A DNA stretch of 63,886 nt, counting the filler, from Aduncisulcus paluster (Eukaryota), in NCBI GenBank assembly GCA_024181965.1. It is 10 parts of 10 records of this genome, joined end to end, with 100 filler letters (N's around TTAATTAATTAA, not from the genome) between each part and the next. Parts side by side here need not be neighbours in the genome. Positions count along the whole stretch, not along the records: positions 21,643 to 32,940 come from BQXS01000173.1; 9 more parts are not named here. One strand, given 5' to 3'. The notes below the pieces were generated by a model that saw only the letters and a list, made by a program, of their open reading frames with translations, did not search any database and had not been told where the DNA came from. Each line of letters opens with the position of its first letter. Positions within the stretch are counted from its first letter, which is position 1. Shown here in pieces: positions 1-63,886 of this stretch. Both the position numbers and the translations under genes were made by a program.

Positions 1-213
1 GTAGACATCGAGGATGACAGCGATAATCTCATTCTCATGGGAACGGATGGCTCTTTCCGCGAAGATCTTGACGCTCCTCATGGCAAACTCGGCGAGGACC
101 TCCGTGCTGCTTTCTCAGCTCTCAACGAAGATTCTGAGGAACTGTTGTGTACTGTTATTAGCGCTCTTGGCAAGGAACGCATTGTAGCTTATCGTGTTGG
201 AAGAGAAGGGTGA
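1..213 (+). CDS. eIF5A: Eukaryotic translation factor eIF5A, C-terminal part (5'-partial)
   Basis: Frame 1 (absent from the ORF track) reads VDIEDDSDNLILMGTDGSFREDLDAPHGKLGEDLRAAF...ELLCTVISALGKERIVAYRVGREG*. This matches the eIF5A C-terminal OB domain pattern (L..dG..reDL.lP.g.Lg..i...f......tV.sAmG.E). TGA at 211-213. Confidence 0.85.
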   Translation, partial: VDIEDDSDNLILMGTDGSFREDLDAPHGKLGEDLRAAFSALNEDSEELLCTVISALGKERIVAYRVGREG

Positions 214-1010
214 AAAGAAGGTCGATAAGAAGGTCGTTGGTGTAACTTATTGATTGTCATTGATAACTGTTCTAGACCCACGTCCTCTTAGCTGTTTGTT
301 TTTGTTTCTTGACTACCTATCTGTTATCTTCTTTAACTAATTGATGATGTTGTTTTTCTCTACTATTTCTGACTATTTTGATGGCCATGTTTCTTATTGG
401 TCATTCTCTCTTCGATCTCTACTTTCTATATTCACCCCTTGATAAATCTTTTTATTTTGTATTAGCACTCTTGCTGATGATCTTCTTACCGTGTGATCCT
501 GGATCTGTCTCCCTTTGTCCCTTTTCTCCCTTCTCTAAGGTGTGTTTGACATGACAGCTCTTTGCGATTCCTCTTTTCTATCTTTCTATCGTCTTTTTAT
601 TGATTTCTTGATACAAGTAAAAAACTGCTTGAAAATGTGAGATAATTTTGACTCAAAATTTTTGAGACAGAATTTACGGTCTCAGAATCACAGATTAAGT
701 TTGAAGAATTTGAATAGTGTGGATTGAATCCCAGAAAACTCTCCCTTTTCTCCTGAAATATCCCATAAACAATAACTTTTCACCGATATGGAACACAATC
801 GAAAATATTTCCAAAAATAAGGTCAGAGCTCTCAATATTTGAAGAAAAGGGATATAAATTGCATGAATCATGACAATACGACAGAATAACAACTATTAAC
901 TTCTTCAAAGCCAGGGGTATATTGTTGAAAAGGTCAAAAGATGATATGGTGAGTTGAAAAAACGATTCAAACAAGAAAGAACATTTGATGATGAATTACG
1001 CGGAAATAAT

Positions 1011-1044
1011 ATAGTATAGTATAGTATTGTATAGTATAGTATAG
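1011..1044. repeat. (ATAGT)n pentanucleotide microsatellite, about 7 units
   Basis: atagt atagt atagt attgt atagt atagt atag read directly. Confidence 0.9.
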
Positions 1045-1579
1045 CTATATTGAATATAAATGAGTGTAAGGTGACAAAATAAAGGCCTAGAAATTTCCAA
1101 TCGGAATGGAACTTCACATCCAGACAGACCGACATGGATCACTATTAAAGAAATAAATTCTACAAAACACACATATATATTGATGAAATACAAATAAAAA
1201 ACGCAGTGAGATGAAGAATTATCTCACGATTTGTATAAAAATGGTCCAGAATGACATTTCAAGAAATCAGAAAAGAATTCATTTTGGAAATATAGCATAA
1301 AGTTTGGCTTTATCCAAAAATGTCTTTTCTTGCGCCAGCCTTCCCTCGCGTTTCGTCAATAAAAGGATCTCACGTGCTTCTCTATCTTCAAAGCCATTTT
1401 CAAGCATTATTCTCATTATTTCATCACTTGGAATACCCCTACTCACATTTTCATACACCCAATCGAGCCATGATTGAGGTGTGGTGTGTTNNNNNNNNNN
1501 NNNNNNNNNNGATGAAGAATTATCTCACGATTTGTATAAAAATGGTCCAGAATGACATTTCAAGAAATCAGAAAAGAAT

Positions 1580-2284
1580 TCATTTTGGAAATATAGCATA
1601 AAGTTTGGCTTTATCCAAAAATGTCTTTTCTTGCGCCAGCCTTCCCTCGCGTTTCGTCAATAAAAGGATCTCACGTGCTTCTCTATCTTCAAAGCCATTT
1701 TCAAGCATTATTCTCATTATTTCATCACTTGGAATACCCCTACTCACATTTTCATACACCCAATCGAGCCATGATTGAGGTGTGGTGTGTTTTAAGTAAT
1801 CATGAAACTCTTTGAATGAAATAACACCATCTCGATCATCATCAATAAGCTCAACCTCCTTAACTTTGCCTTCAATATAAGGTTTAGGGGCACCTTCCTC
1901 TTCTAATACTCTTCTAATTGATCTTTTTGTTAAAAAGCCACGAGTAATCATGTCAACATCATATTTCTTAAATTCAGCGATAACATTCAACGTAGTAATA
2001 TCACCCCGTTCTCGCATAGCTCTAAATTCTCTGTACCTCATTTTGACTCCAATGGGAATTGATCTTTTGGGAGAGTCCGATGATTCAAGAGTGGGTTTTT
2101 GTTTAGCTTCAAGAATAATATCAGTGAGTTCTTGAAGGGATGGATAAAGTCCAAGAGATTTAAAAATCGTTTTTAGTTCAGTTTTAGTGAAATAGTTTCT
2201 TTTGTTCAGGTCGAAAAGCTTCCAGAGTTTTTTTGTTGTCGCCTCTGGCTCAATATATTCCATCACCTCGATATCGGGTTGCAT
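1580..2284 (-). CDS. EF-hand calcium-binding protein (calmodulin-like), 234 aa
   Basis: One canonical EF loop (DDDRDGVISFKEF), degenerate loops (FDLNKRNYFTKTEL; YDVDMITRGFLTKRSI) and a calmodulin-like SLGLYPSLQEL linker. Confidence 0.8.
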   Translation of the reverse strand: MQPDIEVMEYIEPEATTKKLWKLFDLNKRNYFTKTELKTIFKSLGLYPSLQELTDIILEAKQKPTLESSDSPKRSIPIGVKMRYREFRAMRERGDITTLNVIAEFKKYDVDMITRGFLTKRSIRRVLEEEGAPKPYIEGKVKEVELIDDDRDGVISFKEFHDYLKHTTPQSWLDWVYENVSRGIPSDEIMRIMLENGFEDREAREILLLTKREGRLAQEKTFLDKAKLYAIFPK

Positions 2285-2448
2285 TTGTTATGAATATCAA
2301 TATTTTAATAAAATCTGTGGATTCAACCAAGCAATGCAATCAAAACGGAATTTCCAAAACTATTCTTGGCAGGACTAACACTACTAATATAAAACAATAC
2401 AAATAATGGTTTATAGATATTGATTAAAAATAAACATTCGTTTGATAT

Positions 2449-4461
2449 TTATTCCATAGCAGCATCAGCGTTCTTTCTGATTTGTCTACCACCCTTGATA
2501 ATACTATCAACAAGAAGGATTTGACCAACAATAGCGGCTGTGTTCTTGAGCATATTGAACTTAACTCTATAACCATCGAGAATTCCAGCCTCCTTGGCAT
2601 CAATAACAGGAGCACTTACAGTGTGGGGATTGACTTCTTGTTCCAAAGAAATCAGTTCACCCTCCTTCTTTTCCTCAACATATGTTCTTACGCTCTCTTT
2701 TCCTCCAATCATTACACCACATCCAGGTTTACGGCTGAGTTCAACGAAAGTTTCATGAGGATCATACCCACTGTTTTGAGCAAGGATCTTTGGAATGACT
2801 AACAAAGAATCGGCAAAAACGGTTGCACCAAGTTGGGCCCTTCCAGATATGGCTGTTGAAGAAGATCTAATCATGTCATGAATATGCTTTGAACAGGCAA
2901 TTTCAAATGCTCCTCCACCAGGGACAACCTTGCTGGACACAAGCATATTTCTGACAGAGGTAAGTCCATCTCTGAGAGCATCCTTCAACAAAAAGATGGT
3001 GTGTTTGTTGGCACCCTTGAGAAGAACAGTGCATGAGAAAGGATCCTTGACACCTTCAATGAAAGTGAAATGATCTTCACCAATAACCTCAACAAATACA
3101 TGGTCGGCATGTCCAAGACAGGACACATTGGGGACACCATCAGCAGAAATAAGATCTTGAGCAGAAGCCATGGCAAAACCACCACAGGCACGAGTTACAC
3201 GCTCCATATTCCTTCTTTTGGCTCTTCTTACGGCGGAAATACCATGCTTAGCAAGGATTTCATTGGAACGGAGATCGATACCATCTTGGTTAACAACGAA
3301 GAAAGACTCTCCAGGCTTGCACACAGCTTCCTTTAATTTAACAATTTGCATACATCTGGCATCAACAACGTCAGTTTCTCCCCTAACGAGCTCAGCACGC
3401 TCATCAGCATTCTTGTATTCCATAACAGACTCGGATTCAGTTTTCTCGTATTCCAAAAGGATGTTACAACATAAAATGTGAACATTGTGCATGTCAGTAG
3501 GCATTTCACTATGTTTCAGCCCATGATCGAGAACAAGACCCTTGATCAATTTGGTGTGGGTATCAGAACGATGTTGCATAGCGAGAACTTCAACCATATT
3601 CAGATCGAGCTCAGAGAATTTCAAAGTAGGATATACAGTGGGCTTTCCTTCTTCAATAACTTCCTCTTTCTTTTTACGTACTGTTAAAACAGCCTCAACA
3701 CAATATTCAGCGAACTTACGAGCCATAGCAGGACGCAATTTAGTGTTTAAAGCAGTGTAAGCAACATCAAGAAGGAGTTCTTTTGTGATGGGTTTATCAA
3801 TAGCAGTCTCATCAAGGAATTTAACAGCCAAATCAGCAGCTTTCTCAAGACCATGAACAAGAACTCTGGGGTGAACTCCATCTCTAATAAAACGCTCTGA
3901 TTCACTAAGCATAGAGGCAATGAGAAGAATAACACTCGTAGTTCCATCTCCAGTTATATCATCTTGAGCAATAGCCGTTTGTCCGATCAATTGAGCGATT
4001 GGAGAAATAATATGCTAAGGTAAATAAAAAACATTAATGCAACGAAAAATATTAGAAAAATGAGCATTTAACAAAAAGTCAAAACGGAAAATTAATCATT
4101 AAGACAAATCAATTATTTCATTGAATGAATTCAAATAAAACATACCATTTCTTTAAGTAAAACAGCACCATCCTTTGTTAATTTAAGTTCTCCAGCACCA
4201 GAAACAAGCCTAAAATAATAAATACATTCGAAGGAAAGGAAATGGAAACGCGATTTGTTAAGTTGGCAAAAAATGCATTAAAATAAGATAAAAAAGTTGC
4301 AATTAAATTAATAAACAAACATACATCTTTTGGGTTCCTGAAGGTCCTAAACTACCTTTCATTACATCGCCGAGACTCTTACCAGCAGAAATGTTCATAT
4401 TAAGAGCTGATTGTTGGCCCATTACCTCAGCGCGAGGATTTAAATCTTGAAGTGCAGACAT
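2449..4461 (-). CDS. CCT6: T-complex protein 1 subunit zeta; exons 4461-4325, 4209-4146, 4014-2449; about 588 aa
   Basis: Splicing two GT-AG introns restores MSALQDLNPRAEV...[57 protein letters not shown]. Zeta-type motifs LVLDHG, LEYEKTE and RRAKRRNMER are present. Confidence 0.95.
4015..4145 (-). other. Spliceosomal intron 2 of CCT6 (131 nt)
   Basis: Donor GTATGT, acceptor CCTTAG, AT-rich; removal restores the conserved frame. Confidence 0.9.
4210..4324 (-). other. Spliceosomal intron 1 of CCT6 (115 nt)
   Basis: Donor GTATGT, acceptor TTTTAG; splits the ATG codon of the conserved KMLVSGAG. Confidence 0.9.
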
Positions 4462-4631
4462 TTTTTGTTATAACAATAAATAAGCTCAACAAATGTAGAT
4501 ATCATTGATTGCTTGGATTTGTCGGTATATTCATCGGTTTTGGCCGATTCATATTGGCGCCTTCAGATATCTGCCGTTTTTTCGCTAAGCTCCAGTTAAC
4601 ATTCATTTGTAAAAGCACAAAATTTGATATA
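4462..4631. promoter_or_regulatory. Putative bidirectional promoter region between CCT6 and centrin
   Basis: Head-to-head start codons about 170 nt apart; promoter function inferred from arrangement only. Confidence 0.5.
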
Positions 4632-5253
4632 ATGCATCCTATGTCTTATTCTCAACCTAAATATCCAGCTCACCGTCGTACTGTTCGTCATGAAGTTACA
4701 GAGGAGCAGAAGCAAGAAGTTCGCGAAGCATTTGATTTATTTGACACTAACAAATCGGGAACTATCGATTTCCATGAATTTCGTGTTGCTATGAGAGCCT
4801 TGGGTTTTGATGTTACAAAAGAACAAGCTACCACTCTGATGTCGGAATATGACAGAGATAGAACAGGTGAATTAACTGTGGAGGATTTCCTTTCAATCAT
4901 GGAAGAGAAAATTGCTACTCGTGATCCCGAAGAAGAGATGGCTAGAGCTTTTGCTTTATTCGATGATGATCAAACTGGTAAAATATCCATTAAGAATCTC
5001 AAAAGAGTTGCTAAAGAATTAGGTGAACCCTTAACGGAGGATGAAATGCGTGCTATGATTGAAGAATATGATAAAGATGGTGATGGTGAAAGTATGTTGT
5101 TTTTGTCTTGTTTTAAGAATGTTTTGATTTTTATACTTTTATTCAGAAAGTTTATTTACTCCAATTTGTTTAATAATTTATTTATTTTATGTAATTTCTA
5201 TTATAGTCAGCAAGGAAGAGTTTTTGGCAATTCTCCGGTCTAGTTCTTTCTAA
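4632..5253 (+). CDS. CETN3: Centrin (centrin-3/Cdc31 type); exons 4632 (or 4641)-5091 and 5207-5253
   Basis: [16 protein letters not shown]...[17 protein letters not shown] and [27 protein letters not shown]. Splicing completes EF4 as [22 protein letters not shown]. Confidence 0.88.
5092..5206 (+). other. Spliceosomal intron of centrin (115 nt)
   Basis: GTATGT donor, TTATAG acceptor, T-rich; removal restores EF-hand 4. Confidence 0.9.
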
Positions 5254-5633
5254 GAATGTGATATTTTAAAAATGAAAAGGAAAATCGAAACAAATAAATA
5301 ATTATTTTCAACTGTACTCCTTTATTATATTACTTTATAAATCCATCTTTTCACCTTCTCTCCCAGTGCTTAATCTTGTGGCAGGGCTGTAGAACATACC
5401 TTCTTTTGTTTTCCACACAGATACTAATTCTTTTCCTCTTCTTCCACCAAGAGCAACAACAACCTCCCTATGTCCAGCAATAGGACGATTATATTTTCCT
5501 TCAGAGGAAGTCAGAAAGGTCAGAGTTGAAATATTCTGGAATTTAATAAATCTTTCACTATNNNNNNNNNNNNNNNNNNNNAATCGAAACAAATAAATAA
5601 TTATTTTCAACTGTACTCCTTTATTATATTACT

Positions 5634-6314
5634 TTATAAATCCATCTTTTCACCTTCTCTCCCAGTGCTTAATCTTGTGGCAGGGCTGTAGAACATACCT
5701 TCTTTTGTTTTCCACACAGATACTAATTCTTTTCCTCTTCTTCCACCAAGAGCAACAACAACCTCCCTATGTCCAGCAATAGGACGATTATATTTTCCTT
5801 CAGAGGAAGTCAGAAAGGTCAGAGTTGAAATATTCTGGAATTTAATAAATCTTTCACTATGCCACACGTTTTCTTTGCGTTTAACATCTTCTTTGCCACA
5901 AATAACCCTCCATACAGAACCAGTAGGGATGAATTCATTTGAGGCACTTACTTCAGTTTGTTGTGATAATGGGGATAAATAAAAGGATTCAGCTGTTAAA
6001 TAAGTATCTGTCCCCGTATGTTTCATGAAAATTGTATCACCACATGCAACAGGACGACCATACCCGAATGATGATTCAGATGGGAGAATCAGCCATGAAT
6101 TATTTGAGTCATCTTCAAGATTAAATGTTGTAACAACTTGTCTCTTACTACCTGAGGCATAATTAATTGGAGATGAGTGGAGTTTCTCTTTTGTTTGCTG
6201 ATTTTCTAACTGGACAACACTACCATAGGTAACTGCCATTGTATCATCACAAATAACACAAGAAAAAAGAAATGTTATGATACTTAAAGATAAACAAATT
6301 TTAAATAATCTCAT
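5634..6314 (-). CDS. SDF2: Stromal cell-derived factor 2-like MIR-domain ER protein
   Basis: Signal peptide MRLFKICLSLSIITFLFSCVIC, then VTYGSVVQL...LHS..INYASGSKRQVVT, DDSNNSWLI, GRPVACGDTI, SPLSQQTEVSA, YNRPIAGHREV, WKTKEG, all characteristic of SDF2/SDF2L1. Confidence 0.9.
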   Translation of the reverse strand: MRLFKICLSLSIITFLFSCVICDDTMAVTYGSVVQLENQQTKEKLHSSPINYASGSKRQVVTTFNLEDDSNNSWLILPSESSFGYGRPVACGDTIFMKHTGTDTYLTAESFYLSPLSQQTEVSASNEFIPTGSVWRVICGKEDVKRKENVWHSERFIKFQNISTLTFLTSSEGKYNRPIAGHREVVVALGGRRGKELVSVWKTKEGMFYSPATRLSTGREGEKMDL

Positions 6315-6838
6315 CGTTATCACAATCACACCCAAAGAAGAGATTTAAAAAAGGTCTGACATCCAGTAATAATACAAGCTTCATTCTGTTATTTTTTGTT
6401 GATCGATAAGGTGTAAATCACCAAGTTGTTTAAAAGATGGCAATTAATAGGTTTCAATGATGGTCAGTGTTGGGGGATGGATAAGCCGATTTGTAAAAGA
6501 TAAACATGNNNNNNNNNNNNNNNNNNNNTGCTGATTTTCTAACTGGACAACACTACCATAGGTAACTGCCATTGTATCATCACAAATAACACAAGAAAAA
6601 AGAAATGTTATGATACTTAAAGATAAACAAATTTTAAATAATCTCATCGTTATCACAATCACACCCAAAGAAGAGATTTAAAAAAGGTCTGACATCCAGT
6701 AATAATACAAGCTTCATTCTGTTATTTTTTGTTGATCGATAAGGTGTAAATCACCAAGTTGTTTAAAAGATGGCAATTAATAGGTTTCAATGATGGTCAG
6801 TGTTGGGGGATGGATAAGCCGATTTGTAAAAGATAAAC

Positions 6839-9800
6839 ATGCCTTCAATTCGAAAAAGGTTATTATCTTCATGCAAAAATATCATAAAAAATGTTATTAG
6901 CGTTCGGAAAGATCGTCACCTCTCTACACCAATTTCATACACTAAAAGCGTTATTGTAGATAAAAAAGCGATATCTTCAAGCATCTTTCCCGATTTATTA
7001 TGTTCCATATTCGATAATAATCCTGTTTCATGTATTAAAACAATTAGTCAAGTCCGTGAAATATATCATTCTATTAAAATTTGTTTATCAACGTCTAATA
7101 TCTCAAGAGGTGCCATAGAAAATATGACTGAAGCCAAGCAACAACTTGAAGCATCTCATAAAATAATGGAAGAATTATATTCATCAGCTAGTGATCGAGA
7201 CTTAAGAGAATTTGTTGATTACTCTCCGAAATCTATAGAACGACCTCCAACACCCTTTATGGTTTCAGAAACTGAAATTTCACATCAATTATCATTCATA
7301 TCAAAAGCAAAATCAGATCAAACGATAAATTTTAGTGTCATAATCAAAGCATTGCGTTATCTCCGTGATATTTGGAAACAAGCATGTACAACTCCTGAAT
7401 TTATTATAAATAAGAAGTCTTCAATTGATGATTTGCATTCTATTGAATCAGAACTCTGCTTTCAGATTGTTACGTGTATCTGTTCCTGCGAATCCCTCGA
7501 AGAGGCCAATATGTGCTGTTCGTGTCTATTTTACCTTATAAACTTACGCAGTATTTCTATTTTACAGAAGTCCATGTCAGATATATCAGCCACATATTTT
7601 TATCACATGACATTCGATCGAGATGATACCGAAGACATAGATGATCCAGCTTCATCCAGGTATGGGGATGGTCATTCTCACCCACAGCGTTCTTCACTGC
7701 CTCTTTACATCGTTGAACGTCTATGTGGTGTCATGAACTCTGCATATGATCGCTGGTGGGAAGTTGAATGGGAAAGGAGTGTAGAGGCCTCTCTTAGTGC
7801 GGATGAAAGGGGAGCCCAGTCGTTTCACATGTGGTCTTCGGGGACCACTCCAAAGATTTCTGTAGATTCTGCGCCAAAAGAAGTGGATGAAGTTGTTATT
7901 GGGGAAGAGGATGATCCTTCAGATATTGATGTTACAGCTTCAAAAGGTGCATCTGGCTCATCAACAGTATCCACAAACCCAGAAATATCCAATAGAGAAT
8001 TGAACTCCAGTCTCGGTTCCGACAGGAAGGAACTTTTTGATCATTCTCCCCTTGACACTGCTCTTCAGAATGTTCTGATGAAGTCCTTCTCTACGCTGGG
8101 ATCTCTCGTGCAGGTGTTGATATGCATTTCAATAGGAACTGATGTCATTGAGAAGAAGAGGGATGACTCCAAGAAATTGGAGGATAGTGACTCTGGATTC
8201 ACTCTTCCTGCCATGAACGCTGCTTTTTCGACGTTAACAAAGGCTCTACGGAGTGTTTTGAGTATGAGTTTCAGTGACAGCCGTGAGAAACGTATTCTAG
8301 AGCGTCGCAAGAGAGAGCGAGAACACAGAAGAAATCCTTCAAGGTCCGTCCTTCCGGTTGTACCTGAAGAAACTGCAATTTATATTGATAAACATGCAAT
8401 CCCTGATCAAAAAGAGGAAAATAATGAGGACATTGATGATTCTCAACGCGAATCAAAAATTATTGACTCTGGCAATCATAATGTCCCTAATTATAATGAG
8501 AATGAAACCCTGGAAGAGAAAGAGATCTCTGAACGCATTGAAATTCCTTCTACTGTTCCCATGACGGACCCCAAAGATACCACTGAAGACGATATTGATT
8601 CTGATTCCAAGGATAAGGATCCTACGATCTCAAGGGTAATAATTCCAGAGCCTAAAGAAATTATAGATTCAAAGATCGCCCAAAGTGGAGCTGATGTTGA
8701 TCTAGATATCAAAGACTCAAAGGAAGAAGAGGAAGAAGAGGAAGAAGAGGAAGAAGAGGGAGATATGAGAGATATCAAGGATGACAAGGAACGTGAGAAG
8801 AAAGAGGAAGATGTTGAACTCAGTGATAATGGAGATGAGGATACAGTTGTAATCCATGATGAGGAAGACAGGCACGACTCTGAGTCTCATTCTCTGCCGA
8901 CATATATGGATCAGAGTCAGGAATCGTTCTCATCAGTGGATATTCTCTCCACAAATGCATTATCCTCCCTGCCACCCCCCTTATTGTTTCCTTCAAAGGA
9001 GCTTCTTGATCTCGTGATTCTCCTCTCTCTCTCTGTCGTTGTGTGCTCACTCGAACGCAGGGAAACCTTTGATCTCTGTTGCAGAGTCCTATCCCTCGTG
9101 TGCGAGAGATCCAAGAGGAAAGATGAGCAACTTCAAGCTATGGGAAAGGAAGGAGATACGTTATTTGCTTGGGTCTCACGATTCAACGAAGGCATAACTT
9201 CATCCTCGTCTTCGTCTCCTGCAGGTTCCTCTGCCCACGGCACTGTTTCCTCTGATAAATTCTATTCTGTCATGTCTAGTAATTCTCTATTACTTCAGCT
9301 TGATACTATTTTCTCTTGTCTCGCCATTAGTGGGTGTATTGATGAGATAGTTAGCCTTATCTTGCAACCGAAAGTGATATTTAAAAAGAGGAAACGCGAT
9401 GCCACGGTGTTTTTCGATTCGTTCTCCACCTCGTTTTCATTGCCTTTGCTTCTCCCCTTCCTTGCATCCCATCTCTGTCTTGCCCTTGAAAACCTCAGTT
9501 CTGAGGGGCTCATGTGTCTTTTGGTCCCCGGTTCCTGTGTGGATGATCTCCTTGTTAAGCTCACCCATCCCGTAAAGGGGAAGTCATACGGTCACCTTCG
9601 GAGTGACTCCTTGTGTGGGAGCGGTCGTGTAAGTTTAAAGTTAAATATTCCCAGTGAAAGTGAAGGAGACGGTGAGCATGAAGAAGAGGAAGAGGAAGAG
9701 GAAGAGGAAGAGGAAGGACATAAGAAGGAAAGTGTGACGGAAGAAGAAGACTTTGGTGACGAGGCCAATCCGTATGGTGAGGATCAGCCTTATACAAAGT

Positions 9801-12110
9801 CTAAGACAGAAACTGCAAGTGAGCCCACCCAATTCACACTGACATTACCAGGATCTTCTATGATATTCACTGAAACTGAAGATANNNNNNNNNNNNNNNN
9901 NNNNAAAGTTAAATATTCCCAGTGAAAGTGAAGGAGACGGTGAGCATGAAGAAGAGGAAGAGGAAGAGGAAGAGGAAGAGGAAGGACATAAGAAGGAAAG
10001 TGTGACGGAAGAAGAAGACTTTGGTGACGAGGCCAATCCGTATGGTGAGGATCAGCCTTATACAAAGTCTAAGACAGAAACTGCAAGTGAGCCCACCCAA
10101 TTCACACTGACATTACCAGGATCTTCTATGATATTCACTGAAACTGAAGATATCTTGATGGATATTGAAGAGGATTCTGAGAATGAGGGAGAGGAAGAAG
10201 AAGAAGAGGAAGAGGAAGAGTCATTCTCCCCGCTGGAAGAAGAGGAAGAGGAGAAAGGAGATGGTGTATTCGCTGCTTTCTCTTTCCCTGAAATAGATGT
10301 GAATGAAGAACATCAAGGAGAGCTGGTTATTGGTGATTATAGTACGAAAGACCTGAGTCTTGCAGACGGATATGATGATGAAGCTCTTCCTTCAACTACG
10401 ACTGCCACTTCATCTCATTTCTCTGATGCTGACTCTGGAGGAAAGGATGATGGACTTAACTTTGATATCCCTGTGGTGGATGTCAAACCATCAGTACCAG
10501 TTGTGCATCCTCCATCTATGGAACTTCCAAAACTATCAATGAATCTTGCTCCTCATATTCCTTCAGCGCTTCCATCTCCTCCTCCTCGTCGTGGGCCCAA
10601 CCTTCTTTGCCCGATGCACCGTGGAAGTGTGTCCGAGTTGCATGAGGCTACAGGTGATGACGGTACTGTTATGTTGATGATCGATGACGACGCCGGCGGT
10701 AGTGTGGAAGATGTGGGTGACGGAGAGATGTCCTGTGCTCAAGAGAATTCCATTTCAATCTCTGATGTTCTGAATACACTTAAATCTCACTCTTCGAAGG
10801 GGACTCCACTCTCGCTTGACCCTCAGCACCTCCAATTGCTCTCTGAGTGTTGTGTCATGGTATTAGTCCGTGTATGTTCAATGGCTGTGAAATGTGCATC
10901 CATGTTTGATGTATATAAGGCTACTTTGCTCAGATGGGGCCAGGAAAGGCAAAGAAGGATGAAATTATCCAGAAGCAGTGAACCTGTTGATAAAAATAGA
11001 ACCAAACTTTCTTCCTCATCTGATATCGGTGTCACTGACTCAGAAGAAGATGAATTCGAACCTTTGATCGACATTCCCAAAGTGTCTGATGATTCCAGAT
11101 TCGTGTGTACGAACTACGTATCTCGAGTTCTTAATCAATTGTGTTCCAAACCCTCATTATCCGACAAAGTTAATATGCATCCAAAATATTACACTGATCT
11201 AAAAATAGAAACTTCTATTTGGGTATGTGAGGGAATTATTGAGAAATGTGTCTCGATGATTGAGGAAGAAAGAGAAATGGTTCGTCTTGAAAGAGAGCAA
11301 AGAGAGGAAGAGATGCGATTGATGCCTCCTCCAAAGTGGCGACGAGTGGAGTGTCAGCCTTCCATGCTTGGTTCCCCACGCTATGGCCAAGGTTCGAGTC
11401 CCTTACATCCTCCCCAAGAGTCTACATCCCCCAAGATGTCTTTATCCATCCCTCCTGGGACTCCATACGTTTCGAGCTATGATAACACAGATGTTCCAGA
11501 TATAACTTCGCTTTCTCCACTGCCGCCGCCCATTCCTTTTGCTCTCTCGCTTTCTCTTGTTTTACATAAGTGCAATTTCATGACACTCTCATTCCTTAAC
11601 ATTTTCTCCCTGTTTGGTGTTGTTTACGGTGGAAAGGCCAACAAACCTGATCCTGCAGCCATTCATGAGGAACCCGACAAGTCTCCTTCATTATCTCATT
11701 CTCAGTCAGATCAGAGCAAGGATCATGTGAGAGTTGAGGAAGATCAAGACTCTTCATATGAGTATGAATCTGTATATGATGATCCTTCCATCAGCGCTCC
11801 GCAGGGACTTGTGGATTCCTTCAATCCTCCGACTCCAGCGGCATTCTCGGCGAGTCATTTCGTCATTCCTTCAACACACGCCATCTCTCGCTATGGTGTT
11901 CGTGTGGCTGAATGGACAGAGAATATTGCTAAGAGAGGAATCGGAATTGGTTCCATTGGATGTGGTGCTAGTTCTTTGTTCTCGGATAAAATAGGGAAAC
12001 TAAGCATATACGAACGATTGTTCGAGGTTCGTCTTGATAGATCGGGTGCTCCTGGTGAGACTATGGTCCAATCAATGACAAAAAGTTCACCCAAAGAAAC
12101 TAACATCACA

Positions 12111-12152
<42 letters not shown>

Positions 12153-15100
12153 GGTGATATGGATTTGGTTTCTGTTGAAGAAAGGAATTTGGTTATCATT
12201 TCATCTTTGATTGGTTCATTTTGTTCGATATCGACCTCCTCTGAGGCATTTTTCAGTTTAATACAGAGTACAATCTCGCATGATGTTTTTGTCTCACATT
12301 TGAAGAAATTCAAGGAAGCTTCAGCCGCTACTGCCCCCCGTGAAACTCTTGCTGCATCATTAAAGGATTATAATAACAAAAACACTCATTTATTCTCCTC
12401 TTTCTTCCTGTCTCTCACTGCTTTCTCATCCTTAGTATCCTTCCTCCCGCTTTTTATGTACTGTCTCCGTGAGTGTGCCTCATGGGAGCGCAGGGAAGGT
12501 GAAGATCCCTCGATTGGCGAGTATAATGAATGCAGCTGGCGAGACTGGTTGAACGAGGAAAGAGATAGAAGGGAATGGGAACTGTGGTGTATGCGGACCA
12601 AAGAAGAAGAGAAGATCAAAAAGGAGAGTGCTGAAGCGGAACGGAGTGCTCAAGCTGAGCAGGCCGGGAAAGCTGAAGAAGATGCCCGTGAACAAACTAT
12701 AGGTGCTGCTTCCAACTGTAATAAGAGTTCTGTTCTGGAAAGTGATGGTGTTGAAACACGATCCAAGGATGAAGATAAGGATGTTATTTTGACTCCTAAT
12801 AGTGGTCAAGGAAAGAGTCCCTCTCACTCACCTTCCCTTGGTCACAGTGGTCTTTCTCTGTCTACAAAGTCCAATGATATAGGAAAGTATTCCCATGGGT
12901 CACATTCTATGTCTTCCTCTCATCTCCACAAACAGCTTGTTTCACTCGTGTCATTCCACCTTGGGCATCTGTTCTCATGTTGTGTATGGGTAAGTGAAAG
13001 AGTAAGGGAGAAAGAGAGGTGTGCTTCAGCAGGCGGATCTCAAGGTAAGAAGGCAGAAGAAGAAGATCCTGTTCATGATGGCAATGGTGATGATAAAACG
13101 AAAGTTAACACTGGTGGGTGTTCATCTCCTAAAGTTATGGATGAAGAAGAAGATATTTATGGCTCATCAAAGTGTACGGATGAACATTCAAAATCGGTCA
13201 TGTCTCCTTGCAATATGATGGCTCAAGAACTCTCACCTCTTTTTTCTTCTCATTCGCCTCGTCATTTCTCTCTTCTCCCTCTCCTCGACTTTGTCTATGG
13301 ATTGTACTTTGTCTGTGTTGGCGTTGTAATAGAGGGGGTGGAAGGAAGGGAACGTAGAGTGGCCGCTGCTCATTTTGATGGGCTTGCCCACAGTGAACCT
13401 ATTAGAAAGGGAAGCTTTCCCCCTTCATCTCCACTGTTTTCTGCTTCATTCTCGTCCACATCTTCCGCTATTTCTTCGAATTCATATCTGCGTCATGCTC
13501 TGACACTCCCTTCACTGACAAGGACTATCTCCTCATCACTGAGTATGCTTCTGCATCTTGGATGTGGGTCTGTATCTGTTGCTTCTGTGCTCATGTCTCA
13601 CGTGTTTCGTTTCTCATTGCGTCATCCGTTCCATTTTTCGAAGCCTGAGCAGAAAGATAGTAATGATAGTCGTGAGGATGCTCTTCTTGATGATGAAGGC
13701 CTCCATATCTTATCCAACCTCTTCTGCAATCCGCTTCTTTCTGAGGGACTTATCCGATGCATGTGTACAGTAATGAATAGAACATCTATGTTCACAATCC
13801 CAGGTGGAAAGCATCCAGGTCTTGTCAATCTCAAAGGCTCAATTATTGCTCCAACCAGTGAGGCTACATCCTTTGTTCCACCTTCAAGTCCGTCCAAAAC
13901 ACAGTCAATTGAAAGATGTGGATCCCTTTCACAACTTCACTGTCGGAATCCCTTTGTTCTTCCTTTCTCTCGCTGTGAACTTATCCATCTATTTGCTCTT
14001 TTCCTGCACTCCATATCGCCTCGATGCATTGGTCTAATGCTGGAAAGGTTTAGTTATTTCCACACATCTATTCCCTTTGTATCATTATCGCATTCAATGT
14101 CACTTCCACATGCTCTTCTCAGTGTTGGTCTTAGATCTATGTGTTCAAATGAACAAATAATGATGATGAAAGACGAATGTACCTGTGGTAATTGTCAGTC
14201 AAAAGGGATGCCCAAGCCAAGACATGGAAGTATTGCCTGTAATTCTATTGGGAAGCAAGCTATATGCAATGGGACTGAAAGAAGTGTGTGTACTTTGCAA
14301 ATGATGGGACAATTATCTGAGCATTATGGAGTTCAAGCATACAGAGAACTTGATTGTTTGGCTGAAAGGCCAGGAGATTCATCGATTCATCCGCTTGTGT
14401 TCTTCTCATCGTGTTCCCACTCTCATAAAACATCAGATATCACACCGTTCACATTGACACCGTATTCCCTCGTGAGAATACCTTCTATCTCTCCGGGTAA
14501 ATTCCCTCATTGGACTTATTCTGTGCCGGCATGTCTTGAAATTGATCCATCTCGTTCGTTTTCACTCACTTTGAAATTATTCCCATTGTTTTGTCCCTGT
14601 ATTCGGCAGCAGACCCTTGAATTGATGTGTAATTATGTGTGTGGAGATGTTTTCGAAGGATATTGTGCTATTCGTAAAGGAAGAGACAAGCAGAAAGCTA
14701 GACTTCGTGAGAAACACTCTAGAAGGGGAAGTGGTGCTTATAGTTCACGCAGTGCTCGAAGCTCTAGGAGTGCTCGTAGTGCTGGGAGAAGTGCTAGACG
14801 TATGAGTAATCCAATCGCTGGACTGAATGCACTTGATGTTGACTCAGAATCTCCTCTATGTTCCCTCTCCAATTGTCTCTCCCTCCTGTCTCTATCACAT
14901 TTCTCGCACACTTTGTCTCACATCCTTGTCCTGTCTTCTACCTTCCTCGTGCGTCTCTTTGAGATGTGTGAAGAATGCTGGAAAGAGAAAAAGATTCTTG
15001 ATTCTGGTGCAGCTTCTGTATCTGACACCAGTCGAGAGGCTCAGCCAGGGTCGAAGGATGATGAAGGTGACGAACTCCACATCCCTGCAGTCGATCTTTC

Positions 15101-18100
15101 TCTCTGGGTTAAGGGTAGCATTGTTGACGTGCCTCATGAGTGTTTCGGTAATGTAAAGAACATTATGGGTATGAGTTTAGCTCTGTTTTCCTTGCTGATC
15201 CCTGCAATAACAAGAGCCCATATCCTCCCTTCTCTCCTCTCTTATCTCTCCTTCTCTTCTCTGCCATCATCCATCGTGTCTTCTCTCTTGCTTTTGATTG
15301 TAAGGGAGGCCAACAATGAGATGCCTCTTGGTCGAATTGAAGGGCGGAATCTTCTTGTATTGCGTGGCATTGATAGCAATAAGATACATGAAAAAGAACC
15401 TTCCCTTGATATGACTTTATCACCATCCCTGCCCAATTCTCCATTCACATCCACATCATCTCTCGTATCCTCTTCTTTCCTCCCGTTCTCTCTGTCCTTG
15501 ACTGATTTGCCCTGTTATCCTGCCATTGGATCCCCTATTCAGAGAGAAGGGAGTGGAAATTCTCTAGCAGATCTCTCTGGTGTCAAGTCACAGCTCCATG
15601 GTGCCGCATCTGGCGGAAAGAGCTTCCCTATTTCGTCTGCTGCTGGTCTCAGTAACGTCGGTTGTGGCGGTATCACACTCTCAACTTGGATAAGGATGCG
15701 TCGAAGTATCCGAACAGACGAGGAAGTTATTCTTGTTACCGGGGAAAGTATTGAACGTGGTAAGACAAGTGGTGTTATTGGTCGATTTACACTTAGTATC
15801 GCATCTCCCTTCACTCTCCCTGGATGGAAAGCTAAACACACTGGGAAGTACGAGAGTGGTTCTGTCGATAACCATGTTCCTCTTCTTGTCACTTATTTCA
15901 CTCACCATCACCCCCTCTCTGCCTCCGCTTCCTCTTCTTCTTCTGTCCATTTCATCATTCATGTTCCTTCTTACTCAAATGGAGCATATGAAGGTGCTCT
16001 TCGTCTCATTTCCACGATGGAGAAGAGTTCTGAAACACCTCTTATGGCCAAGAAGACCTGTGGTCTCTGCGACGATGTTCCCAAGACAGATCAGCAACCT
16101 CGTGATCCTCCATTGTCACACCTAACACACTCTCTGCACACTCATTTCCACTCTTTCTCCCATCTCTGCGTGAGACACAGTGAGGATGGTGTGGTTCGAC
16201 TCTGGGTTAATGGAAGAGAAATTGAGTGTGAGAGAGAAGGAAATTACTGTGAAATTGTAAGGAAACGAAGGAGAGATGTAGCCAAGGATAAGGTTACAGG
16301 AAGCTCTGGCCCAATGATATTCCCTATTATTCCTTTGCCACATGAGGTGTTCTCTCCAACGCTGCTGGAACGTGAAGCACAACGAACAAGAACAGACATG
16401 TCTGGAATGGGGAATGGAGATACGACTGAATCTGGCGCTATGGGCCCACATGAGGCTCTGAGAAAGGAGGGTGGATCTACAGGTTCTTCTGTAAAAACCG
16501 TGCCGTTAATGAAGATTTCTGAGAAGGTTACAAGTTCTGTCTTTTGCACAAATATATTCTTCAATTTGACGACTCATACTGAGCCTCGATTGAGCAATAA
16601 GAGGAGGGCGTTCGAGAGAGAGTATGATACTTCCCTTGATCCTGTTCCTGATGCGAGTGGGTTCCTTGCTGCTTCTCTTCCTGTCCTTTCTCAGGCCTCC
16701 AGTTCAATTTATATCCGTGCTCTGCCAGTGCATAACATTAAGATCCTCTCAACAAAACCTAATGTCTGGGGCATTGTGGCTGGACATAAATTGAATGAAG
16801 TCGAAGGTGAAATCATCCATGAATATGTGTCTAAGCGTGATGTTCAGATATCCCAGCAAACTGGGGAACAACATGAGAAACATCCAAAAGAATCACTAAC
16901 ACATGTTGATGGTCAAGATCAAATCGACTCTACCCCTCAAGTATCTACTCTCCGTCTCAACCATTGCATCGAATCATCGTTCCCTTATTTGTCACATAAT
17001 CCCACCATTCTCCCTCCTTCATTCTCACCCTCTCCTGCACTCACCCATGTTTCTCGTGAGTGGTCTATTCCTGTGTGGTGGAGAGAAGGTGTCATGTACG
17101 AAGAGAAAGGGTTTAGAGAGGATGTGTGCGAAGGCATCTACTGTGTTTGTGATGTGTCTTTTATCCCATTCTCATCGATATCACAAGAAAGAGAAAGAGA
17201 AGAAGTGTGTGCTCGTGAAGGGACAAGAGTATGGAGCGGTGTACAAAATGAAGAAATGACAGGAAATAATGCACTTATTAGAGATTCTATGAAACTTTCT
17301 CAGGACAAACCTGACTCGTTTGCTTCTGGATCACCTCAGACACTTGTTTCATCTTCCTCTATTAGTGATTTTAATGATTCTGTTGCTCATGGTGATATTG
17401 AGGAACTTTGGGGAGGATGGTTGTCTACATGGGATTCTCTATCGAATGGAACTTCCAACGTTTTCTCGATTCCTGCCTGTCCTCCGCCGATGCAATCGTT
17501 CAACCATCATGTGTGTGATTCGATGTATCACAGTTCCACTGTTCATGGAATGACACGTGAGAGAATCTCAACAGGAGCAAGCCAATTCCCATTGGTATCA
17601 AAATACCCCAAATATGTGTTCAGGAATGTAGCACCTCTTACATCTATTTTTGGAATGGCCAGGAAAGCCCAACATTCCACATATTCCTCACCATCCCCAT
17701 CTTTGTTGTCACCTTTCCCACGTTCTATTCTTCCTCTCTATTTCAACTCGAACTTTGTGAATGGTCAGCGTGTCCATAAAGATGCCACCAAAAAGAAAAA
17801 GAAGAGGACCTCCTTGCCATCCGTTGGGTATGCCAGCAAGCTTGAGATACAACACCACGAGGCTTCTCCTTACCTCCCACAACCGTCGATGCCTTTCCAA
17901 CATTCATCGTCATTCTTCTCGCCATCATTTTCATCTATGTTCATTGATTCTTCGAACCAATCTGATGACAGCCATCTGACGATTCCGTCAACTTTGTCAG
18001 GTTCTTCCATCCCCGCCTCAGCTTCATTCCTCCCTCCATCATTCTTTGCCTTCATGTTGTCTTCCTCTGTGCAGGAATTGTACAATAATTTCACTGAAAG

Positions 18101-21100
18101 GATGAAAGAATTGAAAGGGCAAGAGAAACTGAGGGGATCTAAGAAGTATGATCACTCTGATTCGTCATCAGGATCCTCCTCTCTCTGGAATTGGATTGGA
18201 AATATATTCTTCAAACGTAAGAGTCTGCCTCCTTTCTTGCCGACACATTCGATTAGTGCTGACGTTGTCATTCGAGTGAATAGTATCAAAGAACTGCTTG
18301 GCCACAGTGTTTTGCTTGACAGTCTTGCTCATTTCTTCCCTGATTTGCATCATACTCACACTGTATGGTCTGATACCTCAAAGGGAGCCGTGAGTCCGAC
18401 TGTTCCTGTAGCTTCGTTGGATAGACGTGGTTCCATTCGTCCATTTGAACCTAAGAGAATGCCTCCTCATTCCTCTTTAAGTACTCATTCAATCACTTCT
18501 GATGGAACAACCTCTGTGCCAGGTGGTGGTCAGTTGCATCAGGTATCTGCCATGTCTTCGCTCGTCACTACAACGACACTGCTCTCCTTGACAGATTCTC
18601 TCCTTCGGCTCTGTCTTCATCCTTCATCTTCGCCATCTCCTTCTTTGCTCTTCTCAACCCTTGCTCTGTGTGGTGTGATATGGCCTACGATGTTCGTGGG
18701 AGCTTCTAGCCTCGACAAGAAGGGAAGGAAAGAGAGCTTGGGGGGATCGATGACAGAATGCGTTGGTGTCGTATGTGAGCATGTCCAAAGTGCTCTCAAG
18801 CGAGAAGAGCAACAGCAGGTTTCTGGACGGGGGAAGAAGAAGAACAAGAGTGCTGGGATAGGAAGTCAAGGTAATATTACAGGGACAACCTCAAATTCTC
18901 CATCGCAGGTAGATGCTCAATCTCCTCCTGTTCATCCAACTTTCTCACCATCACAACAGACATCACCACCATCTTTCTCACAACAGCAAATGATATCTAT
19001 TTTTAGGACAGCTATGAGCAGATTTGAACGAATCTTTTGGAATCGATTGATGTTATTGTTATATGGACGGTGTGATGAGTGGTCAGTCTGTGGTGTTGTT
19101 TCATGTCTCTTGAGTTCACTGGTTGGTTGCACATTACACTGTAATCCAGTAGATGTTGATAGGACGATTAGAGAGAGCGAGTGGTGGAGGAAGAGGAAGG
19201 TGAGGAAAACAAGGAGTAGTAGTAACAGAAGTAGTGTTAGGAGATCTGGAAGCCTTGGGTCAATTTCTAATGGCCAAGGTGTTGCTCATAACGAAAAGAT
19301 GAAGAGGAAATCTAGGAAAGACAAAACCAACGAACCTGATAACGATCTTACTTTGTCTTTCTCCTCCTCTCATTCATCAATCTCAAAGCCTCAAAACACC
19401 CCAATTGCACTCTCTCCAGTTCCTGTTAAGAAACGTGTCAGGAGAGTCGTTGATGTTCTCTGTGATGACCAAGGGAGCATGACAATCGAAGAAGCCGCAA
19501 CTGCTGCCGCTGCAGCCATCTTTGCATCATCTAATATCTACTCAAGCTCTACAAATGTGTCTTCTCCTTCCCTTTCATCCTCACAATCCCTTGGATCTCT
19601 TAACCCTCTCTCAGTGCTTTCCATTCCACCGTCTTCCTTCTTTTCTCCCCTGACAATGCCGTACAGATATATCCATTCTCTCAGCATGTTTTCCTTCGAG
19701 GATGGAGAGGAGAGACAGGTTGATCGCTGGCCAAAACGCTGTATATGGCAGATGCTATTGGCTGTATGCATTGGTGAGAATGACCAGAGTAGCATTTCCT
19801 CAGTCCATGGACAAAAAAGTTCTTCGGTCAAAGATGTTCATTATCATTATGAACAACATGATAGTACAACTCTTAACACATCTTCTTCTATCGCCTTTTT
19901 GAGGTATCTATTGCCTGAGTCTATATCATCCCCATCTCTTTCCCTTCCTCCTTCTTTACTGGCACTCTCACTCCTTCATTTGTACTCTAGATCTTCACTC
20001 TACCTCTCATCGGAGATTCCCAAGTCTCTTGCGTCCATCCATACCAATCCACTATCTCGCTCCCTTGCATCTGTGGTTGCGAATACTCTTCCTCCGTCAA
20101 ATATGCCCAGGAGTGAGGATATTAGTTTCACTACTTGGGCAAAAGAGGAAGAGGATGTTGCTTTTGCTTTCCCCAAGACTTGGACAGACATGGGCTGTGA
20201 GATTATGCAATTACCGCCGATTTTCTCAATTCCTCCGTACATTGTCCCTTCTCTGGCATCATCGCTCATCCCTTCGATCAGTGCAGCACTCTCCTTATCT
20301 TCTCACATCGGGTCGATCCTGATATGTTTGTGGAAAGGTCTGTGGGTTGGTACAGGTGTGAGAGATCAAGTTGTGACCGGTTGGAGCGAGTGGGAAGCCG
20401 AATTGAAGAGACGTCATGGAATATCTGTCCGTGCCAAGGCAATGGGAAAAGAATTTAGTCCTGACCAAAGCCGTAGTGGCCTGGATGAAACACAATACTT
20501 CATATCAGGCGTGTCTTCCGGCCATATATCTCCTTTCCTATTCCCTCCGACAAAGGACAACACTTCTTTATCCTCTTTGAACCCCTCTGGACCTGTTAAT
20601 GATCAGCAGAGTTGTTCTTCTTTGCCTTCATCGACTTTTTCTCCTCTTCACTCATCCACTCTCCTCCCTCTGTTCTTCTTGCTTCGATGTCTTCTTATAT
20701 CTGTGAGTTCTCGAGCCGAGTGTGAGTGTCTACTTAAAATGCTTATGCAAAGTGCCACTTTCACTGAGAAAGAGGCGAGGAAATGGAGGATGTGGGAGCT
20801 TAAGATCAAAGTTCTTGTCCATGAGGAGAAGAAACGGAGAGCTATTGAGAAGGAACACATTGAAAAAGTTATCATGAGTCCAGAGACAACTCAAGAACAA
20901 AAACATTTCCTCACTGCATTCATGTATACGCTCTCAAAACTGTATTCTCACACTGATTCTCGAATAAGAGCCTGTTTTAATGAGTATTATCACAAAATGG
21001 TTGTTCTGGCGCACACCAATATATCTTTCCGAGTAATCGTGCTCAGTGCCATCGCTTCTTCTCTCTTGCCGTCGTCTCCACTTGCTTCTCCTTCCCTTGT

Positions 21101-21542
21101 CCAGACACAGCAATGCAACACTTGGATTATGGGCGGTCTTGTTTCATTCCTCCCTTTCTTATCCGATTGTGTTTGTAGGCTCCGATCTTTCCTTGCAACC
21201 ACAAGATGTGACTGGAGACACCAGTATTGTTCTTCATCTGAACTGAAGGATATGTCGAGACTCTCTGAATATCTTGTCAATATGAAATGCTGGCCTATCA
21301 TCCCTTCCATTAGACATGACCCTTCCCCTTCCCTCATTCTCTCTGTGATGTCCACGCTGTCTTTCTGTATATCTGGAACTTCTCTGTGCAGGCTTCCAAC
21401 GCGTGCACTGGCATTGTCGAGTAGAGAAGTGAAGAGACGGGTGTGTATGGAATTAGTGGCTGGGGTTGAACGCTGGAGAGAGCGTGAGAGAAGAGATCTC
21501 GAGTTGAGGAAAGGTGAGAAGAAGAGACGGGATGAGTGGAAG
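6839..21542 (+). CDS. Giant Ser/Glu-rich protein (>4,800 aa after collapsing the gap overlap, 3'-partial); possibly the N-terminal part of a BEACH-family protein
   Basis: ORFs 6839-9884 and 10002-21542 join in frame because 9905-10152 duplicates 9637-9884. No stop before the contig end. ConA/LamG-like motifs GITLSTWIRM and HLCVRH...VRLWVNG. The CDS is well supported; the family call is weak. Confidence 0.75.
12111..12146 (+). repeat. (AAT)12 coding microsatellite (poly-Asn)
   Basis: Direct reading; in frame in the giant ORF. Confidence 0.95.
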
Positions 21543-21642
21543 NNNNNNNNNNNNNNNNNNNNNNNNNNNNNNNNNNNNNNNNNNNNTTAATTAATTAANN
21601 NNNNNNNNNNNNNNNNNNNNNNNNNNNNNNNNNNNNNNNNNN
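21543..21642. other. Artificial contig spacer N44-TTAATTAATTAA-N44; also at 32941-33040, 34611-34710, 44739-44838, 46353-46452, 50086-50185, 52216-52315, 55353-55452, 61777-61876
   Basis: Identical 100-nt structure with a six-frame stop linker, nine times; sequence composition changes across it. Confidence 0.98.
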
Positions 21643-22271
21643 ACAGAGAGATCCTCAAAACACGGATCTTTAAAACAAACACGGGAGCATAATATTTCCA
21701 TTGATTTTTGTGCAAATAATGTTGGAATTTGACTGCTTTCCTCGTCACCGAATTTTCTCATAATATTTTGAACTGCATGACAATCTCGATAAATCAAACG
21801 ATAAATTCGTTTCGAACATATTTTTTCCTTCAAAGATTCCTGAATGCTCATGTTTTTGCCTGTATCAAAATCAAAATAACACGAATCAATGATCTTTAAG
21901 AACAACTCGAAATTTGGATGATCTGATATTACCTCTCTATATTTATCTTTCTCATATAATTTAAGATCATATTTGATATGAAGTGTTTCTGTTTCGCTAA
22001 TAAATGATTCAAACAAGTGAAACCGAGCAGAAATACACTTTGACATTGAAGATTTTGGATACTTGAAAATATTTGGCATATCATCAAAAAAGTTGGGATT
22101 ATGTTTTAAGGTGGAATATATAAAATATGGAAATGGTATTTTAAGACTCTTATAGGATTCCACTGCGGGGATAATACAGAATGATTCTTTGGGGCACAAA
22201 GAAACTAAGATTACACTTAGATCGCTGGGTATATATTTCTTTCCAAAGTAATATAAAGATGTCTTAGTCAT
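21643..22271 (-). CDS. Hypothetical protein (3'-partial; start uncertain)
   Basis: Open frame of >200 codons to the contig edge; first ATG at 22271; no motif recognised. Confidence 0.5.
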
Positions 22272-22559
22272 ATATAATTTTTGATACCAAGAAATAGCGA
22301 TTTGAGTCAAATCCGGATCATTTTTGGGGGGGACTCCCCCCGCATCGGATGCGTTAGGTTTCTTCACCTAAAACCTTAATATTTTTTTCTTGTTAATTCC
22401 GCTCAAAAAGGATCTCTAATTATTTTATTTTCATTCTTTCTGTGGTATTACAACATTTATGCCATAAACTCAGTGAGTTTTGTTCGGGCGGAACTACTAC
22501 TAGTACAGTATAGTTCGATATAGTAGGATGAAACTTAGTCCCCGCCTGCGGTATCGTAT

Positions 22560-23938
22560 TGATTGCAGACCTTATCTCTAGCTGGTAGATCACTTTCATT
22601 GATCAGTCTGACCGTTTCATTTGAAGCCACTCATGTTGTAACTCCCTCAGTTTACCAATTGTTGATTCAAATCTCTGACCCCCATCCTCCATAAAGGAGA
22701 AGTCAGGCTCAAAAATATTATCAGGGATATCGCCTTGAGCAGTAAACCAAGCAGGCAAGAACCCACTCGGTTTCAGCACCACTCCAGGGATCTCCATATC
22801 AATCGGATCACCAGAGACAGTTTCAGGTTGAGAGTCACTCACGATAGTGGATGTTCCATCACCCGGAGGATCAGGAAGCGGTGAGTGATGCGAGTCCTGG
22901 CCGCTACTACTCACATCATTCTCCACATCAAGTCCCGGAGGACCTGTCAGTATTTCAGATTGTTCGCCAGAGATGGCTAGGCTCTGTACCTCATTCTCAT
23001 TCTCGTCTCTTGTCTCATCATGCTCCATTTCTTGAGAAGTATCTCCGAACCCCGGGTCGGACAAATGGAACTCCACCCATGCAGCTGTATGTAATAAATC
23101 CATGAAATGCTTACTCGCATTGCTTGCTTGCAGGTTTTTCAAGAATGCTCCTATTCCTGATGGAAAGACCCCTCTAACATCTCTTGCAAGATGTTTCAAG
23201 GACCTCAGTTTGAGAGTATCCCTGTGATACAATGGCATATGACAACGAAGCCCTCCTTTCTCAAGAGGCAAGGCAAGACGGGTGGAAGGGATCTCAATCT
23301 TAAGCTTGTTAGACCAAAGATTGGAAAGTGCAGTGTTCATCGTTATCAGTTCATCATCGGGGATTGATGAATATTGGATAAGATAAGAGAATTGTTTGAG
23401 AATCACAGTCTCGAATACATAGTGAAATGATTGCAAGTCCAGGAACTCAGATGTCGTAACTGCCACTTCCAAGGTCTTCTTCAAGGAATCAACAGCTGCT
23501 TGAGATGCAATCTCTTCATCAGATGAGAGTGGCACCCCCATGACATCATGGCACCGTTCCACGACAAAGTCATCCTCCTCTGTTGTAACCGGAAGAGATC
23601 CCGGGGCCAGGGGAACATAGATAGTCTTGTCGCGGTTCAGCTCAAGACCGAACTCAGGCAAAATACCTTTGATAGCACTAAGAATGCTTCTGAGTTCATC
23701 AGTGGATCTTACAATCAGGGTAATAGCCTATCATCAAGATAGGCTATTACACGCGAGATTACTGCAACAACTGAGCCATTAGCATCTTTCATTTCAATAG
23801 GAGGCATCAATTCCTCTAAAAGAGCTAGGATGGGAATAATGGCAAGAGAGAACAGGAGGGATGAGAGCTTATCCCCTTGAACCAGACCTGTCTCTCGGTC
23901 GAGAACATCGTCATGAAAGATTCCTTTGAGTAAAACTT
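22560..23938 (-). mobile_element. Decayed non-LTR retrotransposon RT fragment, CRE-like (RLE-type), 5'- and 3'-truncated and frameshifted
   Basis: The minus strand upstream of the listed ORF reads GLVQGDKLSSLLFSLAI and IAYLDD. After a 5-nt frameshift it continues ITLIVRS...FGLELNRDKT, DVMGVPL, LPLEKGGL. These are RT motifs 4-7 plus thumb. YLDD and G.P motifs favour the CRE clade (inference). Confidence 0.85.
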
Positions 23939-24315
23939 CTCATAACTCCGTTTTAATAATTATAATAAAGTAATAAAAGTGATATTAAAAAGTCCTTGTA
24001 AAATTGAGGACGGCAGCTCGCTGTCTGCTTCGATTTCCCCTATCCACGTCATCGACGATTTACGTTCGGCGAAAAATACCTCTTTTCTCTACTTGAACTT
24101 AAAATATCGTGTAGTCCCTTTTTGCACTTTGCAAGGTGCCACAAACAACTTTTCACACCGGGTGAAAACTGAAACCTAGAAACAAATAAATTTATTATAT
24201 GTAATTAGGTAACTAGAGCAAAAAAGCAATACAAAATCAGTATCAAAAAGAAAACTAAAATTAGTATGGTGAGTTGGTGTATTTGATAACAACCTGTTTT
24301 TGTTCCAGCTATCTC

Positions 24316-27300
24316 ATGAAATATGTTTTGACTAGTTTTATTTTTATATTCTTTTTTTTATTAGTGGATGCGACAACCACTCGCAAATCCATAGATGTTT
24401 CTACTTCTTCAAAAGATGATATCGAATCTGTTTTTTCCGATCTTTGTCAACAAATAACCGATAATTCCCAAGATATTGGAATATTAGAGATAAATGCCAC
24501 CAATACATCTTCAAATATTTTTTCTATTCAAGATTCGTTGACTTTAAAATGCCCTCATGTAAAAATTGGATCTTCTGGCGATAAGAGGATATCCCTTCAA
24601 ATTGGAGGAATTGTATTGTATGATTCTTTAGATATAGAGGACATTACAATTTGTTCTATCATCGAGGACGACAATTCCATTTCTATTTCTGGATCTCTTC
24701 GAGGTGGAACTGCTAATCTGAAAAGTACTGATTTGATTAATATAGAATTGGCTTCTTCTGCTTCTAGTATTATTGAAGGCGATGGAACAGTGGTTGTTTC
24801 CTCATCTACTGTGTCCTTCTTGTCTCTGATTGTCGGGGCTGGAGGTAGCCTAAATTTGCAGCAGTATGCGCATGTAACAATCCTAGGAAGTTTGTACCTG
24901 AGTGGATTAGTGAATATAAGTGATTACAATACATCCAGCAACAGTTATAATGATGTTGTTGGATCTTTTCTTAAAGTAGGCGGAGATATCATCAGTGAAA
25001 CCGATGATGGACAGATATACATTAACAAGGCAACCCAAAGTATCAATGGAAATCAATCGAGCGGCCTCACAGGGAACAGTACATCCGATTCCAATTCTGA
25101 GGAAGTTATGGCTCTCGTCAACGTTGGGGGATCATTCTGTTACAATTCAAGCATCACCACGCATTCATTGGTTATGGCCAATGTCACAAATGAGTCCTCT
25201 TTTGCTCCTATTCGGATTAATCTAGGACCTTCCTTCTGCAATCCAGATACCTATACCCTTGGGTTGTATCGACCTCAAGTGAGCAGTATTTCGAGTGTTC
25301 AGGCCATTGGAGGTGTGTTCGAACTTGGAAAGAGTGACCTTGGAAGCTCCGTTATGTTTGAGGTTACTGCTGGTGAGTTCGAAGATGTCCAGGCCCTTGC
25401 TGGTTCTGTTTTCTATACATCAAGTCCGTTTAGGTGTTCTGCGAGTACAACTTTCAGCGATGACCTCAAAGGCCTCGGAATTATCTATATCAACGCAGAT
25501 GTTGCCTTTGATACTGTCACTATGACCTCAGCTGGTTCTGAACCTGTCTCTACCCTCACGACAAGTGCTCAAGCAATGAGGAAGTTCTTGGTTGCTGATG
25601 AGACCTCGCCCTTAGATAATATCCAACATTTGCTTACTCTTTGTGCCAGTATCACTTCCTTCGGGAATCCAGTCGTAACCTCACCTGTCCACATTTGCAG
25701 GAGAGAAGATGTGGTNNNNNNNNNNNNNNNNNNNNTACTGTCACTATGACCTCAGCTGGTTCTGAACCTGTCTCTACCCTCACGACAAGTGCTCAAGCAA
25801 TGAGGAAGTTCTTGGTTGCTGATGAGACCTCGCCCTTAGATAATATCCAACATTTGCTTACTCTTTGTGCCAGTATCACTTCCTTCGGGAATCCAGTCGT
25901 AACCTCACCTGTCCACATTTGCATGAGAGAAGATGTGGTCGATGAGAATGGGAACACTTCAACGATAGAGCATTGTCCATCAATGCACAAGGAATACCAG
26001 CCTCCCCATGCTTCTCTCTTTTATCCCTTGTTCATGTCAGTGCCTTGCCCAGACTGTAGTTCTCCACCAAGCCCATATAACTGGTATTCTGCATCTGCTA
26101 CACAGTTTCTTGAAGAATTCTATGATGCTCTTGACGATGATCTTGATGTGGCTCCATACATACGCTCTCTCAATAATGGTTCCAACTATGATCGTATTGG
26201 TCTCTCACCTCTGGCGAGTCATCGTGTTAAAGTATCTTCTGATCCTATTCCCATTACAAATGTGACTTCCACTTCAGATTACACCCCCTTGTGGGTGGAA
26301 CAGGCCATGGAAGATGCAAACTATAGTCATAATCCTTTCGAAATTGACGTGACCTCTTATTCAAGCTGTTTGAGTGATCCATATTCGAACCCTGATCTCT
26401 GCACTTGTATTGTTGACCCCTACAGCAATGAGGCCTTGTGCAATGTCGAAGTCGATGATATTATCAATGATTCTGATACCTACCCTGATCTCGACTCTGA
26501 TGTGTCAAGTGTGCTCTTTTCTTCATCTTGGGTGAGTGAGACACTGTCAAAGTTTGTATCCTTCGAAAATCCATCATTCTTGGATAATTCTGACGAGGAT
26601 TCCATCATATCTTCTTCTGTGATTGGATATTCCACTTTAGATGTAACCATGTTCACTCTCGACTCTGGTGCTCCCAGTTCCTATCCTTTCCTTGATTCTA
26701 CAAGTTCTCTGGCGTCTTCCTCGAGTTCTTCGTCTTCAACGACCTCTTCCGCTGTTATTCACACCCTACGTGTTGTTTTCAGGGATTATTTCGGTCAGCT
26801 CAGCGCCCCCGTTCAGAAGATGGACATTGGGGTTGGTGTCAGTTTTGAGGATATTGCTTTCTATCGGCCAGGTGTTGAGCCTTCATATGTGACTGTTAAT
26901 GCCTCATATGTGATGCAACACACAAATATTCCCGATTCGCTGGCTGAAGATAGTTCTACGAAGGATAACAGCGATGAGCTCATATATGAACGTGTGAGAG
27001 ACGATGATGTTGAAGTTTACATACCCATCACGCTCACAACTCCCATTGAAGATATTTATGGCTTTGGGTTCATTTTTGTGAAGCAGGCAAGCACTCTTCT
27101 TCCTTATAAATTCCCTATTCACGTTAATGTGTGTCAACTCGGTGCCACCCTCGTGTATCCAAGCAACAATAAGTTCCGAGGGGTCTGCTCATTTTGTGAT
27201 AGTGGGTACTATAAAATTGAGACAAAAAGAGGATCCGAGTGCATTGCTTGCCCCGATCATGTACAGTGTTTTGGTGGTAATATTGTTGGTGTTGATGAAG

Positions 27301-30300
27301 GCTGGTGGTTGCAATATACTGAGTTAGACCAGACTAACACTGCTATCGTTGCGCTCTCAGATGACTCGGATTCAAGTTCAGATGCTCTGTACACCCCTTA
27401 TGCCGATACAGATGGTTCCCTATTGCTCTATCCTTGTCCCGGTGGAACTTCTCAATGTCCAGGAAATGCTTCTGTCCTTGCTCTCTCTTTGTCTCTCTCC
27501 ACTTCTGTCAAGTCGGCCATGTGTGACGGTGGAAGTGAAGGTATATTGTGTGCTACTTGTTCTGACGATAATATGTATTCTGACGGACTTGGGTGTAAGA
27601 CATGTCCTTCTCAGGGAACTGAAATGGTCATCTCATTCGCTATCTGCGGTGGTGTTTGTCTCATTGTTCTCATTTTCCTGTTTGTGGGTCTATGTCGTGT
27701 GGCTTCTGTTACTGAGACCCGTGACACGCGTTGGAAACGTTGGAAGCGTGGAGAACGTGTTGATGAAATGTGGCAATGTGAATTGGAGCAACAAAAGCGG
27801 AAACAGATCGAGCAAGAGAAGTTTAGAAAACGTCTTGCGATGAAAGCTCTTATTCAAGATAGAGTTAAGCAAAGGAAGGCCTTGGAGGCCAATGAAAAGG
27901 CTCAAGATATTGTTGTTGATGGGAAAGGCACTGATGTCTCAACTGCTGAAAAATCCAACGGTGGAGGTCTTGTCAGTATAAAAAGTGCTCCAAACTTACA
28001 CTCATCCTCTGAAAACAATGGAATTCACTTCCGTAAGGCGAGTATTCCCCGTTCTAGAAGTGGAAGTCTGTTGGGTTCTTCTGGAATTGCTGTTCCCGTC
28101 CAAAAACCAGGGACTGCTCAGATTCGTGCTGAAAATGCAATAGCGAAAGAGGCATTCGGCATTGACTTTGAGAAATCTCCAGAAGCCGAGGATGGGACTC
28201 CTGTTCACAGTGGTGGCGATGAAGTTCAAGTCGTCCATATCATTAGTGCAGATGAGAGTGAAGACTCCTGTGAAGATGATAAAGGGACTTCAAAGGTTCA
28301 AAATGAAGGTATGGATAAGGGTGACTCTGGTCTTGGTCTTGGTCCTAATAAGGAAGGTGGGGAAGACGATGATGTTGTCATTGGACATCCTTCTGCTCCT
28401 GTATCCAACCCTCCAGCTCCACTCTTGCCCATACCCATTGCTTGTCATGTTGTTAAGGAAGAGGATGAGGGGAAACTATCTCCTTCCAGCTCTGGTTCTC
28501 AGCTGACGAAACCCTCGCCTGATCCTCAGGGCGCTGGATCTGGACGTTCGACTCGAGCATCTTCTGTATCCGATGAGCCACGGGAAATTTCTATATCCTC
28601 ATCGAGCAGTGAAGGAGTAATCAAGAGTGCAAGAAGGCAACTGGAAGACGAAGGATTGTTCTCTTCAAAGCAACCTGATGGCACTGAAGAGACTGGACAG
28701 AAACGAGTTGTTGTTGGATTTAGATCTGGTCTGACTGAGCGCGAAAGACAAAAACTTCCTCAGCTCGATGATGGAGAGGAGAAACAGCTTCGTTCCATTC
28801 TCTCTCTGCCATCCTTCAATGCTTACACTGAAAAACAGAAGAAGGTTAAGCAAGAAATGCAAGACAAGCAAAAAAAGTATTCAAAGACTGCACTGACCTC
28901 TTTCTCTCCCTCTTTTGCTCTCATGATGTTTATCCATCATTTCCAGTTATTTAGTGTCATTCCTTCCTCTTCCACCAGCACCAGTGAGTCGTCTTTCCCC
29001 CCTATGTCTCTGTGGGTCTACATTGAGTGTATATTCTTTGATAAAGCCACATCTTCCATCAATCCAAACATTCTTATGTATGCCGTGTATATTATCTTGC
29101 CTACTGCTATTGTCTGTCTTTCTTTCCTCATTGCACCGTTGTTAAGGATGTGTTGTGGCATGAAAATGCTGTCCTCGTCGTTGCTGTTTTACTATTTCTG
29201 TGAACTATTACTGTTTACATCCACTCAGGCAGCCGCTGGTGTGTTCATGATCACTTCTGCCTCTGAGAGTGTTGATTCTTCCCAGCAGTGGGTGTGGTTG
29301 ATTGATCCATCTGTGGGTACTGGCGATTCCAACTGGATTGTCCTTGTTGTTATTGCTGCTTGTGCCCTTGTATTCAACTTTATAGTAATTCCACTCCTCC
29401 TTGTTTTTATCTGGAGATACGCTGGTGGTGGCAGAGATGTCGACGAGGAACAAGAAGAACTCGATGATGTGTCCATGTATGACGGTTTTGGCCGGAAAAT
29501 GAACCGACAAAAAACTGTTCTCGAGCTTCGGAGAGAACGGCTCAAACGAATTGCTCTTCGTGAGAAGCGGAAAGAAGAGAAGAAAAAGAAACGTTTAGCT
29601 TCAAAGAAAAGAGCTGCAATTGATGATGAACCTTCTCAAATCCTTGATGAGAATGAGCTAGCTGAGAAAGAAAAGGAGAGGCTGAAGAAAGAGTTCCCAC
29701 CTCCTTTCTTCTTCTCTGACGATCTGAGGGATGGATTCCACGTTATTCCAATTGTTTTATTGATTGTTCGTCTCATGTTTGCAGTCTTGTCCAAACTTAT
29801 TGTTTCGAGACCCTTCTTTGTATACATCAGTGCGTTCATTCTCATTATCCTTCGGTTTATTCTCTTTCTCGTTCAACCATATAACAGAGCCAGATACAAC
29901 TCAATCTTTAGTCTTAGTTTTGATATTTTATGCCTCAGTTTCATTGTCATTGGATTTGTTGAGTCCTTCCTGAGTAACGTCATTTCTTTTGATTCTACCA
30001 TTGCCATTTCCTCCTCTTCCTCGGCTGATGTGGACTTATCAAGCTCTGGGGGAAGTATTATGAACACCACGGCCTTTATATTTGTTGTTGTGATCAATGT
30101 GATATTCCTCTTGTTCTTGTTCGTAAAGTTCTTACCCAAACAGAGAGAAGACATGAAGGAATACCACAGACAACTTCATATCCAGAGGGTCATTGAACGT
30201 CAACTGAGAGAGAGAAGTGGAATGGGTCTGCAGATGCCTGCTGCTGAATATGATGAAAGTGGTAGACTCCGACTTGTTGTCAGGAAAATCAAGAAGATCA

Positions 30301-30608
30301 AGAGAATTCCTTCCGGTCCTGGCACTGCTAAAAGGCAACGGAGGAGAAGAGGAGCCATTCCTATTGAAAACAGTGCTTTTGAGTCATCTAGGACTGGAAC
30401 AGCCGAGGGTATGGAGAGAGTTGTATCTGCACAAAGTTCAGGTTCTCAACAACCTCATCCAAGAGCTTCAAAATGGAATGTTGTCCGAAGCTTGTTTTCC
30501 TCAAAGCTTGGACAAACTCCTGTTATCTCAAGTACAAAGAATAAGTCTGCTATCGTTGATGTCGAAGATAGTGAAGAGAGTGTCGTTAGTCCCATTGCTT
30601 TCGGGTAA
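24316..30608 (+). CDS. Large multi-pass membrane protein: signal peptide, Ser-rich ectodomain, Cys-rich juxtamembrane region, multiple TM helices (about 2,020 aa after collapsing the overlap)
   Basis: 25736 onward duplicates 25512-25715 and joins in frame. Motifs CSFCDSGYY, CIACPDHVQCFGG..VDEGWW, CDGGSEGILCATC and C-terminal VQPYNRARYN resemble widespread protist Cys-rich 7TM-like proteins. Confidence 0.8.
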
Positions 30609-31436
30609 TATTAGAAAGTGCTTCTTATTACAATAGTACAATATAAATCGAAATTCAGATCTTGATTATGTTTCATCTGATTCTTTCAAAGATTAATTTA
30701 CTTTTTTTTTATCTATTTTGTCTATTTTTTGCATCTACCAGATAGGTTGCAATCCAGAATAGTTACTTTGTTATCATGAAAGAATGATTCCTTTGTGTCC
30801 TTTTTTTACAGTTTTTATTCATCTCTTAAATCTATTTTTTGTATTATTAAGATAATAATCTCATTATTCGATTNNNNNNNNNNNNNNNNNNNNAATATTA
30901 GAAAGTGCTTCTTATTACAATAGTACAATATAAATCGAAATTCAGATCTTGATTATGTTTCATCTGATTCTTTCAAAGATTAATTTACTTTTTTTTTATC
31001 TATTTTGTCTATTTTTTGCATCTACCAGATAGGTTGCAATCCAGAATAGTTACTTTGTTATCATGAAAGAATGATTCCTTTGTGTCCTTTTTTTACAGTT
31101 TTTATTCATCTCTTAAATCTATTTTTTGTATTATTAAGATAATAATCTCATTATTCGATTTTATTCAGAACAATTTCCTCTGAACGATCACCTTTTGTCT
31201 GAGCTCAATCTTCCTCATGAAATATTTTTACGTACGTTCTAATTGCAATATTTTGAGGAGACATTTTTTTCGATGCCGTTTTTTATTAGCATGTTCTTAT
31301 CAAATAATATTTGATAATATTTGACAAATATTATCATCGATAGTATCGATAGTCTTCGAAGACTCTTCGAGTAAATTCGATTTTACAGCTATAAAGTAAG
31401 GAAATAGCTTGAAAAGTTTTGTGGTCGCTCAAAACG

Positions 31437-31883
31437 TCACGTACTGAAACACGGTTTCAGTTCAAGAGAAACATCAGTGGGGTTCAGAGGATTCATTGCA
31501 GCAAGTACCCTTGGAATTGCTGATAACTTGACCTTTGGTTCATGTTTAATAACACCAGCTTTGGTCATTAGATGACGTTCATCGCTCTTCTCCATCGATA
31601 CCTTCTTACGCTGTTTCCTCTTCTCCTTAGATGTCAAGAATACAACTGGTTGGAATGATTCAACGTTTAAACGAGAATAAATTGTTGTGGGATAGTCATC
31701 AATTCGTATCTCGTTAACAAAAGATGAAACAATGAAATCTGAGGGGCCTTGTTTTGGAATCAGGAGTCTGTCCCAGGGTTCTACGATTTCAACGGTTTCC
31801 CGAATAAACTTCTCGTACCTTACGCGGGTTGAACCTTGGGATCTCACCGAGATTGGGTTCCTTGTTGAACTTTGTAAGATCAC
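31437..31883 (-). pseudogene. PRP3: Prp3 (U4/U6 snRNP)-like central domain fragment, truncated
   Basis: VEPWD...VFLTSKEKRKQRKK...KAGVIKHEPKVKLSAIPRVL....NPT matches the Prp3 pattern EWWD...YLTKKE.KK.RRQ...RLGL...EPKV.iSNlmRVL....DPT. No ATG start, out of frame with the upstream ORF, and it stops before the C-terminal domain. Confidence 0.65.
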
Positions 31884-31918
31884 ATTTGTTGTCGATCAAG
31901 ATCAAGAACATCAATTGC

Positions 31919-32940
31919 TTATTGATATTTCCATGCCTGATCCTCGGGCACATAAGTATATTCGTACGATGAAGATGGGTTTGAGGAATCTTCTTGTTCT
32001 CTGGATATTTCATGTTCACCCGATTCCGAAGCTTCCTGAATCGACGTCTCCAAAGCAGCTGAGCCTGGAGAAATGAATGATAAAGCTGGAGATGAGGATG
32101 AATCTTCAGAAATCGATACTTTCAAAGCAGATGAATGCATTGGTAGTTCTCCATTCCAAACACTATATCCTTGGCTTCTTTGAAGTTGAGCATACGCGCT
32201 GCTTGTGTTTTGAATGCTCATGATATGTCTCCCAATGCCAGCACCATCCTGATTCTCCAAATATCGCTTGATGTTATATACATCAACATTAGGGTATATC
32301 TCCATGTGGGAAACATGGGTAGAAGACTCATCAAGAGGAATTTCTTCTTCCTTTTCTTCTTCAATATCTCCTTCAATTTCTTCTTCCTCATCTTCTTCCT
32401 CCTCTTCTCCATACTCCTCTTCAATTTGTTTTTCAGAAAATTCATCCCTGATTTCCTCTTCCTTTGAGATTGGCAAAGGTTCATTTTGTTTGGGTACTTT
32501 CCTCGCCATCAAGAAATTAAAATCAAATAAATCAACTTCTTTTGGAGGTATATGCATTGATATTGGCTTTGGAACAACCTTTGGAGAAGTTGGTTTTGAA
32601 ATGATGGTTTGAGTCTTTGGAATAATAGTTAACTCAGACATTTGGACTGGAATGGTTTTCGATTGGGGACCAATCGGCCTCTCCGAAAAAAAATTATCCT
32701 CTTCCTCCTCTTCTTCCTCCTCTTCTCCATACTCCTCTTCAATTTGTTTTTCAGAAAATTCATCCCTGATTTCCTCTTCCTTTGAGATTGGCAAAGGTTC
32801 ATTTTGTTTGGGTACTTTCCTCGCCATCAAGAAATTAAAATCAAATAAATCAACTTCTTTTGGAGGTATATGCATTGATATTGGCTTTGGAACAACCTTT
32901 GGAGAAGTTGGTTTTGAAATGATGGTTTGAGTCTTTGGAA
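31919..32940 (-). CDS. Glu-rich protein fragment with a 106-aa tandem repeat (5'-partial); may be the N-terminal part of the Prp3-like gene
   Basis: Frame open from the contig edge to TAA at 31919-31921; repeat period 318 nt. Confidence 0.55.
32387..32940. repeat. 318-nt period tandem duplication
   Basis: About 32387-32622 is nearly identical to about 32705-32940 with no N gap between; the contig ends inside the repeat. Confidence 0.85.
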
Positions 32941-33040
32941 NNNNNNNNNNNNNNNNNNNNNNNNNNNNNNNNNNNNNNNNNNNNTTAATTAATTAANNNN
33001 NNNNNNNNNNNNNNNNNNNNNNNNNNNNNNNNNNNNNNNN

Positions 33041-33202
33041 CCGAGCTTTTTCTCCAATGGCTCCAATTGTTGTCAAGGCGAAGGGTATCAAAAGATAGGG
33101 TTGGTGCTTTTTAGCACAGCCTGTATCAACAATATTGGCAAAAGGGTCTTGAACGTAGCTCGTTTTCGAACTAGCGTCCTGCTTCTCAGTACTGGAAGCT
33201 CT
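33041..33202 (-). mobile_element. Possible restriction-like endonuclease (RLE) remnant of a non-LTR retrotransposon
   Basis: Minus-strand translation ...GCAKKHQPYLLIPFALTTIGAIGEKAR resembles the RLE C-terminal motif (f.Pfa.et.G.lG..A); upstream frame is interrupted by stops. Confidence 0.45.
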
Positions 33203-33719
33203 TATTAATATATTTCATTTGTTGTTGGGGGTCCAAACATAACTTCTTTGATACATGTCAACCCATCAATATTTATCGGGAATTCCAACGGCAAGGCAAG
33301 GATTTTGTATTTAGTGTTTTATAGAAAATAATAAAAAAATCATTTTTTTTGAACAGGGCAACCTGGGTGTCTTTGGTATGCTAGAGGGGTAAGCTCTCAT
33401 AATATGATATTTTTTTTTATTTAGCTTCTAATATTTTCAGAAATTAAACCGACAAAAAAAAGTAAACATCGTCGTAGAGCGATTCTAATGCCGTTTTTGA
33501 GCACTACTCAGGAGGTCGGTATTTATTAAGGTAATATCAAAACTAAATAAAATATATATATATTAAGTTAATTTGCTTATTAGTTCCGGAGATATTTTGT
33601 ACTTTATTCTCATTCAAAAAAATTGCTGATTCGAAGTGTTTGTTTTTGTCAAAAATAATGGATTATATTAAAAAAAAACCAAAATAATCATGATATTAGA
33701 TACTATCTAATATACTTTT

Positions 33720-34266
33720 TGTTATTTTATGGAACAAATCTGACAACATCCGTTGATACCTTGATCATTGGCTGTACTACATGCCATTCTTCGGGAGTTC
33801 ATACTATGAATACTATTCCTCGTTTATTTTCATCGTCAATCCTATTATGTTCTCCATCCAAAAGATCAATATCAGCTTCCGACGATGTTCTAGAAAAATG
33901 TTATATGCACCCGTTCTGCACGTGTTATTCGGGGAGATGCGCCGTATATTAACACACCAAAACCACATTCATCTTCAAATATTGACCAAAACTTTATGAC
34001 TGCACGTGAAACCAAAAGTATGGAAAGATACGACTCTTCGTACTCTGTTGATCGAAAGCCTATGAGTGCACGTCAATTTGGATAATCTCTGCTTCTCAGA
34101 TGCCATTGACGAAGAAAATGAGCACCATACACATGCTACTGATACTTTGAACCCGCTAGTTAAGGATTATGATGCTTCTGCTTTCTTGGGACACTCGACA
34201 AACAGAGTACACGTCAATATACATCATCTGAGAGGATTATGTCACAGTCTGTTCCACCCGATTTAG
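33720..34266 (+). pseudogene. Possible decayed coding sequence
   Basis: Protein-like stretches (SSSILLCSPSKRSISASDDVLEK; TPKPHSSSNIDQNFMTARETKSMERYDSS; DAIDEENEHH) lie in different frames within a more GC-rich island. Confidence 0.3.
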
Positions 34267-34710
34267 GAATATTCTTGAAATCGAATTCATTTGCTCATTC
34301 CACTTCCGCTAGATACCCAGAAAAATACGAATTGACCCTCAGATGGGTATTATGTAGTTTATTATGATGAAAATCCCACATAAATGCAATATATGAGTGA
34401 TTATGTTTATTGATTGTAATGATGAGGTAGGGATAAAGTTGATACCTGTCACAATTATCTGTGATAAAGTAGATAAAATAAAAACATTATGATAACACTG
34501 AAAATGACTAAAAAATGAAATATTCTTAAATTATAGAAATCTATTTGTTCTCATTCAAAGACATAATTACTACATGATCAAATGGGAAAATAGTCATATT
34601 AAAAAACAATNNNNNNNNNNNNNNNNNNNNNNNNNNNNNNNNNNNNNNNNNNNNTTAATTAATTAANNNNNNNNNNNNNNNNNNNNNNNNNNNNNNNNNN
34701 NNNNNNNNNN

Positions 34711-36731
34711 GAGAAAGAGATGTGAATGATGATATATTACGGTTTAATGGCCGACGTCCAGGAAGTTGAGTTGTGTGTGGTCGAGCAGGTAACATATTCC
34801 CTTCCCTATCGTACTGAATCCGAGCACTACCAACATGACGACCAGACACAAATGAAGATGGATCATCTGTATCCGTGACTGAAGATACTTCATGTCTTCG
34901 ACTGCTCGTCATGGATGTGCTTGGCATGGATGTTGAGGGAAGATGTGGTGAGAAACGTCCCTTGTTTCTATGATTACCTTCCACCAACATCAGATGAGAA
35001 TGGGCAAGAGGGGCAGAGGATCGAAGGTCCACAAATGGAGATGGTTTAAACGTCGAAGGGATAAGCATGGATTGTATCATGGCACCATCGGGTGTGTTGG
35101 GTGGGAAAGCAGTAATTGTATCCATAATCCCCTGTCGTTGTCTTGCAAGGGCCCTCTTACGTTCTTCTGAGGCTCCAGATATACTATTAAAACGACCACT
35201 GCCTCCACCAACACTTTCTACACCTCTTCTACGACAATGGAGGGCAGGGGAACGGGATTTTGGAATGCCGGAAGAAGCCAGTCTGGCCGCTTGAATATGT
35301 CCATGTTCTGGCGTTTGCAAACGAGAATACTGATCTGTTGTTTCTCTTCTTCTTCCCAGATCCATGGATCTCCTTGTTCGAGCTTGAGATGTGGCTGGAC
35401 GACCATGAGTAGCACTACTTCTTGAATTACTTGTAGTAGAAAGGGAGGAAGGAGGGATACTAAAATACTGTTTACGACGGAGAATTTCATCAGTAGCCGG
35501 TGATTTAGCACTATCTCTACGTATAGATTGAAATGTAGGACGGAAAACTCCACCACTGACACCAGATAGTGCCATTCCAGAGCTCTCATATACTGTACCA
35601 TCATATCCAAAATGTTTAGTACAGTATAGCTCAGGTCTTTGTTGTTGACATCGATGAGTATGTTGATGTTCAGGAACGTCTCGTGGTACATCAATGGTCG
35701 GCGATGCTGGAATATAATGGTCCATCTGTTCCCCATAGATTGGTGGAGGAAACTCTGGTTCCTGTTCATCCATAATTACCCTATCTCTGAATTGATAACT
35801 TCTATCATCCAAAAACATATCCATTCCTCGGTCTTCTCGGTCCTTATCACCACTGNNNNNNNNNNNNNNNNNNNNTCAGGAACGTCTCGTGGTACATCAA
35901 TGGTCGGCGATGCTGGAATATAATGGTCCATCTGTTCCCCATAGATTGGTGGAGGAAACTCTGGTTCCTGTTCATCCATAATTACCCTATCTCTGAATTG
36001 ATAACTTCTATCATCCAAAAACATATCCATTCCTCGGTCTTCTCGGTCCTTATCACCACTGGGATTACTGTGGGGTCTGGGACCAGGAATTCCAGCAAAC
36101 TCATTCTTTTGGTCAAACTCATTATGTTGTTCAAAATCATCAATGGTAGGCAGCCTATCAGGAGGTACTGGGCCATATTGTCCAGTTTCTAAATAAATTG
36201 ACAAATTCTTTCGAGGTTTCAGAGGGGCTTGTTCACCATGGAGACCAGTGACAACGGGGAAGTCAATACCATGCTGAAGCCGATCAATATCAACCGATCT
36301 ATGATCAAATATATCATATAATTCCGAATCTACAACTCTACGATTTCGGTGAGATCTTGAACCTGGATCCACAGTCCAAGGTCTATCGGGGTTTTTTGAA
36401 GCTTTGGATGAAATAATTTTTGCAGTTTTCGGCGAAATTTGTTTATATCTTTCAAATTTTCTTGCTATTTCTAAAGCTTCCCTATCTTTTGGTGACTGAA
36501 GCTCAATCTCCTGATTATGTCTTTTTCTTACTTTGTTTCTATTTTTTCGTGCATATTCTTTCCGAGCTAACGCAATGGTAATTCTTCTCGCAGAAGCTCT
36601 ATTTATATTTCAAGTATATTTCGAAAATGTTAATAAACATGGGATTCAGTTTTTAAATTACAGATTTAATTTATAAAAACATACGTATCAAAGGGAATTG
36701 AAGAAAAAAGAGAGGCCTTTTGAGTCTTCAT
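34711..36731 (-). CDS. Hypothetical Ser/Arg/Pro-rich, probably disordered protein; exon 1 36731-36685, intron 36684-36599, 3'-partial
   Basis: MKTQKASLFSSIPFD-T-ASARRITIALARKE... joins across an 86-nt GTATGT...AAATAG intron, runs in frame into ORF 35776-36372 and, after collapsing the 20-N overlap, into ORF 34655-35824. Confidence 0.75.
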
Positions 36732-37904
36732 TCCGTTTCTTAGCAAGAAAACCCTCCCAGACCAAATATCTCAGAATAACCCTCATTCTTGAGTGGAAAA
36801 CCCACCAATTTTAAAAATAAATCATAGCTAGATTCCCCAATTTTTCATATTTTACTGGATAATTATAACAATTACTAATTGTAGTACAAAATTTGAAATT
36901 CCAGTCGGCTTTCTTATACAAATCGGATGAATAGCAAATAAATAAAATTAACATTTTAAAATTATAAGAGTGGGGTCAATAGGAACTCTTTCTTACGTCA
37001 CCTACACCTATATGTCCCACTATCTTCCAAACTCCGCTAGGAGATAAATAAAGCGTGATTTCCATGGTATCAATTCGGCAATAATCCCACGGTCGAAGAA
37101 ATAATTGTTCAATTGCAATAATTTCGTACGGCATTGAAAAAAAAAAAAAAGATTTGAAAAATAATACAAAATGTTTGCACTCCTTATCCCCAATAAAAAA
37201 AAATATGAATGCTCCAGAAAACTGCCTAATTATGATATTATTGACGATTTTCCATGTGGAGCACACAATCTAGACGATTTTCTTTCATATCGGATCTTAC
37301 TATAGAAATTTACCAATAACAATGGTTATTCGTATGGGATTCGAGCTTTACCACTGGTTATTGAGAGAAAAACGGATTAAAATAAATCACTGATAAATTT
37401 ATATACGTTCTGACATTTCAACGTTGAAAAAAGCGTTATCGATCCAATAATATAATATATCTTCAATATATCACCCATGCATGAACTTTTTTTAAAGGTC
37501 AGTTGAGCAATGTCATTTGTGAACTCGGACAATATAACCAATATACTGAGTGAGATCTCGATTATATCTATCATGTTAAATATGAAGAGTTCAGTGCATT
37601 TAAACCTGTTCAAGCCCACTTTAGATGATAATTAATGGAATTAATTTCATAGAAATATTCGGATTCTCAACCAAAACGGGACAATTGGAGATGGATTTGG
37701 ACAGACTTTCAGCCACCAATGATACAATGTATTGACGAAAAATTAATTGGACATATTTTATTGATATTATATTTTAACAAAACAATTATCAATTAGTTTC
37801 TTCATTTTATCCGGTGTCCATAGTTTTATCGACTGATTTAGACTATCTCGTTAGGGAACATGGTAATATCGAATTAAATAAAATTCTCACAATATAATTT
37901 CATA

Positions 37905-40900
37905 ATGCTAGGATTTTCCCCCGATAGAATTTCCACTCATATCATTTATGACTTTGATATTTTACTCAAGCGCATTTGTCCACGATATATGGATATAAAA
38001 AGAAAATTTATTCCCAAAAAGATTTCAATCAACATGTTTTTCACTTTAAATCCTCCTTATTTCTGGGCAAACATTCTTTCATCAAATATTTCTCACTTAA
38101 TTCATCCTTCCTGGACAAACTCGTCCAAATTTTCCTGGTTTCTTGTATCAATATGGTTTTCTGTGTTATTGGTTATTCCAAATTTTCCCAATTTTATGTG
38201 GTCAAGTGCTTCTTTAACTTCTTCAATTTCAGAGCCTCAAATTGGTGGTGGTTGGTGCCAAGATGAGATATTTGGAATTTCCGGAGATAATCAAAATATT
38301 TCTGAAAACTTTCCTTGCCTCTCCACTTTCTCTTCCTGGTTTATTGCTCCCATTGATGAAAATATCAATGATCCTCGAAGTTCTACATCTTTAACACAAA
38401 ATAGCGACAATATATCGACTTTTAAAGATGTTTTGTCTTATGACTATTTCTCCTATTCCTCTACCCCTGTGTCTGATACCAGTATTGAGGTTTCCATCAA
38501 TAACACCCCTTTTGCATGCCATACTTCTGGTTTTACTACAAACCTATCTGTTGATAAAGCTTTATTTCCGCATCAATATTCAACGCATGATGAGGGTATC
38601 TATCATCAACATTCTTTATTACCACAACCTCTTCGTGGCCTTCTCCTTCTCTCCTTTCTTCTTTTCCTTGTTGCTGCTCTCTCCATCACTCTTGTTGTCA
38701 TTGGTCTGGTCGTTAGAATGAGGTCTTCTATTCCCACCATCCTCATCTTCTTGGTTGTTCTGAGTCTGTCCTTCCAGTCTGTCCTTTGTGATGGATATTT
38801 GTCCAATGAATGTTCCATGTATATCTCTGAAGACGACCATTTGGAGTGCAATGAGGTATATCCTGGTCGTTATGCAGCCGAGTGTGAGGATGGGTATTAT
38901 TATGACCAAGGTGAGTATTCTTGTGTTGAGGATACCAATACTGACTGTCCCAGTGATATGAATGATAATCAAATGTGTGTCAAAACAGCAGATGGTGATG
39001 TTATTACATCTGATTGTCGATCTGCCTGGTATGGTGACGATTGTAACCAGTTATATTCCGTGCATATCCCTGATACATTGTTCAGAGGTAAAGTATGTGA
39101 TGCTATAAGCAATAGTGATCCACTATGTGACGTGTCAGAGTTTGAAATGGCTGCGATAAGTGGAATTTTTTACTCATATAGTTCCCATATTACAACCTTT
39201 GAAGGTGCTCAGTATTTGATAAACATTTATTATTTCTATGGACCAAATACAGATGTAACATCAGTTTATCCTATTTCATTTCTTGAACAACTATCTCGCT
39301 TATATTTTCATCAGACTTCAACTACCTATAATGGCAATATTTATGATCTCAATTCCTTGTTCACATTGAATAGATTGTATAGATTGCATATTTATGGGAA
39401 TGAACAAATCTATGATATATCTGTCTCATTTAGGAATGTTGGATTGTATTATATGGTTATTGCGTATACATATTATTCTGCGTTCATACCTCTCTGTAGA
39501 TCAGAAGATGATAACGATTATTGGACATTTATAACGACTGTCTTTCCAATTCATGAGTCAACCAATAAGGATAAATTCTATATTCCAAATAGTTGTGCTT
39601 TGAACAATGTGGATGATTATGTATGTGACTCAGAAACATATCCAACGCAATGCCCTTCAATAGTTCTGAATGAGGTGTACAACAGTGTTGATGGTGTGAA
39701 CGAGAAACAATGTGCATTCATTGCGAAGGAAGGGAGCAGCGGTGAGTGTTACACTGTTCATGATGATTCAATTCGACAATATCTGAAGGATCATTGTCTC
39801 TCCACGAGTAATGTTGAATCAAATGGTGTCATCACTGTTGCCACTATGAGGAATGATTTGACATGTACTTCATTGTCGCTTCCTTCCATTGCCACAGATA
39901 GGGGGATATCTTTGAATTCCATCACGACTCTGCAAGGTCTTGAATATGCCACTTCATTGACCTCTCTGACCCTTGATGGGTATGACTTGAGTGGAGATAT
40001 TAATTCCAATGCTGAGTATGATAAGTTGGTTGTTCAGATCTTGGCAAAGGCTGTGACATATACGAATGATTATGGTTCCATTGATTCTGGTCTGAGGATA
40101 TTATCTGCAAGTGGATGTGGATTGAGTGCTATCAGTGATGTGCTTGACTTGACTCCTATTGCTTCTGGAGATTCAAAGACAGACCAATTCAAACTGACAT
40201 CCCTAGATCTCTCAAACAACTCCATCTCTGATGTATCTGTTCTCGTCACAGAATCGATATTCCCTGATGATACTGATGTTGTTCTCACAACTCTTGACAT
40301 CAGTGGCAACTCCATCTGTGATATTGATGGGATGGTCGATGAGTTAGAAACATATTTTGCATCATCTTCAATCTCGATCACTTCATCGGACCAAACATGC
40401 CATTGTTCTGCATCTGTGTCTTCTGCAGCTCACCAAGTGTGCCGTGAAGTGTATCCCGATCGTTGGGCTGTCGAGTGCTGGAATGGGTACTATCTTGACA
40501 AAGCCAGTGGAGAGTGTCTTGAGGTATGTGCGAGTGGGTCTGAGCTTGATTCTCCAAATGGAACCCCGCCATATTCATGCATAACAGCTGCTTCAGATGT
40601 TGACGATTCCATTCGTGTCCAAGTATGTGAAAGAAATCCCAATATGATGGCTGTTCTTGAAGTTAGTGCTTCATCCATTACATGTGGGTGTACTTATGGT
40701 TTGCATGGAGAAGACTGCTCAAGTGAGTGTCCAATTGTTGGAGGTGAAGTATGTTCTGGTCATGGAAGTTGTAACACCACCGATCATGTGTGTGAGTGTG
40801 ACACTTGGTATGATGGTGCTTCATGCTCCACCCTTGTTCCGATATACTCCGCTGAATGTGATCGTACATTCAATATTGATGATCATTTGGAGTGCAATGA

Positions 40901-43900
40901 GGTATATCCTGGTCGTTATGCAGCCGAGTGTGAGGATGGGTATTATTATGACCAAGGTGAGTATTCTTGTGTTGAGGATACCAATACTGACTGTCCCAGT
41001 GATATGAATGATAATCAAATGTGTGTCAAAACAGCAGATGGTGATGTTATTACATCTGATTGTCGATCTGCCTGGTATGGTGACGATTGTAACCAGTTAT
41101 ATTCCGTGCATATCCCTGATACATTGTTCAGAGGTAAAGTATGTGATGCTATAAGCAATAGTGATCCACTATGTGACGTGTCAGAGTTTGAAATGTCTGC
41201 GATAAGTGGAATTTTTTACTCGTATGAATTACACGTTACATCTTTTAAAGGGGCTGAGTATTTGATCAATATATATTATTTTCAGGGGAGAAACACAGAT
41301 ATATCTTCAATTGAATCGCTTTCAGTCCCCCGTCAAATTGCCCAATTGTTAATTTATCGGTCAGATAACGATTATCAGATGGATATTTATAATCTTAACT
41401 CTATATATATACTGAATAGGTTATATGTGTCATTTATTTATGGAAATGAACGTGTCTTCGATATTTCTGTATTTTTCAGGAATATTGGGATGGAAGCCTT
41501 AGTTATTGGCAACAATAATGATCCATCTTCTCCATTCTTTATACCTCTCTGTAGATCAGAAAATGATACCGATTATTGGACATTTATAACAACTGTATTT
41601 CCAATTCATTCCTCAAACAATAAGGATAATGTTTTTATTCCCAATAGTTGTTCTTTGAACAATGTGGATGATTATGTATGTGACTCAGAAACTTATCCAA
41701 CGCAATGTCCTTCAATCGTTCTGAATGAGGTATACAACAATGTGGATGGTGTGAATGAGAAACAATGTGCATTCATTGCGAAGGAAGGGAGCAGTGGTGA
41801 GTGTTACACTGTTCATGACGATTCAATTCGACAATATCTGAATGATCATTGTCTTTCCAGTAGTAATGTTGAATCAAATGGTGTCATCAGTGTTGCCACC
41901 ATGAGGAGTGTTTTGTCATGTCCATTGGATACTAATAGTAATGAGTCATTGTCACTTCCAGACATAGCTTCTGCAGCTTCCTTAAGTTCTGTGAATTCCA
42001 TCACGACTCTGCAAGGTCTTGAGTATGCCACTTCACTGACCTCTCTGAGCCTTGATGGGTATGACTTGAGTGGAGATATTAATTCCAATGCTGAGTATGA
42101 TAAGTTGGTTGTTCAGATCTTGGCAAAGGCTGTTACATATGGATCCATTGATTCTGGTCTGAGGATATTATCTGCGAGTGGATGTGGATTGAGTGCTATC
42201 AGTGATGTGCTTGACTTGACTCCCATTGCTTCTGGAGACTCAACCACAGACAAGTTCAAACTGATATCCCTAGATCTCTCAAACAACTCAATCTCTGATG
42301 TATCTGTTCTCATCACATCATCTATCTTCCCAAATAATTTCCTCGCAACTCTTGACATCAGTGATAACTCCATCTGTGACATTGATAATATCGTAACGAT
42401 GCTACAAACTCACTTCACAAACACTAACTTCACAATCAATGCAACAAATCAATCCACATGTCCATGTTCTGAAGGCGTTGATGTATCATTTTCTTCTCAC
42501 AAGACGTGTCGCCAACGCTCTGATGGCGATTACCAAGTCGAGTGCTGGAATGGGTATTATTTAGATAAAGAAACAAATTCATGTGTTGAAGCTGTTACCT
42601 CTGAAGATTCTATTCGTTGTCAAGTATGTGAGAGGAAAGATTTTGTTGTTCCAATTCTTGATATTGGCGCATCAGATGTATTATGTGGATGTTCATTTGG
42701 TTTCCATGGTGATTCATGTGAATACGTTGACATTCCCGACTCCAACCTTCGAAGTGCTTTGTGTCTGGCTGTTACCAATCCAAGTGCTCACGATTCCTCC
42801 TGTGATGATTTAACTATTGCAGATATGGCTACTGTGACTTCTGTGAGTGCTTCAACTGTGGACTCCTTTGAAGGTCTTCAACATGCTGTGAACCTCACAT
42901 CTTTATCCATCTCTGGCACTTCATCTAGTTCTGTGTCCATTGGGAATACTGATCTTGCATACCTTCCTTTGTCATTAACTGATTTAACTCTTGAGGCTGT
43001 CTATCTTGATGCTGATAGTGATTTCACATCATTTACAAATCTTACAACACTCTCTTTGAAGAACAATTCTTCGTATGATTTGACAAATTCTGCTCTTTTC
43101 CCATCTACATCAACCTTCACATCTCTTGATGTTAGTTACACTGCATTGTCCTCTTTCTCTTCTATTCCAACCTCAATCACGACCTTGACTGTAAACAACT
43201 GTTTCTCACTGACGAGTTTCTCAACCATCTCCAATCTCACGAATCTTGTCTCTCTTGATGTGAGTTATGCCTCAAATGTGTCAGACTTTTCTTCTTTGCT
43301 ATCTAATATTCCACTTACAATATCTATTCTCTATGCCGATGGATGTAATGTTGCTGCCAATACTAATTTTTCAACATTTTCAAATCTTTCAGTGCTTTCA
43401 CTTAAAAACAATTCTTTATTTGACTTGACTAATGCTGATTTATTGCCAACATCATCTTTATTTAAAATTGATGTCAGTTATACTGCACTCTCAACTTTCT
43501 CTTTCATTCCAGCTTCCATAAATGAGATATTCGCTGATGGTTGTGATGTGTCAGCGAGTACTGATTTCACTTCATTTACAGCTCTCACAACACTTTCTCT
43601 AAATGACAATCCATCATTCGATATCACTGAGTTTGGTCTTTTCCCATCACCATCATCTCTCACTTCTTTCAGTGCTAACAACACTTCAATCTCTCTGTTG
43701 TTTCATCTTGTTGCTAGCATGCCCAATCTGACTGAGCTATCTCTGAACAACAATAATATCTCTGATCCTTCCCCATTGTATGCTTTGTCCAGCAATGATA
43801 ATTCTTGGAGTAGCATTGACTTGTCATATAATCATATCTGTGGTGGTGATAATGGTGATTCTGAGGTTCAGACTTTCCTTGCATCTAAATTTTCTCTTTC

Positions 43901-44738
43901 TACTGCAGATGTGAATGCTAGTGGTCAAGCCTGTGAATGTTCCTCTGATGATCTTGGATCGACTCCAATTACTGACAACAAGGTCTGTAGTGAAACCAAA
44001 CCTGGGTCTGGTTCATGGTATGTTGTATGTGCCAGTGATTCATTCACTTCATACACATCTGCTGAGGACTTTACATGCACTCAACCAGATTCATCCTCAG
44101 CCACAAACTGTTCTGGAGGGTGTGAGTATGGGTATGAGTGTCGAAATGATCCAGATTTAGAATCAATATCGTGTCAACAAGTGACAGTTGATGATTATCT
44201 TCATGCATGTGTTGCCAGTATGTTTGTGGATGAGGATGGAAATCCTGATTATCGTCATCGAACAGATTCCACGCCTTCCCTTTTCAGCGTGGCTTCCTTG
44301 AAGACCCTTGAGTCAGCTCTGGATACTGGTACCGATGAGTATTCCCCCATTCTCTCATGCTCCAACTCTACTTCGCCCATCAGTGTTTTATCTGGTCTTG
44401 AGCATCTTGTTGGTATTTCAGAGTTTCAATTGAGCAATGACGGTCTCACCGATACCTCCGAGCTATCATCTCTCTCGACTTTGACACTCCTCAAGAGATT
44501 GGATCTGTCAAGCAATTCCTCGTTGTCGTCTCTTCCCGATCTATCCGATGTTTCCCTTGCCATTCTCAATATTAATGCGACATCCATTGTTTTACCTGAC
44601 ACATCCGCCTCCACTCAGCTAATCCCTGACTCTTTGGTCGAATTGCATATGTACGACACTCCTACTGTCCAAGCAGGGTTTGACACTCAGGTCGGTTCGA
44701 GTCACCTTAGTGGTTTGAAGATGATTGATCTTGGAAAC
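37905..44738 (+). CDS. Large internalin-like LRR / Cys-rich (EGF-like) surface protein with tandem duplicated modules (3'-partial; alternative start at 38718)
   Basis: LRRs (LTSLDLSNNSISDVS, LQGLEYATSLTSLTL), internalin-like caps (IPDTLFRGKVC, IPDSNLRSALC), EGF repeat CSGHGSC...CECDTWYDGASC, and signal-like MRSSIPTILIFLVVLSLSFQSVLC. Confidence 0.9.
38838..42400 (+). repeat. Intragenic tandem duplication, period 2,046 nt (682 codons)
   Basis: 38838-39175 matches 40884-41221 with one substitution seen; high identity resumes at 39486/41541. Confidence 0.92.
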
Positions 44739-44838
44739 NNNNNNNNNNNNNNNNNNNNNNNNNNNNNNNNNNNNNNNNNNNNTTAATTAATTAANNNNNN
44801 NNNNNNNNNNNNNNNNNNNNNNNNNNNNNNNNNNNNNN

Positions 44839-46352
44839 CTCACGGCTTCATCGCCGTTGGTGGCATAGCGTAATCTGAATGGAGTATCTTTTAGGAAGAA
44901 GCCCAGCAACATTCGGTTGTTTTCCGAATCTTCCACCACAAGGATACGTAGAGGCTTAAGTTCTACGGAAGAGTCACGATTATCGGCATCAATGGAAGAT
45001 TTACCATAAATACCGAGCATTGCCTTCCGCAATCCCCCACGGGTCACCGGACAGTGCACACTTCCTTTAACACCGAAGAGATTATTTATTTCAGGACTGT
45101 TGCTACTAACTCCAGGCGAAGAGGAAAGAGTACACAACACAGGGTTTTCACAGTTGAGGCGTGCTTTAATGGACTCAATTTCACTCAATCCATCTTCTTC
45201 GCCAAGCAGGTCCGAAACAATTACCAGCTCGGCATTACTGCGGCAGGACTCATTCTGCACACAGGCAAAATTCAAATCACCTGATGCCATGCAATGCGCT
45301 CCCCATTCCCGCAGACATTTACATATATAATCCCGAACCTGACCTCGCTCATCAATAACCAGAACCTGACGGTCCTTCATTACATCCTTGATAAGGGCTG
45401 AATCTTCTTCAATTTCATCAATACTGCCAAGCTCAATATCGGTGCGGAACTCAGCTCCTCCGGATGCCACATTGCGAACATCGATATGCCCGTTCATAAG
45501 TTCCACAAGGTTACGGGTGATAGACAACCCGAGCCCTGTTCCACCGTATTTACGGGTTGTGGAAGAATCAGCCTGCACAAAATTTTCAAAAATATCTTTG
45601 AATTTTTCCTCTGAAATACCAATCCCGCTATCCCGTACAACCATATTAAGCACAGTTTTTCCCTGCTGACCGGACGAGGAAGAAATCTCCAGCACAACTG
45701 AGCCGGAATCAGTAAACTTAATGGCATTACTAAGCAGGTTAACCAGAATCTGTTTTATCCTTGTCGGATCACCCTCAAAAAAGGCAGGACAAAATGGATC
45801 AACATGACAGGCAAAAATAAGGTTCTTTTTCCAAGCACTTACGGACATGATGCCTGCGACTTCATCCACAAGGTCATCAATATTAAACTTGGTATGTTCA
45901 AGTGTAAGCTTACCGGATTCGATCTTGGACAGGTCAAGGATATCATTGATTAAATTAAGCAACGCCTTTCCTGAATCTCTGAAAATCGAAACATAACTTC
46001 TTTGTTCAGAGGTCAGTCTGGTATCGGTAAGCATATCAGCCATGCCCAGAATTGAATTCATAGGTGTCCGTATTTCATGGCTCATCTGGGCTAAAAATTC
46101 ACTTTTAGTGCGGTTGGCAACTTCCGCTTTGGTCATAGCCTCCTCAAGTTTCTTGAGGGTATCAGCCATATGTGCGGAGTTGCGCTCCTCAATTTCTTTG
46201 GCTTTCAGCAATTCAGCGGCGTAATGCTGCAACTCTTCTTCATCCCGTTTACGATCAGTCACATCACGAACAACACTAAGCAGGACATCCTGTCCATGAT
46301 AGGAAATTTTCCGGGAACGTACATCTGTATAGACAATCTCACCGGACTTAGT
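44839..46352 (-). CDS. Bacterial hybrid sensor histidine kinase (PAC-HisKA-HATPase-degenerate REC-REC), partial at both ends
   Basis: H-box [17 protein letters not shown]-box [15 protein letters not shown]1 DSGIGI, G2 [22 protein letters not shown]. Upstream PAC end ...[12 protein letters not shown] is open to the contig edge. Confidence 0.95.
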
Positions 46353-46452
46353 NNNNNNNNNNNNNNNNNNNNNNNNNNNNNNNNNNNNNNNNNNNNTTAA
46401 TTAATTAANNNNNNNNNNNNNNNNNNNNNNNNNNNNNNNNNNNNNNNNNNNN

Positions 46453-49400
46453 TAACGAAGGTTTTTTAGTAGGTTTCTCGGGTTTTGTTTCTACTGCAAT
46501 TTTTTCGTCGACAACATGTGCAACGGCATTGAATAGGCGTTCATCAAACATCTCAGGATTTCCAAAGGAAGATTTTTCAACAGGCTTCTTAATTTTCGGT
46601 TTCATTCTTTCTGTTCTTTCAATAGTTTCAATATCAGGAGGAAGGGAAATGTCCAAAGGTTGTCCAAGTCCAGTGGAAGAGGTTAACTGAGCCAAAGTAT
46701 CTGCCAATAAAATATCATTGAGAGAAGAAGGCTCAGAAATACTAGACGATTTCTCGAGGTATTTGGACAAAAAATCCGGTGCTGAAACTTGAACTTTTAC
46801 CTTTTCTCCCTCATGGGGCAAAGAAACTTCTGAAGAAGGTAATTCCACTTTTGTACTTGCCTGTAGTTCAAGATATATAGGTTTCAACTTACGTTGGGGT
46901 ATTTTAAACTGATAATTAAACCCCATCTGATGTGTTAAATGAGATTCCCAACTATCTGCAACACTTAAGGAGGCATCTCTGCTAGTGCGATTTGCATTAG
47001 CAGAACACAGGGACTCAGATCGTTGAATTCCAGCAGGAACCTCTTCTTTATGATTATTTTCCAACCAAGAATTGCACTTTTCCACAACAAATTCTTCATA
47101 CCAATTATACAATTTAGGAGTTTTTGAGACCATTATCTGCTTCCCCATTTCTTCTCCATATTCAGCTAACAATTGAGGAACACGAACAATAATTTCTGCC
47201 GGATAATCTTTTACCCCATAATTATCAAAAACCATCCCAATACATGTATCTTCATGTAGATTTTTTTGATGAGGATTTTTTCTTACTTTCTTTTCTGCTT
47301 CCTTAATCGCTTTCTTTAAGCCATTTGGAACGGGTTTACCTGAATAAAATGGATTCATTTCATTCTCGTAAATACATTGCATTGCCATATGAGTAAGTTC
47401 GTGAGCAATTGTTCCACACATTTTTGTGTCAGGATCGATAAACTTTCCTAGATTAGGATCTTCTCTTGAATCTACTTTTCCAGCAATACTCACAGTTTTC
47501 GTAGAACCTTTCGCCAATCCTGTTGCCTCGCCCTTAATTTTCCCCGCAATTTCAGCAACATTTTTATCAAAATCTACAACAATCATCGATATTCCATCAG
47601 CAGCTCTGAGTACTTTAAATATCAATTGTATCCATTCAATCTTATTCAACTTTATATAAGCTTGTCTCACCTTTTCACGGTGCTCCTCATCCTTTTGTAC
47701 AATAACAGTCTTAGAGTATACATACACATCAGGAGGTTGAGATAGCCTTGCCCTCTTGTGTAAAGCCATTTGTATTTTGTTTGCCTTTTGTTTGTTTGCC
47801 TTCTGTAGTTTTTTTGCCTTCCGTTGGTTTTTTGCCTCTTCTTCCCCAAGATCATAAGGTTCATGTCGTAAAAAACCATGGGCTTTTAAATAAGCATACA
47901 AATCATACTGCTTTGCTTGTAAAACAATATAAAGAGCCGAATGATTGTCAAGTGATCTCCAAGTTGGTAAGATTTGTTTTGATTCAACCTTTTCCTCAAT
48001 CTTAAGAAGATCACGTTTTTTACCACTTTCCAAGAGAAGTACATTCTTCAATGGGCTTCACTATAGGTTCATGCCAATCACACATTGTCAATCCAACAGG
48101 CCAATCATGCTTCACACGAACCAATAATTTCGCACATTCAATACTTTTGAGAGTTCTGGCTGTCGGAGTTTCAGATTCTTCTTTTTCTCTGAATATTCTG
48201 GTTAAAGCTCTCGCTAAAGGAGTTTCATTATTGCCATTATTAATATATTTACAAATATACCTATCAATGTCGACTAGAAATTCGCTTTTTTCACTCTTGA
48301 ATGGTTTGGAGATCTTATTGGTGTTGTAATTTTCACCGAATAAAATAACAGTTGAGGGAGTTTTCAATTCAGCAAATGAAGTATTACAAGGATCCGCTCC
48401 AAGACTCAATAAATACTTGACTATCTCTGGTTTATCGTGCTCAACAGCCAAACCAAGTAGACTCCACTTCGTTCCCAAATTCATTTCAATAAATTTAACG
48501 ATATTATTCAAAAATCCATGAATTGCTTCCTTTGAACTTTTTTTTGGTAGAAGATCATTCAAAAGTTCAACAATAACTCTGAATACTGAAGAAACCCTCG
48601 AGTATTAGAACCACCCTCACAGAGACAAATTTTTTTGGAATATTTTTGAGCAATTTCTATCAACTTCTTATATATTTCTCCACTATCAGTATGCCACAAG
48701 GAAATCTTGTATTCATTGAAGATGAATTTTTTCATTTTCCCAAATGCTATCAAACTCTGCTTCTGCTTCTTCCGCAATTCTTCCTTTTCACTATCAGTAA
48801 ACGACGAAATCTTGTATTCTTTGATGAATTCTTCCATATTTTTTGGCTGAGGATCACTAACTGGCAGTTTCAAGAGTCCAGCAATAATTTCAGGTGAATA
48901 ATGTAGAGGACTCATAATAGCAATTTCAATAATGGAATTGAGTGATCCATCCTTATAATCTGGATAATTAGGATGACGGACAAGTTCACGAAGCACCAAT
49001 ACATCACCATAGTGAGCAGCATAGTCAATGAGACGCATGCTATTATACAGATTATTATATTTAATATTGCGTAGGTTAAATGTTGAACAAATATCATGAC
49101 AGTATTTTGATTGATATGCAATTGAAAACTCTGGCAAAATATGAGGAGATTCAGGTTCAGTATCCCTAGAAAAATCAACAGCAGCAATATTCTTTGAGAT
49201 CATTCCACGATAGAGCAGATCGAGACCAAACTGTTTTGAATCCTGAAGTTTTGATTCAAAGGTGTCAAAACTAAATCCACTAGAGGATATTTCCTCATCA
49301 ACTTCTTTTACAGCTTTGTGATAATCAAACACCTGAATCTCTGGGTTCAGATTAGATTTATGAATAACTATTCCTCTTGGTAACTCGATTAACAACACTC

Positions 49401-50085
49401 TATCATCTTTGAGATCCTTCTTAAACACTTCTGTAATATGATCAACAAGGTGTTTATCATTCTCACCTTCAATATGATCAACTGGAAGATCATATTCAAC
49501 TGAATGAGCTATGATATGGATACGATAAAACTGTTTCGAAGAATTGATTGCTTCAACGAGAAATGAATCGAATAGGTTTGTTGCAAAAGCTGGATCAAAG
49601 ACATGAGTATGAATGACAATACTCTCCTTGTTAACATTTCTTTTATCTTGAATACATTTACGGAGTATTTCGCTGGTAACAATTTCACGAGTATCAAAGA
49701 CAACTGAATGAGAATATGGATCAGTATACTTTTCTTCAACGAAATCAAGGGAAATGATCGGAAAACGAAGATCATTTTCATCATTCCAGTTATTTTTCCC
49801 TCTAATCTCACAAGAAACAACATCACACAAGTCAATAGGAAGGAAAAACAATCCAAACTCACCAACTTTGCGACATCTACTTAGTGAGATTTCATATTTC
49901 TTTGATACTTTCTTCTTATCCGAAAAAGTGAAGGTAAGGAGAAGATAGAGCGAATCAAATTCACTATTCACACTGATATAAACACCTTTTAATGGACTAG
50001 GTGATCGGAAAGTGATGTTAAGATGGGATAAAGAAACAATACATTTCATAGGAGGAAGTTCTTCACGCTGATCAATATCTTCATA
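46453..50085 (-). pseudogene. Frameshifted multidomain gene: N-terminal beta-rich domain, ankyrin repeats, HExxH zinc-metallopeptidase-like domain
   Basis: Three overlapping same-strand ORFs (50085-48559, 48562-48020, 48051-46453). Ankyrin motifs LIDYAAHYGD, LLGLAVEHDKPEIVKYLLSLGADP, ETPLARAL. GTIAHELTH at about 47389-47415 with downstream PAEIIVRVP. Confidence 0.7.
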
Positions 50086-50185
50086 NNNNNNNNNNNNNNN
50101 NNNNNNNNNNNNNNNNNNNNNNNNNNNNNTTAATTAATTAANNNNNNNNNNNNNNNNNNNNNNNNNNNNNNNNNNNNNNNNNNNN

Positions 50186-51729
50186 TGCAAATAGCCATAA
50201 AGAAGACAATCTACCCCATTCATCTTCAAAATGATTCCTTTGTGAAGATGATCAAGATCATCAAGAAACTCGCTTAAAACAGCCATAGAAGGTTCTTTTG
50301 ATCTCTCTTCCAGCACTGTACATTCAACCCAAGCAGCATCTTTTGATCGATAAGTACTTGCAAAGTTGCATAGGGTGAATCTTACACACAAGGCTGTGCC
50401 ACCTCTGCCATCGATTTGAACCCCGTCCATGTACAGGATAATACCCACAAAGAATACAGGTGTAATCCCTTTCGATGTGCACCAAGTGAGGTAGTCATCA
50501 CAAGACATCTCGGGTTTGTCAGCTCTAAAAGAAGCCCACTCCTCTCTGATAACGTCATCAAACACCCGCTTTTCAGTAAGATTAGACCCACAGTATGTCT
50601 TCAAAGCTCGATGATACTTACCGAAACAACATGGATGTCCATCTAGTGTTGATGATGTTGGGGGCGATTCCAAGGGGGTGAAGTGGACAAACTCATTTAG
50701 ATGACAAAAGAGTAAATAATGGAGTGAAGATAGAGGAGTCATCCAGTAGAACTCAACAACAGACCCGGACGAAGAAGCGAAAGAACAGAGACGATGACTT
50801 TGGATTACATCTCTACGGATAAGTCTTAACAACTGCAAAGAAGGCAATTCAACAGTCGAAAGACCAAGATGTTTCCTATCCGCTTTCATACCTAATCTGT
50901 ATCTCTGGTATGTTGCGTGTGTCATACGCTTCAGGAGGGCATCACGGAATATTTCACACCCAAGATGAGACATCGTGCCGATCATTCTTGTTAGGACACT
51001 GATTGGATGCTCAAGGGAGGATTTATCGACAAGTTGGATCAGTTCCTGGTGTTCATCGGATAGCTCTGATGTCATGATGTCAGATGCATAATCAGGGATA
51101 AAAACAGATCCAATCGCAACGTCGCCATAATCGTATCCAAACCCATAGTCCTCGTATCCTTCTGGGATATTTCCTTCTGAAGGTGGTGTTGAAGAGTCAA
51201 CACAAGAGCTTTTGTCACAGAGAATTCCAGCTGCAGATGGAATAAGGGCACCACATTGTCCCTTTTGAGAGTGACTAGCTCTAACAACTTCATTATAATC
51301 GGAATAAATTTCCAGGACATTCGCCTGAGATAGTGCCTCAGCGGTATCGGTATCGCAAAGAATCATCACTTGTTCAGAAACCAATAGAAATCCTACGTGT
51401 TCAACTCGGGGAGATGTAGACGTATGCGCACAGATCACACGGATACGGGGGTCATCCTCAAAATTCGAGCACGAACAGCACAGAGCGTTAACATTCCAAA
51501 GTTCAGAATGTTTGTATGACTGTCGCTGACCCAAACCTATTCGGCAGTGGAAGCATCGCAAGAATATCTTGGCCCTTTCAAGGGAATCACGTCCATGAAC
51601 TTCGATTTGTCGAGTGAGAGAAGTTCTAACAAGGTGTTTCGTAACACTATCCAGCATATATACGCTAATTATCATAATTCCCTTGTAGCAAGATAGCGTT
51701 ATATTCCGAAGGTGGATTTGCCAGCCCAT
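50186..51729 (-). mobile_element. CACTA/Mirage/Chapaev (CMC, Plavaka-like) DNA transposase, N-terminal half (3'-partial)
   Basis: IILYMDG (first catalytic Asp, 50425-50427)...VRFTLCNFASTYR...LSEFLDDLDHLHKGI...LLYGYL follows the CMC transposase motif order; Cys-rich N-terminus (CFHC, CCSC). Confidence 0.65.
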
Positions 51730-52094
51730 GAAACATAAGGCACACTCAAATCGGCATCAATATCGACAAATTGCCAATCTAAAAAAGATAAAGTTGGCTA
51801 TAATACACATTGTGGCCAAACTAACTATAATGCGGTCCAATTTATTAATAAACAGATCTCGAGCGAACCAATCTATTTTTAGAATGTCCCTGAGAATGGT
51901 CACCACATCCTCCTCTCACTTGAAGAGGGCATCTCATGGCCGAAACCCTGTTCTCCTCTTCGTGATCATTCTCTTGGCGTAACAAACAACTATTATTTAA
52001 GCAAACAACACTCTTTGACCCGTTTATAGTAGCATATACCGGCTACAGACGGTATTCTGATCAAAATGGGCGCATGACGCATACAGCATCAATG

Positions 52095-52215
52095 CAAACA
52101 TGAACACACATACAATCACAATCAAATGGCGTACACATACAACACATAACACGACATATGGCGTACACACAACAACAACAACACAACACAACAACAACAA
52201 CACAACACAACAACA
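52095..52215 (+). repeat. CA-rich simple repeat tract (CAA/CAACA) with two 12-bp direct repeats ATGGCGTACACA
   Basis: Repeats at 52126-52137 and 52158-52169; the tract runs into the contig end. Confidence 0.85.
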
Positions 52216-52315
52216 NNNNNNNNNNNNNNNNNNNNNNNNNNNNNNNNNNNNNNNNNNNNTTAATTAATTAANNNNNNNNNNNNNNNNNNNNNNNNNNNNN
52301 NNNNNNNNNNNNNNN

Positions 52316-54243
52316 CCCCTCCATAGCATACACGAAGACCAGAGATTGAGCAATAAATACACAGCGCCAAGACGATCCATGAAATGCTGCACACACAGAT
52401 GGGTCTGAATGAAGGAAATAAGTTTGGGAAGAAGAATGAATATCACAGGGGGGATCACAGAGAATCGTCTCGGCATTGAATGTAGCAATTCCATATAAGG
52501 TAAACTGAGTAAGGGCGATGAACTGTGTATTTTTGGAAGGGAAGATACTCTATACAGAGCAACAGCATGGAGGGTATCAGAAGGAGCATCAAGTGAGAAA
52601 GGCGTGTCAGGAAGGATATCCCGAGGTAATCCAGTAAAGGCAGCCGAAGATCTAGAATAGGATGAGACATACGACTCAGAAACTCTGGACTCATGAGGGA
52701 TGTCGGAGAACGTTACTCTCTTTGAAAGGACTCTTGTGGAACAAGATAGATCAGGAAATTCCTTGGAGGTTGAAACATCTCCACGTTTTTGCATATCTTT
52801 GCTCGCAAGGCATGCCAATCCGAGTCCACCACCAGTGAGAAGGACATCTGCTTCATATCCATGCTCAGATTCTATTTCTTCCCTTTTTCGCCTCTGTGCG
52901 CTCATCTTATCCAATTTGTGGGACACGGGGAGTGGAAGAGAGGGAACAGACGCTGGAGCCAGAATAGATTGACAAATAAACTGAAGATTATGCATATGGC
53001 TTAGTGATGGAGCAGGACTATGCTTTGCAGTGTCAACAAGCTCTTTTTCTGACTTCTTCGTCGATTTTTCACAGTCCTTAAATCTCTTCTTCTCCTTTGT
53101 CACAATTGAGAACAAAGAAGGATATAAATATGGAACATCACACATCCAAATAGAAATTATATGCGTTACAAGCTCACAAAACCTTGTTATTTGGAATATA
53201 TGTGGAGAGACTGGAGAAGCAGATAACTTCGGAAGAGAAGAGGACACAGAAGGGGTATCATACAACTTAGGTCTCCAGCGTGTCTGAGGATGAGCATTAT
53301 GGACGTGATCCCGCGAAGATATCGGCTTTTCGAAGGAAAAAGAAGCAATTGGGAAAAAAGAAATAAAATGTTGATCCCAAAATAATGGAGATACTTTTCC
53401 TTTCTTTTTACCTCCAAAATAATATCTTTTTTGACAATTAGAATATGTCCACGATTCAATGGCACGGTCCCTTGTTTTCTCAACAATTCCAATCTCATGG
53501 AAATGCGCAGTGGGATCAACAACTTTTAACCATGGCAATAATAAAGATTGATATACTTGATCGTCTTCAAGTCTTTGAGTTCCCACCCAGAATAACCAGG
53601 CCAAGGTAAGTTCAAGAGTGGATACACGAACCGTCATATCAGTCATCGAAAAGACTCTATCAGCCCAAAAAGGCCCCGAAATAGATTTTTTAGCCTTGAT
53701 TGATTTTGGAACTAAGTCTCTTGGCAGATTATAAAAATAATCACGACTTTCATTATGNNNNNNNNNNNNNNNNNNNNCTTGATCGTCTTCAAGTCTTTGA
53801 GTTCCCACCCAGAATAACCAGGCCAAGGTAAGTTCAAGAGTGGATACACGAACCGTCATATCAGTCATCGAAAAGACTCTATCAGCCCAAAAAGGCCCCG
53901 AAATAGATTTTTTAGCCTTGATTGATTTTGGAACTAAGTCTCTTGGCAGATTATAAAAATAATCACGACTTTCATTATGTAACAAACAAACTACTTGCAT
54001 AAATGGAGAAGAAGGGTGAAAAATCTTTCTTAAATTCCTTGCAATTCTTCTAGAATCAGATGCAGCTTCCAAATAGTTCTTTTTAGCAGAATTCCCGAAA
54101 ACATTCTCTAAGAACTCAGGAAGGAGAACTGAAAACTTTTGTAGGCCTGATTCATTTGCCCTGGGCACATCACCCTCTCTAAAGCATTCATGTACAACGG
54201 ATTCAATTGGAAATAGCCCCATATCCTCCAAAATAAAAAACAT
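52316..54243 (-). CDS. Probable SMPD4 (neutral sphingomyelinase-3)-like protein, 3'-partial
   Basis: LLPEFLENVFG...IFHPSSPFMQVVCLL..E...YNLPRDLVPKSIK...STLEL...VYQSLL and LLPKLISFIQ...LLNLWSSCMLWR follow the SMPD4 motif order as recalled. Contains a 20-N overlap duplication. Confidence 0.5.
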
Positions 54244-54402
54244 CTCCAATCAACCTTGTCATCAGCACGAATTTCAATTTATTAGAAAGAATTATATTAA
54301 AAAAATAATTAATACACCATTTTCCATTTAAATCCCACATTATCTCATCAATATTATCCTTTACACGATATTAATCTCACCATTCAGTTTTTGGCCCAAA
54401 AG

Positions 54403-55352
54403 ATGGATTTCAAGTTATTAAAGGATGCTCAAGATTCTTATATCGAGGGCAATACAGAGAAATCTTTCGCTATTTATCAAAAATTGATTGATTTTGAAGA
54501 CGTCGATGTGATAAAAAATTATGTTGCTGCTGGAACAGCTGCTGGTCATGCCAAAGAAATTTTATTAGATGAAAAAATTGTGTCCCATGTTGTAACTGCT
54601 GATTATGAACTTGCAATGAATTTATCCATTGCTGCTGCCATCGAAGGTGATTTGAAGTTGTCAGAACACTACTTGAAGATTGCCCAAGAAAAAGAACAGG
54701 AAGAAATTGATGAAGCAGAAGAGGAAACACCTGAAGATGAGCATGATCCATATCTGGCTTTGCATTCCGCTGCTCTGGATATTGCTTCTGGAAAACGTCC
54801 TCCTCTTTCTCAACTTTGTGAATGGGTTTCTGAAAAGGATGATATGCACTTAAAAGCCATTGCTCACATGAATTCCAAGGTTCTTCTCGCTTCTCAGAAA
54901 AAACTCAAGCACGATACTGAGATTCAGGAATATCTGGATGAAATTGACAGAGATATACAAGAAGAAGAGATCTCCGCCTTACCTAAGTATCAAATCGGCA
55001 CTTATTCCTATTGTAAGCGCATGATCTCTACTAAAGACCCAGTCAGTACTTCCTATTCTTTTGTCCACATTCACCGGGCCAGAAATGCTATTATTGAGAA
55101 AGGAATAACAGTATTGAAGGCATTACCACTTGTATTACGTCTTTTAGACTGCCATTATCTTCCTGATGCTCTTTTGGGTGCTTGTGATCTTTGTGATGCT
55201 GCCATTGAAGCTTTTCCCAAAAATTACCATAAACTTGGAAAGTATGGAGTTGTGAAAGGTTGTGATGTCCTTCAAAAAATCCGTTCAATTGGAAAGAAGA
55301 TTGAATCTTTGAAAACTTCCTATCCCGAACACCATTCCTTCTCTTTGTTTGA
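54403..55352 (+). CDS. TPR-like protein, probable divergent SRP72 (3'-partial)
   Basis: AQDSYIEG....AIYQKL...NYVAAG.AAG...DYELAMNLSIA...SEHYLKIA followed by an acidic stretch resembles the SRP72 TPR region (Q.lYrlg....iYqkL...N.vA....yELayN.Ac). Confidence 0.5.
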
Positions 55353-55452
55353 NNNNNNNNNNNNNNNNNNNNNNNNNNNNNNNNNNNNNNNNNNNNTTAA
55401 TTAATTAANNNNNNNNNNNNNNNNNNNNNNNNNNNNNNNNNNNNNNNNNNNN

Positions 55453-58400
55453 ATTCCAGCCAGATCACTGACATTTGCATCAGAACATGAAAGGACAGGA
55501 GTGTCGTCAAAACCAGTCACAAGGGTCTTCAGGGAAGCAACACTGAAGAGAACTGGCGAAACAGTATCGTCAGCATGGTCAGAATTGGCTTCAAACAGAT
55601 CCTCAACACATGAATGCAAGGCATCATCTGCAATGACTTCAACACAATGCCCCGAAGTGGAAGAGTCAGACAAAGACCGACATTCATAACCATAAGCACA
55701 TCCACCAATACAATTGTTAGAGCTCGCAGTTGCACGCACGCATGAAATGGAAGATGCACTGGAATAAGTTGTGAACGAATCGCTCGCACAAACAGCAAAC
55801 CAGGTGTTGGACCCTGATTTGGTCTGGGTACAAACAATGTTCTCAGCGAGTGCATGTGCAGTGTCAAAGGGATCACACAGACAATCCTGGGAGTCACATA
55901 TAACAGTGGCAGATGTGCCAAGGTTGGCAAGGAAGTGGGATGCAAGATCCGCAGATGACAATTCACAAATATTGTTCGAGGTGAGATCAAGGTCAGCGAG
56001 TGTATCCGACAGTGCGTACAGTGGAGATGGATCACCAATGGAATTGGACACGAGTGAAAGAACCTCCAAGGGAAGAGCAGTTAGATGAATCAGATCATAG
56101 TCGTCAATCCCACATGAGTCAGCATATAACTCAGTCAACTGAGTATTATTCGATAACCAAGACAAATCAGAAATACCCGTTGAGTTGATATTTAAGGTAG
56201 TTAACTCAACAAAAGAATCGAAAAGAACACTGCGATCAGTAACTCCACTCAAATCACAGTTATGCATGTCCAGGGACTCCAATGTACTTGCTTGATCAAT
56301 AACAGGAGAAAGGGAAGTAATATTGGTCGCAGACACATTCAATTCAGTCAAAGAGGAAGACTGAGACAAGGTTGGTAAAGACGACACAAGAGAACATCCA
56401 GATATATCAAGGACTATAATGTTCGTATAACTTGAGAAAAGACTGACATCAGATAAATTTGTATGATTTGTCAGAATTACTTCCTTTACATCGATATGCT
56501 CAAGACCTTCGACGGTTGTGATAGAGGTGCTGGCTCCATCAAGAGATATGATGGCATTAGAGAAATCAATGCTCTTCAAAGAAGCCACACTAAACACAGG
56601 GACGGCATCTGAAGACTTGTCGGAAGTCAATATAATTCCAGATTCGAGAGCAACATAACTCCTGAGGGTGCTATCGACAATAACACTCTTACATTCTCCA
56701 GCTGTTGAACCAATGTCACTTCTAAGCCGACATTCTTGACCATATTCACATCCTCCAGAACAATTTGTGGTCGAATGCGATGCTTTGACACATGTCATGT
56801 TTCGTGACGCATCGTACAGTGCATATGAATCGCTCGCACATACAACGTACCACGATTCTGAACCTGGAATTGTTTCAAGACAGACCTTGTTGCTGGACAA
56901 GGCTGTAGAAGCGATTGCAGAGCATTNNNNNNNNNNNNNNNNNNNNGCAACATAACTCCTGAGGGTGCTATCGACAATAACACTCTTACATTCTCCAGCT
57001 GTTGAACCAATGTCACTTCTAAGCCGACATTCTTGACCATATTCACATCCTCCAGAACAATTTGTGGTCGAATGCGATGCTTTGACACATGTCATGTTTC
57101 GTGACGCATCGTACAGTGCATATGAATCGCTCGCACATACAACGTACCACGATTCTGAACCTGGAATTGTTTCAAGACAGACCTTGTTGCTGGACAAGGC
57201 TGTAGAAGCGATTGCAGAGCATTCACATGAGTTAGAGGAGGTATCAATAGTTCCAGATGATAAAATAGAATCCAAACCGGACCCACATATCATATTGTCA
57301 GAGAGATCGAGATCAGAAAGTTCAGAAAGATCGTAGAGTGGAGATGGGTCAGAAATATAATTACCAGAGAGGTCAAGAGTGACTATATTGGGGGTATCTT
57401 GAACTAGATAATGAAGCAAATGAATTCCCGAACTGTTGAGACTTAGTGACGTCAAAGATGCAGGTAAAATACCGGTTTGGGAATACCCAAACGAGTCATT
57501 CCCCGATATTGAGAGGATAGATAAGGATGAAAATGATGAAAAATCGGCGTTTTCGGCGAGACCAACATTATTGGCTGTAATAGATGTGAGATACGAGGGA
57601 AGGATAGAAGGCGAGGTCATAGAAATTCCACTGATATCCAGAGTCCTTAGAGAGTTGGGGAAACTAGCCACTGAGGGAGCAAAGGATGCGTTATTAGCGG
57701 CCAAGAGCGTTGTTAAGACCGTGAAAGAAGAAAAAGAAGCCGTAGAGAAAAGATTAACGTTATTTAAACTAAAATAATTAATAGATAGAGGCAAATAAGA
57801 AAGATTGGTTGCTCCAGGAGGAGTAGATGTGGATGAAAGGTCGTTATTGTCCAATGAAACACTCGTGAGATTGTTCAGATCAGATAAGAAAACCAAATCA
57901 TACGTAACTCCCGGTGAAAAAGAAGGCCTACTCAAGTTAATAGACGTGAGATTTGGGGCGTATTGAAGACCTCGGAGGCTTGAAATGTTCGTTTGAGAGG
58001 AGAGATCGAGAGTAGTCAGATTTTCCAACTCATAAAAAGGAACATGACCATCAGTACACGTAACAGAGCCAAGAGAACAAATATATGATTCGAGATCAGA
58101 GTCTGTAAACTTTACGTACTGACAAACATCGCCAAGGAAGTCGTCTTTGCACACACAGACGTGATTGGTTGAATCACACGAATCTCCACGAGCACTGGAG
58201 ATACTACAGGTATCTTCACTTCCATTGCTTGAAGTGAATACGGGGCATGTGGAATTACACTGAATTCCCCAATAGTTGGTGTCGCATAGACAATCGTCAG
58301 GATTAACACAAGAACCATAGTTACATTGGCTATCACCAATAGTGCCATAACAGATTGGAGAACAGGTATTATCTGTCGTAGATGGAAAATCATAACCAGA

Positions 58401-58892
58401 ATCACATGAATATGTCACATATTCAACGTCGATGGTCATCCAAGAAGTTCGCCAATGACGAAGAATAGTAATTTCATTATAATCAAAATCTACCTTAATA
58501 TAGATATTATTTTCAGTTAAATCGTCAAGATCTGTTATTTCAATCACGTCTGTGAAATAGGAATCCTCAAGATCGTAGGTGTTAGTTAGAAGAGTCTGAT
58601 TAATTTTTGTCCCACCATTTTCAGTATATACTTTCAACTTGACTGTCCAGTTATCGCTGTCATAACTACCTTGATTAAACTTAATTGTAAGTTTGGAATA
58701 CTTTTGATGATCCCCGAGAGATACTCCCAGTGTACCATCATACATGTCGTGATTACCAGAGTAATACCCATTACCAGATGTAAAACACGTTTGCAGATGT
58801 GTATTATATGTTTCAGAACGATTTTCAATAGAAATAACCATTGAAAATTGGAAAACCAACAATATTAAGAAAAAACAATGAATTAGATACAT
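55453..58892 (-). CDS. LRR / EGF-like Cys-rich secreted or surface protein, paralogue of 37905-44738 (3'-partial)
   Basis: Signal peptide, EGF repeats, LRRs (LRGLQYAPNLTSINL, ISDPSPLY), and the shared family module NKVC.ET.PGS.SWYVVCASDS...NCSGGCEYG.ECR...FSVASLK. Confidence 0.9.
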
Positions 58893-59247
58893 TGGTTGGT
58901 TATTTAAGAGAAACTACGTTTTAAATAATAAATATTTAATATAAAAAAACAATGAAACTATCGTAATTCGGGAGAAACCTTCATTCTTCCATTCTGGGTC
59001 GTAATTGACAGATATTATCTGAACTATAATTCTCAATATAAATTAAATATTTTTATTCGCTGAATTTTATTTTATTATCCCATTTATATTCATGTATTCG
59101 TGATATGAAGCAATCAATCACAATGATGATATCAGAAACAGGTAATAGGTATTTTGTATCTATTTTTGTCCATTTCTGTTTGTCACTAACAATATTTCGT
59201 CGTAAAATAGGAACAAAATACTCATTTGATTGCCCTTATGTGATTCC

Positions 59248-61776
59248 TTATATTCCTTCCCCCCATTGTGCCTCTCCAATCGTCCATTTCTTCCATAACT
59301 TCCACACTACTCTCCCCCAGTCCTCCTCAGTGATGTATCCACTCCCATATCTCCTTCCAAGCTGTGTGTCCAGACCAACGTAATGTCCATCTCCAGCCCA
59401 CCCAAGGATCATTCCCTCAGATGTCCTCTGAGTTCTCTCACTCAACTCAAGCAACTTGGAGCTGTGTGCAAGGCAGAAACTCATGAGGTGGATGATCTCT
59501 CGGACATCCTTCAGAGGAGTCGTTGGACAATGGACAAGAGGTCCTCCTGTCTTAAGTTCATGGGAGAGCAAAGGATGGGTGAGAACATGTTCTTTCCACA
59601 GGGAGGAATATACACTCGCAGCTCTATCATAGCCTCGTTGAATGAAATCTCTGAGACGAATGGGACCTTCGAACTCCATGTCTGTGTGGTATGTCCGCAT
59701 GTGACGAGGAATTGAACTTATGAATGTTGGGAGAAGATCACAATGCTTGCATATGGCATGATAATGTGAAGAGAAATAGTCTGGTTTGGCATGTTGAACC
59801 TTAGGAATGAGAAGAACTTGATCGGGAGAGATTGAAGGAAGGTCTGGATGCTGGTCATGTAAGGATACATAGTTCTTGCAGAATATCCTGCATTTGTTGG
59901 TCAAACACTTGGAGCTGAGCATTTGTGTTGGAAGAGTCACTCGCTGGGAACAAGAAGAGGACGGAACTTCTCCTCTGTATCCTTCAGGCAATCGTGTCTT
60001 CACACACTCCTCTTGAGGGATCTTTGTGGAAGCAAGGCAGTAATCCTTTGAGGGGACAGACCAATCAATCGGGGAAGTAGAAGAGGAAGAGGAAGAAGTT
60101 GAAGCTGAAGAAGAAGGAGAGGAGGATGTTCTATGGGCAGTATAATCCTTTGAGATATACCAGTATTTGACTCCGAATGTTTCTATCATCCTTTGACCAC
60201 TGTGGGGATGGAAACAGAGACAATAAGGAGACATGAGCATGGAGAAGAAGACAGAAGCAGCCGTGAAGTCAAGGTACTGTGTCGAAGGTCTGGACAAATA
60301 GACAGGCCTCGGATGGATTGGGTGCAAGAGAGGAGCATCAAGCAGGGATTGGACAGGATGGAGACGGTAGTAGCCATCACGAGTGAGCACTGTGGCTGAA
60401 GTAATAGATATATCCGAGTCCACACCACCAGAGATATGTGAGCAATCAGAGTGCAGGTCAGTATAGAGAGGAATATCTTTGACAGCTAAATGTGAGGATC
60501 TGACTTGTTCGATAAGATCTGAGGAATAGTCATCCAGATAAATGGGCTGTTTGGAGAGCTCATGGATATCTTTCACAGGAATCCTTCTCTGACGACCATA
60601 GTCACCATTCTTTTCAACAACTACATGTCTACGTTCGTTAGAATATCTCCATCCAAAGTCAAGAGTGAATGCCTTGGGTGTCGTATCACTAACATTACTC
60701 AGGGAAACCACCATAACCTTCATGACACGGCCTGTGTAAACTCCAGCCTCACACTCATCATGCACAAAGTCCTTCCACATGCCTCGAACAACCTCTCCCA
60801 AAATAGTTGCAGGATGAGAAAGATAGGAATACGCATGTGAGAGAGATTTGAACATTGATCTGTCTGAAGAAGAGGAGGAGAGGAAGAGAGAAAGGTCTGA
60901 TTCTGTCTCAGGGAAGACACAATCATGTGGAATTGGATCCAACATCTGTCTTCCACCTTCCTTGAGCTTTTCCCTTAACTCTCGTCTCTTGCGTGAGCTC
61001 TTATGTGGGCTCTTATGTGAGCTCTTATGTGAGGTTTCATGAGTCATGGATTTGTACTTGTCCACTTCTCTTGCACTCACCTGAGACTCTCTGACACAGA
61101 CCTGGACAAGAATACATCCTAACGCAAGCAAGGATATGATATGAATATTCCCGAACACTTCACAACACACTCTCCACTCGTAGTAAGCTCTTTGGAGGGA
61201 ATGGACAGATGGGACAGAAGGGAGGGTGAAGGATCTAGGAGTGAAGCGTTGTTTAGAGAAGACACAATCGACAGTGAACACTTCTGGAGTGTGATGATCA
61301 GGTTTCCCCATTGTTCCTTTCCCTTTCTTTCCATTGAGCTTGATCTCTTCATACAACCATGGTTTAAGGACATTCTCTTCACTTTTCTTTGCATATTCCT
61401 CCAACTCACCCACACTCAGCTCTTCTCTCAGTCTTTGAATGAACATGGCAACCCTGGAATCTACAGCAATCAGAGCACACGATGGAGTGTCACTGTGACG
61501 GACAGACTTGAACCATTTGTTACTCTTAGCATCAAGAGGGAGATAGATTGTGTCGTTGAAACCCAATTCACTCACTCTCACACAACGCTGGTTCAAGGAA
61601 GCGATGGCAGCATCAACAGAGATCTCAGGGAGGAAGAGGGAGAAAACAATCGTGTTCTTCTTTGTCCCTGGACGAAGCATGGGGACACACGTGAATTCTC
61701 GACCCTGATGTGGGAATGTGGACACTGTTTGTAACGGAACGGATGAGGGCTGGAAATCAAGGAATATGTGACTACA
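59248..61776 (-). CDS. Hypothetical protein with a possible C2H2-like zinc finger (5'-partial)
   Basis: Frame open from the contig edge for >840 codons; CKHC...HMRTYH motif; short SHKS repeats. Confidence 0.7.
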   Translation of the reverse strand, partial: CSHIFLDFQPSSVPLQTVSTFPHQGREFTCVPMLRPGTKKNTIVFSLFLPEISVDAAIASLNQRCVRVSELGFNDTIYLPLDAKSNKWFKSVRHSDTPSCALIAVDSRVAMFIQRLREELSVGELEEYAKKSEENVLKPWLYEEIKLNGKKGKGTMGKPDHHTPEVFTVDCVFSKQRFTPRSFTLPSVPSVHSLQRAYYEWRVCCEVFGNIHIISLLALGCILVQVCVRESQVSAREVDKYKSMTHETSHKSSHKSPHKSSRKRRELREKLKEGGRQMLDPIPHDCVFPETESDLSLFLSSSSSDRSMFKSLSHAYSYLSHPATILGEVVRGMWKDFVHDECEAGVYTGRVMKVMVVSLSNVSDTTPKAFTLDFGWRYSNERRHVVVEKNGDYGRQRRIPVKDIHELSKQPIYLDDYSSDLIEQVRSSHLAVKDIPLYTDLHSDCSHISGGVDSDISITSATVLTRDGYYRLHPVQSLLDAPLLHPIHPRPVYLSRPSTQYLDFTAASVFFSMLMSPYCLCFHPHSGQRMIETFGVKYWYISKDYTAHRTSSSPSSSASTSSSSSSTSPIDWSVPSKDYCLASTKIPQEECVKTRLPEGYRGEVPSSSCSQRVTLPTQMLSSKCLTNKCRIFCKNYVSLHDQHPDLPSISPDQVLLIPKVQHAKPDYFSSHYHAICKHCDLLPTFISSIPRHMRTYHTDMEFEGPIRLRDFIQRGYDRAASVYSSLWKEHVLTHPLLSHELKTGGPLVHCPTTPLKDVREIIHLMSFCLAHSSKLLELSERTQRTSEGMILGWAGDGHYVGLDTQLGRRYGSGYITEEDWGRVVWKLWKKWTIGEAQWGEGI

Positions 61777-61876
61777 NNNNNNNNNNNNNNNNNNNNNNNN
61801 NNNNNNNNNNNNNNNNNNNNTTAATTAATTAANNNNNNNNNNNNNNNNNNNNNNNNNNNNNNNNNNNNNNNNNNNN

Positions 61877-63886
61877 TGTTCAATCATCGACAATGAAGCA
61901 CTATGTTCAGCATGTTTCGGATGTGTTTTACTCTTCATTAGACACAACACTTTTGCTTCTGAAAAGGTTGTTCTTGGTGAGGTATCTTGTATTTCTCTGA
62001 TCGAGTCTTGGCTCCCCCAAATGATTCAAATTGAAGGTCTTCTGAGACAAAGTGAAGGTGATGGAAGTGTTGTGAATTCTGTTACAAAATCTTTGTTTTA
62101 TATTGTTATGGCCGCTGAAGAACAAGTCAGATCTTTTCGTTCTCAGTTGATTCCTCAAATATCTTCCGTTATTGTTTGTGTTTTGCAAAGTCTAAAAGCT
62201 GAAATCGAAGTCTTCTCAAAAAAGGGTTATAATTCGATTATGGATCTATTCGATAACTATCGTGATGCTCTCGGGTATATTTTCGACGCTTATCAATTCG
62301 ACTCCCTTATTATTAAACATTTTGAGGAAATTGTTCTCTGCTGTGAGTGTATGAATGAGATTATCGTACAAATTACCTCGGATGAGTTTAAATCACAATT
62401 CTCGATTGCTCATCTAAACATTATTGTTTCCGCCTTATTGGATCATATCTCACGATCAGAAAAGGTTCTTGCAGAAGCTTCCTGTGAAGATTTTGATAAC
62501 GGAAGGGTGACTGAGATTTTATGCAATATTTTGTTTAGATTTGCATCAAAAACCAAGATTCACCCACATTTCTTCCGGCAAAGCATTGCACCAACGCTGA
62601 AATCTCTCCTTGAAAGAGGTGGTCGAGTTCAATTATTCCGGAATGCTCCTCTGTATCTGCTCAAATCCCTCAAATTATTTTCTATATCTCCATCATTAAA
62701 GGATCAACTTCTTGCATTGTTGGGTCCTTGTTTCGGGAATTGGGTGAATCTGAATCATGGAAATGAATGTGATGGTTTGTTGATGATAATATTGGCTAAC
62801 ATCTCACAACCTGAACTTCGGACGACTTCGTTGACGTTTTCTAAGATCCAGAATCTTTTTGTATCCATTATTGACACAGTTGAGGAGTGTTTTACTGGAG
62901 GATGGATTGTTGCTGGGGAATCTCATACATCCATTCTCGAGTTCTTTTCCAACGTCATTCGACTCTACATTGCACATGCTGATGTTAATACTCTTGAAGT
63001 ATATTACCGAATTCGTGGTCTTCTTGATGGTTGGTTTTCTATTATTAAGGGTGTTGAACACGTGGAAGGTGCTGTCTTGTGGTCAAAATGTATTGCCACA
63101 TTGTCCTCTTCCTCGGCACTTCTTCCTCTACTCTCTCCCAAGCATGACGAAGATATGAAATGGTGTAAAGAGCGAGGATGTGAGCATCAGTACTTGGAAT
63201 ATCAAAATCAATGTTTTCCATCGTTACATAAGTTGAATGATTTCTTTGATCTTTTCGATATTCTTTCAAAAGAAGAAGTTGAGGATGAAGTGATAACAAA
63301 GCTGATAAATGACATGGCTGCCATCCTTTATGAGTTTGGGGACATTTATCATTGTAAAACCAGAAAGAATGAGATAATTTGCTGTTGTAAAAGACTAGAA
63401 AAACTCATCATAACATGTCTTGAAAATAGGAGGGAGTGTTCGCAAATTGTTCTTCAGGATTCCGATTTATATAATCTGATCGAAACTTTTTTGAGGAATC
63501 TTTCAAGATTCAATGAGATTTTTGAAGGGTTGTTTGATGAGATGTTCCTTCACATTTGCGAGGATGTGGTCCTATATTTTTCATATGGTTTAGAATCGTT
63601 CTTTCAACTGCACTCCCCGATGATATTTAACATCTTCAAACGAATGAACGAAACAATATCCCCTGGAGAAACTGCTGATAGATTGTATCGAAGAATATTT
63701 TCAATCCTCACACATTATGCTGATAGAACTCCAAAGGACGGGGCATCGACTATTTCTCACATTATACCTCATTCGAAGGATATTTTCAGAGTGTATCAAG
63801 ACTCACCCGAACAGTTGAAAGACTGGATAAAAGTTCTTGCTCTAAGTTCTTGCCATTTGCATTCTGATGTGCCAAATAAGACCATG
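61877..63886 (+). CDS. Alpha-helical (ARM/HEAT-like) repeat protein, open at both ends, 670 codons
   Basis: The frame starting at 61877 (CSIIDNEALC...LSPKHDEDMKWCKERG...VPNKTM) has no stop through the window end, so the ORF track missed it. Amphipathic helical pattern with a recurring unit (ESWLPQMIQIEGLL / SALLDHISRSEKVL / ETFLRNLSRFNEIF). Confidence 0.8.

Follow-up and report, generated by a model that had tools for sequence, protein, structure and literature searches.

A perfect inverted repeat in a dead R2-like retrotransposon fragment of Aduncisulcus paluster reconstructed as a templated fold-back mutation

Aduncisulcus paluster is described as a free-living fornicate flagellate, and its genome assembly comprises 29.6 Mb in 23,235 contigs. 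The window analyzed here (the whole stretch of DNA under study, 63,886 nucleotides including filler) is a set of scaffolds from this assembly and contains long open frames, EF-hand proteins, a CCT chaperonin and LRR proteins. Around most of its 20-nt N gaps (e.g., 25512–25715 and 25736–25939) between 186 and 313 nt are repeated at 99.5–100% on both sides; these are unmerged scaffolding overlaps rather than true tandem duplications.

On the minus strand, at positions 22524–23914, comparison with sister copies delimits a fragment of about 1.39 kb, cut at both ends, from the interior of an R2-like non-LTR retrotransposon. The frames on both sides of the hairpin described below are reverse transcriptase (RT) sequence: one minus-strand frame ends VIAYLDDRLLP-stop and a second one resumes ITLIVRS...PEFGLELN. 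A domain of the non-LTR RT type was found on the sister copy L003, where RVT_1 scores over the Pfam cut-off (E 2.8e-14). The best solved-structure matches of L003 are R2 proteins (E 2.8e-7), and its four best solved relatives are all R2 or R2-like RT entries. The copy L002 represents the downstream part of the element, and its open reading frame has Cys/His (CCHC knuckle) and PD..D motifs visible by eye, for which no such Pfam family was found. With R2-like non-LTR elements that carry a C-terminal restriction-like endonuclease the element shares RVT_1, R2 proteins as best relatives, the YLDD motif and perhaps these L002 motifs. Its placement as R2-like is by best matches, with CRE, R2, NeSL or another as candidate clade; the 3 matches obtained from 7,699 candidates in a homologue search for longer proteins gave no clade name; no full-length copy was seen among the matches. 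The public gene model P0001 on L003 (C12409) fuses a host kinase-family gene to the RT fragment in 1,061 residues and is probably a gene-prediction artefact. A second non-LTR family (L068, C12565, 2827–5859) has an RT about 31–40% identical and an open frame of 1,010 residues.

The window copy is without the first half of the RT and the whole C-terminal part (CCHC and PD-(D/E)xK region), and abuts other repeats at both ends. According to repeat comparison it is joined at its 5' cut end, via 2 shared bases, to an unrelated repeat (23913–24147). Between the fragment and the next repeat on the opposite side lie about 25 nt of filler (22499–22523) which are, by eye, partly the reverse complement of adjacent sequence; this suggests that the fragment was inserted through templated end joining. 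Two further frameshifts (region 22569–22619, minus strand) are private to the window copy when it is compared with its sisters, with a loss of 2 nt near 22569 and of 1 nt near 22619; in addition, an early stop lies at 22603–22605. This copy is dead, and an active RT would be impossible whether or not the hairpin mutation were present.

Within the fragment, at positions 23720–23750, repeat search and folding identified a perfect inverted repeat with 13-bp arms (23720–23732 and 23738–23750) and a 5-nt loop (23733–23737). Its extent and the placement of AGCCT at 23725–23729 agree with what had been read in the initial annotation. It is the only perfect repeat in the window with arms of at least 13 and a loop of up to 10, and the chance expectation from 60 locally shuffled windows is 0.05 per window. 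Folded as DNA the hairpin reaches −12.7 kcal/mol (z −6.2), a stability attained by none of 200 shuffles. The RT catalytic site had been regarded as broken at this place, but translation reveals that the YLDD codons (23741–23730, minus strand) are intact and that the frame shifts downstream of them, directly after the second Asp, with the shifted frame terminating at 23715–23717. As the YLDD motif is intact, the fragment is cut at both ends and two more frameshifts are present, function was not lost through the hairpin mutation.

DNA search and pattern search found three copies in the assembly that cover the site, namely the window copy, L003 and L004. The closest copy, L003 (25 substitutions in 935 columns compared with the window), reads GATGATATAACC at the site and L004 reads GATGATTTAACC. 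Both sisters are 5 nt shorter and keep the reading frame, and both carry A where the window carries T. From these two paralogues, and not from an allele, the parent was reconstructed. The initial annotation had proposed that removal of AGCCT restores a single frame, which is borne out by both sisters; the parent it predicted, GATGATATTACC, is one base off and occurs in neither of them. Compared with L003, TA has become GGCTATT in the window (net +5 nt), and the insertion and the adjacent substitution each perfect the hairpin, whose loop is ancestral. Since both sisters are in frame and lack the repeat, the perfect repeat is the derived state. The parent, as represented by the sister copies, is nearly unfolded (−0.5 kcal/mol, z +0.8), with an inner stem of 4 bp plus an outer stem that is out of register and carries one mismatch (5/6 pairs by eye). 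C10871, the one inspected among six mismatched pattern matches, matches over 20 nt in unrelated DNA and is uninformative on the parent base. Judged from the aligned copies, the states before and after the change, as well as the exact copying in reverse complement, are very probably read correctly.

The window branch has only 6 private substitutions in 483 three-way columns, which makes a separate A-to-T change at just that base unlikely (well under 1% by estimate from these columns). For a random 7-mer the rough probability of matching a nearby reverse complement is 0.005, which likewise speaks against independent ordinary changes, i.e., a chance 5-nt insertion combined with a point change. 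Programmed recoding is rejected because both sisters lack the 5 nt and are in frame, as the comparison proposed in the initial annotation now reveals, and the related second RT family has YLDDIT in frame as well. Taken as one alternative, ordinary changes or recoding have no observation in their favor and are highly improbable. The template-switch pattern suggested at the outset holds and is stronger than first thought because the substitution beside the insertion is also templated.

An artefact of assembly or library preparation would be suggested by the sampled words, of which fractions of only 0.74 and 0.68 were found in two runs, and by the private base 23542 of the window copy, which has zero depth in both. 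However, the served contigs drop variants, hence missing words are uninformative, and position 23756, which differs from both sisters and lies 6 nt off the hairpin, keeps residual depth (337/33,292 and 415/1,215). Furthermore, an exact templated change of 7–9 nt seldom prevails in a consensus. The contig overlay, built on contigs from two runs of the one sample, has no row at 23722–23729 among the 12 indel rows listed of 20. We consider such an artefact quite unlikely.

Four-point analysis from the L003 parent yielded 15 exact solutions, all of the order 3-2-1-4, that vary only by the count of shared bases assigned as copied. In all of them the window sequence follows the parent as far as point 1, continues as the exact reverse complement of a fragment lying close by in the parent and resumes the parent at point 4. 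On the minus strand, and in comparison with L003, the minimal newly copied stretch (GGCTATT replacing TA) covers 23722–23728. It is preceded by the 4-nt primer GATA (23729–23732), which is ancestral in L003 and can pair with TATC at 23741–23738. Both the copied stretch and the return microhomology have their template at 23742–23750, and the 2-nt return microhomology AC lies at 23720–23721. One fold-back with a 4-nt primer, a 5-nt loop and a 2-nt return accounts for both the insertion and the substitution.

According to the proposed mechanism a free 3' end on the element sense strand (...TATC-TTGAT-GATA) would have folded on itself with 4 bp and a 5-nt loop and would have been extended by 7 to 9 nt with its own upstream sequence as template. 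After unfolding, the strand would have been rejoined at AC to the DNA downstream, with loss of TA. As setting we infer snap-back synthesis while a double-strand break in a neutral DNA copy underwent end joining of the polymerase-theta type. That the whole mechanism, including the break-repair setting, was a single templated snap-back event is a reading on which the arguments for and against are evenly poised.

In target-primed reverse transcription the sense strand is synthesized second. A fold-back by the element's own RT during second-strand synthesis, while the copy was made, would presumably have acted on exactly this strand. The first-strand route appears impossible as the RNA would not offer the needed template polarity, and the copy, an interior piece truncated on both sides, is unlike a normal 3'-anchored insertion. 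Such a contribution of the RT is unlikely.

The same geometry could also be produced by a template switch at a replication fork, either as an intra-strand switch on one strand or as an inter-strand switch on the other, and this corresponds to the classic quasi-palindrome correction (Ripley, cited in PMC5453318). In the human–chimp comparison described in PMC5453318, the order 3-2-1-4 together with its mirror case makes up 31% of those events that were rated high-confidence. Yeast has such mutations too, ascribed in PMC3820800 to Okazaki-fragment or transcription–replication problems, and the weak outer stem of the parent would fit a fork switch as well. On the other hand, the parent folds no better than shuffles, and the classic replication model is said in PMC5453318 to require a near-perfect repeat beforehand; in addition, the remaining templated insertions of this genome resemble break-repair products. 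A fork switch is therefore a possible but rather doubtful source. Break repair, for which we see about even prospects, is favored over it because the parent is a poor quasi-palindrome, because the genome has a Pol-theta-like gene and no match to Ku, and because metamonads are reported to be without Ku-dependent joining. Both the enzyme and the break are deduced, the two processes yield an identical product that sequence alone does not separate, and at the site neither a break nor a target-site duplication has left a trace.

The Pol-theta-like open frame (L134, C9755, 1008–7262, minus strand) comprises 2,084 residues with DNA_pol_A and POLQ_helical; its 5' end is open and long insertions are found within the polymerase domain. 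Ku had no match in the genome in a loose first-look search of this fragmented assembly, whose control gave a match in 1 genome out of 14. Metamonads reportedly have neither Ku nor NHEJ, and in some of them alternative end joining is complete (PMC8516963). Artemis/SNM1 (PF07522) had no match in the genome either, but the profile matched no control genome and this result is uninformative. L130 (C1433) and L131 (C5899), two short contigs that match DNA polymerase I strongly, probably come from bacteria in the culture. The 8 matches to the hAT dimerisation domain found in the genome offer hAT transposases as a possible source of breaks. Two copies of a MITE (L139:1988–3299 and L142:4558–5081), with terminal inverted repeats of at least 20 bp that start with CAAGG, are flanked by perfect 8-bp target duplications, and their host contigs also carry hAT transposase matches.

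As in the 3-2-1-4 cases described by Loytynoja and Goldman (2017, PMC5453318), a reverse-complement copy from just upstream explains an indel and a substitution together and a perfect repeat results, but the new stretch of 7–9 nt (13 with primer and return) is below the 14-bp high-confidence filter given there. The event differs from quasi-palindrome correction in having a parent that is only a weak quasi-palindrome. With snap-back SD-MMEJ, i.e., Pol-theta end joining as described in PMC5728401, it shares the 4-nt inverted primer repeat 5 nt apart, the short templated insert, the 2-nt microhomology and the small deletion, all within 30 bp. Its motif of 13 bp (at least 4 bp needed) has its far end about 22 nt from the junction (within 30 bp), while the primer repeat has 4 nt and the return microhomology 2 nt (each at least 1 bp needed). 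In the same source the preferred and commonest snap-back primers are 3–4 nt long and under 10 bp apart, and the focal event falls in this class. In contrast with that system, which was established via induced breaks and genetics, the part played by Pol theta in this case is deduced from gene content.

To what extent the event is representative of this genome can be judged from a palindrome survey of 40 contigs picked by number (238,974 bases, 10 shuffles), whose non-ORF part amounts to 82,546 bases. Outside long ORFs, perfect repeats with a one-base centre are overrepresented, both with arms of at least 6 (93 versus 26.9 expected) and of at least 8 (19 versus 2.6 expected). Inside ORFs there is no such excess (27 versus 40 expected). 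Zero-base centres show a lesser excess (42 versus 26.8 expected), and loops of 2–15 occur about as expected in the same survey. Looped repeats in 340,155 bases amount to 3 versus 0.2 for arms of at least 12 and 52 versus 58.8 for arms of at least 8; two long-arm ones from the 40 contigs are a repeated element and a low-complexity run. The long-armed looped class is at most slightly enriched and rare in the genome.

A corresponding picture emerged from 54 distinct length differences of at least 4 nt between paralogues of at least 82% identity (70 clusters before merging), for which the longer allele was taken as derived. New inverted repeats with arms of at least 6 are created by 14 of them (6 in the mirror-repeat control). 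The centre is 1 nt in 12 of these 14, including all 7 differences of 14 nt, and by eye in a 13th that had been dropped by the complexity filter; the focal event is the sole primed fold-back. This means that it cannot serve, as had initially been proposed, as a model of palindrome-making in this genome and is an exception to the main process, which is 1-nt-centred and mostly hAT-footprint-like.

The footprints themselves were scanned for in 633,456 bases (the window plus 80 stretches, some of them selected for repeats; 5 shuffles). The pattern consisting of a 6-nt word X, one base, the reverse complement of X, one base and X again occurs 22 times versus 0.0 in shuffles. Both central bases complement the bases flanking X in 18 of the 22 and the first one does so in 21; for X of 5 nt there are 8 cases versus 0.4, and for X of 7 nt a single one. 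Such a triple pattern would be expected if both flanks of an 8-bp target duplication were hairpin-sealed and, once opened, were joined over 6 bases. PMC5499845 describes hAT, Transib and MULE elements with hairpins on flanking DNA, and Ac/Ds footprints with P-nucleotides, described in PMC5873905 as having the complement of the neighboring base at their centre, match the main class of this genome in their complement-centred palindromes and microhomology joins. The 8-bp duplications that flank the two hAT-like MITE copies add to this likeness. A hAT origin of the footprints is what we infer; no element was caught at a footprint site.

With such scars being common, and with a 13-nt two-tip insertion present in the sister copy L004, a hAT-type excision footprint, in which a hairpin-sealed end is opened and rejoined, had to be considered for the focal event as well. 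Nevertheless, whichever tip position is taken, on either strand, the sequence is not reproduced even to the first new base, and with this failure a direct hairpin-tip origin is rejected. Unlike Ac/Ds footprints, the focal event has a 5-nt ancestral loop and a primed stem, the 4 inner bases being ancestral too, and its centre base does not complement the one that follows. Moreover, 2 nt were lost and nothing was duplicated, and the remnant of an 8-bp target site is absent. A footprint in this strict form is very unlikely, while a hAT-excision break that was trimmed beyond the tips and then repaired by snap-back is subsumed under the explanation preferred here, i.e., snap-back synthesis during break repair.

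The fold-back is a real and well-reconstructed example of a well-known type of copying or repair error, a tidy case in dead, neutral DNA that changed no function, and not the process behind most short palindromes of this genome. Its use is that of a control, as it demonstrates that two kinds of templated palindromes exist in the genome and that the common kind should not be modelled on the focal one; of more interest is the wider class of hAT-like footprints. Speculatively, and with considerable reserve, this Ku-less protist might keep a dense fossil record of transposon breaks healed by polymerase theta, mostly as 14-nt double-hairpin footprints of an 8-bp target, with a smaller share cut back beyond the hairpin tips before repair by primed snap-back. 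If this were true, both palindrome classes would share a single pathway, and the one-base-centred palindromes, whose excess is about 0.8 per kb of non-coding DNA, would render the whole outcome spectrum and hAT turnover measurable in one genome. A title search (titles only, with subscription journals sparsely covered) returned none on a genome-wide footprint signature or on palindromes in Aduncisulcus paluster.

Some individual sites may be mentioned in addition. A complete double-hairpin footprint with a 6-nt word lies at window positions 645–666, and both of its central bases fit an 8-bp target duplication. At 22328–22353 the window differs in length by 17 nt from L008/L070 (C11289), paralogues that are 97% identical, and holds two small adjacent inverted repeats. 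The 13-nt insertion in L004 (C27, about 1886–1900) consists of a pair of 1-nt-centred palindromes; their tips share 4 overlapping bases instead of 8, so that it departs from the 8-bp rule. The second non-LTR family (L068), with 45 DNA matches in the genome, carries a 1-nt-centred footprint at the start of its frame.

What the first reader, a model, noticed from the sequence alone, without database searches (positions are those of the whole stretch)
31297..31386. Chain of six overlapping inverted repeats, mostly with 1-nt centres: a possible iterative snap-back DNA synthesis scar
Seen: TTATCAAATA-a-TATTTGATAA (31297-31317), TGATAATATTTG-a-CAAATATTATCA (31312-31336), ATCGATA-g-TATCGAT (31336-31350), AGTCTTCGAAGACT (31351-31364), TCGAAGA-c-TCTTCGA (31356-31370) and GTAAA-ttcgat-TTTAC (31371-31386). 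Each overlaps or abuts the previous one, so about 90 nt can be built by repeatedly copying the preceding few bases in reverse. It lies just beyond the truncation of the Prp3-like frame. Known: templated snap-back insertions are the signature of synthesis-dependent microhomology end joining (Pol theta type). Base-centred palindromes are also left by hairpin-opening repair after hAT/CACTA excision. Inference: this genome has a very active hairpin-templated mutational or repair process that writes new intergenic DNA.
Basis: partly seen in the sequence, partly recalled or inferred. Interest (0 to 1): 0.85.

Follow-up and report, generated by a model that had tools for sequence, protein, structure and literature searches.

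The report
Hairpin-rich repair scar in dead gene copy
A run of small overlapping palindromes in the protist Aduncisulcus paluster is real and looks like filler DNA written by a polymerase that kept copying its own product backwards while a fragment of a splicing-factor gene was pasted into a gap between genes, which is a known kind of repair scar but an unusually long one.

Summary
All six inverted repeats are at the stated coordinates. The cluster is far beyond chance: 5 palindromes with arms of 7 nt or more and spacer 0-1 lie within 100 nt, and 0 of 800 shuffles reached 4.

The chain runs further than reported, to 31461, giving about nine inverted repeats. The window is a set of short Illumina contigs of Aduncisulcus paluster (Fornicata). 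A DNA-run contig and a contig from an RNA-like run both carry the tract with 0 differences. The published library used sonication, not MDA.

The "Prp3-like frame" is a fragment, residues 24-172 of a full Prp3 gene on another contig. In that donor, 30 contiguous coding bases stand where the window has 164. Nineteen of the 30 survive as three colinear anchors (P about 0.0005), separated by the palindromic blocks. The tract is therefore a derived net insertion of about 134 nt.

My best reading is serial short-range template switching during repair or copying (SD-MMEJ, polymerase theta or MMBIR type). The enzyme is unknown, and only 69 of 165 nt are explained by local copying.

The genome-wide claim is only hinted at. 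In about 10 kb of other non-ORF DNA, spacer-1 palindromes number 13 against about 4.6 expected. No whole genome was available to test this.

The parts
30894..31289 (+). 3' flank (probable 3' UTR) of the convergent + strand gene (ORF 25641..30608). 30894-31160 is an exact duplicate of 30607-30873 across a 20-N gap, so the true stop codon lies about 402 nt left of the tract.
   Evidence: Searches show the exact duplicate. In one search an RNA-like run X2 contig runs from beyond 30894 to 31076, further contigs reach 31244 with 0 differences, and depth is 1329-3263.
31290..31298 (-). Anchor 1 (CATGTTCTT). This is the last surviving piece of donor Prp3 coding sequence (codons for ..EEH) and is probably the true end of the copied fragment.
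31299..31352 (.). Insertion block 1 (54 nt, replacing 4 donor bases). It holds palindromes 31297-31317 (10/1), 31312-31336 (12/1) and 31336-31350 (7/1), a 10-nt tandem duplication ATAATATTTG x2 and a 9-nt tandem duplication ATCGATAGT x2.
31353..31358 (-). Anchor 2 (TCTTCG), a donor remnant.
31359..31424 (.). Insertion block 2 (66 nt). It contains the right arms of palindromes 31351-31364 (7/0) and 31356-31370 (7/1), repeat 31371-31386 (5/6), imperfect repeat 31381-31415 (12-nt arms, 83%, spacer 11), AAAAgTTTT at 31412-31420, and the left arm of 31416-31435 (6/8). It also contains an 11-nt direct copy (ATTCGATTTTA, 31375-31385) of 31153-31163.
31425..31431 (-). Anchor 3 (TCGCTCA), a donor remnant. 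It overlaps anchor 2 by TCG in the donor.
31432..31453 (.). Block 3 (22 nt, replacing 7 donor bases). It holds ACGTcACGT (31434-31442), the left arm of repeat 31443-31461, and the stop codon of the annotated chimeric protein (31437-31439, minus strand).
31443..31461 (.). Inverted repeat ACTGAAAC-acg-GTTTCAGT that straddles the end of contiguous homology. The right arm is Prp3 coding sequence (..ELK). The left arm is its inverted copy after a 3-nt loop.
31454..31889 (-). Contiguous copy of residues 24-172 of the full-length Prp3 paralogue (89-90% amino-acid identity). It is a dead gene fragment, annotated as the C-terminal part of the chimeric model P0121.

Best explanation
The tract is a mutational scar, not a device.

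A fragment of about 465 nt of the Prp3 splicing-factor gene (donor residues 24 to about 182) was copied, in antisense orientation, into the spacer between two convergent genes of Aduncisulcus paluster. Over the last 30 donor bases next to the left junction, synthesis became non-processive. The growing strand repeatedly left its template, copied 6-12 nt of just-made or adjacent DNA in reverse (and sometimes directly, giving 9-11-nt tandem duplications), and then returned to the donor. Three donor remnants of 9, 6 and 7 nt are left in order, with about 134 net new bases between them. These fold as a string of about seven small hairpins.

Shown:
- The tract is real and non-random.
- It is absent from the donor copy.
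- The donor state is the ancestral one.
- Donor remnants are interleaved with the palindromic blocks.

Inferred:
- The blocks arose by serial template switching during break repair or break-induced copying, of the synthesis-dependent microhomology-mediated end joining, polymerase theta or MMBIR type.
- They arose together with the fragment's insertion.

Unknown:
- The enzyme.
- The direction of synthesis.
- The source of about 58% of the inserted bases.
For: **Reality of the tract**
- A 2033-nt contig of DNA run X1 spans 30894-31509 with 0 differences, at depth 1267. Contigs of the other form have depth 1183.
- A 125-nt contig of the RNA-like run X2 spans 31276-31398 with 0 differences.
- The library used sonication and no amplification by MDA.

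**Non-randomness**
- 0 of 800 shuffles reach a cluster of 4, against 5 observed.
- 0 of 1000 shuffles reach the copy-explained content of the core or of the whole tract.
- The single-strand DNA fold is a row of seven hairpins, z = -4.5, with 0 of 200 shuffles as stable.

**Context**
- P0122 is a 473-aa Prp3 with both Pfam domains, on another contig of 21,327 nt. It matches the window only over residues 24-172, which is 31889-31455.
- It then continues RAHERRIEEHE...
- Contigs of both runs leave the window left of 31450-31454, with 26-30 letters that encode exactly those residues.

**Derived state**
- The donor's PRP3 domain matches the Pfam profile to position 218 of 220. The window copy stops at 197.

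**Interleaved remnants**
- 19 of the 30 donor letters occur in colinear order at 31290-31298, 31353-31358 and 31425-31431.
- This score was reached by 1 of 2000 shuffles of the region, 0 of 2000 shuffles of the 30-mer, and 1 of 644 other 184-nt regions.

**Fold-back at the break**
- The 8/3 repeat at 31443-31461 has one arm in Prp3 coding sequence and the other arm in new DNA.

**Published background**
- Snap-back and loop-out templated insertions are described for SD-MMEJ (PMC5728401, passages read; PMC2943611 and PMC4912351, listing and abstract starts).
- Metamonads are reported to lack Ku70-Ku80 and DNA-PKcs, with alternative end joining complete in Carpediemonas and partial in others (PMC8516963, passages).
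Against: - Only 69 of 165 nt are explained by copies of >=6 nt from the previous 40 nt (61 of 165 when read on the other strand). The rest has no identified template in the window, apart from one 11-mer 222 nt away.
- Perfect 1-nt centres are not what intramolecular snap-back predicts. Spacer=3 repeats are not enriched.
- The donor DNA itself could not be fetched. The comparison rests on a 30-letter contig overhang and the donor protein.
- The anchors were noticed before they were tested.
- The assembly is a fragmented short-read one with systematic artefacts. All nine 20-N gaps are flanked by exact duplicates of 186-313 nt.
- Both runs come from one sample, so there is no independent isolate.
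- The RNA-like depth falls from about 2675 to 181 at the left edge of the tract. This would also fit a role at a transcript end.
- TCGA recurs 5 times at spacings of 9-11 nt, which could instead indicate a binding array or a decayed 10-nt minisatellite.
Confidence: 0.6

Rival explanations
1. The tract is a functional string of hairpins at the 3' ends of two convergent genes. It would act as a transcript-end or termination element, or as an array of sites for a protein that reads TCGA once per helical turn. Its origin is secondary.
For: - The tract lies about 402 nt after the + gene's stop and 51-140 nt after the minus-strand stop.
- Depth in the RNA-like run drops from 2675 to 181 at its left edge.
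- TCGA occurs 5 times at spacings of 9, 10, 11 and 10 nt, against 3.8 per kb in the window.
- The motif AGTAAAT at 31371-31377 resembles the Giardia polyadenylation signal. That resemblance is recalled, not tested.
- Short inverted repeats are reported near yeast polyadenylation signals (PMC6420913, listing and abstract start only).
Against: - Every palindrome has a different sequence, so there is no common half-site.
- Overlapping palindromes cannot all fold at once.
- The tract is a recent insertion into a dead gene fragment, not a conserved element.
- The RNA fold is only marginal: z = -2.2, with 5 of 200 shuffles as stable.
- Contigs cannot show transcript ends.
Confidence: 0.12
2. Palindrome-rich, fragile intergenic DNA was there first and caused the break at which the Prp3 fragment landed. 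Homology ends at 31454 and the three 'anchors' are coincidence.
For: - Odd palindromes are enriched in other non-ORF DNA of the window: 13 against 4.5-4.7 expected.
- Short chains occur elsewhere, at 644-666, 22299-22353 and 22456-22480.
- Inverted repeats are known break sites (PMC10164571, listing and abstract start).
Against: - The colinear 9+6+7-nt remnants of the donor lie inside the tract. The score was reached in 1 of 2000, 0 of 2000 and 1 of 644 controls.
- One arm of the 31443-31461 repeat is Prp3 coding sequence, so that repeat cannot predate the fragment.
Confidence: 0.1
3. The tract is a transposon-related structure. Candidates are a Helitron-type end hairpin beside a captured gene fragment, abutting terminal repeats of a deleted element, or hAT-type excision footprints from hairpin opening.
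For: - A gene fragment beside palindromes recalls gene capture by Helitrons. Base-centred palindromes recall hAT hairpin footprints. Both points are recalled, not tested.
- Earlier notes of this scan describe single fold-back scars at transposon ends in other genomes.
Against: - The tract has single-copy depth: 1267, the same as haplotype- or copy-specific contigs.
- No second copy of any part longer than 12 nt exists in the window.
- There are several AT-rich palindromes of unrelated sequence, not one GC-rich hairpin.
- Arms of 7-12 nt repeated in a chain are far beyond P-nucleotide footprints.
- No target-site duplication was seen.
Confidence: 0.06
4. The tract is an assembly or library artefact.
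For: - The assembly shows systematic artificial duplications at all nine 20-N gaps.
- Contigs are short (N50 4.6 kb).
- Both runs come from the same sample.
Against: - An independent re-assembly of the DNA run spans the tract and 55 nt of the Prp3 fragment with 0 differences, at full single-copy depth.
- A second, RNA-like library carries 31276-31398 with 0 differences.
- The library used sonication, not MDA or enzymatic shearing.
- The tract contains no N and does not lie at a contig end.
Confidence: 0.04

Closest known systems
Templated insertions of synthesis-dependent microhomology-mediated end joining / polymerase theta-mediated end joining (snap-back, loop-out and trans modes)
   Same: - New bases at a rearrangement junction are direct or inverted copies of DNA a few to tens of nt away.
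- There are several rounds of short synthesis, dissociation and re-annealing.
[quoted passage not shown]
   Different: - The size: about 134 net nt and about nine repeats, against typically a few to some tens of nt (recalled).
- Most centres are a single base, which an intramolecular hairpin primer cannot give.
- 58% of the tract has no identified template.
- The polymerase is not identified in this organism.
Short-range template-switch mutations that create or perfect hairpins (four-point model)
   Same: A replication or repair strand switch writes an inverted copy of neighbouring sequence and so creates perfect stems de novo (PMC5453318 and PMC8794818, listing and abstract starts).
   Different: Those events are usually single and roughly length-neutral, and they copy a source still visible next door. 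Here many events are stacked, the locus grew more than fivefold (30 to 164 nt), and the ancestral 30-mer holds no source for most of the new bases.
Microhomology-mediated break-induced replication / fork stalling and template switching (recalled; not looked up here)
   Same: - A copied fragment of a distant gene is inserted at a new place.
- Serial template switches cluster near one junction.
- There are small overlaps at the switch points, such as TCG between anchors 2 and 3.
   Different: These mechanisms are usually described at kilobase to megabase scale in yeast and human. The steps here are 6-12 nt.
Palindromic (P) nucleotides and hAT-type excision footprints from hairpin opening (recalled)
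   Same: Both give base-centred or perfect short palindromes at a healed break.
   Different: Footprints are a few nt long, single, and flanked by target-site duplications. Here arms reach 12 nt, occur in a chain, and no duplication or element is seen.
General enrichment of short perfect inverted repeats in non-coding DNA of eukaryotes
   Same: Perfect inverted repeats are enriched outside coding sequence and depleted in it (PMC13155455, passages; PMC5941160, abstract start). In the window the depletion in ORFs is 10 against 18.4 for spacer 1.
   Different: That survey (arms >=10) reports that eukaryotes favour spacer 0. In this window the excess is at spacer 1 (13 against 4.6) and not at spacer 0 (7 against 4.0-4.4, one of the 7 being an assembly duplicate).

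Membership tests
SD-MMEJ / polymerase theta-type templated insertion scar | Lies at a break-repair or rearrangement junction | tested here: met
   The tract occupies the last 30 donor bases of an ectopically copied Prp3 fragment, next to the junction at about 31289/31290.
SD-MMEJ / polymerase theta-type templated insertion scar | Inserted bases are direct or inverted copies of sequence close to the junction | tested here: inconclusive
   49 of 74 nt in the core and 69 of 165 nt overall are copies of >=6 nt from the previous 40 nt, and 0 of 1000 shuffles reach this. However, 96 of 165 nt remain unexplained, and 19 of those are donor anchors.
SD-MMEJ / polymerase theta-type templated insertion scar | Snap-back priming from a hairpin with a sterically possible loop (about 3 nt or more) | tested here: inconclusive
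   The 8/3 repeat at 31443-31461 fits. Six palindromes with 1-nt centres (arms 4-12) against 1.09 expected do not fit unless a short palindrome was already there or the switch was between molecules.
SD-MMEJ / polymerase theta-type templated insertion scar | Polymerase theta (or an equivalent low-processivity polymerase) is present and required | not testable with these tools
   No genome or proteome of the organism could be searched with a family model. The literature passage says only that alternative end joining is 'partial' in some metamonads. The main text of that paper does not mention Aduncisulcus (0 occurrences), and its supplements were not seen.
Single short template-switch mutation (four-point model) | One inverted copy of a neighbouring source explains the whole cluster of changes | tested here: not met
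   At least nine copy operations are needed, and the ancestral 30-mer has no source for most inserted bases.
hAT / V(D)J-type hairpin-opening footprint | A short palindromic addition of a few nt at a single excision site, flanked by a target-site duplication | tested here: not met
   Arms are 7-12 nt, with five or more palindromes in a row. No flanking duplication appears among the direct repeats of the region.
Repeated mobile element (MITE, Helitron end) | Multiple copies in the genome | tested here: inconclusive
   Depth of the DNA contig is 1267, equal to copy-specific contigs. There is no second copy in the 63.9-kb window. The whole genome was not searchable.
Known structured RNA family | Match to an Rfam covariance model at the gathering score | tested here: not met
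   There were only two sub-threshold matches in 30400-31900, neither in the tract: mir-1822 at 22.1 bits against 73, and snoU30 at 21 bits against 45.

The most novel reading that the evidence does not exclude
Aduncisulcus paluster belongs to a clade reported to lack classical end joining. It may have a repair or replication process that preferentially writes perfect odd-centred palindromes, with a 1-nt and mostly G/C centre, in steps of about 10 nt. If so, it creates new non-coding DNA and ready-made hairpin strings genome-wide. The tract would be its most extreme product. The threefold spacer=1 excess in other non-ORF DNA and the short chains at 644-666, 22299-22353 and 22456-22480 would be its background signature.
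Probability: 0.2. Interest if true: 0.75.

Novelty: new member of a known kind. Interest (0 to 1): 0.5.

Why it matters
The locus is a clear natural example of how repair synthesis can invent sequence. Thirty coding bases became 164 bases of hairpin-forming DNA, and the ancestral state is still readable in a paralogue.

Aduncisulcus belongs to the metamonads, which are reported to lack Ku-dependent end joining. Scars of this type are therefore direct evidence of which back-up pathway heals breaks there.

If the odd-centre preference holds genome-wide, it would be a new mutational signature and a source of de novo hairpins. With the data at hand it is one well-documented scar of a known kind.

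The work also shows that the annotated protein P0121 is a chimera ending in scar-encoded residues, and that the assembly carries artificial duplications at every 20-N gap.

Tried and rejected
- **Whole-genome test.** Counting by arm and spacer, and inventories of polymerase theta, Ku and Artemis, were not possible because no genome is held. Only the 63.9-kb window was used.
- **Earlier notes of this scan.** There were none for this genome. A word search gave three single fold-back scars in other genomes, which did not change my reading.
- **Sequencing runs.** No RNA holder is listed on record, and X2 is only guessed to be RNA. I treat it as RNA-like because its depth varies from 0 to 3263 over 2 kb and because, at the seven differing sites between 31564 and 31836, it shows only the other form's letters.
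- **Rfam on 30400-31900.** Nothing reached threshold.
- **Remains of the donor's C-terminal half.** tblastn of P0122 at E up to 10 found no match left of 31455. Homology therefore does not continue detectably beyond 31290.
- **Templates for the tract elsewhere in the window.** I found only chance-level 9-12-mers, plus one nearby 11-mer at 31153-31163.
- **Direction of synthesis.** The parse explains 69 nt on the + strand and 61 nt on the - strand. This does not decide it.
- **Window-wide excess of palindromes with arm >=7 and spacer <=1.** There are 17 against 11.3-11.8 expected (P 0.06-0.09), and 5 of the 17 are the tract itself. The excess is not significant at that threshold. It appears only for arm >=6 in non-ORF DNA.
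- **Spacer=0 excess (10 against 4.3).** I rejected this. Three of the 10 are the artificial TTAATTAATTAA linkers and one is an assembly duplicate. With linkers masked the count is 7 against 4.0-4.4.
- **Small ORFs in 30609-31436.** These are five ATG ORFs of 25-128 aa, one of them an out-of-frame ORF inside the + gene. I did not consider them genes.
- **Intron reading of the tract.** I rejected this because the tract-free form is present in DNA contigs too.

Full report
**What the window is.** The 63,886-base window is a concatenation of short contigs. They are joined by an artificial N44-TTAATTAATTAA-N44 linker. [quoted passage not shown] The genome announcement (PMC9933649, whole text read) describes Covaris sonication, Kapa HyperPrep, HiSeqX 150-bp pairs and MaSuRCA, giving 25,863 contigs with N50 4.6 kb.

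The finding lies on the contig at 21643-32940. All nine 20-N gaps of the window are flanked by exact duplicates of 186-313 nt. One of these pairs is 30607-30873 = 30894-31160. These are un-merged overlaps. The + strand gene's stop codon (30606-30608) therefore really lies about 402 nt left of the tract.

**The observation.** Five have arms of 7-12 nt and spacer 0 or 1. The sixth (5-nt arms, 6-nt spacer) is unremarkable alone.
- Five such centres fall within 100 nt. In 800 local dinucleotide shuffles of the window the largest cluster was 3, and none reached 4.
- A greedy parse copies >=6 nt, directly or in reverse, from the previous 40 nt. It explains 49 of 74 nt of 31297-31370 (43 inverted) and 69 of 165 nt of 31297-31461. 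No shuffle out of 1000 reached either value.
- Among 6062 sliding windows this is the richest in inverted self-copies.
- The chain continues rightwards: 31381-31415 (imperfect), 31416-31435 (6/8), ACGTcACGT at 31434-31442, and 31443-31461 (8/3).
- As single-stranded DNA the region folds into a row of seven hairpins (z = -4.5). As RNA the signal is weak (z = -2.2).
- Part of the symmetry is also tandem duplication, with units of 10, 9 and 11 nt. TCGA recurs five times at spacings of 9-11 nt.

**Is it in the reads?** One search found two coded runs of the same organism and sample. Laid on 30894-32940, they show the following.
- A 2033-nt contig of the DNA run X1 covers 30894-31509 with 0 differences, at depth 1267.
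- A 125-nt contig of X2 covers 31276-31398 with 0 differences, at depth 181. X2 is listed only as 'RNA?'. It behaves like RNA because its depth ranges from 0 to 3263 and because, at the seven differing sites between 31564 and 31836, it shows only the other form's letters.
- These are re-assemblies of what may be the source data, and both come from one sample. This excludes an assembler or rare-chimera artefact, but it is not an independent isolate.

**What surrounds it.** The ORF at 31437..31883 (-) matches Pfam PRP3 only to profile position 197 of 220. Two A. paluster proteins match it. P0121 (443 aa) is the gene model on this contig. P0122 (473 aa) lies on another contig of 21,327 nt and has both the PRP3 and Prp3_C domains.
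- P0122 aligns to the window only over residues 24-172, which is 31889-31455, at 89-90% identity.
- It then continues RAHERRIEEHEQRN... Its PRP3 match runs to profile position 218 of 220. The donor state is therefore the ancestral one, and the window holds a dead fragment.
- Nothing of the donor's C-terminal 300 residues is in the window.
- In one search, contigs of both runs leave the window just left of 31450-31454. Their 26-30 overhanging letters encode exactly RAHERRIEEH. The tract-free form therefore exists as DNA, at depth 1183, about equal to the window form.
- X2 shows only the other form of the Prp3 part and of the acidic N-terminal part of P0121. P0121 is therefore probably an unexpressed chimera. 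This rests on contigs, which drop rare variants.

**The key comparison.** The 30 overhanging letters begin with CATGTTCTT, which is window 31290-31298, the left edge of the tract. Chaining exact matches of >=6 nt places 19 of the 30 letters in colinear order at 31290-31298, 31353-31358 and 31425-31431. That score was reached by 1 of 2000 shuffles of the region, 0 of 2000 shuffles of the 30-mer, and 1 of 644 other regions of the window.

The palindromic blocks (54 nt, 66 nt, and 22 nt in place of 7) therefore lie between remnants of Prp3 coding sequence. Thirty bases became 164. The 8/3 repeat at 31443-31461 has its right arm in the codons for ..ELK and its left arm in new DNA, which is a textbook fold-back at a break. 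The stop codon of P0121 and its last five residues are encoded by the scar.

One caveat applies. I saw the 9-mer before testing it, and the donor DNA beyond 30 letters could not be fetched.

**Mechanism.** The most economical account is serial short-range template switching while the Prp3 fragment was being copied into, or joined at, a break between two convergent genes. Non-processive synthesis would have alternated between the donor, the nascent strand or its complement (giving inverted copies), and slipped realignment (giving tandem copies). This is the logic of SD-MMEJ and polymerase theta end joining (PMC5728401, passages; PMC4912351, PMC2943611 and PMC5068794, listing and abstract starts), of short template-switch mutations (PMC5453318 and PMC8794818, abstract starts), and of MMBIR (recalled).

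Metamonads are reported to lack Ku70-Ku80 and DNA-PKcs, with alternative end joining complete in Carpediemonas and partial elsewhere (PMC8516963, passages). Aduncisulcus is not in that paper's main text, and its supplements were not seen.

Several points do not fit a simple snap-back.
- Most centres are a single base, but an intramolecular hairpin needs about three. Spacer=3 repeats are not enriched. This suggests switching between strands or molecules, or priming on pre-existing mini-palindromes.
- 58% of the tract has no identified template.
- The direction of synthesis is undecided.

**The genome-wide claim.** At arm >=7 and spacer <=1, the window as a whole has 17 palindromes against 11.3-11.8 expected (P 0.06-0.09), and five of them are the tract. 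At arm >=6 I excluded the tract, the linkers and one duplicate block. The 9.9-10.4 kb of non-ORF DNA then holds 13 spacer=1 palindromes against 4.5-4.7 expected. That count was reached by 0 of 150 dinucleotide shuffles, and by 1 of 300, 0 of 300 and 0 of 300 Markov simulations of order 1, 2 and 3.
- Spacer 0 gives 7 against 4.0-4.4, and spacers 2, 3 and 6 are not enriched. Spacers 4 and 5 are mildly high (7 each against about 3.3).
- ORF DNA is depleted: 10 against 18.4 for spacer 1.
- Centres are G/C in 9 of 13, against 34-37% expected.
- Short overlapping chains occur at 644-666, 22299-22353 and 22456-22480.
- A tree-of-life survey reports that eukaryotes favour spacer 0 (PMC13155455, passages), so a spacer=1 preference would be unusual.

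This is a hint from 10 kb, not a demonstration.

**Rivals.**
- A functional hairpin or TCGA array at transcript ends is not excluded, because X2 depth falls at the tract's left edge. It fits poorly with unrelated palindrome sequences and with a recent origin inside a dead gene fragment.
- A pre-existing fragile palindromic site is contradicted by the interleaved donor remnants.
- A mobile element is unlikely given single-copy depth and the absence of any repeat of the tract.
- An artefact is unlikely.

**Verdict.** It is a new and unusually elaborate member of a known kind, of moderate interest. It would become more interesting if the odd-centre signature proves to hold genome-wide.

Noticed in passing
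window 1491-1510, 5562-5581, 6509-6528, 9885-9904, 25716-25735, 30874-30893, 35856-35875, 53758-53777, 56927-56946: Every one of the nine 20-N gaps is flanked by an exact duplicated block of 186-313 nt. In eight of the nine the block reaches the gap edge. These are un-merged contig overlaps, so the assembly contains artificial tandem duplications that can corrupt gene models and repeat counts.
   Followed up: yes
window 21543-21642, 32941-33040 and seven more: The window is a concatenation of separate contigs joined by N44-TTAATTAATTAA-N44. The linker is itself a perfect 12-nt palindrome and inflates spacer-0 counts unless it is masked.
   Followed up: yes
window 22299-22353 and 22456-22480: A second, shorter chain of odd-centred palindromes lies in the spacer between two minus-strand ORFs. 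It consists of GATTTGAgTCAAATC, GGGGGGAcTCCCCCC, CGCATCgGATGCG, and then TTTATGcCATAAA overlapping AAACTCAgTGAGTTT.
   Followed up: partly
window 644-666: Two overlapping odd palindromes, AATTTTGAcTCAAAATT and CTCAAAAtTTTTGAG. This is one motif in alternating orientation three times.
   Followed up: no
window 33693-33713 and 23720-23750: Two further long perfect inverted repeats in non-ORF DNA: ATATTAGATAcTATCTAATAT (10-nt arms, 1-nt centre) and GTAATAGCCTATC-atcaa-GATAGGCTATTAC (13-nt arms).
   Followed up: no
window 31437-32875 (-), protein P0121: The annotated protein is a chimera of an acidic repeat protein (ORF 31919..32875, with a 318-nt internal tandem duplication) and the Prp3 fragment. 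They are joined by a predicted intron that skips the first ORF's stop codon. In the RNA-like run the acidic part's other form diverges 6 nt after that stop, at 31913.
   Followed up: partly
protein P0122 (other contig), residues 167-276: The full-length Prp3 model carries an exact 55-residue tandem duplication beginning at VSLELK, 17 nt from the window copy's breakpoint. It could be a real second rearrangement at the same spot or an assembly duplication.
   Followed up: no
window 31574 and 30980: DNA-run contigs leave the window left of 31574 and right of 30980 (table 7). The first could be an intron of the donor gene, which would make the window copy a retrocopy, or it could be a third copy. 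The second is another form of the + gene's 3' flank.
   Followed up: no
window 25641-30608 (+): A 1655-aa cysteine-rich, serine-rich and acidic membrane-type protein. Its only Pfam hit is sub-threshold, to an ELAPOR1-like TNF-receptor repeat (18 bits against a cut-off of 33.2). The RNA-like run covers its 3' flank at high depth.
   Followed up: no

Follow-up and report, generated by a model that had tools for sequence, protein, structure and literature searches.

Within the window, a 63,886-nt stretch of Aduncisulcus paluster DNA that is a chain of contigs, the contig carrying both modules described here occupies positions 34711–44738 (10,028 nt, no strand assigned) and is bounded by 44N+TTAATTAATTAA+44N joints. 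It contains a single internal gap of 20 N at 35856–35875, with an exact 186-nt duplicate on its flanks. The source assembly is Illumina-only (150-bp paired-end reads, inserts of ~500 bp, MaSuRCA) and comprises 25,863 contigs with an N50 of 4.6 kb and a BUSCO value of 40%. On the plus strand, an open reading frame (ORF) for an LRR/Cys-rich surface protein extends from a hydrophobic, signal-like MRSSIPT start at 38718 to the contig end at 44738, giving 2007 aa of a 3′-truncated product. The open frame itself extends back to 37878, and the NCBI model places its start at 38196. In the whole protein, Pfam identified LRR_4 (E=2.2e-18) in three stretches, the best being residues 1647–1687, while LRR_EndoS was slightly under the cut-off and LRR_5 was absent. 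The C-terminal region (42732–44738, plus strand) contains canonical Leu-based LRRs with Cys-rich spacers and ends at the contig edge. The gene is a member of a large Cys-rich/LRR surface-protein family of A. paluster, a free-living fornicate flagellate, in agreement with the first-pass annotation of the locus as a protist gene.

Two modules lie in tandem in this frame, and all of their features are on the plus strand. Module 1 (38832–40877, 682 aa), for which an AF2 model was made, consists of a Cys-rich N-terminal part, a first LRR (LRR-1, the cassette), a Cys-rich linker, a second LRR (LRR-2), and a Cys-rich/EGF-like tail. Module 2 (40878–42719) has the same domain order without the long EGF-like insertion seen in its neighbour, and the two modules are 70% identical over 643 columns (tblastn). 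The 5′ flank tracts (38838–39149 in module 1 and its counterpart 40884–41195 in module 2) lead into the LRR-1 domains, and the motifs CDVSEFEM (39126 and 41172) and IPLCRSE (39486 and 41541) are found at both copies. Cassette 1 (39150–39485) belongs to the commonest type, termed type A, and has 18 Tyr among 113 residues; cassette 2 (41196–41540) is of a unique type. The GC content is 0.29 in cassette 1 and 0.32 in cassette 2 vs. 0.35–0.41 in the flanks. Downstream in module 1 are the 3′ flank (39486–39821), a Cys-rich linker reading IPLCRSE...CPSIVLNEVYN...CYTVHDD, a second divergent patch with indels (39822–39911), the LRR-2 domain (39912–40289), and a divergent tail with an EGF-like Cys-rich region (40290–40877). 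LRR-2 is 93% identical between the modules and has the highest copy number of any family segment, with a summed depth of up to 637,660. Both cassettes are in frame inside one uninterrupted genomic ORF.

Divergence between the two modules is heterogeneous along their length, far above chance. A direct repeat (38832–39131 and 40878–41177; spacing 2046 nt) is 99% identical. In a codon-wise comparison, two of 318 nt differ over 38832–39149 (at 38834 and 38837; pS 0.033) and none of 312 from 38838 onwards, an exact identity and linkage that hold as assembled, the 5′ flanks being high-copy sequence in a fragmented short-read assembly. The next difference is at 39150, and the run of differences begins at 39176. 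Over the cassette, 121 of 336 nt differ and synonymous sites are saturated (pS 0.657, pN 0.280); a 9-nt indel, which makes cassette 2 longer by three codons, shifts the repeat spacing from 2046 to 2055. The 3′ flank is 92% identical, with 27 differences in 336 nt and a pS of 0.206. Block by block along the module, pS was found to be 0.033, 0.657, 0.206, 0.367, 0.152, and 0.622. Fisher tests separated cassette from 3′ flank at all sites (p=4.6e-19) and at synonymous sites (p=7e-8), as well as 5′ flank from 3′ flank (p=1.3e-6), and the contrast between cassette and flank holds whatever the linkage of the modules. Because three classes of synonymous divergence occur within one reading frame, protein-level selection alone cannot be the cause. 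The overall pN/pS of the cassette between the two modules is 0.43, a value that does not show positive selection.

The first-pass annotation had described an abrupt divergence between duplicated modules and a three-codon indel between their cassettes, and both descriptions stand. Near-identical flanks had been claimed on both sides; this holds for the 5′ side but not for the 3′ side, which is ~92–93% identical. Nor is the cassette the sole divergent block, as 39822–39911 (25 of 90 nt) and 40290–40720 (139 of 363 nt; pS 0.62) are equally divergent. The sharp cassette boundaries reported for the window pair were recovered, but family-wide the variability is graded and module parts beyond the cassette are variable too.

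The family includes 24 proteins of 1103–3513 aa, all named Aduncisulcus paluster. A total of 103 representative clusters were found at E<=1e-3, 57 of them at E<=1e-30, and all seven mid-range matches with names were from A. paluster. In run X1, 2,478 DNA contigs align to 2.55 kb at a likeness of at least 85%, with up to 42 distinct contigs carrying an alternative letter at a single site. The precomputed Pfam accessions of the 24 proteins are PF12799 (LRR_4), PF00560, PF13516, PF13855, PF23952 (LRR_EndoS), PF25019, PF23598, and PF00069, none of which we take to be LRR_5. Two members, P0038 and P0054, have TM segments with short tails. Many family members carry the name of a nuclear phosphoprotein.

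Further analysis of the family concerned the histories of flank and cassette. The sequences from outside the window are protein models, all from the same Illumina-only MaSuRCA assembly. Of 32 aligned segments, 26 were kept and six were excluded with the cassette absent or much shorter, five of them through gene-model splicing. Among the resulting 325 pairs, 10 have 5′ flanks that are at least 90% identical, and in seven of these the cassettes are just 25–51% identical. Conversely, type-A cassettes that are 70–92% alike sit within flanks 71–100% alike, and cassette types are common to different genes. Monophyly of the eight type-A carriers was rejected by the flank data (AU p=0.011, delta lnL 64.6). 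The cassette tree is poorly resolved (one of 23 branches starred), and a sister relation of the two window cassettes was not rejected from cassette data alone (AU p=0.36). Flank and cassette histories are thus decoupled across the family. This is best read as recombination or gene conversion among segments that diverged long ago, much as the first-pass annotation had proposed; the incongruence check was also its suggestion.

The predicted structure agrees with an LRR scaffold kept in both cassettes. The AF2 model of module 1 has a mean pLDDT of 83.5 (~86–93 over the cassette) and a pTM of 0.80, and places five short strands in the cassette ~21–28 residues apart (E110-114, 131-136, 156-158, 184-186, and 207-209). 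A cassette-2 subdomain model (pLDDT 89.7) had the InlB LRR (1d0b) as its top PDB match, with a TM of 0.68 and an rmsd of 1.9 A over 134 columns (E=2e-7). The cassettes are also homologous to canonical LRRs in distant family members. As modeled, the cassette is a coding, internalin-like LRR domain of the short-repeat class. Its variation falls on exposed positions between the scaffold residues, which is what had been claimed: in type-A cassettes, a group defined post hoc from sequences already inspected, 16 of 23 strongly variable positions fall within the strand zone, which covers 43 of the 113 residues (permutation p=0.0019), and the variation occupies alternate β-strand (concave-face) positions of the predicted LRR. 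Mapping to the concave face had been suggested at the outset.

The Listeria internalins InlB, InlA, InlF, and InlH are the best structural matches both to the predicted cassette, including a helical N-cap, and to the whole module. They share short repeats of ~22–28 residues and the Pfam LRR_4 type, which occurs elsewhere in the Aduncisulcus protein. However, sequence identity is only 13–21%, the Aduncisulcus host is a eukaryote, and no membership based on homology is claimed. Unlike in internalins, Cys-rich caps and EGF-like regions surround the Aduncisulcus LRR, whose core Leu is in part Tyr, Phe, or Ile in the clade of the window gene.

Copy number was assessed from the depth of contigs. Cassette 2 is spanned by one exact 466-nt DNA contig (41198–41650) at the single-copy depth of 1,149, and by one exact 395-nt contig in run X2; no variant contigs were found over 41250–41421. 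For the cassette-1 type, the summed DNA contig depth is 124,000–242,000 at a likeness of at least 85%, which is no excess over the flank (71,000–235,000), and at some cassette-1 sites (e.g., 39296) the letter in the window is carried by no aligned DNA contig. Within-culture variants were not visible in the run contigs, which drop rare variants. At three 5′ flank sites (41091, 41123, and 41177) the window has minority letters with depths of ~3,800–13,300 vs. 1,149 for the unique unitig; at 41091 the window letter accounts for ~4,500 of a total of 199,035.

Several explanations of the mosaic can be weighed against these data. Ordinary germline gene conversion or unequal crossing-over in a very large LRR surface-protein family probably explains it. 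An assembly artefact, a refutation that the first-pass annotation had itself named, is a less likely alternative: both modules may have been threaded through one collapsed or consensus flank path, with the boundary marking the onset of unique cassette 2 and the contig possibly chimeric. Where the assembler crosses high-copy flanks, chimeric or consensus paths could produce or inflate the 100% identical tract and the family-wide mosaicism. Such paths would fit a short-read assembly of so many contigs, exact duplicates beside gaps in the window that are typical of mis-joined ends, and the gulf between summed flank depth (70,000–640,000) and that of cassette 2. The cassette-2 DNA unitig and the X2 contig both begin at 41198, the end of the repeat, just 0.60 of the words sampled from the stretch occur in X1 contigs, and Logan contigs do not bridge the identical tract. 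However, 500-bp read pairs can reach across a 312-nt repeat, the flank letters in the window are family minority variants rather than the consensus, and the flank haplotype has ~3–12x single-copy depth at the three sites, as expected if a few copies truly share it. The 27 real differences in the 3′ flank also persist. Programmed or mitotic cassette exchange during growth, by VLR-like assembly or by vlsE/pilE/VSG-type antigenic variation, would yield clonal variation of receptor or coat, and could draw on a variable LRR between conserved anchors, on type-A cassettes in differing flank contexts, and on the size of the family. Yet it is very improbable in view of the continuous genomic ORF that holds both cassettes, the single-copy depth of cassette 2, and a cassette-1 depth not above that of the flank, so that no excess of cap-less donor cassettes is seen; moreover, all 47 anchor matches in 118 proteins fall within module context. 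The dedicated cassette swapping envisaged in the first-pass annotation was accordingly not borne out.

The two other explanations concern the cassette itself. The NCBI model P0006 excises both cassettes as 'introns' with in-frame GT..AG ends at homologous sites (39212–39499, 288 nt, and 41258–41554, 297 nt, both plus strand), and models P0026, P0018, P0014, P0001, and P0009 likewise cut the whole or part of the cassette. If these were true in-frame introns or exitrons, LRR-1 would be spliced from some or all transcripts. The gene predictor had RNA-seq hints and the cassettes are AT-rich, both of which would suit this explanation; it is nevertheless improbable, as open frames of 96 and 99 codons run through the cassettes, which are homologous to canonical LRRs and confidently predicted to fold as such, and the predicted splice boundaries vary between paralogues. 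The exact X2 contig (depth 5.6), an RNA contig by guess only, reads through and retains all of cassette 2, and none of the 15 joints listed of 32 coincides with the predicted intron, each of the 15 occurring in the DNA run as well. Removal of both cassettes by the public gene model is probably a prediction artefact. Targeted hypermutation of the DGR or AID type would account for localized variation with conserved flanks on either side but has next to no chance of being correct. Synonymous saturation in the cassette excludes point hypermutation, as had been argued from the many synonymous differences. Further contradicting it are the three-codon indel and the substitutions, which are of all 12 types (from A 34, T 40, C 27, and G 20; n=121) without adenine or C/G bias, and the same cassette types occur in different genes.

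Under germline gene conversion or unequal crossing-over, the following scenario can be proposed. The proteins would be secreted or type I membrane proteins, lineage-specific and built of tandem modules of ~680 aa each, with a plan of Cys-rich cap, short internalin-like LRR (the cassette), Cys-rich linker, second LRR, and Cys-rich/EGF-like tail. The module pair in the window may be an old tandem duplicate that has retained saturated synonymous divergence in the cassette, in one small patch, and in the tail, the intervening blocks having been homogenized later through unequal crossing-over or germline conversion. A minimum of two such events, differing in age, would be needed, leaving dS at ~0.15–0.2 in the linker and LRR-2 and at 0 in the 312-nt 5′ tract. 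A second possibility is that the very abundant type-A cassette was copied from another paralogue into module 1; the transfer may have gone in either direction. We infer that gene conversion produced the mosaic. The cassette would be a ligand-binding LRR whose binding face diversifies under selection at concave-face residues, as in other diversified LRR receptors. Based on the variation at these residues, the family is most likely a germline-encoded repertoire for recognition or adhesion, its targets perhaps being prey bacteria or surfaces.

Comparable features are known from other systems. In the VLRs of lamprey and hagfish, a variable LRR concave face lies between conserved Cys-containing caps and diversity arises by copying of LRR segments; the germline genes are incomplete and are somatically assembled from cap-less donor cassettes. 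The Aduncisulcus modules resemble them in the variable concave face and its Cys-containing caps, but their cassettes are already within a complete genomic ORF and contig depth reveals no donor excess. A VLR-like incomplete germline gene is ruled out, with both cassettes in frame and cassette 2 found as an exact single-copy DNA unitig. Plant LRR resistance genes form large families of paralogues; their mosaics arise by gene conversion or unequal crossover, and their variation is concentrated at the solvent-exposed xxLxLxx positions. The Aduncisulcus family is similar in size, mosaic structure, and the concentration of variation on exposed positions. It differs from plant NLR and RLP families (for example, RPP8 and the coffee SH3 cluster, as covered in excerpts of PMC6771003 and PMC3113787) by the absence of NB-ARC, by whole modules in tandem inside one ORF, and by a unicellular, free-living host.

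Among other metamonads, expanded LRR or Cys-rich surface families are likewise found, namely the BspA-like proteins of Trichomonas and Trepomonas and the VSPs and cysteine-rich membrane proteins of Giardia and Spironucleus. Excerpts of PMC11437800 list 18 CRMPs in A. paluster, along with Trepomonas proteins of the BspA-like LRR_5 type. BspA-like proteins are of the LRR_5 type, whereas the Aduncisulcus family is LRR_4/internalin-like; membership in the BspA-like (TpLRR) group was rejected on the Pfam result of LRR_4 and LRR_EndoS with LRR_5 absent. Unlike these other families, the Aduncisulcus architecture unites LRR and Cys-rich features in tandem modules, and no description of it was found in the literature searched, supplementary tables apart.

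A bolder view is that the Tyr-rich internalin-like cassettes are exchangeable specificity elements and that frequent gene conversion among hundreds of modules creates receptor combinations within a culture; this is a long shot. If true, frequent conversion in clonal growth would amount to unicellular diversification of a VLR-like or antigenic-variation-like kind in a free-living bacterivorous metamonad, and if the cassette were optionally spliced out in frame, this could be a second layer of variation. In practical terms, public gene models excise the predicted binding domain from several members, and most of the family is collapsed in the short-read assembly. If the reading of germline conversion holds, A. 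paluster has an undescribed, very large modular LRR surface-protein family whose binding faces diversify and whose modules exchange segments. This free-living relative of Giardia would then have a candidate repertoire of germline-encoded recognition proteins, directed at prey, surfaces, or symbionts, and the family would be useful for the question of how surface-protein families grew before parasitism in Fornicata.

Two tandem modules, whose starts are spaced by 2046 nt, were compared codon by codon, with the coordinates of each block taken from module 1. In the 5' tract (38838-39149) 0 of 312 nt differ (proportion of synonymous differences, pS, 0.033 over 38832-39149; proportion of non-synonymous differences, pN, 0), an identity and linkage that hold as assembled and are not verifiable from the Logan contigs, because the flanks are high-copy and these contigs break at every branch. 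The cassette (39150-39485) follows with 121 of 336 nt different (pS 0.657, pN 0.280) and a 9-nt indel. Beyond it lie the 3' flank (39486-39821; 27/336 nt, pS 0.206, pN 0.049), a short patch (39822-39911; 25/90 nt, pS 0.367, pN 0.247), the second LRR domain, LRR-2 (39912-40289; 26/357 nt, pS 0.152, pN 0.047), and the tail (40290-40720; 139/363 nt, pS 0.622, pN 0.318). The divergence of the cassette differs from that of the 3' flank at p=4.6e-19 (7e-8 for synonymous sites alone), and that of the 5' flank from that of the 3' flank at p=1.3e-6. Since the block divergences differ far beyond chance, the two modules together form a mosaic in which at least three age classes are represented. The first-pass annotation had described near-identical modules that diverge abruptly in the cassette, and the step at its 5' edge is indeed of this kind; near-identity of the flanks was found on the 5' side but not on the 3' side. 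Nor is the cassette the sole divergent block, being one of three anciently divergent ones. The argument that point hypermutation is unlikely was borne out, and hypermutation of the cassette was excluded because the substitution spectrum is unbiased, synonymous sites are saturated and the indel is present.

Both modules belong to a contig of 10,028 nt (34711-44738), in which a long standard-code ORF, identified by translation, runs on the plus strand from 37878 to the contig end. A ciliate genetic code was also tried for the region and gave no improvement. From the hydrophobic MRSSIPT start (38718) the ORF encodes 2007 residues, with its 3' end cut by the contig end. Upstream (38196-38717, plus strand) the frame is open, and the NCBI model of this gene (P0006) starts at 38196, so the start at 38718 is putative. 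Within this segment lies another hydrophobic stretch, LLLLSFLLFLVAALSITLVVIGLVV; comparable ones are found ahead of the signal-like segment in two public family proteins, P0011 and P0016. Because of these features the true start and the N-terminal topology are uncertain.

The A. paluster genome is Illumina-only, with 150-bp paired reads and inserts of ~500 bp; the MaSuRCA assembly comprises 25,863 contigs (N50 4.6 kb, BUSCO 40%), and gene models were made by BRAKER2 with TopHat RNA hints (PMC9933649). The window is a chain of contigs with joints of 44 N, TTAATTAATTAA and 44 N, plus 20-N gaps within contigs. Such gaps are bordered by exact or near-exact direct duplicates at 1210-1791, 30606-31176 and 35670-36061; the gap at 35856-35875 has a 186-nt duplicate at 100% on both sides, and that at 1491-1510 a 301-nt period around it. 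These look like unmerged overlapping contig ends. Four public family proteins, P0001, P0003, P0005 and P0007, contain exact internal duplications of peptides, which are probably artefacts of the same type.

Structure prediction bore on the nature of the cassette. The module 1 model (682 residues, from a 24-sequence family alignment) reached a mean pLDDT of 83.5 and a pTM of 0.80, with the cassette at pLDDT ~86-93 and short helices alternating with five short strands. Its top PDB matches are Listeria internalins, the likeness to the cassette being one of LRR fold in predicted models. A model of the cassette 2 subdomain (172 residues, pLDDT 89.7) superposed on the InlB LRR domain (1d0b) with a TM of 0.68 and an rmsd of 1.9 A over 134 columns. 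More distant family members carry ordinary Leu-based LRRs at the cassette position, and two of them, P0038 and P0054, have a transmembrane segment with a short tail. On the strength of the predicted folds, the internalin superposition and the Leu-based repeats, the cassette encodes an internalin-like LRR domain flanked by Cys-containing caps, in keeping with the LRR scaffold proposed earlier. Cassettes of this clade are AT-rich (GC 0.29-0.32) and rich in Tyr, Phe and Ile, with Tyr at 18/113 residues in cassette 1 and 11/113 in cassette 2.

P0006 removes both cassettes as predicted in-frame GT..AG introns, of 288 nt for cassette 1 (39212-39499) and 297 nt for cassette 2 (41258-41554), and several paralogue models also cut out whole or partial cassettes with varying boundaries. 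The P0006 introns are probably prediction artefacts of AT-rich composition, given the open frames, the canonical-LRR homology, the confident fold and an exact contig of run X2 (RNA by guess only) that spans cassette 2 uninterrupted. Among the 15 joints listed (17 further ones exist) none matched a predicted intron, and 15/15 were also found in the DNA run, X1. Seven public family proteins (P0001, P0002, P0004, P0005, P0009, P0017 and P0019) are secreted Cys-rich LRR proteins, yet their names include 'Acidic leucine-rich nuclear phosphoprotein 32 like protein', 'Tubulin-specific chaperone E like' and 'Small heat shock protein RTM2-like', apparently taken over on the basis of generic similarity to LRRs. 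Another, P0024, has a Pfam protein-kinase domain (PF00069), and on that ground receptor kinases may be among the family members.

With residues 100-420 as the query, a word-based search returned 24 proteins of 1103-3513 aa, every one named Aduncisulcus paluster; P0006 is among them, and its contig is exactly 10,028 nt long. HMMER against 1.84 billion representative proteins gave 103 clusters at E<=1e-3 and 57 at E<=1e-30; of ten matches examined, the seven with a name were all from A. paluster and three weak ones were unnamed ENA proteins. Within the window, tblastn with both cassettes found only weak chance matches (E>=0.84) and thus no further cassette copies. Contigs of X1 and X2, two runs from one sample that may be the assembly's own data (no run is on record as RNA), were placed on 39100-41650 at >=85% likeness. 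From X1 alone 2,478 contigs were placed, with up to 42 distinct contigs carrying an alternative letter at one site. Summed depth, which is not a copy number, was 70,000-640,000 across the flanks, LRR-2 and the cassette 1 type. Cassette 2 corresponds to one exact 466-nt contig (41198-41650, depth 1,149), with bin totals of only 1,149-3,183. This indicates that related modules number dozens to hundreds, with the cassette 1 type common and cassette 2 unique; the family is not one of few members, the outcome that the first-pass annotation had set against its own reading. The window's own letter is absent from the placed contigs at some sites, e.g. 39296 and 40178, and such sites were excluded from the evidence because contigs drop minority variants. 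A contig in both runs joins 39164 to 41243, linking the 5' flank to sequence downstream in cassette 2 via 32 letters of other sequence; it corresponds to a different, P0011-like cassette start ('YFYADEPMVS') and is another paralogue with the same flanks, not a deletion.

Two other loci in the window were noted. A 1.5-kb contig (44839-46352, minus strand) is nearly all one ORF, whose translation, judged by eye, resembles a putative PAS/histidine-kinase/receiver hybrid sensor kinase; it could be contamination from food bacteria or a transferred gene. On a separate contig, 55401-58913 (minus strand) encodes a second protein of the wider LRR/Cys-rich/EGF-like family, which has the C-terminal 'KVC.ET.PGS..W.VVCASDS' region in common with the studied gene, lacks the Tyr-rich cassette and matches module 1 weakly by tblastn (E=8.7e-5).

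Across the family, a motif search of 118 proteins found 47 CDVSEFEM-type anchors, 47/47 in module context. Of 32 complete segments aligned, 26 were kept; the six set aside had a missing or much shorter cassette, spliced out by the gene model in five. Column entropy peaks at ~39165-39485 (1.5-2.5 bits per 10-residue block), a stretch that includes conserved scaffold motifs. Because 39561-39650 is likewise variable, the cassette boundary is graded family-wide, and the sharp bounds claimed earlier apply to the window pair only. Mean identity over 325 segment pairs is 0.67 in the 5' flank, 0.41 in the cassette and 0.59 in the 3' flank; in 10 pairs the 5' flanks are at least 0.90 identical, and in seven of these the cassettes are only 0.25-0.51 identical. 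Type A, the commonest cassette type and that of cassette 1, occurs in eight segments, and flank data reject the monophyly of its carriers (AU p=0.011), the kind of flank-cassette incongruence that the first-pass annotation had proposed to look for. Cassette data gave a non-significant AU test for the window cassettes as sisters (p=0.36) and did not reject the flank clade P0005_595, P0029_350, P0031_194 and P0005_1152 (p=0.67). Strongly variable type A positions are alternate residues of each strand, 16/23 falling in the strand zone (43/113 residues; permutation p=0.0019), which on the predicted structure agrees with the proposed variation of the concave face. This family-wide mosaicism shares the weakness of the assembly, as every paralogue sequence derives from it.

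A programmed, VLR-like cassette-swapping system is very improbable. Both cassettes sit within a genomic ORF that is complete in this respect, cassette 2 is fixed and has the depth of a single copy, no excess of donors is seen (depth is no greater for the cassette type than for the flanks), and the contigs, which drop minority variants, contain no cassette 2 variants. The earlier VLR analogy is therefore not supported; the A. paluster family resembles VLRs in outcome only. That the identical flank and its boundary are products of assembly is unlikely, even though the flanks are high-copy, the Logan contigs are fragmented and X1 contigs contain no more than 0.60 of the words sampled from the stretch. 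Against this reading, the flank letters seen in the window are minority variants within the family, at ~3-12x single-copy depth, and real differences were kept in the 3' flank.

The pattern is reasonably likely to reflect germline evolution of the ordinary kind in a large family of modular LRR proteins. Blocks would be homogenised among tandem and dispersed modules by segmental gene conversion or unequal crossover. The LRR-1 domain would retain old divergence, or move as an exchanged block, and its concave face would diversify. Under this germline reading the family would work like plant LRR resistance-gene clusters, the subject of PMC6771003 and PMC3113787. No description of the family was found in the genome announcement's main text (PMC9933649) or, supplementary LRR-count tables aside, in the LRR passages of PMC11437800, parts of which count 18 cysteine-rich membrane proteins in A. 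paluster and also treat BspA-like LRR_5 proteins. The window pattern is real; it is interesting but conventional, mosaic evolution within an LRR surface family that is new and very large.
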